Part shown: positions 1 to 48,145 of the stretch, one piece after another | How positions within the stretch are numbered: the first letter of the stretch is position 1 | How the letters are laid out: the number at the start of each line of letters is the position of its first letter | NCBI GenBank assembly: GCA_965205655.1 | Contig: CBDBIJ010000034.1 | Span: 1-48,145, forward strand | From: Candidatus Latescibacterota bacterium | GTDB taxonomy: Bacteria > Latescibacterota > UBA2968 > UBA8231 | DNA length: 48,145 nt | Direction: 5' to 3' | Notes under the pieces: generated by a model | Database searches by the model: none | Told to the model about the DNA's origin: nothing | The model's input: only the letters and a program-made list of their open reading frames with translations | Program-made: the position numbers and the translations under genes

Positions 1-55
1 GGACATTTTCCTGCAACTTCGTCACATGTGCGCTCAGATCCTGCGTATCTTCCAT
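1..55 (-). CDS. 5' end of an unknown CDS running off the left edge (MEDTQDLSAHVTKLQENV...)
   Basis: Minus-strand ATG at 55 preceded by a strong RBS (GGAAGGAGGT); frame open to the window edge. Confidence 0.55.
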   Translation of the reverse strand, partial: MEDTQDLSAHVTKLQENV

Positions 56-199
56 CTGGGACCTCCTTCCGGGTTTGGGCGTAAGTGCATACACCCAAAG
101 TACCTTCGTGCCCGGAATTGGGGTCCCTCTTTTTGTGCAATTCTGCGTAAATCAGAACCTCCACCCATAACATACTGTGATGAAAAGCATATTACTTCG

Positions 200-482
200 A
201 TGAGCTGGACGGGTCGAGATCGCCGAGGAGTTCGCGCCCGAGTTCTACGCTCTGCATGAGGAGGTGCAGCACGCGATCCTGGCCATGTCCCGCCTGTTGC
301 AACAGTTCGGTCCGTACTTGGGACGGCCCCGAGCGGGCACGCTGAACGGCTCGCGCCACGCGAGCATGAAGGAGATGTGTTTCACCGCAGCCGATGGAGA
401 ACGGCGGCTCGCCTTCGACCCCAGGCGTAGCGCCATACTTCACGTCGCAGGCGACAAGTCGGGCGGTAGCTCCAGGAGGTAA
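200..482 (+). pseudogene. RelE/ParE-superfamily (Gp49/DUF891-like) TA toxin, frameshifted and C-terminally truncated
   Basis: ATG200 MSWT, then frameshift into VEIAEEFAPEFYALHEEVQHAILAMSRLLQQFGPYLGRP..TLNGSRHASMKE..AFDPRRSAILHVAGDKSGGS; stops before the usual C-terminal helix; no antitoxin follows. Confidence 0.75.
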
Positions 483-520
483 TTGAGGACATATGGGAAA
501 GCGCTGACAAAGAAAAGACT

Positions 521-724
521 ATGGACTTCCACATGTCCGGCTCGTGTCACTACCGTCTAGCAGACGAAGAGTTCTGCGACTTAACACCTTCGAACGTGAC
601 GCTATTGACCCAACAGCCTGACGGCTCGGTCCGCGCCGTGAAAGGCTCTTATGTGAGGATAAGTGCACACATGCACGCGGGCGCACCGCCTATCCAACCG
701 GAGCCCGCGGAGTTAGAGACATAG
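521..724 (+). CDS. Hypothetical protein, possibly a C-terminal fragment (frame open upstream: ..EVIEDIWESADKEKT-MDFH..)
   Basis: 67-aa ORF, no recognisable motif. Confidence 0.35.
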   Translation: MDFHMSGSCHYRLADEEFCDLTPSNVTLLTQQPDGSVRAVKGSYVRISAHMHAGAPPIQPEPAELET

Positions 725-901
725 CCAACCCGAACTCCGAATCGAGTGGGACAGACGAAGGGGTGAATGGTTTCGGGCGTCGAATCTGGAGGATCGGTGC
801 GGGCTGACGGATAGAGCCGCAAGCACGGGCCCTGCGCCGCATAGAGGTACGGTGCGTGGCTCCCTAGGCAGCGTGAAAGTCTGCGTACGGGCTCGTGTGA
901 G

Positions 902-931
902 CTGACACTCCACAGCTTGTTTCGGTATATT
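902..931 (+). promoter_or_regulatory. Candidate sigma70 promoter for the PRTase/DprA/HAD operon
   Basis: CTGACA-N18-TATATT about 80 bp upstream of the first ORF. Confidence 0.35.
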
Positions 932-1011
932 GGGACTCCTCAAGCGGGTTGCGCTGGCCCCAAGAGCTGGCCCAGTAGTAGTGCAACTATTCGCGCCTAT
1001 ACAGGCGAGGA

Positions 1012-2012
1012 GTGAGAGATGGACGGATTTTCGTCACTGTGCACACTCCCATGACTCCGGGCACAGCGGACCCATGGGGCCCACTGCGCGATATCCGTCT
1101 CGGCCGGGCAAAGGACAGCCTCGAGTCAGGGAATCCCGCTGAAGCGATCGAGTGGCTTGAGCGTGCGCCCCGGACGCCCGAGAGGCGAGCAGTTGAAGCC
1201 GAGGCGCGGTACCGGCTTGCCAGCGAGCTGATCATGAAGCGTCGCTTCGCAGACGCGGAGACCGAACTGAGACAAATCCCGTACGACTCGTCCATCAATC
1301 GTTGTCTCACCGAGGAGCGAGTCCGCCTTCTGAGAATCCGCGGAGAGACGACCTCCGACCTTCGAGAGATGGCCGGGGGGGGGATCTCTACGCAATCGCA
1401 ACGTGCCCTCACCAGGCGTCCGGAGTGCCGCCTGCACGGGCATTGCCGCCAACCGGCTTTGCCCCTCTTATCGAAGGAGCCTATGCGGCTGCGTCCTACC
1501 GCTCCCGCTGGGATCAGCAATGGGCCGATCCCATGAGTCAGCTCCTTCGTTTAGAGAAGAAGGCACTCGAACGACCTGCGGTCCGGTTCCTAGGGCTTCT
1601 GCTGGCCTCGTACGTGTGCCATCATACACCGCTTGTCGGAGCCATAGATGCTCTCGTGCCTATCCCGACATCCCGTTCACGCGCGGAGGCGCGGGGAGGA
1701 TGCATCCCTCAGGAGCTAGCGGAGGCAATTCAGGACGAGTTGGCGATTCCCATCAGGGAAGCGATCAAGACGAGCGGTGATTACGAGGGCCACCAACAGG
1801 TGCAAGGGAGGGCGCGGGAGCAAGCGCTCCGATGTGCCTGGGTCGTCAAAGAGGACCCCGTGCTTCAGGGTCGCAGAGTGGCGGTCGTCGATGACATCAT
1901 CACCACAGGGACCACGATGAAGGCGGCAGCAACCATGCTCCTCGAGAAGGGCGTCGGAGGTGTCTTCGCACTCGGTCTGTTCCACACCGAGTCGAGCCGT
2001 AGCGCTACGTGA
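1012..2012 (+). CDS. TPR-like N-terminus plus ComF-type phosphoribosyltransferase, split by a frameshift in a G9 tract (1375-1383)
   Basis: Frame 1012 gives helical TPR-like repeats (AKDSLESGNPAEAIEWLERA..EARYRLASELIMKRRFADAETELRQI); frame 1302 gives LVPIPTSRSRAEARG and the PRPP motif VAVVDDIITTGTT; G7 or G10 would join them. Confidence 0.75.
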
Positions 2013-2028
2013 CCTCCACCCGATCCGG

Positions 2029-3006
2029 ATGCGCGAGCTCATGCGACAGTTAGACAACGACATGTCGACAAGCGGCCTGAGCGTCCGGGAACTCGAGAGC
2101 ATCTATGCGTTGGACTCGATCAAGCAGTTCGGTCCTCAGAAGTTCAAGCAACTGCATGAAGCGGGGCTGGATCCCGCTCAGGTCTTGGACGATCACACTC
2201 TCCTCCCCATAGAGGGGAAGAGGGGCGAGCAATTCCGCGGAGAGATCGCCGAGATGACAGGTGACGCGCGTGGCAACGCGCGGGCGAGGGCGGAACGTCA
2301 GCTCGAGCGAGCCAGGGAGCTACGGGCGACCATCCTGACGTACCGGCACCCCTGCTACCCGGCCAATGTGTTCCATAGCAACAACCCCGTGCCGGTGCTC
2401 TATGCACGGGGAAACTGTGAGGTCCTTAAGTCTGAGTCTGTCGTTGCATGCGTCGGGTCGCGCAGGATTCGGCCACCTTATTCCCGAGTGCATGAAGTCC
2501 TTGCCTCCGGGGCTGCGAGGGCGGGTTTTGCGATCGGGTCGGGATTCGCCCTCGGGGCGGACACGATCGGTCATCGGGCCGCGTTCGAATCAGGGGGACG
2601 TACGATCTGCGTCCTTCCGGGGGGCGTGGATCGACCGTTTCCACCCGAGAACGACAACCTGTGGAACCAGCTCTTGGAATACCCGGGTGCCGTGATGATG
2701 AGTGAGTTCGCGTTCGGCACCGGAGCGTCCAAGCTGACGCTTCGGAAGCGGAACAAGCTCATCGTTGCCTGCGCAAGAGCGATTTTCGTCAGTCAATCCG
2801 CGCTGAACGGCGGAGCGATGAACGCGTATCGTTTTGCCCGGGAACAAAAGAAGCTTGTCGCTACGTGCGAGACGGACTGTAGGGAAGACACTTCGGGGAA
2901 CGCCAAGATCGGGGAGGAGCTCCGGCAGGACGATGCCTTGTTCACAGCAGATACATCGGGACAGGAGTTCGTGGATTGGCTGCAAGGGTCATACTCCTTG
3001 ATCTAG
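2029..3006 (+). CDS. dprA: DprA/SMF (SLOG) family protein, short form without C-terminal winged helix (ShosA-like)
   Basis: Motifs VACVGSR, SGFALGADTIGH, TICVLPGG, RNKLI, GGAMNAYRFA; N-terminal SAM-like IKQFGPQKF; start uncertain (2029/2041/2062). Confidence 0.9.
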   Translation: MRELMRQLDNDMSTSGLSVRELESIYALDSIKQFGPQKFKQLHEAGLDPAQVLDDHTLLPIEGKRGEQFRGEIAEMTGDARGNARARAERQLERARELRATILTYRHPCYPANVFHSNNPVPVLYARGNCEVLKSESVVACVGSRRIRPPYSRVHEVLASGAARAGFAIGSGFALGADTIGHRAAFESGGRTICVLPGGVDRPFPPENDNLWNQLLEYPGAVMMSEFAFGTGASKLTLRKRNKLIVACARAIFVSQSALNGGAMNAYRFAREQKKLVATCETDCREDTSGNAKIGEELRQDDALFTADTSGQEFVDWLQGSYSLI

Positions 3007-3569
3007 ATGGTACGGTCTGGGACAGCTATCCCTGGTACAGCCGGGTGCTGGAGCGTACTGGACTCATCCGGGCAGAGGAGGCGGAGAGCGCGTTGAGGCA
3101 GGGGCGCCCGATCATCCGCCTCGGGAAGGATCTGGGCGTGTCCCGCAGTCGCCTGATCCGCATGATCCAGGACACCTCCGAGCCGATACCCATCTATCCC
3201 GGGGTCGAGGCAAGCCTCGCTCGGCTTTCCGCGAGGAGAACCACGCTCGGCATCGTTACTAGTTTGTCCGGTGCCATTGCACTTCCGATGCTGGCCAAGG
3301 CCAGCATCGACAGCTTCTTCCAGACCATTGTGCATCCGGGCGTCTGTCGCACCTATAAACCCGACGCGCGTCCTATCCTCGTTGAGCTGGAAGCATTGGC
3401 CGAAGCCGCCTCGTCCTCGGTCGTCTACGTCGGTGACCGGGAGGAAGATGCTGCTGCTGCCCGGAACGCAGGGATCCGGTTCGCGTGGGCGTCCTTTGGT
3501 TATGGTACTAGAACGCCATCACTCGAGGAGACTGTACTGGCAAGGTTTGGTGAGATTGTCGAGCTATGA
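2976..3569 (+). CDS. HAD-superfamily hydrolase (phosphatase)
   Basis: Motif I DLDGT, II VTS, III KPD, IV VGDREED; overlaps the dprA end. Confidence 0.92.
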   Translation: MAARVILLDLDGTVWDSYPWYSRVLERTGLIRAEEAESALRQGRPIIRLGKDLGVSRSRLIRMIQDTSEPIPIYPGVEASLARLSARRTTLGIVTSLSGAIALPMLAKASIDSFFQTIVHPGVCRTYKPDARPILVELEALAEAASSSVVYVGDREEDAAAARNAGIRFAWASFGYGTRTPSLEETVLARFGEIVEL

Positions 3570-4690
3570 GGTACCTGTACAAGATCTGGAGTGGGTACGA
3601 CGGTTTCACTCCTACACAGATCCCGAACCGCAAGGATAGTGACGGCCGTCTCAAACTCGGTTGGCGGCGGTACCTGGATGTTGTAGAACCCGAAGACGAG
3701 GTCTGGGTCTACTTCCATGGCCGTGACGCCTTTGAGGATGGCGTCTATCTGAAAGGCATCCTTGATGATATCAACGTCAGTGATAGACGCGCTTTTCTCG
3801 TCATCACCGAAGAGTCGACGGAGCAGCCGCTCACCGCTGCAGTGACATCAAGGCGCGTCGCCGCTACAGTATCCCAAAGATATAGGCAGATATTTCTCTA
3901 CCCTCAGGCTTGGGGAGACGACGAAACGTGCACTGCACTCAGTACCGGGTCCACCTGTGCGGAGAAACACTGCGAACTGTGTGACATCTGGATGGACCTA
4001 CCGATAGTTCGACGACAGGAGCAGAGGCGGCCCAGTCGGCTTTCACCGAACGTGATCGAGTTCGTGCCAGGGTACTGGGTCATTCCGAGTAGGTGTTTCC
4101 TCTACTCCGAGACCCACCCCATCCTATCTGAAGTAAAACGGTCTACCGAGCTCTTCTATACGTTCAAGCTTGGGGCCGAAAAGCTCGCTTATCCGCTCGG
4201 CCTAGGTGTCTACGAAGCACTGAGGAACCGTGGCCTGACCGCTTTTGATGCGATCGTGCCAATACCGCTTTCACCCGACAAGGCGCACTCAGGCGAACTG
4301 CATCGCACTCGTGCACTGGCCCGCCAGCTCTCACAATTCTTAGGGGTTCCAGTCCGAGAGATGCTCTCGTTGACACAGCCGATATCCAAGGGTAGGGCGA
4401 GACAGGCCGGGTGGGGGATCGCACAGTTCGAGGGAAGTTACCGCGAAGCCATGCGTGTTGACGCGTCAGCAGCCTTACCTGCAAGTATCCTTCTCGTCGA
4501 TGATGTAATAACTAGAGGAAGTACGCTAACTATGGCGGCCGAAGCTATAAGGGATTGCAATCCGGACGTGGAAATCAAGGCTGCATTGGCGGGCCAGATG
4601 ATTCTTCGGGAGTCGGTGGCTGACGCGTCCCGATTTCTGCGCTGCAGTAATGCTCACAGCGGTCCTTGCCGTTTTCCTGCGCCAGGATGA
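3566..4690 (+). CDS. ComF-type phosphoribosyltransferase with an N-terminal EVE/PUA-like domain and a Cys4 linker
   Basis: IVPIPLSP and [14 protein letters not shown]-x8-C-x4-C-x2-C; ATGA overlap with the HAD stop. Confidence 0.82.
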
Positions 4691-4767
4691 GCTCCTGCGC
4701 GGACGGCAGCAGACCCAGGCGTTCCTGAGGCGCACCGGTAGTCCACTTGGACAGAGAGGGAGGCTAA

Positions 4768-5208
4768 GCCTATGCCGACGCTTGCCTCAAGGCGGGCATC
4801 TCAAAAAGCACATTCCAACTGCGGAAACAGAAGGGAAAGGAGCAGAAAAAGGGGAGGTTTTCGGAGTTTTGGGACGAACTAAAAGAGGCCGAGGCAGGAT
4901 TTCGGGCTACCCGTCTTCAACGGCTCGTAGATGCTGCGGAAAAATCAAAAGTTCGGGTTCGCAAAACAGTACGGAGCATCGGGGAGGGCGATGATGCCAA
5001 GATATTCCAGGAGGTCGTCGAGGATACCGTGCTGCCCGATCCCAAGTGGGACGCCTGGCTGCTGGAACGCAAGTATCCCGAGCAATACAGCCGTAAGCAC
5101 TTGGAGATTAACGCGAACACCGAACCGCCCCCCGTTATGCAGCTGGTAATCGTCGATCCGGTCAAAAAAAGGGAGACGGATGCCAACAGGGATCCGCGCT
5201 TGCCATAG
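4768..5208 (+). pseudogene. Phage terminase-small-subunit-like HTH protein, 5'-truncated or disrupted (not in ORF track)
   Basis: Frame +1: AYADACLKAGISKSTFQLRKQKG..FSEFWDELKEAEA..KWDAWLLERKYPEQYSRKHLEINANTEPPPVMQLVIVDPVKKRETDANRDPRLP*; in-frame TAA at 4765. Confidence 0.65.
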
Positions 5209-5300
5209 CGCCAGGATCCGCCGGCCTCGATTGCGGGGGGATCGCCGAGCAGGTGGCGCGCGATCACCGGCAATAGATCGCTCCAGGCATCGCCGTTCAC
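5187..5300 (-). pseudogene. N-terminal stub of a phage/plasmid primase-like protein
   Basis: GTG at 5300 (GTGA overlap with the upstream stop), MNGDAWSDLLPVIARHLLGDPPAIEAGGSWRYGKRGSL; resembles the ARHLLG..R(Y/F)G..GSL primase N-terminus, then runs into antisense of the TerS-like remnant. Confidence 0.5.
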
Positions 5301-7171
5301 GCGGGCAGCCTTTCCCGCAGCAGCCAGCACCAGGCAACGCACCGCGCCGCGTCGCCCAACCAGGGGGCCGGCAGCCGTCCGGGCAGTCGCGGGCGCACCG
5401 GTTCGGGTGCCGGCGGTCGCAGCCGCGACCAAGCAGCCGCGCCGCCTTCGCCGGGCCTCGCAATGGTGCAGCGCACGAGCGGCAGGCTGTCGAGTTCCGG
5501 TCGGGGCCAAATCTCGAAGGCCAGCAGCTTGCCGGTCTCGCTGGCGGTCAGCCGGTATCCGTCGACCAGGGGCGCCAGCCGGCGAAGAATCAAAGGGGCG
5601 ACCTCGACCAGGGGCGACGTTCTGATGTCGCCGGTCGACAAGGTGACGTGTAACAGCTCGGTCGATTTTCGTCTCGAGGCGCCGTTCACGTCGGGCAGGC
5701 TTTGCCGCACAAAGCAGCAGGGCAGCCAAAGGCCGGCGGGGCCGTGCTCGATGGCGGCCTTTGTTCTGTGATTTCCGTCGACCACCAGCACCGGGCCGGT
5801 TCCGGGGGCGGGCAGTCCCTCGACTACCAGGGCCGGCCACTCGTCAAAGCGGCCGGCCTTCGCTTCTTTGACGCGACGGCGCAAAACGTCCGGGTCGCAC
5901 CCGTGCCGGCGAGCTTCCAGCCGAAGGCGCGCCACCGACACTCGTACCAACGGGAAGCTCGACGCGATCTTGTCGAGCAGCTCGCACCATTGCTCCACGG
6001 TCGCACCGGTCCGGCTCCAGGTGCGGTATCGGGCGCGCAACCGCGCCACCTCGCCGGGGGGGGCAGTCACTATGGCGAAGGCCGCACCGCCGACACTCGC
6101 GGCAGGTGTGCGGGCCGCGTTGCCATAGGGTTTCTCACGAATGCAGGCCGGTTTCCGGGTCCCTCCTGCCTCCGGCTCCGGCATTTTGTCGTGGGCGTGT
6201 TGTGGACACCAGACCGGCGACCAACCGTAGCCGCGGGGGTGTCCGTCGGGTTCCGGGCAGTCTGAACAAGGGAGGCCTTTCCAGGGTTCAGGGTTTTCCA
6301 CGGACGTTAAAACTGCCTTCAGGCCGTCGCGGTCCACTTTCTCACCGAGCAGCCCCAACCATTCCCGCTCGGATTGTTCCGCAATGCGCACCGCGTGCAA
6401 GGCGCCGGCCGGCAAGTAGCTTTCCACCGCCTCGCGTACGAGACGACGCATTTCCCCGGCCGGCATCGCCTCCGCCTCGACGGTTTGCTCGATGTCGAGA
6501 CGGCGCTGATCCCCGGCCTTGCGGGGTTTCTGCGGCAAGTCGAACTCGGCGATCTGTTCGGGGTTGATTGCAAGGCGCCGCAGCTCGAGCGGGGTTTCCA
6601 GGTGGCGCCGTAGCTCCGCCTCGACGTGCCGGTCGATCAGCACGCCGGCAGGGTCGAAGTCGCCCAGGAACAGCACCACGGCGCGCGCGCGGCCGGCCGC
6701 GTCGATTTCCTGCGCCGCCTCGTAACACAAGGTGGCGCTCGAAAATCCGCCGCAGGGGTAGAGGCTCACCGCCAATTCTCTGCACGTCGTCTGCAGCACT
6801 CCGGCCAGGCTCCGGGATTCGGTCCACACTTCGACGCGGGGCAGGTCCGGTCCCCACAGTTGCCCGCGATACCAGCCGGCGACACCCTGCAGAAAATCGC
6901 CGGGGCTATCCCAAGCCGGGACGTGAAAACCGCGCCGCGTCGCGTCGCTTATCCAGCCGTACGGGATACGGCCGGACCTCCGCAGCCCCAGGCAGCGCCG
7001 GATAATCAGCTTGTATCCGTGCTCCGTTTTGTCCACCGGCTCCGCAAGGCGGGGGTCCGTCATCCGGTAAAACAGATGACGGACGGATTGCGGGCGGTCC
7101 GCGCGCAGGACCTCGATCAGTTGCTCGTCGAGGGTGTCGAGTTGCTCCCGGGTGCGCCGGCGCCGGTTCAC
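5297..7171 (-). CDS. Multidomain protein: HTH + TopoVI-A/Spo11-like TOPRIM, Cys/His knuckle, ParB/Srx-like domain and unknown C-terminal module (possibly fused genes)
   Basis: SVRHLFYR, VEVWTESRSL, FLGDFDPAG, VEAEAM; CSDC..CPQH; VVDGNHR; GTG at 7171 overlaps the RHH stop (GTGA). Confidence 0.75.
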   Translation of the reverse strand: MNRRRRTREQLDTLDEQLIEVLRADRPQSVRHLFYRMTDPRLAEPVDKTEHGYKLIIRRCLGLRRSGRIPYGWISDATRRGFHVPAWDSPGDFLQGVAGWYRGQLWGPDLPRVEVWTESRSLAGVLQTTCRELAVSLYPCGGFSSATLCYEAAQEIDAAGRARAVVLFLGDFDPAGVLIDRHVEAELRRHLETPLELRRLAINPEQIAEFDLPQKPRKAGDQRRLDIEQTVEAEAMPAGEMRRLVREAVESYLPAGALHAVRIAEQSEREWLGLLGEKVDRDGLKAVLTSVENPEPWKGLPCSDCPEPDGHPRGYGWSPVWCPQHAHDKMPEPEAGGTRKPACIREKPYGNAARTPAASVGGAAFAIVTAPPGEVARLRARYRTWSRTGATVEQWCELLDKIASSFPLVRVSVARLRLEARRHGCDPDVLRRRVKEAKAGRFDEWPALVVEGLPAPGTGPVLVVDGNHRTKAAIEHGPAGLWLPCCFVRQSLPDVNGASRRKSTELLHVTLSTGDIRTSPLVEVAPLILRRLAPLVDGYRLTASETGKLLAFEIWPRPELDSLPLVRCTIARPGEGGAAAWSRLRPPAPEPVRPRLPGRLPAPWLGDAARCVAWCWLLRERLPA

Positions 7172-7395
7172 TGTGCGCCGCCCTTTTGTCCGTTGCGCCG
7201 CCTCGACGGCCGCAAGCGGGCGCGTACGGCGCCGATGCCGGCCTCGATGCAATCGCGCGCCACCTCGGCAACGCAGGTGTCGGCCTTGTCGGCCAGCGCT
7301 TCCAACGCCGCCCGGAGCTCGTTCGTTATGCCAAAGTTTATTCTGGCCGGATAGTGGGCACGCCGCCGGTACTGTCGCTCTGTCCGCCCTGTCAT
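7168..7395 (-). CDS. Ribbon-helix-helix (CopG-like) DNA-binding protein
   Basis: RINFGIT strand followed by two helices (NELRAALEALAD..VAEVARDCIEAG); GGAGAG RBS. Confidence 0.72.
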   Translation of the reverse strand: MTGRTERQYRRRAHYPARINFGITNELRAALEALADKADTCVAEVARDCIEAGIGAVRARLRPSRRRNGQKGGAQ

Positions 7396-7418
7396 GGGGG
7401 TTTCTCTCCGGGTTTATA

Positions 7419-7476
7419 GTGTGACCTGGTGTGACCTGGCGTCACTGAAAATACGCCGAACTCAATACCACGTCAA
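7419..7476 (-). promoter_or_regulatory. Sigma70 promoter for the RHH operon with downstream 10-bp tandem repeats (candidate operator)
   Basis: Minus-strand TTGACG(7476-7471)-N17-TATTTT(7453-7448); GTGTGACCTG x2 at 7419-7438 plus a partial third copy. Confidence 0.5.
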
Positions 7477-7518
7477 CTGCGCCATCATAAAGCCGCGACA
7501 ATGCCCTATCAGGCGCTA

Positions 7519-7547
7519 TTGCCAGGGCCGAAATAACTGCGTATAAT
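7519..7547 (+). promoter_or_regulatory. Sigma70 promoter facing the Cre-like gene, overlapping the lox-like site
   Basis: TTGCCA-N17-TATAAT. Confidence 0.6.
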
Positions 7548-7566
7548 TGCAGTTATCGGAAGTTAT
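7533..7566. other. loxP-like recombination site (13-8-13)
   Basis: ATAACTGCGTATA-ATTGCAGT-TATCGGAAGTTAT versus loxP ATAACTTCGTATA-ATGTATGC-TATACGAAGTTAT: 23 of 26 arm positions identical; next to a Cre-like remnant. Confidence 0.85.
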
Positions 7567-7602
7567 TCGTACCCTCTTACCCGGATTCCGCCGCATCGCA
7601 CC

Positions 7603-7984
7603 GTGAAAGCAACAGACGCCGCCGGGCTCTCGCCGGCCGGATGGCGGTCGCGGCCTCCCGCTCGCTCGTACAGGTCGCGGCCGCGCCGCTCGCCGGTCGG
7701 GCCGGCAACGGACCGGGTGCTGGCCGGCCTTCGACGGGAAGGCAAGGGCCGGGGCCGGGGCCAGGTCGACGGGGTGCGCTTCAGCGAAGTCGACACCGCG
7801 GCCGTGTTGCGCGCTCGCCGCAAACGACAGCGGGTCCGTCGCCGGCCTCCGCGACGCCGCCTTGCTGGCGGTGGCAAGCGATGGGCTGTTGAGGGTGCAG
7901 TCACCGGCGATGCCGGGCCACTATGCACGGGGCCAGTTGGCAGCACGGGGCGCCGTCGCTCGCGTCCGCTACGGTCGCGGATAA
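7603..7984 (+). pseudogene. Cre-like tyrosine recombinase remnant (frameshifted, large internal deletions)
   Basis: SPVGPATDRVLAGLRREGKGRGRGQV, then in another frame AGLRDAALLAVASDGLLRV (box I Arg; Cre RNLAFLGIAYNTLLRI) joined directly to QSPAMPGHYARGQLAARGAVARVRYG* (catalytic Tyr region; Cre NIVMNYIRNLDSETGAMVRLL). Confidence 0.8.
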
Positions 7985-7986
7985 AG

Positions 7987-8015
7987 CCTCATCGGGGGCG
8001 GGGGCCGATGCGAGG
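7987..8015. terminator. Imperfect hairpin between the convergent cre-like and terS genes
   Basis: CCTCATCGG..CCGATGCGAGG; no clear U-tract. Confidence 0.3.
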
Positions 8016-8043
8016 GTCGAAGGCGCAGCGCCTGGGCCTCGAA

Positions 8044-8484
8044 TCATTCCGCGGCAAGCTCCGGTTTCCCTCCGTCGCTGGCGTCACTGCCGGCAGGGTG
8101 CGTCGGGTCAAAGCCGGGCTCGAGGGCGTCGACGATTACCAGCCGCATCGGGGGTGGGGGTGTCGACGTTACCGTGAGCTTCTCACTCCACATTCCAAGG
8201 TGCTTTCCCAGCAGCTCGGCGGATCGGACGCGCGCCGCCATCGGTGCGTCGTCCGCCTCCAAGGCGCCCCGCAGGAAATCGAGAACGAAATCCGCGTCGA
8301 GCTCCGCCCGTTTCGCGCGCGCCTGGATGGCCTCAGTTAGGGCCGCTTGAATCCCAACATTTCCCAACAGGCGGGGGCCGCTGCGGTCCGCAGTCCGGGG
8401 GCTGTATCCGGCCCGCTTGGCCGCGGCCGTCGCGTTGAAGTCGATCAAGTATTCCCGGATAAAAGCCTGTTGCTTAGCAGTCAT
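8044..8484 (-). CDS. terS: Terminase small subunit (Terminase_2/SaPI-type)
   Basis: MTAKQQAFIREYLIDFNATAAAKRAGYSPRTA..LL..ELLGKHLGMW; GGAG RBS. Confidence 0.92.
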   Translation of the reverse strand: MTAKQQAFIREYLIDFNATAAAKRAGYSPRTADRSGPRLLGNVGIQAALTEAIQARAKRAELDADFVLDFLRGALEADDAPMAARVRSAELLGKHLGMWSEKLTVTSTPPPPMRLVIVDALEPGFDPTHPAGSDASDGGKPELAAE

Positions 8485-8626
8485 TTCCAGTTCTCCCGTG
8501 TTGTGTGCGGTCCGCGGAAACCTTCGCCGGGGGGGGCCGGGCAAAGGGTCCGCTCCGCAGGTTTCAGAGGGTGGAAATCGGCCCGCGCGGAACCGCTCGA
8601 ACAGCTTGCCGGCGAAGGAAAACGGT

Positions 8627-9439
8627 CACGTCGCGCCGCCTTTTTTTCGCAGGCAACCGGGAAACGTTCCTGTTCCCGGGTGCCTGTAGAACAGGAAGCG
8701 GCTGTCCAGGTTGCGCGGGTGGGGTTGCCGCTAGGTGCGCACCGGCAACCATAGGCCGTCCCTGTTCGGCAGCTCCACCTTTGCCAGGTTCACCGCGTCG
8801 AGAGCTTGGTACAGGGCGCGCCAATGCTTTGACGGTTTCCAGCTCGACTTGCCGGTGCGCGGGGATTTCGGCCACAAGAGATTGCGGATTTCCTCCAGGG
8901 TCGGTTCCCACGTGTAGCCGCCTCCGGGACACCGTGCGGACATCGGCATCGCCGCCAGGGCATAGAGAAATATCCGCTTGTCGAGACGGGCGCCGCGGCC
9001 TTGCTGCAGCTCGCTGAAACCGGCCGCGTCCGCCAGCAGCAGCGGGGTGACTGGTACGTCCGCATGTTCGGCCGGCAGCAGGTCCAGTTGTACCGTTTCC
9101 GGGGACACTTTTCCGGGTCGGCCGAGATAGGCCAGCTCGAATTGCTCCGGCTCGCGGGTGCGGTCGACGCCAACCTCCAGGGAGCGGTAGGTCGCGCTAC
9201 TAGGGGCGTGTTGCAAGGTCCCGGCCGGCAGGATCGCGTCCGGGTGCGTATCCGCCTCCATGTGTTGCGGGCGCTTCCACCAGGCGCGCACCAAGGGCGC
9301 CAGCGGTCCCCGCACTCCGGTGTTGTTCCTTGGCGGTTTGGGTAGTACACGCTCCCAATAATCTCTTTTTTCCCGTCCTCCCCGACGCTGCAGTGAAATG
9401 CCGAACTACCGTTCCGTCCTTCGAGGTTACTTCGCTCAT
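8627..9439 (-). pseudogene. Hypothetical element protein, frameshifted and with an internal stop; possibly replication-related
   Basis: ATG9439 with GGAG RBS; coherent protein-like core in ORF 8731-9315 (PLAPLVRAW..ILP..GRGARLDKRIF..TLEEIRNLLWP); function not established. Confidence 0.45.
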
Positions 9440-9455
9440 ACAATCTCCTTGATTT

Positions 9456-9480
9456 GGGAATTATATACATAATTGTAAAC
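9456..9480. mobile_element. Possible IS1595-family terminal inverted-repeat end
   Basis: AT-rich GGGAATTATATACATAATT resembling the GG(C/G)AATTATATAC IS1595-type ends as I recall them; no partner end or transposase in the window. Confidence 0.35.
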
Positions 9481-9630
9481 AAGACCCTTTACCGGCCCTG
9501 CTGGCGTTTCTCCGGTTGTCGCTTAGGGTCCGCCGGGCGCGCTCGGGCAATCAGTGCTTGGCTAGCTCCTCCGGGGTACCCTCGAATTTCATCATGCGCT
9601 CAGGCCGGCCACGCTTCTTATGTTGCTTTT

Positions 9631-9870
9631 TCATGTTCTCTCCGATTGGGCTATTCGTTCATTCTGACGCTTGAGAGCGGCCAGCAGATACCGCTGGTCC
9701 CGGTCTCCCTTCGTGCTGTTACAGGCCCCGCACAGCAACTGCAGGTTGTCCAGGTGGTCGGTTCCGCCTTGCGACTGCGGGACAATGTGATCGATAGTCA
9801 GATTGCGGAACGGGAAAGCGATCCTGCAGCCGTTGCACTATCCCTCCTGTCGTCCGAACAGGGTGTGCTT
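9631..9870 (-). pseudogene. HNH endonuclease domain remnant with an in-frame TAG (not in ORF track)
   Basis: KHTLFGRQEG*CNGCRIAFPFRNLTIDHIVPQSQGGTDHLDNLQLLCGACNSTKG. Confidence 0.85.
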
Positions 9871-10194
9871 ACCGAGCCGGGGGGCGATGGAGTTGGCGAA
9901 CACCGCCGGGCGCAAGCGATCCAGGTTGAGGCCCACCGTTCCCGGCGCATCGGTCGCGGCATCGGCCCGTTGCTCAGTCGCCGGTTGCGGCACGTCCCAC
10001 AGTTTCAAGGGGATGCCCTCGCCGATCCCGGCGGCTGCTTGCAGCTCTGCCTCGGGACCATCGACCCGTCGCCGGGCCAGCGCGGCCCGCAGGTACCCCA
10101 TCAGAGAGGCCCGCGAGCGCAGCTCGACCCGCTCCCGCTGTTCGGCGTCCGGCGCAACCTCGCGGGTTTCCCCTTCGGGCTCGGCCACACTCAT
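9871..10194 (-). pseudogene. Phage major capsid protein, N-terminal fragment (HK97-like, satellite type)
   Basis: DAEQRERVELRSRASL..EAELQAAAG..IPL.LW..EQRADAAT.APGTVG.NL..LRPAVFA.SIAPRLG, then an abrupt in-frame join to HNH. Confidence 0.6.
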
Positions 10195-10196
10195 GT

Positions 10197-10613
10197 TCAG
10201 TCCCTCCCTTGGTGGGGTGTTGAAGGCTTGGCGGCCGCCATGAATCGCCGCGCCCGTCGTTCGCCGATACCGAGGTTCGAGAGTAACGGCAGCCAGCAGC
10301 CGTGTCGAGTTGCCCCCTTGGCCGCCAGCAGCGCCCGGCCGATCTCGCCCGGGTCGCCCTCATATAGGGCGCGATGTAGGCGGTCGATGACCTCCTGCGA
10401 GGGCAGCGGCGACCGCTCCCGCTGCAGGCCGTCAATCATCCGGCTCGCTTCCTCGAAGCCCAACTCGGGAGCATCGGCGATCAGCCATGCAAGGGTTCGT
10501 CTTTGCCTCGGAGTCGCCCTCAATGTATCCTTCAGTCGGTTGGTGAGGTCCGAGCAAGGCGCATCTGGTCCATTATCCCGGCGAGCTCCGTGAAATCGGA
10601 CAAAATCGGACAC
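10197..10613 (-). CDS. DUF3102-domain phage protein
   Basis: EIGRALLAAK..HGCWLPLL..LGIGERRARRFM matches the DUF3102 pattern. Confidence 0.7.
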   Translation of the reverse strand: MSDFVRFHGARRDNGPDAPCSDLTNRLKDTLRATPRQRRTLAWLIADAPELGFEEASRMIDGLQRERSPLPSQEVIDRLHRALYEGDPGEIGRALLAAKGATRHGCWLPLLSNLGIGERRARRFMAAAKPSTPHQGRD

Positions 10614-10934
10614 GCGGAACTCGCCGGGATTTGGACAGAACGCCTTACGCAGTCGGTCGGAGCCGGCCGTCGCTTCGGCGCGCCTTGTGGTTGGCTCTAC
10701 TCTGGGAGCCTTGATGAACCCACAGGGTTGCGAGGCATGTCGGGATCACCCTCCCGCCGTGCCGCGGCCTCGCCACCGCCGTTCAGTTACGCCGCTTTCG
10801 CTGGCGCGAAATCGAACCGGCGGGCTGTCCCGCGTCCTGGTGCGCACGGTATCCGCCTGGTACCAGGAAAAACATCAGCTTGCCCCCAGGCGCCGTCGCG
10901 GCTTTGCGCCGCTATCGCTTCTGAGGCAAACTGG

Positions 10935-10974
10935 AACCCCCGGCCGGTCACACCCGGTCGGGGGTTTTTCTTTT
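10935..10974 (+). terminator. Intrinsic terminator oriented antisense to the alpA operon
   Basis: AACCCCCGGCCGG-6nt-CCGGTCGGGGGTT followed by TTTCTTTT. Confidence 0.65.
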
Positions 10975-11165
10975 CAGGAGTTGACGCCAGTCGCGCGCGG
11001 GCGGGAATCGAGAAACTGCTCGATCTCGCTTGAGCGCCACCTGACGGCCCTTGAGGAGATTTTCACCGGCTCCGGAAAAACGCCGGAGCGCATCAAACGG
11101 TAAATTGAAGATCGGGAGAGCGAGGTCCGCGCCTCGACTTCCTCGCGGCGAAGAAAAGCGTCCAT
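10974..11165 (-). CDS. alpA: AlpA-family phage regulator/excisionase
   Basis: FLRREEVEARTSLSRSSIYRLMRSGVFPEPVKISSRAVRW; GGAGG RBS. Confidence 0.95.
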   Translation of the reverse strand: MDAFLRREEVEARTSLSRSSIYRLMRSGVFPEPVKISSRAVRWRSSEIEQFLDSRPRATGVNS

Positions 11166-11238
11166 CAGGAATCCTCCGGGTTCAGTGTTTCCCGAATATA
11201 CCCGGCTATTCCTTGGGGGAATAGGTGAATAAATCAGG

Positions 11239-11733
11239 CTATTTTTTCGGGCGCCGGAAGGGGTGATCCGATTTCACCTTCTTTATTACGGACGAGACGG
11301 TTTCAGAATCCCTGCACACCACGTCCGCAATTTTGTTAATCGCCTGTGCTTGGGTGTAGCCTTGGTTCTGTAGCACTCGGAAGGCGTGGATGATACGAGC
11401 ATTGCGTTCACCTTCGTCAGGTCGTCCTCTTCCCGTACCGGGCGGCTTGCGTCTGCCGCTGGCGACAGCGAGGGCCCACCGCTGCAGCGGGTCAGGGATG
11501 GGCTCGCGGCGTTCTAGCAGGGTGTCGAGAAGTCGGCGCAGACCCTCCCACGCCCAAGGCTTGGAGAACGCCCAGTTCGAGTAGCTACACACCAACAGGG
11601 GGTCCCGAGCGCGATAGTTGGGCAGGTCGGGATCCACCGCGTCGGCCGGGATTTGCTCCCACCAATAGGGCAGGTCGGCAAGTTCCGGGAACTTGTCGTC
11701 CACGTTGAGCAGGAACTCGCGCAGGTCATCCAT
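11239..11733 (-). CDS. Hypothetical protein with possible C-terminal HTH, coupled to the integrase
   Basis: 164-aa ORF overlapping the int stop; GRGRP followed by helices. Confidence 0.7.
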   Translation of the reverse strand: MDDLREFLLNVDDKFPELADLPYWWEQIPADAVDPDLPNYRARDPLLVCSYSNWAFSKPWAWEGLRRLLDTLLERREPIPDPLQRWALAVASGRRKPPGTGRGRPDEGERNARIIHAFRVLQNQGYTQAQAINKIADVVCRDSETVSSVIKKVKSDHPFRRPKK

Positions 11734-12886
11734 CGCCCTGCTCCAGGAAAGCCGCCCACTGGCGCATCAATCCCCGGCGCTTCTCAAGCAGGTCGCTTCG
11801 CGCATAGGCCCGCTCGACTTGTGAGCCCACGGCGTGAGCGAGGCTCAACTCCGCGACGGCGTGCTCCGCGTCCGTCTCCTCGCTCACCCACGTCCTGAAG
11901 GCCGAGCGGAAGCCGTGGACCGTCGTCCGCTCGGCAAGCCCGTTGTCCCTCAGCACCTTGGTCAGGGCCATATCCGACAGCGGCTTCCCTTGCCGCGTCG
12001 GTGACGGGAAGATCAGCCCGCTACCGTCGTCCAGGGCCCGAGCCTGTTCGAGCACGGCCATCGCAGGGTCGCTCAGCGGCTGACGGTGCTCAACCCCGCC
12101 CTTCATCCGGTCGGAGGGGAGGCGCCAGTCCCCGGCCTCGGTGTCGATCTCAGTCCACGTCGCGCCCCGAGCCTCCCCGGACCTCGCCGCGGTGAGCACG
12201 AGGAACCGGAGACACAACTTCGCCGACAGGGACGCCCTCGACCCCTCGACCACCTGGAGCGCCTCGGGGACCTCCGGGTAGGGCAGCGCCCGGAAGTGCT
12301 GCTTGCCGGTCGTCATGGACGGCAGGGCGCCGTCGATGGCCTCGCCGGCCGCGTTGTGCTCGACGAAGCCGTGGGCCTGGCACCACCGCAGCGTGGCCTT
12401 GATCCGCTGGCGCAGCCGACGCGCCCTCTCCGGCCGGGTCGTCCAGATCGGCGACAGGACCCGGAGCACCTGCTCCCGCCCGATCTGGTCCACCGGCAGG
12501 TCGCCGAGGGTGGGGAAGGCGTACTTCTCCAGCGAGCTCCACCAGTTCGCTGTATGTTTCTCGTTGCGCCAGCGCGTCCGATTAACCTCGAACGTGGCCT
12601 CGGCAGCTTCCCGGAAAGTCGGTGCCTTGGCCTTGCGCTTCTCGGCCAGCGGGTCGAGGCCGTCCGCGATGGCTACCCGGTTGGCGAAGGCGCGCTGCCT
12701 GGCCTTGGCGAGAGACACGACAGGCCAGCCGCCCAGCCCAATGTCACGGCGGCGGCCGTCGATGGTGACGCGCTGAATCCAGCTCTTCGAGCCGCCCGGC
12801 GCGACGTACAGGAACAGCGTCCCGCCGTCGCCGTAACGGCCCGGCGCGGCGAGTGCTTTGACTGTGGCAGCGGTGAGTCTTCCCAC
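11726..12886 (-). CDS. P4-like tyrosine integrase
   Basis: Arm-binding N-terminus (GRYGDGGTLFL..GLG.WP.VSLA.AR); catalytic TAARSGE, K, HGFRS, LAH, AY. Confidence 0.97.
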   Translation of the reverse strand: MGRLTAATVKALAAPGRYGDGGTLFLYVAPGGSKSWIQRVTIDGRRRDIGLGGWPVVSLAKARQRAFANRVAIADGLDPLAEKRKAKAPTFREAAEATFEVNRTRWRNEKHTANWWSSLEKYAFPTLGDLPVDQIGREQVLRVLSPIWTTRPERARRLRQRIKATLRWCQAHGFVEHNAAGEAIDGALPSMTTGKQHFRALPYPEVPEALQVVEGSRASLSAKLCLRFLVLTAARSGEARGATWTEIDTEAGDWRLPSDRMKGGVEHRQPLSDPAMAVLEQARALDDGSGLIFPSPTRQGKPLSDMALTKVLRDNGLAERTTVHGFRSAFRTWVSEETDAEHAVAELSLAHAVGSQVERAYARSDLLEKRRGLMRQWAAFLEQGDG

Positions 12887-13061
12887 GATTCTCCTCCGGC
12901 GATTTACCCACGGGTTTTACCACTCGATTCGTGGGAAAGTAGGGGAATCGTCGGGAAGCCGCAAGCCTTAACCCGGAGTCGGGAGACCCGGTTAACTACC
13001 TTAACAGCAAGTTGTTACGAGCCTTTTTGGGAACCTGAGGGAACTTGCGGGAAGGGAAAAA

Positions 13062-13137
13062 TGGTGGAGCAGAGGGGGATCGAACCCCTGACCTCGGGCT
13101 TGCAAAGCCCGCGCTCTCCCAACTGAGCTACTGCCCC
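13062..13137 (-). tRNA. tRNA-Ala(TGC)
   Basis: GGGGCAGTAGCTCAGTTGGGAGAGCGCGGGCTTTGCAAGCCCGAGGTCAGGGGTTCGATCCCCCTCTGCTCCACCA: 76 nt, G3:U70, encoded CCA. Confidence 0.98.
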
Positions 13138-13155
13138 CGCGTGCGTGATGCAGAA

Positions 13156-13428
13156 TCAACCGGAGCTGGACTCGGCTGGCGCTGGCTCTGAATCCCCCGC
13201 CTCATCTTCTGCAGATTTCTCATCAGCGACGTCTCCCTCTTCGAGGCGCAGGAGAATCGTGGAGGCGATGAAGAGTGAAAAGAAGGTGAAACCGAAGATA
13301 TCGGCGCGGATGTAGTCGTAGACTTTGGTGACGGCGTCCATCGTATAGCCGCCAAGACAGATGAGATACATGATGATGCTGCCGATCTGTGCCCGTTCGA
13401 GAAACGGTTTGCTCTTGTCCCAAGCCAT
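13156..13428 (-). CDS. Small membrane protein (two TM segments, acidic tail)
   Basis: MAWDKSKPF..IGSIIMYLICLGG..IFGFTFFSLFIASTILL; start uncertain. Confidence 0.65.
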   Translation of the reverse strand: MAWDKSKPFLERAQIGSIIMYLICLGGYTMDAVTKVYDYIRADIFGFTFFSLFIASTILLRLEEGDVADEKSAEDEAGDSEPAPAESSSG

Positions 13429-13514
13429 GATTTCAAAGATAGAAATGACGCCGAATTCGGTCAAAGCAGCGGCGGAGTCTGTATCCATCGAAAGGCGACG
13501 AGTGGCTTTGCCGC

Positions 13515-14421
13515 ATGGCTGATGCGGTCGTGACCGCCGCTGTGAGAACGACGATTGGAACCTTTGGCGGGGCGTTGAAAGACGTAGAGGCCCATCGCTT
13601 AGGCGGTAGGGTGATCGAGAGTGTCCTGCAGCGATCGGAGGTGAGTCCGGCAGAGGTGGATGAGGTTGTGATGGGATCGATCTATCAGGGCGGAGCCGGT
13701 CCGAATCTGGCTGATAGATACGGCATCTCGCGGGAGGCTCAGGACGACTTCGCCATGCGCAGCCAGGAGCGCTACCGCAGGGCGCAGTCTGCCAGAGCCT
13801 TCGATTCCGAGATCGTGCCGGTAGACGTGCCACAGCGAAAGGGCGATCCGGTCGTCTTCGACGTCGATGAGCACCCCCGCAAGGATGCGAGTCTCGAGAG
13901 GCTGTCGCAGCTCAAGCCGGCCTTCAAGGAAGGTGGCAGCGTCACCGCAGGAAATGCGTCTGGAATCAACGACGGCGGTGCCGCGATGCTGGTGATGTCC
14001 CAGGAGTCGGCCCGCTCGAGGGAGTTGAAGCCGTTAGGCACATCAGAGCCTCAGCGCAGGCCAGTGTGGATCCCAAGATCATGGGGATCGGACCTGCCCC
14101 GGCGATCAGACCTGCCCCGGCGATCAGACGTCTTCTGGAGCGTGCGGGAATGGCGCTGGACGAGATCGATCTCATCGAGCTCAACGAGGCCTTCGCCGCT
14201 CAGAGCATTGCGGTGGGCATAGACCTGGAGTGGGACGAGACTCGGGTAAACGTAAATGGCGGGGCTATCGCCCTCGGGCACCCGGTGGGGGCAAGCGGGG
14301 CGCGCATCGCCGTTACTCTCCTCCATGAGATGGCGCGCCGCCAGTGTCGCTGGGGAATCGCCGCCAGTGTATCGGTGGTGGAATGGGGATCGCGATGCTG
14401 TTCGAGCGACCAGACGGATAG
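13515..14421 (+). pseudogene. Acetyl-CoA acetyltransferase (thiolase) with internal deletion, duplication and frameshifts
   Basis: [53 protein letters not shown]; region carrying the Cys nucleophile missing at about 13706. Confidence 0.9.
14091..14126 (+). repeat. 18-bp tandem duplication within thiolase
   Basis: GACCTGCCCCGGCGATCA x2 (PAPAIR x2). Confidence 0.9.
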
Positions 14422-14465
14422 ACGGCGGGCGATCGGAGATCGCCCGCCGCGCATGGCCGTAGCTG

Positions 14466-14891
14466 TCAAGCCGTTTCGAGCTCCAGCTCTTCTTCCTCCT
14501 CTACCTCCTCCACTATCGCCTCGGACTGTGAATCGGCCGAGCTTCCACTCCGTTCGAGGACTTGCAGGGTGCGGACCTGCACTTCAACCATCGAATGGGG
14601 ATTCTCTTCACTATCTTTCCAGCTAAAGGATCGCAGGCGACCGGACAGGAAGACGGGCGTACCCTTCCGAAGCCGGTCTGCGAGGGATTCGGCAAACTCG
14701 CGCCAGACGACGATGTTGAAGAAGGACGCCTCCGTCTGCCACTGGCCGTCGCGGTCGCGATAGGGCCGATTGACGGCGATTCGCCCGCTCAGCCTCGCCG
14801 TTCCGCCCTCTGTGATTTTGAACTCCGGATCCTGCACCAGCCGCCCGGTGAGGGAAATCTGATTGATGTTCGGCATGCGCAAATCGGACAT
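14466..14891 (-). CDS. ssb: Single-stranded DNA-binding protein
   Basis: [38 protein letters not shown]; acidic tail; GGAGG RBS. Confidence 0.93.
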
Positions 14892-15063
14892 GATAGACCT
14901 CCGAAAATGGTAGAAGTGATGGTGAAGAAGACATCCATGGCCGCTGTAATGCAGCTCCCATGCCAACTGCCTCTTGCGTCCGTAATTGATTGTGACACAA
15001 TAAATAAGACGCAATGACAGAATTTCGCCGGGAGGTCGTCGCTGTATCGGATCGGAGTCAGTC

Positions 15064-16590
15064 TTGCCTCTGACGGACCACACGAAACCGGCCAGCAGGG
15101 GCCAGTTTTTCACGGCCTCCGGTTGTCGCCCAGTTCATGTGGCGAGTGGTTGCCGAATGCGTTGGCGGCAAGCTGAGTGACAGCCGCGTCATTGACCCGT
15201 CGTCGGGAGAGGGGCGTCTTCCTTCACGTGGCGTTGCAAGATGGGCTTGATCCGGGAGGAGCGGGCAGTGGGAAATCGAGCTGGATACTGGGCTGAGGCC
15301 ACGCGGCATGGCCAGGCTCGGCCGCACCGTGGTAGGCGACGCGCTTCTCGGTCAGTTCGCCGGAGTCGACGACGGGGGATTCGATGTCGTGATCGGAAAT
15401 CCGCCTTTCGGACGAATCTCGGACGTGCTGCCCCCCGCGCTCGTCCTTGATCTCGAACGCGTTGGGGGGGACCGCTTCGGCATCTGGAGTGGCGGGGCCA
15501 GAAAGGGTGAGGTGGAGCAGCTGTTCCTCGACAGGGCGCTGCAACTGGTGAGCCCGGGCGGGGTCGTCGCCTTCATCATGCCGGAGGGTTTTCTGGCCAA
15601 CGATAGAGCTCAGGTCGCGCGGCGACTGGGTGTTGGAGCGAGCTGAGGTGCTGGCGATCGCGTCCCTGCCGGAGTCGGCCTTCCGGCGCCCCGGTCTCAA
15701 CGCCACGACCCGACGTCATCGTTCTGCGTCGGCGGAGCGAGGAGCGGCGCCGGGATCAAACCGCCGTGTCGTCATGGTTGGCCGGCGACGCATTCAGAAG
15801 CCGCTTGCCAATCACATGCAGGACCTGAGCGCGCAGGTCCTGCGCCTGTGCAGACATGGAAGCAGGCGGACGGGGCAGGCCTTTCGGCTGGCTCCCGAGC
15901 GGCTCAGCAGCAGGCGTTGGGATGTGTCCTACTGGCGGGGGACGTTGAGCGCTGCTGGATCATCGAGGTTCCAGCATGCTCCCATCGGTGACTTCATCGA
16001 GGCACATCACCTACGGTCCCATCGTCACCGGCCGTCGCCCGGACCACGTCGAAGGCGGGATTCGCGTCATCCGCCAGAATGATTTCACCGACACCGGACT
16101 AAAAGTAGACGACCTTCTTCGGGTCGAAAGCGGATGCGTGTACGACCCGCCTAGGAGTAGAGTGAGGAAGGGGGATCTCCTCCTGCCCCGCTCCGGAGCC
16201 GGATTCGCTGGGGCGCAATCGTCTCGCGGTCTATCTGGATTCCCCCGCCGGCGAATGTGGCCTGCTTTGTAGATCGGATAAGACTGTCGGGCGTGAATCC
16301 GTTTTTCGTCTGGCTCTACCTGCGCAGCGCAACCCGGATGGGCGCAGATTTCGCAGCGTCATCAACGGCGTCGGTACGCCGAACATCAATTTTTCGGAGA
16401 TTCGCGCCCCTTCGCCTGCCGCTCATTCCAGAAGAGGACCAGCAATTTGATGCACAGACGCTACCTCGAGGAGGTCCTGCCAGCCCATCAGCGCAGCGGA
16501 TCGAGCGACTCGGCCAGAGGCCGGGCTGAGGGCCGGTTTCGGGCGATTATCACGGATCTGGAGCGAATTCTGGGATTTGTCAGCGCCTGA
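15064..16590 (+). pseudogene. N6-adenine DNA methyltransferase fused to an HsdS-like specificity domain, multiply frameshifted
   Basis: GQFFT, VIDPSSGEG, VIGNPPFG, FIMPEGFL; then ITYG..KGDLLLPRSG..GVGTPNINFSEI..LPLIP. Confidence 0.8.
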
Positions 16591-16679
16591 GGGGATGGTT
16601 ACCTTTGAGGCAGTTGCTGTGGTCAAGCGCCCAGTTGCTGTGGTCAAGGCCCAGTTTCCAGTTGAAACAAATCACAGGC

Positions 16680-17978
16680 TCGGGTGAGTGTGTCGGCCCA
16701 TCATCGCGAGCTGTTTGATGCCGAGTTCGGCTTGTATGGCTTGCCGGAGCATCGGCAGATGGCGATAGCCCTTGACCCTGCGCAGACGTGGGTTCGATGT
16801 CGAGCAGTGCCGTGGCTACCCAACGGTGACGCTGTGATGAGTTGGTCCAGCGTCGCACGTTTGTGGTGTGAGCTGCTCCAGGAGACTGTTGACGTTCTCG
16901 ATGCAGTTGGTGGTGCGGAAGGAATCCTTGAGCATCGGCGTCAGTCCCAACCGATGGAGTGTGAGGGTCTCTTCCATGCCTTCCTCGAGGCTGTGTAGGG
17001 CGGACTGATTCATCAACTTCAAGCCCGGTTTGAGCGCGTCCAGTGCCGCCTTGGCCGCCTCGTATCTCGGTTTGCCGTAGGCCGCCTCCATCTTGCGACC
17101 CATACCGGGACTGCTCGCTTTTGGACAGATACGACACGACGTTCTGGCGCTTGTGATACTGGCAGCGCTGCACGCAGGCATGTCCTTTGAGCACCGACAT
17201 CACCGCCTTGTAAAGCCCCTTGGCGCCGTCGATGACGACCAACAGTCCCGGCTTCGTACTGCATACCGCGTTCGACCAGATTCGGACAGGAAGCGACGGC
17301 AGACGCGCTCGTTTTCCGTGGCCGCCTGCACGAAGCCAAGAGGAATCTTCTGTCCGTCGAGGGTGACGCCCAGGGGCGATGATGATCTCCTCGTCCGCGA
17401 AGCTCTTGCCGTCGAGGAATAGCGCCACCAGATCATATCCTTCCAGGGATCGCTCCTGGAATTCAGCCAGCTTTCGAGCCGTGCCTTTCACGTAACGACG
17501 GGACACCGATGAGGATGACAGACCAAAGGCCTCGGGTACGGCCTCAGCGCAGGCCTCGTAGTTGCGCGTGGCGATGCCTTTCAGCATCCGCAACAGCAGA
17601 CACTTCGTCCATCTGTCGAGGCGTCTGCAGTGCTTGGTAAACATCCAGCGGGACCTCGGTATGGTTGGCCACGTTGCGCACCCGCGGCACATCTGACGGG
17701 TAGTTTCTGGTCGGCCAGGTACACCGACCCGAGCTGAGACCCCCAGCGGCGTAACGGCTGATCCGACCCCTTGCGCTGATACCGCGGGCCCAGCCAACTC
17801 AACGACCGCTCTTTGCAGCTCCTCCGCGACCGCCTGCAGCCCCAAGGGAATCAGCCATTGGATCGCCTCAATCCGGCCATCCAGGTCCTCTACTTGCTCT
17901 GCAGTCCTCGGGGTGCTACCTTGCCGATGCTCACCGTTTCGTTTGGCGGCCCTTCTTCCGTGCTACCAGCTTGCTCAT
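16680..17978 (-). pseudogene. IS256-family transposase A, frameshifted
   Basis: LFLDGKSF, VVIDGAKGL, VQRCQYHK, FRTTNCIENVN. Confidence 0.9.
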
Positions 17979-17999
17979 TGCAGGCTCCCCATCGTTACC

Positions 18000-18052
18000 G
18001 ATGCGAGACTTCTTCCAACGGGGCTTGATGCGAGACTTCTTCCAACGGGCTT
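18000..18052 (+). repeat. About 27-bp tandem duplication
   Basis: GATGCGAGACTTCTTCCAACGGG(G)CTT x2. Confidence 0.9.
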
Positions 18053-18104
18053 CTCGTATCAAAACGTAACGGATTGGAGCCTGTGCTGTTTCAACTAAGA
18101 TCGA

Positions 18105-19479
18105 GAGCTAGGGTCAAATGGTGTGTAAACGACTCAGGCGGCGATCTTCTTCCTTTGCGCGATGGGTGATCCGTTTTCGTAGCACTCCCCGGCGTAGACG
18201 TCAGCCATGAGATGCGGTGCATTGAGTCGCCGGAATCGTTTCTCGGCCACCATCAGTACCCGCCAAATGAGGGCGGTGGCATTGGCCACCTTCCTGTATC
18301 GTTTGGCCGCATTGGTTTCGCAACCGTACCGAAGCGAAGGGACTTTCGACGACGTTGGTGGTGCGCAGGTGTTGCCAGTGGGCCTCGGGAAAGTCGTAGA
18401 ATGTCACCATACGGTCCCAATCGCGCTCAAGGATATCGACGGCGTCTGGACACTCGCGGCGAAACCGTTTGGCGAATTGATCGCGACGTTTCGTCGCTTC
18501 CTGACGGGTCGGCGCGTACGGGATCTGTGTCAGCAGGTGCCGCCCTTCGACCTGCACGCGTTTTGGCAGCTTATCCAGCACGTTCAGGAATGCGGTGATT
18601 CCAGCATCGCTGTTCAGCGTCTCCGGCCAGACCTTTGCCAGGGCCGCCCAGATACCCAGGTGCCCATCCGCCACCAACAACTTCGCCACGCTCAGTCCGC
18701 GGTCACGCAGATCGCGCAGTACGCCCGCCCACGACTCCTTCGATTCGCGATAGCCCGGACAATCGTCAGGATTCTTTGCGCCCATCGCTCATCGCGCCGA
18801 TGACCACCAGGAGAGCGGCTTTTTGCTTCTCGAGACCGGCTTTGGACGTAGATCCCGTCCGCCCAGGCGTAGACGAGCTCGCGGTCATCCAGTCGTCGGC
18901 TGCGCCAGGCGTTGTATTCGACGATCCACTTCTCACGCAAACGAGCGATCGAGGACGCCGACAAAGGGCTCTCCCTTGCCCAGCAGGCCGCGCAGCGCCA
19001 GCTCGAAGTCGCCCTGAGACAAACCGTGCAGGTAAAGCTCTGGCAGCAGCTGACCTGTTTCTTGGGTGCGCCGGGCGAACAGCGGCAGTACCGCACTCTC
19101 AAACGCTCTTCTCAGACCCCGCACCCGAGGGCGTTTCACCTCGATCGTGCCCGAGGTCAAGGACAGTCGCCGCCGCTTCCCTACCCATTGCGGTAGCCGC
19201 CGGCTGCGTCAACGGTGCCTGTCGCTCGTACCGTGACCGTCCCAGCGCATGGGTGACTTCTTCATCCAGAACCGACTGCATCAGCGACTGAATCTGCGAG
19301 CGTGTCCACTCTTCCAGCGTTTCGAACGTGGGGCATGGACATTTCCGTCGTGCTCGGCTTAGGTTGTGCCATGGCGATTCCCCTCTTCCTGCCGGGATAG
19401 CCCCGGCGTTTTGATGGCTAATTACAAAGGAAGGGTAGGATCGCCGTCTGTCTATTTCCACACCTCCTGATTATAGCTC
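18105..19479 (-). mobile_element. IS256-family element B
   Basis: IRs GAGCTAGGGTCAAATGGTGTGTAAA / GAGCTATAATCAGGAGGTGTGGAAA (reverse complement); 8-bp TSD AAGATCGA / AAGATCGG. Confidence 0.88.
18134..19372 (-). pseudogene. IS256-family transposase B, frameshifted
   Basis: LYLHGLSQGDF, YAWADGIY, RESKESW, LLVADGHLG, LRTTNVVESPF. Confidence 0.9.
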
Positions 19480-19533
19480 AAGATCGGGACAAAGCGATTG
19501 CTGTTAACACAACCGGTTAGGTCCGAACCGCAA

Positions 19534-21693
19534 GTGCCGAGGGTCATCCGAATCAGCTCGTCGACAGAGACCAGCCCTACCTGCGCCAGCACGCCTACAA
19601 CCCCGTCCACTGGCACCCCTGGAACCGGGAGGCCTCGATCGCGCACGGCGACAAGACCTGCCCATTCTGTTGTCGGTAGGCTACTCCGCCTGTCACTGGT
19701 GCCACGTGATGGAACGCGAATCGTTCGAAAATGAGCGCATCGCCGCCATCATGAACGAGCACTTCGTCAACATCAAGGTAGACCGCGAGGAACGGCCCGA
19801 CCTCGACGAGATCTACATGAGTGCGGTGCAGGCGATGACGGGCAGCGGGGGGTGGCCGATGACCTGGGTTCCTCACACCGGGAGCTGAGGCCTTTCTACG
19901 GCGGCACCTACTACCCCCGGAAGATCGCTACGGCAGGCCCGGGTTTCCTTCGGTTTGAAAGCGGTGTCAGACCATTATCGCACTCAGCGCGACAAAGTGG
20001 AAGAGCAGGCCGGCCGACTCTGGACCTGTTGGAGCAAAACGCGCAGATGCACACCCGGGCAGAAGAGTCATCTTCCGGACGACGCGTCGCGGGATACGTG
20101 GCCTGGTGGGGTGCGCCTTTTCGCAGCTGAGACAATCCTTCGACGCCAAGGTACGGGTGGCTTCGGTGGCTCTCCGAAGTTTCCGGGAAAGCATGAACCT
20201 GGCGCTGCTTCTGCGATACCATCAACGGACTGGCATGGCAGAAGCGCTGCAGAATGGTGGAGCACACCCTGCAGCAGATGGCGAACGGGGGCATGTACGA
20301 TCACCTTGGAGGCGGGTTTCACCGCTACTCGGTGGATGAACGGTGGCTCGTGCCCCACTTCCGAGAAGATGCTCATACGACAACGCTCTTCTCACGTGGG
20401 TGTATCTCGAGGCGTTTCAGCAGACCGGCGGGCAGTTTTACCGATCGGTGGCGGAGGAGACGCTCGACTACGTGCTGAGAGAAATGTCGAGCCCGAGGGG
20501 GGATACTACTCAACCCAGGACGCCGACAGCGAAGGAGAGGAGGGGAAGTTCTTCGTGTGGCGTCCAGCCGAGGTCGACGAGTGTTGGGCGAGGAGGCGGC
20601 GAGGCAGTTCTGTCGCTACTACGACATCACCACAGAAGGAAATTTCGAAGACGGCTCGAGCATTCTCCATGTCGACACGAATCTGCCGCAGCTCGCCCAA
20701 GTTTCTGCGTGTAGACGAGTCCGAATTGATGGAGGTCATACAGGCGGGAAAAGGCGGCGCTTCGCGAGGTGAGGTCGCGCCGGGTCGCTCCCGGCCGGGA
20801 TGACAAAATTATCGTCGCCTGGAACGGCCTGATGATAAGCGCCATGGCTCAGGCGTACGGGCGTTCTCTCGGGAACCGGGACTATCTCGAATCTGCGCGC
20901 GCAGCGGCGACCTTCATGCTCGACAGGATGCGCGTCGACGGCGAGGCTGCTGCATACCTACAAGGATGGCGTGGCTCGCTTCACGGCGTATCAGGACGAC
21001 TACGCTTGTCTTCGTCAATGGCCTGCTGGATCTCTACGAAGTCAGTTTTGAGATGCGCTGGCTCGCTGAAGCCCGAGCGTTGAACGACGCGATGATCGAG
21101 CGGTTTTTGGATGACGAGCAGGAGGATTCTTCTACACCGAGGCGGACGCCGAGGATCTGATCGTGCGCACGAAAAATCCCTACGACAATGCGACGCCGTC
21201 GGGCAATTCGATCGGAGCCCTGGTACTATTGCGTCTGGCGGTGCTAACCGGGCATCGGGTCCTATCGCCACAGAGCGGCATGACCCTGGGGGATGTCGAA
21301 GGAGCTGATAGAGCGATCTCCTACGGCCTGCTTCGCAAATGCTGTGCGCCCTGCATTTTCTTCGAGCGCCCGCCCCTCGAGGTAGCCGTCGTCGGCTCCG
21401 CTGAAGAGCGAGCACCGTTTCTGAGAGCCGTCAACGACCGCTTTCAGCCAAACAAAGTAGTGACGGGCTGGAATCAGACTGAAGAGGCAGGCGCCGATCT
21501 CATTCGTCTCGTACCGTTGCTGGAGGGAAAATCGATGCCCCGGAAGGCGTCATCGCATACGTCTGCCGCGACTCAGTTTTGTTCGAGTCCAGTGAACACG
21601 GTGGATGGTCTGATCGACCTGTTGGAAGAAAGCGACGATCAACCCGGAGGTAGAAGTCAACGCAAGAAAGAGGAGATAATCCGTGTCCGTTGA
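19534..21693 (+). pseudogene. YyaL/DUF255 thioredoxin-domain protein, many frameshifts (possibly sequencing errors)
   Basis: [86 protein letters not shown]. Confidence 0.9.
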
Positions 21694-22257
21694 CAAGCAG
21701 CAGTCATCCGTAAACCGCCAAGGCCCAGGAGCAGGCGATTCTCTTCGCGACTGCAGCAGGTGCCCGTTTTCGCGCGGTTGCCATCGAAATACATCCAGGT
21801 GATGCGGAAGGTAGCCAAACCGATGCAGCTGACGGCGGATGAGGTCCTGTGCAGCGAAGGCGATGCGCCGGCCGGTCTATTCATCCTGATCAAGGGAGCC
21901 CTGGAGCTGCGCCGGGGCGAGGAGGAAATCGCGCGACTTTGAAGCCGGTCTCCTCCCGCCGGGGAGTGTCTGTGTTGACCGGAGACCCCCATGCCGAGGA
22001 CGTAGTCTGTGTCGAAGAGGGTGTAGCTCTGCACATTCCCTTCGAGTTTTTGTCCGCCGCTCTCAAGAAAGAGGTGGATCTGTTCCAGCGCATGAGTCGC
22101 AACGCCATCAACGCGCTCGCCGAGCAACTGACGGTGGCCAACGGACGCCCAGAGTGAGATCGCCAGCGAGCATGCGGATGTGATGCGGGCGATGGGCGAG
22201 GTGGAGGTCGAGCTGAATGATGCTCGCATGATCGCCAGCATGAGGGGAGACGAGTAA
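21683..22257 (+). pseudogene. Cyclic-nucleotide-binding domain protein, frameshifted
   Basis: VPVFARL..LCSEGD..LFILIKG..GE.SVLTG; AAGGAG RBS. Confidence 0.7.
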
Positions 22258-22264
22258 GTTGCAG

Positions 22265-22559
22265 ATGACGGTATCGAGCGAGTCTGGGAACGAGTGTTGG
22301 CGCGCCCGCGCCGACGTTCTCTACCGGAAACTCGTCGATGGCGGGCTGGTGTACGACAGCATCAGCACGCGAATCCATCACCTGAACGATACGGCCGCCT
22401 TCGTGTGGGAGGCGTGTCAGGGGGAAAGCCGGATCTCCGACATCGGTGACCCAAATGTGCGGCCACTATGAATCGGAAGCTGTTGGGATCGAACAGGACG
22501 TGGCGTCGATCCTCAAGGAGTTCGATCGCGTCGACCTGCTGGAGGCGGCCGGTGAATGA
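22265..22559 (+). CDS. PqqD-family (RRE) protein, one frameshift near 22452
   Basis: VYDSISTRIHHLNDTAAFVWEAC..EQDVASILKEF..DLL. Confidence 0.8.
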
Positions 22560-23685
22560 GTGGTCGCTGCTACGCGAGTCGATAGCAGGCGATACTGAGC
22601 GTCTTCGCCGCGCTGACGCGGCAGCGTGGTCGGCCGTGGCCCGCCAGGGCGCGGGCAGAAGAGGTCGAAGGTCTTCTGTATCAGCGTTGCGCAGCCGCCG
22701 GTGTTGCGATTCCAGAAGCGGAACGGCCGTTTCTGCATGAGAGCTATCGCCAAATCGCAGCCCTCGTCGAGCTCGGCCGCTTGCTCGAGGAGATGGTGGA
22801 TGAGCATGTCGGGCAGGTGGCGGTCATGCCAGGTGCGTCGCTCATCCCGCTCTATCCGGACCCCGGCTGCCGGCCGATGGACGATATCGATCTCCTCGTG
22901 CCAACGGCACACATCGACTCGGTCGTCGACCAACTGGAATCGCGTGGATTTCGACGTCCGGCAAGGCATCCGGAGCTGTTCGAGAAAGGCCATCTGGTCG
23001 TCGACCTCCACACCGATCTCGTCAACAGCTCGCGCATTCGCGCTCGACGCGACCGGCTGGATGGATCCGCGCGAGGTCTGGGACGGCTGCATCGATACCG
23101 ACCTCGAGGGAGTGTGTGTGCGTGCCCTGTGCCCCGAAGACGCCTTTCTGTACACCGCGGTCCATGCGGTGAAGCACGGCTTCCAGCGGACTCAACTGGA
23201 TCCTCGATCTCCAGCTCCTGCTTCAAAGTGGTGCGGTCGATTGGAGCCGGCTTGAGGAGAGGGCGGAGCGATGCCGCCTGCAGCATTCGGTGGCGTACGG
23301 ATTGCGTTCTCTTCGCGATCATCTGCTGGTGCGTCTCGATGAGGCCCCGCGAAAATGGCTAGCCCGGCAGCGCCTGCGGCCGGCTCGAGGAGGCCGTGCT
23401 GAACAGAGTGTTCGCCGGGCGTCCCCACTCCCGATGGGGCGAGATCCTATGGTCGTTCAGCTGTTCGAGCGCTCGCGCCAGATTCGATTCCTCCTGGAAA
23501 CCTCATTTCCCCCGACATGCCGTCTTATTGCAGGTTTTTCCCTGGCTCCCCCACCGTGCTTTACCCTCTCGCCTACCCGCTTCGACTGGCGCAAACTCTG
23601 CCTGCGCGGAGTCAGTCAGTTTCTCCCCTTTCCCTCGGAGCGAGGGCGAAACGCCGATAGCGCCACAAACTTGATCACGGCATAA
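22552..23685 (+). pseudogene. Nucleotidyltransferase family protein (NTP_transf_5-like), frameshifted
   Basis: GASL..LYPDPGCRPMDDIDLLV..VDLHTDL..HAVKHGF. Confidence 0.78.
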
Positions 23686-23692
23686 AGAGGCA

Positions 23693-24908
23693 GTGGCCGG
23701 CTCTGTACGGCGCCGCTCTCTGGAGCGCCGCTCTGTGGAGCGTCATCCTCGTCGCCGCGCTTTGCGCCTGGGGATGTGGCTCGACAGCGCCGAAGGTCTC
23801 GGACGCTCCTACCCTGCAACTGGAGACCTTCACCCCGCTCGAGACGATCCCGATCGATCCGCGTCGCCAGTCATTCACCGACGAGGGAGGATTCGCCGAA
23901 TACGTCATCGGTCCGGGCGACGGGCTGGAGCTCAGCCCTGCGGGATGTGGATGTGACGACTGAAACGGCAACGGTGCGCCCGGACGGCAATATCTCTTTC
24001 TCGCTGCTCGAAAACATTCGGGCAGAGGGACTGACACCGACTGAGCTGGACAAAGTCCTCACCGCAGGGCTGGGCGCGATTCCTGCGCGAACCCAAGGTC
24101 GACGTGACGGTGGTGGACTACCAGAGCAAGGTGGTCTCCCTCATGGGATCTATCCTGCAGGCTAGTGTAGCGGGAGGAGGGCAGAGCGGGCAGGGTCGAT
24201 ACGCACTGAAGGGCAGGACGACGGTGCTGGACCTGATTCTTCAAGCCGGCGGTTCCACACCGGATGCGCTGCTCGGACGGGTCCAGCTCATCCGCACCGG
24301 CCGCTCGTATCAGCTCAACCTTCGGCATGTCCTCAGTACCGGAGACCAGACACACAATGTGGTGCTGCAGGGCAGTGACATCGTCATCGTCCCCGGGACG
24401 GAGACGAGGAGCAAGAAGGTGATCGTCCTCGGCGAGGTGAAGAGCCCGAATGTCTACATGTTCGCGGAGGATGCCCGCATCCTCGAGGCACTCACCCAGG
24501 CTGGCGGCGTTACTGGCTCTGCCTTGCGGGACGACATCCGTCTCATCCGCGTCGTCGATGGCACGCCGCAGATGTTCAGCCTGAACTTCGCGCGGCTGAC
24601 GGACCTGGGAGATATGCGGCAGAACATGGTTATTGCGGACAGACGACATCATCTACGTGCCGCGCAGCTTCATCGGCGACATTAACGATGTCATCGCGAA
24701 GGTAAACCCGGTGCTGCGGTTTCTGCTCCTGCCGGCGACGTACCGGGATCTTTACACTACCGGTGGCGGACTACGCGTTGATACAGGCGCAACGACGGAA
24801 TCGGAAGGGGGAACCCATCTTCACGCGGCCGCTTCCCGGGACGGCGGCCAAGCCGGTGGCGGAAGGGGAGGAAGAGGGCAGCGGAGACGAATCAGAAGGC
24901 GGCGATGA
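23693..24908 (+). pseudogene. Polysaccharide export (Wza-like/SLBB) lipoprotein, frameshifted
   Basis: ALCAWGC lipobox-like; EYVIGPGD, VRPDGNISF, two SLBB repeats (LDLILQAGG, LEALTQAGG). Confidence 0.8.
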
Positions 24909-25873
24909 GGATGAGTGAGGCCGACGCAGTCGACTCCATCCTCGACACCATCGGCAATACTCACCTGATCCAGCTCCAGCGGGTCGCGCCCGACAACGGC
25001 TGCGAGCTACTCGGCAAGCTGGAGGCGAATAATCCAGCTGGGAGCGTGAAGGACCGGATCGGCGCGAGCATGATTCGGGCCGCCGAAAGAGCCGGCGAGC
25101 TCCAGGCGGGGACGGCCATCGTGGAACCGACGAGCGGCAATACGGGAATCGCTTTGTCGATGGCCTCGGCGGCGCTCGGGTATGATCTGACGCTGACCAT
25201 GCCCGACAATATGAGCGCTGAACGCATATCGGTCATGGCTTCATACGGCGCCCGAATTGTGTTGACGCCAGGTGCCGAGGACATGCCGGGGGCCATTGCC
25301 AGGGCCGAAGAGATCAAGGCCGCCGATCCGGACCGAGTATTCATGCCGCAGCAGTTTCGCAACCCCGCAAACCCTCAGGTTCACCGAGAGACCACGGCGA
25401 GAGAGATTCTGGAAGCGACCGAGGGGCGCATCGATGCCTTTGTCGCCGGTGTCGGCACTGGGGGAACTATCACCGGGGTCGGCAGCGTGCTCAAGAGCGA
25501 GCTCGGGCAGGAAGTCCGCATCGTCGCGGTCGAGCCGGCACGGTCGCCCGTACTGTCCGGGGGAGAGCCGGGGCTGCACGGAATTCAGGGAATAGGGGCG
25601 GGGTTCGTTCCGGACGTGCTTGAGCGAGATGTCATCGACGACGTGATAGCAATCGACGATGAGGAAGCCTTCGCTTACACGAGGCGATTAGCGCGGGAGG
25701 AGGGACTGCTGCTCGGTCCCTCGTCGGGGGCGAACGTGGCGGCTTCCCTCAAGGTAGCAGAGGAACTCGGTGCGGAGGGGCGGGTTGTTACAATCCTGTG
25801 CGATACCGGGTTCCGCTATTTCAGCGTCGACGGGTTGGCAGGCGTGAGGAAGCAAACAGGGGGAGCTCGCTGA
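24905..25873 (+). CDS. cysK: Cysteine synthase A
   Basis: KLEANNPAGSVKDR, EPTSGNTG, GVGTGGT, HGIQGIG. Confidence 0.96.
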   Translation: MRMSEADAVDSILDTIGNTHLIQLQRVAPDNGCELLGKLEANNPAGSVKDRIGASMIRAAERAGELQAGTAIVEPTSGNTGIALSMASAALGYDLTLTMPDNMSAERISVMASYGARIVLTPGAEDMPGAIARAEEIKAADPDRVFMPQQFRNPANPQVHRETTAREILEATEGRIDAFVAGVGTGGTITGVGSVLKSELGQEVRIVAVEPARSPVLSGGEPGLHGIQGIGAGFVPDVLERDVIDDVIAIDDEEAFAYTRRLAREEGLLLGPSSGANVAASLKVAEELGAEGRVVTILCDTGFRYFSVDGLAGVRKQTGGAR

Positions 25874-25879
25874 TCCCAT

Positions 25880-28365
25880 CTATCGCAGCAAAGTAATCTT
25901 TTTTACCGCAACGGCAGCGGGGACCTGGAGGCGAACCAGATAAACGCCGCTCGCCACCTCGCGTCCCTCGTCATCTCGTCCATCCCAATCTATCGAATGC
26001 GTTCCCGATTTTCGCTTCGCTTCGATCAATGTGCGGAGGCGTTGCCCGGCGATGTTGTACACAGCCAGCTGCACTGGCGTCCCGATGCCGCGCTCAGAGA
26101 GGGTAAATGCAATCCGGGTTGAAGCGTTGAAGGGGTTGGGGAACGGTTGCGGCAGAGCGAAGGCGACCGGCCGCGCCTGTTGAGCGATATCAGTTGCGAC
26201 TTCCGGAAGGGACGGAGCGACAAGCACGACACCTCGAGGACCGCTGCCAGTTTGATAGACGCTGAGAACGTCGCCACTCGCCGCATCTATCACGTGCATC
26301 TCGTCTGAGCCGGCACTCGTGACGTAAATGTGGTCACCGCCCGGCGATAGTGTGACGCCTCGTGGGTTTTCACCGACCGGGATCGTCTCAACCACGAGAT
26401 GCGTGGCAGCATCGACGACGACGAGCACGCCGTCATCGTGCGCGGTGAAGTAGACCCTGCTGCCATCGCGACTCGGAATGACGGCGAAGGTGCCGCTGAC
26501 GGGCAGATCGATGGTGGTGGCGACCTCGTTCGTCGCGGCATCGATAACGGCGACCTCACCGGTGGTAAAGCTGGTTACGTAGACGGTGCGTCCATCGGGG
26601 CTGGATGCCAGCGACCGGGGGCTATCGACGACGGGGATTCACACGTTGGCCGTCGGTTGGTCTCCCGCCCTGCCAGTTGCCCTTACGACTACGACTTCGT
26701 CGTTGCCGATGTCGGTTACGTAGATGGCGGCGTCTGGACCGGCGACCGTGACGCCGTAGGAGCCCCTCTCCAGGCCGGCGACGGTGATGAGGCTCGTCTC
26801 TCCAGTCGCGACATCGATGCGAGTGAGCCAGGAAGAGGCTGTATGGGTCACGTACACGGCTTCGCCGCCGGGCGTGACGGCCAGATCCAGCGGTTCTCCA
26901 CGCACGGCAATGCGCTCTCGAACTGCGAAGGTGGCTGTCTCTATGACGACGATTTCATCCGACACGAGATTGGAAACGAAGAGGGATGCACCACTCGGAT
27001 CGACGGCCATTTGAATCGGGTTGTCACCTACTGGAATACGTGCCAGTTCGCGCCGCGTACCGCTGTCGATGACACCCACGACATCCTCCTCGCGGTATAC
27101 CGCAAAGGCGAGTGGTGACCCGGAGAGGGAGAGGATTTCGAAGTCCAACCAGCCGCTGTCGCTGGGGTAAATCGTCGAAAGGTCTTCCGCTGTCGATGCC
27201 TCTATGCGGTACTCGTGAACGGTGCCGGTGGCAGCGCCTGGAATGAGGGCTTCGTACACGCTCTCGAGCACGTGGTCGGCAACCACTTCCATCGGGATTC
27301 GTTCGATCGGACCGTGGTCTCGCCGATGGGCCATGGTCACGGTGGCGGCATCGATGACCCGCGCCTGGATTACATACGGTCCCCGCGTATCGGGCGTATT
27401 CACCGGTTCGACGAACGGCTTGATGCGAGGATATCCAGGAGGGGCAAAGCCGGTCGTGAAGTCGATGCCCTCGACGACGCTCCCCGGTCCTGCGACGATG
27501 GCCTGCGCCAGCGCCTCGCGATCGACGTTGTCGTAGTACTCCGCGGGAAAATCGGTGTCGAACTCCTCGAAGATGCCCCCGAAATTCTCGTCGCTGATGC
27601 GCCCTTCAACGGGTGTAGTCGACACCCGGTAGCTCCCTGCGGGTAAGCCACGCAGGAAGTAGTCGCCCCTGCCGCCCAACCGGGGGAACGCCCCTGTCAG
27701 TGTGGAGATTATCTGGCCGGTCTCCACATTCTCTGCGGCGAGAACAGCCCCGAACACGTCGTCGCCGACCTCGTCGTCAACGTGTCCCGCAATAGTGGCG
27801 CTCGAGGCGAGGAATTCGGCGGTCGGGTACATGATACTGATGCCGGCGATGTCATCCGCTTCGAGGGAGCCCGCTTCGCCGGTGGCATCGCCACCGTAGT
27901 AGGGATTCATGGTGGGTCGTGATGTGGGCGGGCCCTCGAGAGGAGTGTGGTCGAGGCCGAGGAGGTGCCCGATCTCGTGGACGGCCACGTCCTTCAGGTT
28001 CACCGTTCGCGGCCCGACGCCAGTGCTGAATTCCCAATCCCTGCCGTATTTCGGAGGCCGGTATCTTCGAACCGGACGCTCGCCGTGGCCACTTCTTCCC
28101 AGACGCGGAAGCTCTGACGCAGAATCTCAATCGTCGTCTCCGCGTCGATGTCGTCGGAACCAGTGCGATCGATCGTGAACGGGACGACATCCGTGCTCCA
28201 GGATTGATTCACCGTTCCGCCCGGACCCTCGAAGGTCTGGATGAGAAACGCCGAGCTCTCGCCTGGGAGGCTGAGTAACAGCGTTGTCGCGACGAGCGCG
28301 AGGTGTGCGATGCGCCCGGTGTGGCCGGAAGGTCGCCGCGCGACGCGGCAAGATGGTGTATTCAT
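25880..28365 (-). pseudogene. Secreted multidomain protein: metzincin (matrixin-like) protease, Ig-like, YVTN/YncE beta-propeller, C-terminal FlgD-Ig; split over four frames
   Basis: Signal peptide; HEIGHLLGLDH plus Met-turn PTMNP; IPVGDNP/IPVGENP repeats; FPNPFN..WDGRD..ASGVY. Confidence 0.8.
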
Positions 28366-28973
28366 CTCGCTGTGCCGCTCCCAGTAGGTGGCGCATCCGG
28401 AGAGTCGACGAGTGCCTGCACTCGCGCCAGAAACTCAGCGAGAGTGAGCCCGTTTACGGGATCGTGAGTCGAGACGGGTTTGGCGGCACCGTCGGCACCG
28501 ACAGGCAACACGGACAGAGAGGCGGTCGCACCATCTTGATAGACTCTCGGAACCTCATCTCCGGAAGCCCCGCGGTGAACGCGGAGCTTTCCCTGGGCGA
28601 GCCCCACAGGCCACACGCGTCCGAGGCGGTCTTCCCGAGTCAGAAAGAGAACGACTTCCTCGCCGCGTCGGAATCTCGGCATGCCAGCGATGTGGCTGCG
28701 CTCACCGTTCAGCTCACCGCCGGCAACAATGAAATCGATCTCGTCGAGCTGCTCTCCCTTCACGATTCGCCGGACGGAGAACACGTAGCGGGTGGCGATG
28801 CGGCCGTCGACGATCACACTTTTCGCGGAGTGGCAGACTCCGGTGAAGATCCGCGCGGCGTTCTCAGTCAGTGCGGGCAGTTCGAAACGTCGCACCGTCG
28901 TGGCGCTGGTGGGAGAGAGGTGCAACGCGACGACGAGCAGGACACGATTTATGGCAACGGAAGGTATCTTCAT
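28362..28973 (-). CDS. Secreted hypothetical protein coupled to the protease gene
   Basis: Signal peptide; GMPRF..GEEVVLFL..PVGLAQG; ATGA overlap. Confidence 0.8.
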   Translation of the reverse strand: MKIPSVAINRVLLVVALHLSPTSATTVRRFELPALTENAARIFTGVCHSAKSVIVDGRIATRYVFSVRRIVKGEQLDEIDFIVAGGELNGERSHIAGMPRFRRGEEVVLFLTREDRLGRVWPVGLAQGKLRVHRGASGDEVPRVYQDGATASLSVLPVGADGAAKPVSTHDPVNGLTLAEFLARVQALVDSPDAPPTGSGTAR

Positions 28974-29065
28974 CGGAATAGCTGCCGGTGGCAGAGACCT
29001 GAGTCAGTCCTTAGACGCAATACATCCGCAAGAGTTGCCATAGGGTATTTGTGTGAGTGCCATCG

Positions 29066-29094
29066 TTGACTCCTGTGGAGGCCATAAGTATATT
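29066..29094 (+). promoter_or_regulatory. Sigma70 promoter for merR-iscA-iscS
   Basis: TTGACT-N17-TATATT. Confidence 0.55.
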
Positions 29095-29137
29095 CACCGA
29101 CGAACAGGGGAAACTGCTTGGTGTACCTCGACTTACC

Positions 29138-29602
29138 ATGATGCTGATCGGCGATCTCGCGGAGCGAGCCGGCGTTTCGACGCGGACGATTCGCTACTAC
29201 GAAGAGCTGGGGATGATCGAGCCCCAGGAGCGCACGAACGGCGGCTTCAGACGCTACTCCGACGAGCAGGTGAGGCGTCTGGAGATTATTCAAAGTTTGA
29301 AGTCTCTCGGCTTCGAACTGGAGCGCATCCAGGAACTGTTTGGCCTGCGGCACAAAATGAAAACTGGGGGCGATCTGGCAGGTGCCATGATCGCGCTCCT
29401 CGATCAGCAGCAGGATGAAATCGACGAGAAGATAAGCCACTACCTGACGATGAAGGAACGCAACGCCCGGGGAATCGAAATTCTCCGGGACTGCCTGTGT
29501 TGCTCCATCAGTGTCTTCGAGCGGGACTGCCACAACTGCGACGTTTACCGGCAACACCAAACCGTGCCGGATCTCGTCGAGTGCGCGATCTACGCGAGCT
29601 GA
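29138..29602 (+). CDS. MerR-family regulator with Cys-rich C-terminus
   Basis: IGDLAERAGVSTRTIRYYEELG; CLCC..CHNC..C. Confidence 0.92.
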   Translation: MMLIGDLAERAGVSTRTIRYYEELGMIEPQERTNGGFRRYSDEQVRRLEIIQSLKSLGFELERIQELFGLRHKMKTGGDLAGAMIALLDQQQDEIDEKISHYLTMKERNARGIEILRDCLCCSISVFERDCHNCDVYRQHQTVPDLVECAIYAS

Positions 29603-29639
29603 AGGATGAAATCGGCGGAGCGATCCGGTTTGGCTGGAG

Positions 29640-29972
29640 ATGATGTCAATGGTCACCGTTAGCGACGAGGCGGCGGACAAAGTAAGGGACCTTCTGGACA
29701 AGGAGGGCAGTGCCGCGTCCGGCTTGCGCATGGCCGTGATGGGTGGAGGCTGTTCCGGGTTCCAGTACAAGCTGGAATTCGAGAAGGCCCCCGGCGATAT
29801 GGACGCGGTCATCGAATCAAACGGTGTCAGAGTTTTCATCGATCCGAAAAGCAGTCTGTATTTGAACGGAGTCATTCTCAGGTACAGCGACGGGTTGATG
29901 GGATCCGGTTTTCAGGTCGAAAACCCCAATGCCCGCACCACTTGCGGCTGCGGCGAGTCGTTCAGCGCCTGA
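29640..29972 (+). CDS. iscA: A-type Fe-S carrier (IscA/ErpA/HesB)
   Basis: GGCSG and TCGCGESF. Confidence 0.93.
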   Translation: MMSMVTVSDEAADKVRDLLDKEGSAASGLRMAVMGGGCSGFQYKLEFEKAPGDMDAVIESNGVRVFIDPKSSLYLNGVILRYSDGLMGSGFQVENPNARTTCGCGESFSA

Positions 29973-31149
29973 GCCCACTCCGCACGCGAACGCGGCCACC
30001 ATCTACTTCGACAACATGGCCACCACGCCCGTGGACCCCCGGGTCCTCGAGGCGATGATGCCGTTCTACACCGACCACTTCGGCAACGCCTCCAGCAAGA
30101 CCCACCGGTTCGGTTGGACGGCCGCCGACGCCGTCGAGAGAGCACGCGAGCACGTCGCCGATCTGATTGGTGCATCGCCGAAGGAGATCGTCTTCACCAG
30201 CGGCGCTACAGAGGCGAGCAACCTGGCCATCAAGGGGCTCGTCGAGGCCTACAGGGACAGGGGCAATCACATCATCAGCTGCGCCACCGAACACCGCGCC
30301 GTTCTGGACTGTTGTGCGGTGCTGGAGCGGCGCGGGTATGAGGTGACCTATCTGCCGGTGGACGGCGCGGGCCGGATCGATATGGGGATGCTGGAGGAGG
30401 CGATCGGCGAACGGACGATTCTCGTCACGCTGATGGCGGCCAACAACGAGATCGGGACGATCCATCAGCTCGAGGAGATCGGCAGGGTGGCCGAGGAGCG
30501 GGAGGTCGTCTGGCATTGTGATGCGGCCCAGGCAGTCGGCAAGATGCCGTTGAATGTGAAGCAATTGGGTATAGGCCTGCTGTCGATTTCCGCGCACAAA
30601 CTCTACGGTCCGAAGGGTCAAGGCGCGCTGTATGTTCGCTCGAAACGTCCGCCAATCCGATTGACGCCGCAGCTGGACGGAGGTGGACAGGAGAGGGGGC
30701 TCCGTTCTGGTACGCTTGATGTGCCCGGAATTGTCGGATTCGGAAGGGCGTGCGAGCTCTGCCGGGAGGAGATGGACGGGGAAATCAAGACCCTGGAGGA
30801 ACTGCGAAACCGGCTCTACGGCCGGCTCGAGGCGAAGGTGACTGACTTCGCGCTGAACGGTCACCCCGAGCACCGGCTTGCGGGATGCCTGAACATCAAC
30901 TTTGCAGGCCTCGACGGGGCCGGGCTCATCCTCGCTCTCCAGGACATCGCTCTATCGGCGGGGTCTGCCTGCACCTCCGGATCCTCACAGCCGTCTCACG
31001 TGCTCAAGGCGATCGGGCGTGATGACGCTGCGGCATTCGCCTCGGTACGGTTCGGTATCGGTCGCTTCAACACCGCTGGCGAGGTCGATACGGTGGCGGA
31101 TCGCGTCGCCGAGGAGGTCGACCGGCTCAGGCAAGGTGCGCCACCATAA
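29929..31149 (+). CDS. iscS: Cysteine desulfurase (start uncertain)
   Basis: IYFDNMATTP, FTSGATE, SAHKLYGPKG, SAGSACTS. Confidence 0.95.
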   Translation: MPAPLAAAASRSAPEPTPHANAATIYFDNMATTPVDPRVLEAMMPFYTDHFGNASSKTHRFGWTAADAVERAREHVADLIGASPKEIVFTSGATEASNLAIKGLVEAYRDRGNHIISCATEHRAVLDCCAVLERRGYEVTYLPVDGAGRIDMGMLEEAIGERTILVTLMAANNEIGTIHQLEEIGRVAEEREVVWHCDAAQAVGKMPLNVKQLGIGLLSISAHKLYGPKGQGALYVRSKRPPIRLTPQLDGGGQERGLRSGTLDVPGIVGFGRACELCREEMDGEIKTLEELRNRLYGRLEAKVTDFALNGHPEHRLAGCLNINFAGLDGAGLILALQDIALSAGSACTSGSSQPSHVLKAIGRDDAAAFASVRFGIGRFNTAGEVDTVADRVAEEVDRLRQGAPP

Positions 31150-31249
31150 GGACGAGTGACGGACACGTTAGTGTCAGAGCTTGCGCCCCCCAGTTTTATC
31201 TACAGGTTATTAGTCACTCGAATTCGGAATTCGCGCAAGGAGGACAGTC

Positions 31250-32458
31250 ATGGGACTGACATCGAGTCAGCTGCTCGAACGGGTAAAAGAGCAGATCGAG
31301 GAGATCACACCCGAAGAGGCGAAGCGGGGTGTGCAGTCGGGGAAGATCAAGCACCTGATCGACATTCGCGAGCGGGACGAGGTGATGGACGGCTACATCC
31401 CGGGGGCAGCGCTCATTCCGAGAGGGTTTCTTGAGTTGAGCGTCGAGGAAGATGTGACGATGGACCGGGACGCTCCCATGGTTGTGTACTGTGCCGGCGG
31501 ATCGCGATCGGCTCTGGCTGCGCGAGACCTGGATGCCATGGGATACACGAATGTCGCGTCCATGATAAGCGGTATCAAAGGATGGAAGGACGCCGGCTTC
31601 GGGATCGAGAATGACGGACTGTTGTCGGACGACGATCTTCAGCGCTACTCCCGTCACATCACCCTGCCCGAAGTTGGCGAATCAGGCCAGCAGAAGCTAT
31701 TGAAGGGCAAAGTGCTCCTGGTCGGCGCCGGCGGCCTCGGCTGCCCCTCGGCGCTCTATCTCGCCGCCGCCGGAGTTGGCACCATAGGCCTGGTCGACGC
31801 GGATGTCGTGGACAAGAGCAACCTGCAGCGGCAGGTCCTGTTTGGCGAGTCAGAGCTGGGTCGGCCCAAGGTCGAGGCGGCCAGAGAGCGACTCCTCGAC
31901 CTGAACCCGGGCCTGAACATCAACACACACCATGAGCTCATGCACTCCGGCAACGCCCTGCAGATCATCGACGACTACGACATCATCGTGAACGGGTGCG
32001 ACAATTTTCCGACGCGCTATCTCGTCAACGACGCGGCGGTGTTGACGGGAAAACCGGTCGTTGACGGCAGCATCTTTCGCTTCGAAGGGCAAGCGACCGT
32101 TTACAACCCCGGGGAGGGAGGCCCCTGCTATCGCTGCCTGTATCCCGAGCCGCCTCCGCCCGGCGAGGTACCCAGCTGCGCGGAGGGAGGCGTACTGGGC
32201 GTGCTGCCGGGAATGGTCGGAGTCATACAGGCGACCGAGGTCGTCAAACTGATTCTTGGTCTGGGATCCTCGCTCATCGGCCGCATGGTCCTCTACGACG
32301 CTCTCGAGATGTCTTTCCGCGAGGTCAGATTGCGCAGGAACGTCGAGTGCCCGGCGTGTGGCGACAATCCCACCGTGACCGAGCTGATCGACTACAACCA
32401 GTTCTGCGGTCTGCCCTCACACAGCGATGCCGCCTCGCATAGCGAGGCGGCAGGTTAA
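31250..32458 (+). CDS. moeB: Rhodanese + MoeB/ThiF adenylyltransferase
   Basis: YCAGGSRS; RYSRHI, GAGGLG, SNLQRQ, CYRC, CPAC. Confidence 0.93.
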   Translation: MGLTSSQLLERVKEQIEEITPEEAKRGVQSGKIKHLIDIRERDEVMDGYIPGAALIPRGFLELSVEEDVTMDRDAPMVVYCAGGSRSALAARDLDAMGYTNVASMISGIKGWKDAGFGIENDGLLSDDDLQRYSRHITLPEVGESGQQKLLKGKVLLVGAGGLGCPSALYLAAAGVGTIGLVDADVVDKSNLQRQVLFGESELGRPKVEAARERLLDLNPGLNINTHHELMHSGNALQIIDDYDIIVNGCDNFPTRYLVNDAAVLTGKPVVDGSIFRFEGQATVYNPGEGGPCYRCLYPEPPPPGEVPSCAEGGVLGVLPGMVGVIQATEVVKLILGLGSSLIGRMVLYDALEMSFREVRLRRNVECPACGDNPTVTELIDYNQFCGLPSHSDAASHSEAAG

Positions 32459-33125
32459 GACGCAGCAGGATCAGGCAGACGCTCGTCTTCTGCTCGACCT
32501 GGAGGACACGTCCAGGGCCGATCCAGTCCTCGACCTCGAGCAGGTGTTCGGCAACGCCAATCCCGTTCAGATCGAGCTGGGGATCGGCAAGGGGCGATTC
32601 CTCATCGACGCGGCCCAGAGGCACCCCCATATCAACTATCTGGGTGTCGACTGGGCCAACAAATACGTCAAGATAGCTCACCACCGCTGCATCAAACGGA
32701 ATCTCGGCAACGTTCGCCTGGTGCGCGCCGATGCCAGGGAGTTCGTCGAGTTTTTTCTCCTGTCTGGTTCCGTTCAGGCCGTCCATGTTTATTTCCCGGA
32801 CCCGTGGCCGAAGAAGCGCCATCACAAGCGCCGGCTCATCAACCAGACCTTTCTCGCCGATGTCGTACGGATTCTCGAGCCGAGCGGCCAGCTGTGGCTC
32901 GCCACCGATCACGCCGAGTATTTCCAGGTCATGGTGGAGGCGCTCAAGGCTTGCGCAGGGTTGAGCGAGACCGCAGCCGACTGGGACGGAGTCCGAACCA
33001 ACTACGAAGAGAAATTCCGCGCCAGAGGATTACCGATACATCGAATCGTCGCGCAGACGCCGCTGCCTGAGCGGTGCGCCTCTGGCACCCAGAGTCCCCG
33101 TCGTTACCCAATTAAAAACAAATAG
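32427..33125 (+). CDS. trmB: tRNA (guanine-N7)-methyltransferase (start uncertain)
   Basis: IELGIGKG, FPDPWPKKRHHKRR, ATD, TNYE. Confidence 0.94.
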   Translation: MPPRIARRQVKTQQDQADARLLLDLEDTSRADPVLDLEQVFGNANPVQIELGIGKGRFLIDAAQRHPHINYLGVDWANKYVKIAHHRCIKRNLGNVRLVRADAREFVEFFLLSGSVQAVHVYFPDPWPKKRHHKRRLINQTFLADVVRILEPSGQLWLATDHAEYFQVMVEALKACAGLSETAADWDGVRTNYEEKFRARGLPIHRIVAQTPLPERCASGTQSPRRYPIKNK

Positions 33126-33168
33126 ATATCGAATAGTTTCGGGGTTGGCTCGGGGGCGAAGTTTTCCC

Positions 33169-33233
33169 TTGACAGTCGCCGGGTGGTGGAAGTATACTAT
33201 GTGGTGGTGTAGAATGGTGGATAGTGGTGTACT
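33169..33233 (+). promoter_or_regulatory. dcw promoter with MraZ-box repeats
   Basis: TTGACA-N18-TATACT; (G/A)TGGTG repeated with 10-bp period at 33204, 33214, 33224. Confidence 0.75.
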
Positions 33234-33286
33234 GCCATCGCCGCGGCAGCTGCCGTTCCGGTGGCATCTCAAGCGAGCGTGCAGCT

Positions 33287-33727
33287 GTGTCTCAGTTCCT
33301 TGGAGAGTACGAGGTTCCGGTCGACGGGAATGGGAGGATTTTCATACCTGCGGAGCTGCGTCGAAAGCTTGTGCCAGAGGATGGCGACACGCTCATCGTG
33401 GTGCGTGGGCTGGACGGCTGTCTGGCTGCCCATCCCCTTGCATCCTGGTCGGCTATCTCGCGCAAAATCATGGGGTTATCGCAAACGGACCACAATGTAA
33501 GGCTGTTCTACAGGGGCACTCTGTCACAGGCCGCCGAAGTCAAGCTGGATCGACAGGGCCGAGCTCACATCCCCCGCAAACTCCTGGACCGGGCGGGGAT
33601 CGGCGACCGCATGATCATCATCGGCGCCCTCGACAAGCTGGAGCTCTGGAATCCCGAGGCCTGGAGCAATTTTATGGAACAGGCCGAATCGACACTGGAA
33701 GAGGTCGCGCAGAGTCTGAATCTGTAG
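33287..33727 (+). CDS. mraZ: Division/cell-wall cluster regulator MraZ
   Basis: FLGEY..DGNGRIFIP; DRQGRAHIP; ELWN. Confidence 0.95.
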   Translation: MSQFLGEYEVPVDGNGRIFIPAELRRKLVPEDGDTLIVVRGLDGCLAAHPLASWSAISRKIMGLSQTDHNVRLFYRGTLSQAAEVKLDRQGRAHIPRKLLDRAGIGDRMIIIGALDKLELWNPEAWSNFMEQAESTLEEVAQSLNL

Positions 33728-33761
33728 GAACTCGCTGCCGGCATCACCACTGGTTGCTGCC

Positions 33762-34694
33762 GTGAGCTACCACGAGCCGGTCATGCTGTCAGAGGTCGCA
33801 CAGGCCCTGATCACCGAGCGCGCCGGAACCTATCTCGATGCGACCGTTGGCGGTGGCGGCCACAGCGAGGCGATTCTGGAGCGCCTCGATCACACGGCGC
33901 AGCTGATCGCCGTCGATCGAGACCCGGAGGCGATTGCAGAGGCGGAGTCGCGTCTGGGGAGATTCGGCGAGCGGGTCTCGTTGCTGAAGGGCCGATTCAA
34001 TCAGTTGCCGACCCTGCTTTCGGGGTGCCTGCAGGAGCGGCAAGCGTCGGGCCTCAACGGGGCAGTCTTTGACCTGGGCGTTTCGTCTCATCAGATCGAC
34101 GAGGCGTCCCGGGGATTCAGCTACCACCAGGAAGGCCCCCTTGACATGCGCATGGACCGCAGCGCTGGGGTGCCTGCGGCCGAGCTCATCGCGCACGTCT
34201 CGGAGGCCGACCTGGGGGACATCATCAAGCGATATGGTGAAGAGCGGAACGCGCGTCAGGTCGCCCGTTCGATCTGCCGGCGACGCGACAGCGCCGGAAT
34301 GGAGACGACGGCCGATCTTCGCGTCGCGGTGGAAGACACTCGTCCCCGGAGTCCGACCAAGACGCTCGCGCGGGTTTTCCAGGCACTCAGGATCGAAGTG
34401 AACGAGGAGCTGGGTGAGCTGGATGCCGGGCTCAATGCGACTATCGAGCTGCTGGCGCCCGGCGGCAGGCTTGCCGTCATCTCCTATCACTCTCTGGAGG
34501 ATCGTCTGGTGAAACAGAAGCTGGCGGATCTCGTGCGCGGCTGCATCTGTCCCCCGAAGATCCCTGTCTGCACGTGCGGGCGAACTCCGAGCTTCAAGAA
34601 CCTGTTGCGCAAAGCACGTCGACCGAGCGGGCGAGAGATCGCGGCGAACAGTCGAGCCCGGAGCGCCACTCTAAGGCTCTTCGAAAAGGTCTGA
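33762..34694 (+). CDS. rsmH: 16S rRNA m4C1402 methyltransferase
   Basis: HEPVML, DATVGGGGHS, DLGVSS, LDMRMD, SYHSLEDR. Confidence 0.97.
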   Translation: MSYHEPVMLSEVAQALITERAGTYLDATVGGGGHSEAILERLDHTAQLIAVDRDPEAIAEAESRLGRFGERVSLLKGRFNQLPTLLSGCLQERQASGLNGAVFDLGVSSHQIDEASRGFSYHQEGPLDMRMDRSAGVPAAELIAHVSEADLGDIIKRYGEERNARQVARSICRRRDSAGMETTADLRVAVEDTRPRSPTKTLARVFQALRIEVNEELGELDAGLNATIELLAPGGRLAVISYHSLEDRLVKQKLADLVRGCICPPKIPVCTCGRTPSFKNLLRKARRPSGREIAANSRARSATLRLFEKV

Positions 34695-34705
34695 GGGAGA
34701 AACGC

Positions 34706-35095
34706 ATGACTGGCCGTGCCAAAAACAGCTTGCGATCCGGAGCCTCCTCTCGACAAAGACCGGCGCCGGGTCAGCGTCGCATTCGAGAAGAGGCGCGGCA
34801 CGCCAAAGCGACGGTGTCGGCGTGGTGGCCCGTGTTCCTCATGGGTGCTCTCGTGGGAATCACGACCGCATACGTGTGGAACAAGGTGGAGCTGGCGACC
34901 CTGGCGCGACAGATCGAAGCAGCTGCGATCGGCGTCAGCACGCTCTCCGAGGAACGCTCAAGGCTGACGGCAGCCATTATGGTCAAGACGAAGCCGGGGC
35001 TGATTCAGGGACAGGCGCAGGAGCAACTGGGCATGATATTTCCGAAGAATGGCTTCATCGAATTGGTCCTGGAGAATGACGAGACCGCCAACTAG
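34706..35095 (+). CDS. ftsL: Cell division protein FtsL-like
   Basis: Single TM plus coiled coil plus LGM; lies between rsmH and ftsI. Confidence 0.8.
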   Translation: MTGRAKNSLRSGASSRQRPAPGQRRIREEARHAKATVSAWWPVFLMGALVGITTAYVWNKVELATLARQIEAAAIGVSTLSEERSRLTAAIMVKTKPGLIQGQAQEQLGMIFPKNGFIELVLENDETAN

Positions 35096-36818
35096 CCATC
35101 GAGAGAGGTTGCCAGTGAATCGCCTGCGATGGATTGCCACTGTCGGTGCCGTCGCCTGGTTGGCGTTGGCCGGCCGGCTGATCCAGGTGCAGGCACTCCA
35201 GCACGAATCCTTCTTCGCAAGAGCGAAAGAGCAGCAGAAGCGCTGGATCGACGTGGCGGCAAAGCGCGGTTCCGTTCTCGACCGTCGCGGAAGGCCGCTT
35301 GCCGTCGACGTGCAGGCCGTATCGTTCTTTTGCGACCCTGCGGCCCTCCGGGAACGGGAGCAGGTGGCGAGGCACTTCGCGGCAGTTGGCGGCCGGCAGG
35401 TCTCCCAGCTCGCCGCTCGCCTGGGAAGCTCCCGGCAATTCGTCTACCTGGCGCGCCAGGTCCGCCACCCGCAGCTGGAGCAACTGCGCGCGACCCAGTT
35501 CGAAGGTGTTCGCCAGCATCCCGAGGCGAGTCGCTACTACCCGTTCGGGGAGCTCGCTGGTCAGATTCTCGGATTCACCGATGTGGACAACAATGGGAGG
35601 GAAGGTGTTGAGCTCGCCCTGGAAGACGATCTCACCGGCGAGACGGGAAAAGCGCAGATCCACGTTGACGCTCGGGGCCGTTCCGTTCCCGAGCTGCGGG
35701 AGGAGCATCGGGCGGCCGAGCACGGCTCTTCAGTCCGGCTTACCATTGACGCGAGCTACCAGGGCATACTCGAGGAAGAGCTGATTCGCGCCGTGCGAAC
35801 GTCGGACGCGGACAGGGCTCTGGGAATCGTTTCCGATCCAAGGACTGGCGCGATCCTCGCCATGGCCAGCGTCCCTTTGTTCGATCCGAATGAGCCCGGA
35901 AGCGCGCTGGCTGACGACCGACGCAACAGATCGATCACGGATTCGTTCGAGCCGGGATCGACGTTCAAGGCGATCACCGCGGCTGCGGTCCTGGAAGAAG
36001 GTCTCGCCCAAACGACGACGGAGGTGTTCTGCGAGAACGGTGCGCTGACACTCGCAAACGGCGACACGATACGCGACGTATCGCCCCACGGCATTCTGAC
36101 TCTGCGGCAGGTCCTGGAGCAATCGAGTAATATCGGCACCATCAAGCTGGCCTCGAAGATCGAGCGTGGAAACTTCTACGACTACCTGCGGCGCTTCGGT
36201 TTCGGCACGCGCACGGGGATCGGCCTTCCGGCCGAGAGCTCAGGGCTGCTCCGACCTGTCGGGGAGTGGTCGCACCGATCACTCGAAACGATTGCCATCG
36301 GCCAGGAGCTCAGTGTCACGGCGATCCAACTGGCCCTGGCCTTTGGGGCCATCGCCAACGGCGGCGTCCTCATGGCGCCGATGATTCTGGATGAGGTGAT
36401 CGCCGAGAATGGATCGGTCGTGCGCAAATCGGAGCCCAAACCGGTGCGCCGCGTCATATCAAAGGAGACGGCGGCCCTCGTGCGGTCCACGCTCGAGGGT
36501 GTCGTCAGCAGAGGCACGGGAAAGAGAGCGAGAGTCGACGGGATCGCAGTGGCGGGAAAGACCGGAACAGCGCAGCGCGCGAGGCTGGACGGTGGCGGCT
36601 ACGACGCCGATGCGACCGTGGCTTCATTCGTGGGGTTTCTTCCGGCAGATGATCCCGCGCTACTGGGCCTGATCGTCATCGACAACCCGAAAAAAGACAG
36701 GTGGGGAGGACACGTCGCGGCTCCCGCCTTCAAGCGGGTCATGGAGCGAATCGCCTTTCTCGCCGATAGTGAGTTGTCTCCACCACCACGACTGCTGGCC
36801 GCCGTCGGAGCCCGATAG
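35076..36818 (+). CDS. ftsI: Penicillin-binding protein 3 (division transpeptidase)
   Basis: RGSVLDR, EPGSTFK, SSN, KTG. Confidence 0.94.
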   Translation: MTRPPTSHRERLPVNRLRWIATVGAVAWLALAGRLIQVQALQHESFFARAKEQQKRWIDVAAKRGSVLDRRGRPLAVDVQAVSFFCDPAALREREQVARHFAAVGGRQVSQLAARLGSSRQFVYLARQVRHPQLEQLRATQFEGVRQHPEASRYYPFGELAGQILGFTDVDNNGREGVELALEDDLTGETGKAQIHVDARGRSVPELREEHRAAEHGSSVRLTIDASYQGILEEELIRAVRTSDADRALGIVSDPRTGAILAMASVPLFDPNEPGSALADDRRNRSITDSFEPGSTFKAITAAAVLEEGLAQTTTEVFCENGALTLANGDTIRDVSPHGILTLRQVLEQSSNIGTIKLASKIERGNFYDYLRRFGFGTRTGIGLPAESSGLLRPVGEWSHRSLETIAIGQELSVTAIQLALAFGAIANGGVLMAPMILDEVIAENGSVVRKSEPKPVRRVISKETAALVRSTLEGVVSRGTGKRARVDGIAVAGKTGTAQRARLDGGGYDADATVASFVGFLPADDPALLGLIVIDNPKKDRWGGHVAAPAFKRVMERIAFLADSELSPPPRLLAAVGAR

Positions 36819-38341
36819 TGTCGGCGGCGACGGACATCTATATGGATGAGGCCATGCAGCTGGACCACCTCCTCGAGACGATTCCCGGCGCCCACATCGA
36901 CGGCCCCGCCAACGTAGAAGTGACCTCGATCGAGTGCGACTCTCGCCGCATCCGGGATGGCAGCCTGTTTGTGGCTATCCGAGGGGGCGAAGAGGTGGAC
37001 CGCCATCGCTTCGTTGCCGATGCTGTGGGCAATGGCGCCAGCGCCGTGGTCGTGGAAGACGAGGTCGGAGGCATCGCCGCCGTGCCCCGTCCCACGGTCG
37101 TGACGGTACCGAATTGCCGTCGAGTACTGGGGGAGCTGGCGGCGAGATTCAACGGCTATCCGGCGCGGCAGCTCAAAGCGGTCGGGGTTACGGGCACGAA
37201 CGGGAAAACGACGACATCATTACTCGTACGGCAGATACTCGAAGCGGCAGGACTCTCCTGCGGGTATCTCGGCACCCTCGGGCTGCTCGCCGGTCACGAC
37301 TACGATCAAATGGCGAACACGACACCCGAGGCCTGCGACCTGCACGACGCCCTGCGGCAGATGGTCGAGGCGGGCAGAGAGGCCGTCGCTTTCGAAGTCT
37401 CGTCCCATTCTCTGGCCCTGGGGCGCGTTGAAGGAATCGAGTTCGACGCGGCCGTATTCACCAACCTCACGCGCGACCATCTTGATTTTCACGGCACGGA
37501 ATCGGCTTACTTCGAAGCCAAGGCAGCTCTGTTCGACCAGTTGAAACGAAATGGGTGCGGCTCTCGCGCCGTGCTCAACACGGATGATGCCGCCGGCCGC
37601 GAACTCGCGAATCGGCTTGCAGAAGAAGCACTTACTTTCGGAAGCAGAGAAGATGCCGCTGTCCGATTGCTGGATGCGTCACACTCGGGTGAAGGTACGG
37701 ACATCACATTGCGAACGGCGCACGGCGAAATGCGCGTGCATTCGCAGTTGACGGGCGCCTTCAACGTGGCTAACGTAGTGGCGGCGGTGGCCTGTGGGAT
37801 CGCCCTCGGTCTGACTGGGGACGTGATCGGTCGCGGCATCTCGGCTTTGCGGGGAGTGCCTGGCCGCTTCGAACGGATCGCCAACGGTCAGGGCTTCGGC
37901 GTCATCGTCGATTACGCCCATACTCCCGCAGGTCTCGAGACAGTCCTTCGCACAGCAAAAGAACTGACTGAAAAACGGCTCATCTGCCTCTTCGGTTGCG
38001 GGGGAGACAGGGATGTTGGAAAGCGTCCGTTGATGGGGAAGATCGCTACTGAGCTGGCCGATATCGTCATTCTCACTTCGGATAACCCTCGAAGTGAACC
38101 ACCCGAGAAGATCATCAATGACATCGCCGCAGGAGCACAAGCCGCGGAGAATGTCAGAGTCTATCCAGATCGCCGGGCGGCGATCCGCGAAGCACTGGCG
38201 GCGGCCGGTTCAGGTGACATGGTGGTGATCGCTGGCAAAGGGGACGAATCGACCCAGACCTTTGCCGATCGAACCGTCGATTTCGACGATCGCGAGATTG
38301 CCCGCGAGGTCCTGCGAGGCATGGGTTGGGACGGACCGTAA
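36818..38341 (+). CDS. murE: UDP-MurNAc-tripeptide synthetase (mDAP type)
   Basis: GTNGKTT, NLTRDHLDFH, DYAHTP, DNPR. Confidence 0.97.
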   Translation: MSAATDIYMDEAMQLDHLLETIPGAHIDGPANVEVTSIECDSRRIRDGSLFVAIRGGEEVDRHRFVADAVGNGASAVVVEDEVGGIAAVPRPTVVTVPNCRRVLGELAARFNGYPARQLKAVGVTGTNGKTTTSLLVRQILEAAGLSCGYLGTLGLLAGHDYDQMANTTPEACDLHDALRQMVEAGREAVAFEVSSHSLALGRVEGIEFDAAVFTNLTRDHLDFHGTESAYFEAKAALFDQLKRNGCGSRAVLNTDDAAGRELANRLAEEALTFGSREDAAVRLLDASHSGEGTDITLRTAHGEMRVHSQLTGAFNVANVVAAVACGIALGLTGDVIGRGISALRGVPGRFERIANGQGFGVIVDYAHTPAGLETVLRTAKELTEKRLICLFGCGGDRDVGKRPLMGKIATELADIVILTSDNPRSEPPEKIINDIAAGAQAAENVRVYPDRRAAIREALAAAGSGDMVVIAGKGDESTQTFADRTVDFDDREIAREVLRGMGWDGP

Positions 38342-38357
38342 GCGAGGGGCCGCCGTC

Positions 38358-39738
38358 GTGCGGGGGGTGAGCCTCGCTCAAATCCGGCAGTGGACGGGAG
38401 GCGAATGGAGGGAGGTGCCAGATGACACGTTCGAGCCGACGGGCGTCTCGACGGACACGAGGACGCTCGACGAAGGCGACCTCTTCATCGCCCTGAAGGG
38501 CCCGAACTTCGACGGACACCGATTCGTCGGCGAGGCATTCGACAAAGGGGCGGCGGCGGCGGTCGTCGAGCGATCGCGAGAAGGCGGTTCAGACGGGGAG
38601 GATGAAGGGCCTCTTCTTCAGGTAAAGGGATCCGGAGCCGAAGCGCTGGGCCGCATTGCCCGCGAGTATCGAAAGAGCTTCGACATTCCGGTGGTGGGGG
38701 TCGTGGGCAGCTCCGGAAAAACGACGGCGAAAGAGATGATCGCCGCCGTCCTGGAGCGGCGGTTCTGCGTCCTGAAGACGCGGAACAACGAGAACAACGA
38801 GATCGGCGTGCCCACGGCGCTGCTGGGCCTGAAGGAGGAGCACGGTGCGGCGGTCGTCGAAATGGGCGCCCGCAAAACTGGCGATATTCGCTATCTTTGC
38901 AGTGTGGCGCGTCCGACGATCGGCCGTGCTGCTGAATATTGGAACTGCACATATGGAGGTTTTCGGATCTGTAGAGAGGGTGGCCAAAGCCAAAGGGGAG
39001 CTCCTGGAGTATATCGGGGATGAGTCTTTTGTGGCTCTCGTAAACGCGGATGACCGTGTCGTGGCCAAGGAGGTAATGAGGACAAAGGGGAGACTCCTTG
39101 GCTTCGGTCTTGAGCGTGGGAGCTATTATAGTGGGGAGGGACTCATTCTTGACCGGGAGGGCCGCGGCCACTTCTCTCTACAGCTAACTTCTTTCGACCT
39201 GAAGATTCCGGGTCGCCACAACGTCTACAACGCCCTCGCGGCCGCCGCTGTGGGCGACCAGTGCGGCGTGCCGATGGGGGAGATCAGCCTTGCCCTGGCC
39301 GATTTCCAGCCGCCGGAGATGCGATCACAGTTGTTGCGGAAAAACGGGATCATCGTTATCAATGACTGTTACAATGCCAATCCTGCCTCGGTTCAGGCCG
39401 CGCTGCAGCTGCTGGCTGACGTAGAGCCGGACGCGCCGAGGAAGATCGCCGTTCTGTCGGACATGCTCGAGCTGGGCGAAGCGAGCATCCAGTGGCACCA
39501 TGCGATCGGCAAGCAGGTCGTTTCCATGAGGGTCGACCGGTTGCTGGCCACGGGGCCCATGAGTCGCGCTACGGTCGAAGCGGCCCAGTGCGCCGGCATG
39601 ACCGAGAGCGCACTCCATTTCGAGAGCAAGAAAGAGTTGACAGCCTATCTGAAGGGGTTCCTCGCCCCTGGTGACGTGGTGCTGGTCAAAGGCTCTCGAG
39701 GAATGAGAATGGAAGATATCGTCGGTCAGATCCCCTGA
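38358..39738 (+). CDS. murF: UDP-MurNAc-pentapeptide synthetase, one frameshift near 38925 (probably an error)
   Basis: STDTR, GSSGKTT, NNEIGVP; DCYNANP, DMLELG, KGSR. Confidence 0.93.
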
Positions 39739-39769
39739 TCGACGACTGTCAGACGTTTATTCATTGAGC

Positions 39770-39803
39770 AAGGGCCGTCCCCACGGGGCGGCCTTCGGTT
39801 TCC
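39770..39803 (+). terminator. Hairpin/terminator after murF
   Basis: AAGGGCCGTCC..GGGGCGGCCTT followed by a pyrimidine-rich run. Confidence 0.45.
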
Positions 39804-39982
39804 CCTCCCACCACCTCCCTCTCTGGGTTTCGGCGCGGCATTGCCGCTGAGAGACCTCGCTCCCTTTCCAGCTCTTGAGAGGGCAACGTCCTCAACTGAT
39901 ATGCGCTACGACTCCGCGGTGGAGCGGTCGGCTCAAAACGGATGTCGGCCGGCTCTAAATACGGGTCGGGAAGTCGCCGGGA

Positions 39983-41161
39983 ATGATCATGTCGGCATCT
40001 CAACGGCCAGGTCGCCAGGTATTGCTCCTCGCTCTGTTTCTCGTGGGCGTGGGGGTCGTCATGGTCTACAGCTCGAGCTCAGTGCTCGCCCGTGCCCGCT
40101 TTGCCGACAGCGCCTTTTTTCTCGAGAGACAGCTGGTTCGCGCCCTTTTCGGCATCGCCATCATGTTTGCCATGTCGCGTGTTCCACTCAGGTGGTTGCA
40201 GTACGCCGCCAGGCCGATGTTTATCGCCAGCGTCTGCTTTCTCGTTCTCGTCCTCATCATGGGCGAGGGGCGCAGCGCCGGCCGGTGGTTGCCGTTTCCA
40301 GTACCGTCGACGATGTCGAATCTCTGGTTCCAGCCTTCCGAATTTGCCAAGCTGGCGCTCGTCCTCTACCTGGCGGATGTCATGGTACGGCATCGGGATC
40401 GCATGATGGAGTGGTGGAATGGAGTCGTTCCGCGGTTGCTCGTCATCGGCGCGGTTCAGCTGCTCATCGTCCTGCAACCAGATCTGGGCACAGCCGTCGC
40501 CGTCGGTCTTATCTCACTGGCAATGTTGTGGCTCGGAGGTGTGGGGTCGCTGCACCTCGCGGCTGTGGTGCTGGTGGCGATCCCGGTGGCAGCCCTGTCG
40601 GTCTACTCCACGCCGTATCAGCTCGAGCGAGTGTCGAGCTTTCTGCAGGGAGCGGACCCTCTGGGAGCGGGGTTCCAGGTTACCCAGTCCCTCCTGGCCC
40701 TGGGAAGCGGTGGTGTCTTCGGGCTCGGTCTTGGCAACAGCCTGCAGAAGTATTTCCTGCCCGAACCCCACACCGATTTCGTTTTCGCACTCATTGGAGA
40801 GGAGCTCGGACTCGCCGGATCGCTGAGCATAATCGGTCTCTTCGCATCCTTCGGAATTCACGGCTACCGCATCGCCCGAAAGGCCGACACTCCCTTCGGG
40901 TTTCTGGTGGCCGCCGGCATGACGGTGATGGTCTCCACCTACGCCCTGCTGAACATCGGCGTCGTCACCGGTCTGTTCCCCACGACTGGATTGCCGCTGC
41001 CGTTCCTGAGTTACGGAGGATCGTCGCTGTTTTGGAATCTGTGTGGAGTGGGAATTCTGGCCGGCGTGGCACGGACAGGCCAAAAGGCAGCCGAAAAACA
41101 AGCGCGGGGGGAAGGCGCTGTAGGGCTCGGCCGGCCGCGATACCGGGTGAGCGCCGCGTGA
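39983..41161 (+). CDS. ftsW: SEDS peptidoglycan polymerase FtsW
   Basis: MVYSSS, FQPSEFAK, QPDLGT, LPEPHTDF, PFLSYGGS. Confidence 0.96.
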   Translation: MIMSASQRPGRQVLLLALFLVGVGVVMVYSSSSVLARARFADSAFFLERQLVRALFGIAIMFAMSRVPLRWLQYAARPMFIASVCFLVLVLIMGEGRSAGRWLPFPVPSTMSNLWFQPSEFAKLALVLYLADVMVRHRDRMMEWWNGVVPRLLVIGAVQLLIVLQPDLGTAVAVGLISLAMLWLGGVGSLHLAAVVLVAIPVAALSVYSTPYQLERVSSFLQGADPLGAGFQVTQSLLALGSGGVFGLGLGNSLQKYFLPEPHTDFVFALIGEELGLAGSLSIIGLFASFGIHGYRIARKADTPFGFLVAAGMTVMVSTYALLNIGVVTGLFPTTGLPLPFLSYGGSSLFWNLCGVGILAGVARTGQKAAEKQARGEGAVGLGRPRYRVSAA

Positions 41162-42546
41162 TCGAAGGAAGCGGGGTCTTCGACGACGGAGACCGCATCC
41201 ACCTAGTGGGTATCGGCGGTGTGGGAATGGAGGCCCTGGGGCGATACCTCCACGCTCTCGGTGGCTGCGTGAGTGGCTCGGATATAGAGGCCTCTGACGC
41301 GCTCGACAAATTGAGAAGTGACGGCATTTCGGCGCATGTCGGCCACGAGTCACAGCACGTAGAGGGAGCAGACATCGTGGTGCATTCAGCGGCCGTGCCG
41401 CCGGACAATGTGGAGCTGGAAGCCGCGCGCTGCTCAGGGGTGCCAGTGGTGTCCCGCGCCCGCTTTCTCGCACGGACGACGCGGGGGCACCGCTGCGTCG
41501 CCGTCGCCGGTACCCACGGGAAGACGACGACGGCGAGTATGTTGGCGGCCGTTCTGGACGAAGCCGGATTGGAGCCGTCCGTCATCATCGGCGGCTGGGT
41601 CGATGGGAGAGCTCAGGCCGCCGCCGGATCGGGAGATCTGTTTGTCGTGGAAGCGGACGAGTTCGACCGCAGTTTTCTGCACCTGCAGCCACAACTGGCG
41701 CTGGTAACGAACGTTGAAGCGGAACACGTCGGTGAGGGGGGAAGCTATCGAGACCTGGACGAGCTCCTGCAGGCCTTTTCCGATTTTCTTCACCGGTTGC
41801 CGTCGGATGGGTTGGCCGTCGTCAACGGCGACGATGCCGGCACGCGGCGGATCTCCCCGCTGCTGGAGCGACCGACGACGACATTCGGGCTCTCTCCGGC
41901 CAGCGATGTCGAGGTCGCTCAGATCGAGCTGCGGGAGCGCGGCAGCAGCTGCCAGTTGCGCCTGGATGCCTCCACCGTCGGGCAGCTGGAGCTGGCGGTT
42001 CCAGGGGTTCACAACGTCATCAACGCCGCTGCGGCGGCGGCGGCGGCGCACGGTCTCGAGGTTCCCTTTGAGGCAATCCGCAGCGGGCTGGCCGGGTTTC
42101 GCGGCGTCGACCGAAGGTTCCAGATCGTGGGGGAAGTGAGCGGCATGCTGGTGATCGACGACTACGCGCACCATCCGACCGAGGTCACGGCGACGCTGGC
42201 GACGGCGCGACGGTGGGGACGCCGAGTCGTAGCGGTGTTCCAGCCCCACCTCTATTCGCGCACCCGGCTTCACGCAGCGAGGTTTGGCGCGGCGCTCACC
42301 GCGGCCGACGCCGTGTTGCTGGCCCCGGTGTACGGGTCTCGGGAGGAACCGGAGCCCGGCGTCGACTCGGGACTCATCGCCGACGCCATGAGAAGGCAGG
42401 GCTTCGACGATGTGGAGTGCGTGTCGACGATGGAGGAGGTGCCGCGGCGTCTCGCCGACACGGCCTTGGCGGGCGATCTGATCATCACACTTGGAGCCGG
42501 AGACATCGGGGAGGTCGCGCATGCATTCGTCGCGAACCTCAACTGA
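41158..42546 (+). CDS. murC: UDP-MurNAc-L-alanine ligase
   Basis: GIGGVGM, GTHGKTTT, EADE, DDYAHHP, FQPH; GTGA overlap with ftsW. Confidence 0.96.
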   Translation: MIEGSGVFDDGDRIHLVGIGGVGMEALGRYLHALGGCVSGSDIEASDALDKLRSDGISAHVGHESQHVEGADIVVHSAAVPPDNVELEAARCSGVPVVSRARFLARTTRGHRCVAVAGTHGKTTTASMLAAVLDEAGLEPSVIIGGWVDGRAQAAAGSGDLFVVEADEFDRSFLHLQPQLALVTNVEAEHVGEGGSYRDLDELLQAFSDFLHRLPSDGLAVVNGDDAGTRRISPLLERPTTTFGLSPASDVEVAQIELRERGSSCQLRLDASTVGQLELAVPGVHNVINAAAAAAAAHGLEVPFEAIRSGLAGFRGVDRRFQIVGEVSGMLVIDDYAHHPTEVTATLATARRWGRRVVAVFQPHLYSRTRLHAARFGAALTAADAVLLAPVYGSREEPEPGVDSGLIADAMRRQGFDDVECVSTMEEVPRRLADTALAGDLIITLGAGDIGEVAHAFVANLN

Positions 42547-43381
42547 CTCGAAGCGGTCGGGGCGCCGCCGCGCGGTATTGCGCAGGCTGGTGCTGCTGCT
42601 GATCGGTGTCGCCGGAGCAGGCGCGGCGGTGGCGGCCGTTCCGGAGGCGAAGAAAAGGCTGAAGCAATCAGATGACTTCAGACTTGCCGCGCTGGAGCTT
42701 CGGGGTCTGCGGTTGCTGAAGGGCGACGAGATTCTGCGGGCCAGCGGGCTCGCCGTGGGGGACAACATTTTTGCCGTTGATTTGGATAAGATCGCGGCGC
42801 GGCTCGACAGTCTCGCCTGGGTCAAGTCCGCGACCGTTCAGAGAAAGCCACCGGACAGGCTCGCGATTGCCATTGTCGAGCGCAGGCGGCTCGCCTGGGT
42901 CGCCGACGGAAGCCGCTCCTACTGTGTAGATGACACCGGCGTTCAATTGCCCAGTCAGCCCTTGCCGGGAGAAGCAGTAGCAGACCTGAACCTTCCGGTA
43001 ATACGGGCAAGCGCACGGAGCTCTCGCTCCGATGGAGATCATCATGTCGCAGCCGAGTCAGTCTCAGACTCCAGCGTCGTGCAGATGATCGAATGGCTCG
43101 TGGCCGCCTCGGCGGCGGACAGCGCTTTCTGCAGGAATATCTCGGAGATGCGGTCGCTCGACGAAAACAGCGTGCGACTCGGTCTCGTCGGAGACGGCCT
43201 GGAAGTTCGCTTGCCCATCAGCCCCGTAGCGGAGCGGCTGCCGCTCATCAAGCAGGTGCTCGAGAGAGTCTACCGTGAGTTTGACGGACCCGGTTATGTC
43301 GACCTGCGCTTTGCTGACCAGGTCGTCGTCGGACCCACAGATGCGCCGCGATCGAGGCAACAGAAGGTAGGGCGGAGATGA
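42521..43381 (+). CDS. ftsQ: Cell division protein FtsQ/DivIB
   Basis: TM plus POTRA (WVKSATVQRKPP..IVER), VDLRF. Confidence 0.9.
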   Translation: MHSSRTSTDSKRSGRRRAVLRRLVLLLIGVAGAGAAVAAVPEAKKRLKQSDDFRLAALELRGLRLLKGDEILRASGLAVGDNIFAVDLDKIAARLDSLAWVKSATVQRKPPDRLAIAIVERRRLAWVADGSRSYCVDDTGVQLPSQPLPGEAVADLNLPVIRASARSSRSDGDHHVAAESVSDSSVVQMIEWLVAASAADSAFCRNISEMRSLDENSVRLGLVGDGLEVRLPISPVAERLPLIKQVLERVYREFDGPGYVDLRFADQVVVGPTDAPRSRQQKVGRR

Positions 43382-44625
43382 TGCCCAATCGCGACATCGT
43401 CGTCGGCCTCGACCTGGGGACGACGAAAATCTGTGCCGTCATCGCCGAGCGAACCGACGAGGGGCCGCTCCACGTAATCGGCATCGGGAACAGCCCCTCA
43501 GACGGGCTTCGTCGCGGTGTGGTGGTCGACGTCGAGAAGACAGTTCAGTCGTTGACTGCGGCTGTGAGAGAGGCCGAGTTGATGGCAGGAGTGCAGGTCG
43601 AGGGCGTTCACGCCGGCATCGCCGGTGAGCATATCAGCAGTCTGGACAGCGACGGCGCCATCGCTGTGAGCGGCCGAGAGGTTACCTCCATGGACCGCGA
43701 GCGGACGATCGCGGCTGCGAGAACGGTGGCGATTCCATTCGACCGAGAGGTTCTGCACGTCCTGCCACAGGAGTTCAGCGTCGACGATCAAGGGGGCATC
43801 AGGAATCCGGTGGGGATGTTCGGTGTGCGGTTGGGGACGACCGTTCACATCGTCACCGGCGCCGTCACCTCGGTGCAGAACATCTGCAAGAGCGTCCAGC
43901 GCGCCGATATCGAGGTGAGGGACATCGTCCTCGAACCCTTGGCCTCCAGTCGCGCTGTGCTGGACGACGACGAGAAGGAGATGGGCGTGTGCGTCGTCGA
44001 CATCGGTGGCGGCACCACTGATATGGCTCTGTTCGCCGAGGGAAGTGTCCGCAAGACAGCCGTCATTGCCGTGGGCGGGCAGAACGTGACGAGCGATGTC
44101 GCCATCTGCCTGCGCACGGCCTGGTCACACGCGGAAAAACTGAAATGCAGCTTCGGTGCGGCTCTCGAGGAGGAGGTAGGCGAAGATGAAATGGTCGAGG
44201 TGCCGGGGATTTCGGGCAGAGAGGCCGAGTCCATCCCGCGTTCGCGATTGGCCGCCATCATAGAGGCCCGCATGGAGGAGATCTTTTCGATGGTGCGCCG
44301 GGAAATCCGCCGCAGCAGGTTCGCCGATCAGCTCCGTGCCGGCATCGCGCTGACCGGTGGCGGGGCGATGATCCCCGGTGCGACCGAACTGGCCGAGCAG
44401 GTGTTCGAGTTGCCGGTGAGGCTGGGACAGCCGCGGGGATTCGGCGGGCTCGGAGACCAAGTGACGAGTCCGGTCTTTTCGACTGCCATGGGTCTGGTGC
44501 TGCTGGCCACGGAACAGGCGGATGCTGGGCAGTTCCGAGCCCGTCATCGAATGCGGGCGCTCAGCGATGGCCGCTTCGAGGCGGTCGCCGGGCGCATGCG
44601 AGAATGGTTCGAGACGCTCCTGTGA
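43378..44625 (+). CDS. ftsA: Cell division protein FtsA
   Basis: GLDLGTTK, DIGGGTTD, LTGGGA. Confidence 0.97.
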   Translation: MMPNRDIVVGLDLGTTKICAVIAERTDEGPLHVIGIGNSPSDGLRRGVVVDVEKTVQSLTAAVREAELMAGVQVEGVHAGIAGEHISSLDSDGAIAVSGREVTSMDRERTIAAARTVAIPFDREVLHVLPQEFSVDDQGGIRNPVGMFGVRLGTTVHIVTGAVTSVQNICKSVQRADIEVRDIVLEPLASSRAVLDDDEKEMGVCVVDIGGGTTDMALFAEGSVRKTAVIAVGGQNVTSDVAICLRTAWSHAEKLKCSFGAALEEEVGEDEMVEVPGISGREAESIPRSRLAAIIEARMEEIFSMVRREIRRSRFADQLRAGIALTGGGAMIPGATELAEQVFELPVRLGQPRGFGGLGDQVTSPVFSTAMGLVLLATEQADAGQFRARHRMRALSDGRFEAVAGRMREWFETLL

Positions 44626-44660
44626 AAACGACTCAGAAAACCCAAAAGGGGAGGTAAACG

Positions 44661-45824
44661 ATGCCCTTCAAGATCATCGACTTCGAGCAGCAGGCGAACA
44701 TCAAGGTTGTCGGCATAGGGGGAGCCGGGGGAAACGCCATCAACCGCATGGTGGCCTCGGGAATGCACGGCGTCGAGTTCATCGCCGTGAATACGGACGG
44801 CCAGGATCTGGAAATCTCCTCCGCCGATGCGTGTATCTGTATCGGCGAGAGCGTCACCCGGGGTCTGGGCGCCGGCGCCAAGCCGGAGTTGGGCCGCCAG
44901 GCCATCGAGGAGGACCGCGACAAAGTGGCCGAACAGCTCGCCAACGCCGATCTCGTCTTCATAACCGCCGGTATGGGCGGAGGCACCGGTACGGGCGCAG
45001 CCCCCGTCGTCGCCGAGCTGGCGAAAGATCAGGGCTCGGTTACCGTGGGTATCGTGACCGAGCCCTTTCAGTTCGAGGGCTTCCCGCGAATGCGGAACGC
45101 GCTGACGGGAATCGCGGAGCTTCAGGATTACGTGGATACCCTCATCGTCATCAAGAATCAGCGGCTGCTGTCGATCTGTTCGCGTGACACGACACTGGAA
45201 GAGGCGTTCGCCAAGGCGGATGAGGTGTTGCTCCAGGCGACGCGGGGAATCGCCGACCTCATCACGGTTCCGGGCATGATCAACCTCGACTTCAACGACG
45301 TGAGAACGGTCATTTCAGAAGGCGGAGATGCCATGATCGGCGTCGGTGCGCACCGGGGAGAGGGGCGCGCGCTCGAAGCGGCCAAGAAGGCGATCAAGAG
45401 CCCGCTGCTGGAAGACGTCTCCATCGACGGCGCCAAGGGAGCGCTCATCAACATCACCGCGGGGTCCAACCTGACCCTTTTAGAGGCGAATGAGGCCGCC
45501 TCCGTCATTCAGGAAGCAGCGGGAGACGAGGCGAACATTATCTTCGGCACCGTCATCGACGAATCTCTCGTGGACGAGATTCGAGTGACGGTGATCGCAA
45601 CCGGATTCTACCTCAACAAAGAAGGTCGATTCGAGCCTACAAACGACGAGAGCATAGCCTCCACGACGAAACGACGTTTCGCCAGGGGCAAGCCTTCTCG
45701 CTCGCCGGCCGCCGCCACCCGGGAGGAAGAGGGGGTGCTTGTCGCGGACGAGCAGGCGAAAGGATCCTCTCCCTGGCGCGATGACATGGACTATCCGGCG
45801 ATCCTTCGAAAGAGAATGGTCTGA
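44661..45824 (+). CDS. ftsZ: Cell division protein FtsZ
   Basis: GGAGGNA, GMGGGTGTG, INLDFND, C-terminal PAILRK. Confidence 0.98.
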   Translation: MPFKIIDFEQQANIKVVGIGGAGGNAINRMVASGMHGVEFIAVNTDGQDLEISSADACICIGESVTRGLGAGAKPELGRQAIEEDRDKVAEQLANADLVFITAGMGGGTGTGAAPVVAELAKDQGSVTVGIVTEPFQFEGFPRMRNALTGIAELQDYVDTLIVIKNQRLLSICSRDTTLEEAFAKADEVLLQATRGIADLITVPGMINLDFNDVRTVISEGGDAMIGVGAHRGEGRALEAAKKAIKSPLLEDVSIDGAKGALINITAGSNLTLLEANEAASVIQEAAGDEANIIFGTVIDESLVDEIRVTVIATGFYLNKEGRFEPTNDESIASTTKRRFARGKPSRSPAAATREEEGVLVADEQAKGSSPWRDDMDYPAILRKRMV

Positions 45825-46061
45825 CGGCTCCTCGCCGCGGTTCGTCCGCCGCGGTGGCGCTACCAGTAAGCTGCGTCTCTGCCGACGTGCCTCCGTGAAC
45901 GGTCGGTGCTGCTTTCCGTGGTTGCAGCGTGGGCACTTGTAGGGCATATTTGTCTATAACTGGTTGTTCCGGTATGGGTTAGGGGCGGCTTACACAGGTC
46001 GTCCACGGTGCCGGCGGCTGTCTCAGTCGGCGCCGAAGTTTCAGTGACGGGGGACGTTAAG

Positions 46062-46517
46062 ATGGCCGCGGTTCGTGTGGGGATCATCATGGGCAGCTCG
46101 TCGGACGAGGCGGTGATGAAGAAGGCCGGCGAGGTTCTCGACGAACTAGGAATCGGCTACGAGATGGTCGTCTGTTCGGCGCACAGGAATCCCGAACGGA
46201 CGGCGGCATACGCGCGCGATGCGGCGGGCCGCGGCTTGCAGGCGATCATCGCCGGGGCGGGCCTGGCTGCCGCCCTGCCGGGCGTTTTGGCAGCTCATAC
46301 CATTCTTCCAATCATCGGTGTGCCCATTGCCTCGGGCGCGCTCAACGGCATCGATTCCCTCTACAGCATCGTGCAGATGCCCCCGGGCATCCCCGTGGCT
46401 ACGGTGGGAGTCGACAACGCCAGAAACGCGGCGATGCTGGCAGCAGAGATACTGGCTCTGACCGACAACAGCGTCGCTGACGCCATCCGCACCTATCGGG
46501 AGAAGTGGAGCAAGTGA
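46062..46517 (+). CDS. purE: N5-CAIR mutase
   Basis: [26 protein letters not shown]. Confidence 0.96.
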
Positions 46518-47341
46518 GAGAGACCGCGGCCGATCACAGACGACTATCGAAACTCCTGTCACTTATCCTGCGCCATCGCCCCGACGAGTTCGGCCTCAAC
46601 ATGGACGACTACGGGTTCGTACCGATGGCCGATCTCGCGGAGGCGGTGCAGGAGCGCTACAAGGAGGTGACGGAGGACGACATCCGCGCCGTCGTCGACG
46701 AGTCGAGGCAGCGGCGCTTCGAGATCACCGAGCAGGGGATGAGGGCGCTCTACGGCCACAGCTTCTTCGTCGAAATGGACGGTGAGCCGATCGATCCACC
46801 CGAGAAGCTCTACATGGGATCGACCGCGGTCGCAGCGAGAATCATGAAGGCGGAAGGCGCGCGCCCCATCGATCGCTTCTATCTGCATCTTTCTCTGACA
46901 AGGGAGGTCGCCGAGTCCCGAAGCCACCAGGTGGGCACGCCGTGCGTCGTGGAGGTTCTCGCCAACAAAGCTGGCGAAGAGGAAGGGATCGAGTTTTACG
47001 CCAGGGGAGAGGTCGTGCTCAGCAAGGAGATACCGGCCAGCTGTATCGGCGACATTTCGGGATTGGAGCAGGCCGATAGCGGGACCGAGGACAGAGCGGA
47101 CAGAGGATATCGGCCCGGGAGGCAAAGCAGGAGGGGCGGCCAAAGCGGCGGCGGCCGGCACAGTAGCAATCGCACGGATTCCTCCAGCCGCAGCCGTCCT
47201 GCTGATCCCGAGCGTTCATCCTCGAGCTCCGATAGCCCCTCTGAGTCCGATCGGCCTCCGAGCTCGGATCGCCCTGAGAACGATTCGCCCACGACGTTCG
47301 GGCGCAAGCCCCGCAGAAACACCGGATACGGGAGAAGGTGA
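46514..47341 (+). CDS. kptA: RNA 2'-phosphotransferase (Tpt1/KptA) with low-complexity tail
   Basis: [28 protein letters not shown] overlap with purE. Confidence 0.85.
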
Positions 47342-47391
47342 TGGCGCAGGGCGTCGCCCCATACGCCCACTCCCGATTGTAGCCTCCTGAC

Positions 47392-48145
47392 ATGGCCCAG
47401 TACGAAGTCACCCTCAGAGATTACTGGCGCATCCTGCGTCGGCGCAAAGGGATTGTACTGTTCACGGCTTTCCTTCTCGGGCTTTTCAGTTTCGTTCTCT
47501 CTTCCATCTGGCAGCCTGTGCCCATCTTCAAGGCAACGGCCAAGCTTCAGATCAACAGCACTCAAAGCAGCGGCCCCGCGAGCTACTTTCAGGTCTCTTC
47601 TGATGACGACGTCGAAACACAGATGGCAATCATCAAGAGCTTCAGGGTCATGGAGCGAGTGGGAAAGGAGCTCGGGTTTCTCGAGTTCGCGACGACTGCT
47701 GAAGAGACAGCGCGGGTCGTCCTCAGTCTCCCCGAGCGAGTCGAGACTCGCCAGGAGGGCTATACGAACATCATCATCATCGAGGCCACTGATCCAGCCC
47801 CTACGATGGCGCGCGACCTGACCAACACAACGGCGGAGACGTTCCGTGATTACGATCATGAGCTCAAGAACCAACAGAGTGTGAAGCATCGCAAGTTTGT
47901 AGAGGGACAACTTCACGAGGCCCGTGAGAAGCTGCGGGAAGCGGAAGAAGCGGTACGGGCCTACAGAGAGAAGACCGAGCTGATTTCCCTGCAGGCTCAG
48001 ACGAGTGTAACCCTCCAGGGGATCACATCTACTGAGCGACTCGTTCAGCGGCTCGAGGGAGATCTGCGCGGCATCGATGCCATGTTGGACGAAATGAAGA
48101 CGGATCGGGCGCTCTCAGAAGAGTTCTTGCAGGGCGCCTCGAGAG
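47392..48145 (+). CDS. Wzz/Wzc (GumC-like) polysaccharide co-polymerase, runs off the right edge
   Basis: MAQYEVTLRDYWRILRRRKG, TM, ETQMAIIKS, coiled coil; frame open to the end. Confidence 0.85.
   Translation, partial: MAQYEVTLRDYWRILRRRKGIVLFTAFLLGLFSFVLSSIWQPVPIFKATAKLQINSTQSSGPASYFQVSSDDDVETQMAIIKSFRVMERVGKELGFLEFATTAEETARVVLSLPERVETRQEGYTNIIIIEATDPAPTMARDLTNTTAETFRDYDHELKNQQSVKHRKFVEGQLHEAREKLREAEEAVRAYREKTELISLQAQTSVTLQGITSTERLVQRLEGDLRGIDAMLDEMKTDRALSEEFLQGASR

Follow-up and report, generated by a model that had tools for sequence, protein, structure and literature searches.

Remnant of a putative one-site, one-gene Cre/lox cassette in a Latescibacterota island, with intact relatives at a candidate chromosome-terminus slot

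A dimer that carries two sister copies of one site is split into monomers when Cre recombines them. The lox site of phage P1 lies ∼420 bp upstream of the recombinase gene, and three separate promoters are found between them. Pairs of this type are numerous; approximately 500 putative Cre-type pairs have been mined, with 8/17 active (Vika/vox, Nigri/nox, Panto/pox and YR1-YR12; PMC10250229), so that a new Cre/lox pair is by itself ordinary. The mined pairs combine a 300-400-amino-acid protein with a palindromic 13-8-13 site within 1 kb (PMC10250229). Terminus modules in which the site is immediately upstream of the recombinase gene are represented by XerS/difSL and XerH/difH (PMC1914069, PMC5357621), and autoregulation through a promoter-overlapping site has been speculated for difSL-xerS (PMC1914069). 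Cre-loxP can replace XerCD-dif in Escherichia coli (Leslie and Sherratt, 1995, cited in PMC2680272); in this engineered dif::loxP arrangement a Cre-type enzyme acts with a single lox site at the terminus. Domestication of a mobile-element recombinase for chromosome dimer resolution has been discussed as contrary to the vertical history of Xer genes (PMC8138268).

The locus described here is found in a 48,145 bp contig of a Candidatus Latescibacterota bacterium; the window denotes this whole stretch of DNA. A lox-type 13-8-13 site, ATAACTGCGTATA-ATTGCAGT-TATCGGAAGTTAT, is present at positions 7533-7566 (+) and shows 23/26 identity to the loxP arms, whose sequence was confirmed against a P1 record (L245). 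Nowhere else in the window are the loxP arms matched with three or fewer mismatches, and shuffled sequences gave no such match (0/100). No second site was found in the 4.0-Mb assembly, where the next best matches to the loxP arms are 18/26. The arms are self-complementary at 10/13 positions, and an outer A7532/T7567 pair is present. The first-pass annotation had reported the loxP likeness, the single occurrence in the window, the symmetry extended by one A/T pair and a recombinase relic 36 bp downstream, and all four are borne out. Its three arm asymmetries exceed the limit of two set for the mined pairs (PMC10250229). An arm symmetry of 10/13 is common to dozens of GC-rich stretches, and as a bare palindrome the site is unremarkable. 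Judged by its letters, it is distinguished by likeness to loxP and by position rather than by the palindrome.

A sigma-70-type promoter match, TTGCCA-17-TATAAT (11/12 positions; 7519..7547, +), overlaps the left arm and spacer of the site, such that the -10 box is formed by the end of the left arm and the first two spacer bases. This geometry recurs at three related loci (L038, L040 and L042), with -35 boxes of 5-6/6. Contigs from public sequencing runs differ from the window at 7521-7522, towards TTGACA or TTTACA. The promoter likely drives the recombinase gene and is likely repressed by the recombinase, as the placement of the site suggests.

The recombinase relic starts with a GTG at 7603, 36 bp downstream of the site, and ends with a stop at 7982-7984. 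Its closest intact relative is a 319-amino-acid protein (P0060), of which three pieces are left. The first (7603..7815, +) follows the GTG with scrambled and frameshifted sequence of residues ∼64-136. The second (7811..7896, +; residues 133-160) carries box I with the catalytic Arg equivalent to Cre R173, and the third (7897..7984, +; residues 290-319) the Tyr helix and C-terminus. The last two are joined in frame at 7897, RDAALLAVASDGLLRV to QSPAMPGHYARGQLAARGAVARVRYGRG. Catalytic R and Y are kept, and K, H, R and W are gone with the deleted part. The original observation that a Cre-type box I and Tyr helix are retained and the segment between them lost holds, but it had missed the frameshifts and the loss of most of the N-terminus. 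As assembled, the gene reads as dead and unable to recombine.

A second remnant in the same genome is on contig C119. It shares 108 bp with the window at 100% identity, beginning exactly at the deletion junction, and is cut upstream by insertion sequence (IS) remnants. No intact copy was found in this genome, where the relic and the C119 remnant are the only ones. Elsewhere in the window a thiolase gene (13515-14626) and transposase genes (16580-19461) are frameshifted, which denotes either a noisy assembly or much decay.

The relic might instead be a product of mis-assembly, whereby near-identical copies were merged in a noisy long-read assembly and the gene is intact in the living strain. 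Loose ends at 7568, at 7689 and on both sides of 7897 are continued in public runs as an intact gene, and the continuation after the site shows a ribosome-binding motif and a GTG start. There are 46 proteins at least 85% identical to P0060, the exact identity to C119 starts at the junction itself, and frameshifts are found in other window genes (13.5-14.6 and 16.6-19.5 kb). On the other hand, the central junction is in frame and displays a short microhomology, as in real deletions, and truncated members of the cluster are common. IS remnants also interrupt the C119 copy, and recombinases of this family therefore do decay in this genome. Mis-assembly is given a lower but appreciable probability. 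Among the pieces listed from seven public runs, none bridges the junction at 7897, and 7576-7670 is nearly without cover, although such gaps are not taken as evidence. One RNA run (X19) yielded two contigs only, insufficient to show transcription. Mis-called N-termini of two database proteins (P0042 and P0063) read through the site region, which places the site in front of intact members of the 319-amino-acid subfamily.

A DNA search detected relatives in 4/60 related genomes, where the genes are intact and encode 309-324 amino acids. With one of the intact proteins (P0001) as query, 2370 homologues were found at E ≤ 1e-20 among 8000 candidates scored. Its best PDB match by sequence is Cre (phmmer E of 2.6e-21, compared with 9e-4 for XerD), and all top Foldseek matches of the predicted fold (model pLDDT 80) are Cre, with a TM score of 0.72. 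Intact relatives of 309-319 amino acids have the two-domain fold without an arm-binding domain. In a quick 72-row tree, from which rows below an HMM score of 200 were left out except for five, the family falls beside P1 Cre and away from both Xer and the P4-type integrases (SH-aLRT 98), although Cre is a long branch and its exact place is therefore unsure. The six catalytic residues R-K-H-R-W-Y are kept in 11/11 homologues aligned to P1 Cre. Sequence, tree and predicted fold thus support the earlier expectation that homologues belong to the Cre group.

The family has in common with P1 Cre/loxP the fold, the six catalytic residues in intact relatives, the 13-8-13 site, the occurrence of one site per replicon upstream of the gene and the logic of dimer resolution. 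It differs in that protein identity is ∼25%, P0060, P0001 and the G017 protein have N or V in place of Cre R259, and the site is only 10-60 bp from the start codon and holds the -10 box. The carriers also differ, these being islands, solo insertions and the chromosome terminus, not a P1-like phage. With the mined pairs the family shares protein size and site layout; its clade was not found in the one supplementary file of PMC10250229 that was searched.

Whether the site regularly precedes the gene was assessed with 49 homologues, namely those with an HMM score of at least 290 and at least 300 bp upstream among 103 distinct near-full-length open reading frames; two truncated duplicates were dropped. 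An upstream lox-type site is significant (p ≤ 0.01 relative to shuffles) in 17/49, a count in which close kin are not independent, and downstream controls gave 0/47. The 17 also include a probable terminator hairpin (L141), two sites ∼440 bp away (L147 and L157) and several close kin. The prediction that intact homologues carry a 13-8-13 site upstream is thus upheld for 17 of them, and the other 32/49 display no significant site. Where a site is present it is single in 19/21 loci, and in L026 each 9.6-kb repeat unit has one. None of the 21 loci has the gene enclosed by a pair of inverted sites; the nearest approach is L174, where an incomplete inverted site is found another 265 bp upstream.

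Several arrangements within the family are of interest in themselves. Loci L025/L026 (23,101 bp) display a 9,605-bp unit in tandem, probably a small circle, in which one site is accompanied by genes for a Cre-like and an ssb-like protein and by a small divergent gene. Tandem or part-duplicated Cre-like genes, with N-terminal-only copies beside intact ones, are found at L020, L021 and L022. A clade of solo Cre-like genes (L161, L162, L168, L173 and L174) has perfect 13-bp palindromic arms; in several genomes belonging to another family its members adjoin one and the same gene for a large secreted protein, away from the terminus in G048.

The cassette is found on islands with an integrase and AlpA (L159, L020 and L311), on plasmid-like contigs (L050 and L052) and as solo insertions. 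Many of the solo copies have unrelated genes as neighbours, and a single genome can hold up to 18 matches, as would also be expected if the site were mainly an operator or an attachment scar and the enzyme integrated its own circle into degenerate chromosomal targets. In the window and at L018, L029, L038, L040 and L042 the site incorporates a -10 box, the mis-called N-terminus of P0063 crosses a site whose spacer is the same but whose right arm differs, and public runs contain further variants of the site. An attachment scar is nevertheless hard to reconcile with the fact that no second site (at least 19/26) flanks the gene in 19/21 loci, and the 8-bp spacer and symmetric arms are kept across proteins only ∼40-60% identical. 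An operator or scar as the principal role is accordingly held to be quite improbable.

The reading preferred here, to which a probability of roughly 60% is assigned, is that the window carries a broken copy of a mobile one-site, one-gene Cre/lox cassette, and that the intact form likely resolves dimers of the circle that carries it. Four recombinase subunits would assemble on a pair of sister sites, cut the strands that flank the 8-bp spacer and split the dimer into monomers. Binding of the recombinase over the -10 box would repress its own promoter. On islands and small circles, the cassette would thereby keep the circular form monomeric.

The island around the site was compared with known satellites. 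Phage-inducible chromosomal islands (PICIs) are defined by a tRNA-linked integrase, AlpA, terS, a primase or replicase and direct att repeats. The window has a tRNA-Ala gene (13062..13137, -), which is the likely integration site, an arm-binding (P4-type) integrase (11726..12886, -; PF13356, PF22022, PF00589) and an AlpA-family regulator (10974..11165, -; PF05930). It also has a terminase small subunit gene (8044..8484, -; PF03592, phrog_51) and a second terS-like open frame (4768..5193, +; phrog_4102). A tRNA-linked arm-binding integrase, AlpA and terS are shared with PICI/P4-like satellites. The differences are the two terS-like genes, the Cre-like relic and the lack of a detected primase/replicase or att repeat. 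Primase, terL and capsid genes had no match among the island open reading frames scanned with Pfam and PHROG; frames at 8.7-10.6 kb showed no primase or replicase match, although frameshifts may hide one, and an Atlas search with the frame at 8734-9315 gave a match below recognition level. Within 1-12950 no more than 10 bp of the tRNA 3′ region recurs, and the far att end may be beyond the contig. An integrase, AlpA and two terS-like genes are thus present, whereas primase, terL and capsid matches and an att repeat are missing, and the element can be termed satellite-like at most.

Next to the site is a small divergent gene of DNA-binding type (7168..7395, -), 40% identical to a gene at L029. 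It had no family match above cut-off in Pfam or PHROG, and is presumably of the ribbon-helix-helix class. The small divergent gene also adjoins the site and recombinase gene at L029 and L048. Triplets of genes related to it are present in another genome (G032:C3:4240158-4240789 and 6045098-6045723). Of a long open frame (5297..7252, -), the first ∼300 residues match a family annotated as topoisomerase (phrog_6247). At L312:5931-8123 (G021), the topoisomerase-like and small divergent genes show 97.5% DNA identity to the island and are accompanied by its second terS-like gene; neither the site nor the recombinase is present there. Genes for two phosphoribosyltransferases, a DprA-like protein and a HAD hydrolase (1302-4690), located at the opposite end of the island, match the ShosT/ShosA and PsyrT/PsyrA defence models.

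The first-pass annotation had proposed a P1-like module tied to terS, which would circularise packaged satellite DNA after infection. In the closest subfamily there is such a neighbourhood. A terS-like tail (7985..8004, -), which repeats 8141-8160, directly follows the recombinase stop in the window and also abuts the C119 remnant. A 126-letter contig of run X1 joins the 3′ end of the recombinase to terS-tail sequence, and joints at 7987-8150 are seen in 3/4 public runs, with short sides and a repeat involved. Homologues also lie on integrase-AlpA islands; intact or broken copies accompany P4-type integrases at L159, L020, L311, L028, L045 and L035, as had been predicted, and the L159 integrase is 75% identical to that of the window. 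Outside the closest subfamily the association breaks down. Among the loci that carry a near-full-length homologue and span 8 kb or more (n = 23), none matched either of the two terS-like proteins of the window. With single-protein queries rather than family profiles, the recombinase (E ≤ 1e-40) is found in 18/168 genomes of the phylum and terS (E ≤ 1e-10) in 5/168, the genome of the window included, and the two co-occur in 0/18 of the Cre-like-positive genomes. In IMG/VR, P0001 had no match, and the family alignment (A1) and P0060 retrieved distant relatives only, the best at 37-38% identity; a left-arm pattern gave 20 matches, all of which lack a fitting right arm and a homologue close by. 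With terL, capsid and primase unmatched among the island frames scanned and with a single site in the window, packaging-linked circularisation is not supported and appears very improbable. Co-occurrence with terS stands for the closest subfamily and, as far as these genomes indicate, is limited to it.

Intact copies are also present in chromosomes at a constant position. The site and gene alone are found between leuS and mutL in three genomes of one genus (G015, G026 and G032) and in one of another (G017); L018 carries the same slot copy. When whole genomes were searched with the site pattern, G026 had two matches and G015, G017 and G032 a single one apiece; controls had none. The slot is 47.8% (G015), 47.3% (G032) and 49.0% (G017) of the chromosome away from dnaA, i.e. 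in all three testable genomes, and the G026 slot is syntenic with these. GC skew turns from positive to negative at the slot in the two genomes sampled in 20-kb blocks (G015 and G017), although it is weak and noisy away from the slot. A KOPS-like motif changes sign there in the same blocks, with a signal that is likewise noisy elsewhere. Terminus position does not extend to all solo copies, since those of G048 and G127 lie 13% and 7% of the chromosome from dnaA. Slot sites are in part poorly symmetric (5/13 in G015 and 7/13 in G026), which counts against a role in resolution.

The usual occupant of the slot in 30 mutL loci is a Xer-like recombinase with a palindromic 11-6-11 site upstream, and this resident gene is present in 60/75 genomes of the family. 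Among the 30 genomes assembled in ten or fewer contigs, 26 have the resident, and the four without it are exactly the four with a Cre-like slot cassette. Five genomes were examined for its position, and in 4/4 testable ones it is 48-54% from dnaA. The resident (L181:279-1226, -, and orthologues) is single-copy and falls below the cut-offs for XerC, XerD, XerS and XerA. The resident gene is likely an undescribed single-recombinase dimer-resolution system. The corresponding region of the genome of the window (G000) is unassembled, as leuS runs off a contig end (C98:1-2824); mutL and the resident were not found there.

The slot copies do not form a single clade. In a 33-row tree of chosen rows, the G017 copy is sister to an island copy of another genome (G167) with 100/100 support, and the copies of the other genus (G015, G026 and G032) form their own clade. 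A single clade of slot copies is rejected at p-AU 4e-14, the test group having been named after the first tree was seen. By this phylogeny, the cassette appears to have been captured at the terminus twice. The dN/dS ratio of the slot gene is 0.10-0.13, compared with 0.12-0.16 for mutL, which indicates that it is under purifying selection, like mutL.

The XerC orthologue beside topA is without its catalytic Tyr in 4/4 genomes with a Cre-like slot and in the genome of the window. In a set of 33 (the best 30 matches and three picked), 9/33 are without the Tyr and 24/33 have kept it. The latter also keep a slot recombinase; a need for the slot is thus not confined to genomes with a dead XerC, a further point against the resolution role of the cassette. 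XerD-like proteins of G015, G032 and G017 are without catalytic Lys/His. XerC orthologues that have lost the catalytic His or Tyr are retained nonetheless in G000, L303, L305, L310, L316, L317, L319, L325 and L331. The genome of the window has XerC/XerD-like loci at C37:20747-21694, C101:17598-18113 and C95:7272-7781, and two of its XerD-like genes have the catalytic Lys changed.

Inverted dif-like 11-6-11 sites flank the slot in G015, G032, G017 and several genomes with the resident, and one side of it in G026; none were found around the window relic or the C119 remnant. Such inverted sites of XerCD type, common around the slot, raise the alternative that a dif module merely carries the cassette along: XerCD-type sites would have moved it into the slot, and chromosome dimers, if resolved at all, would be resolved at the flanking sites. 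In favour of this reading, G010 has the resident module in inverted orientation together with a XerC that retains the Tyr, and XerC- and XerD-like genes are retained. Yet XerC is without its catalytic Tyr in all four Cre-slot genomes, and with a loose pattern 10/29 slot loci have no flanking dif-like site. Purifying selection equal to that on mutL and a one-for-one exchange with the resident that occurred twice are also not what mere cargo would be expected to show. Passive carriage is thus considered improbable. The alternative preferred is a swappable one-gene terminus slot, at which island Cre/lox cassettes took over dimer resolution at least twice where XerC had lost its Tyr; this is given somewhat better than even odds. 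The slot cassette would then resolve chromosome dimers in place of the family-wide Xer-like recombinase.

Such a slot resembles XerS/difSL and XerH/difH as a terminus module with a site directly upstream of the gene. It differs in that the enzyme is of Cre type by tree and fold and not of an Xer subgroup, the site is 13-8-13, and the cassette was seemingly acquired from mobile pools at least twice, displacing an Xer-like resident. With respect to the engineered dif::loxP arrangement, the slot cassette is natural, vertically kept and under apparent purifying selection, in hosts whose XerC is without the catalytic Tyr. No paper on the cassette family or the leuS-mutL slot was found in a search mostly outside the subscription literature.

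The window itself holds only a dead copy, and a further Cre/lox pair would be a small addition to the ∼500 candidates already known (PMC10250229). Of greater interest is the family. Its many intact enzymes with diverging arms are suited to specificity studies and are candidate tools, and a site very near loxP combined with a different helix J in the enzymes is useful for work on specificity. The family also represents a natural test of whether a recombinase from a mobile element can be domesticated for chromosome dimer resolution, as the pool of donors and the resident that was displaced can be set side by side with a dead XerC and two captures independent of each other. If the proposed takeover is correct, these genomes would represent a natural loxP-for-dif experiment, and integrase-AlpA islands such as that of the window would be the donor pool.
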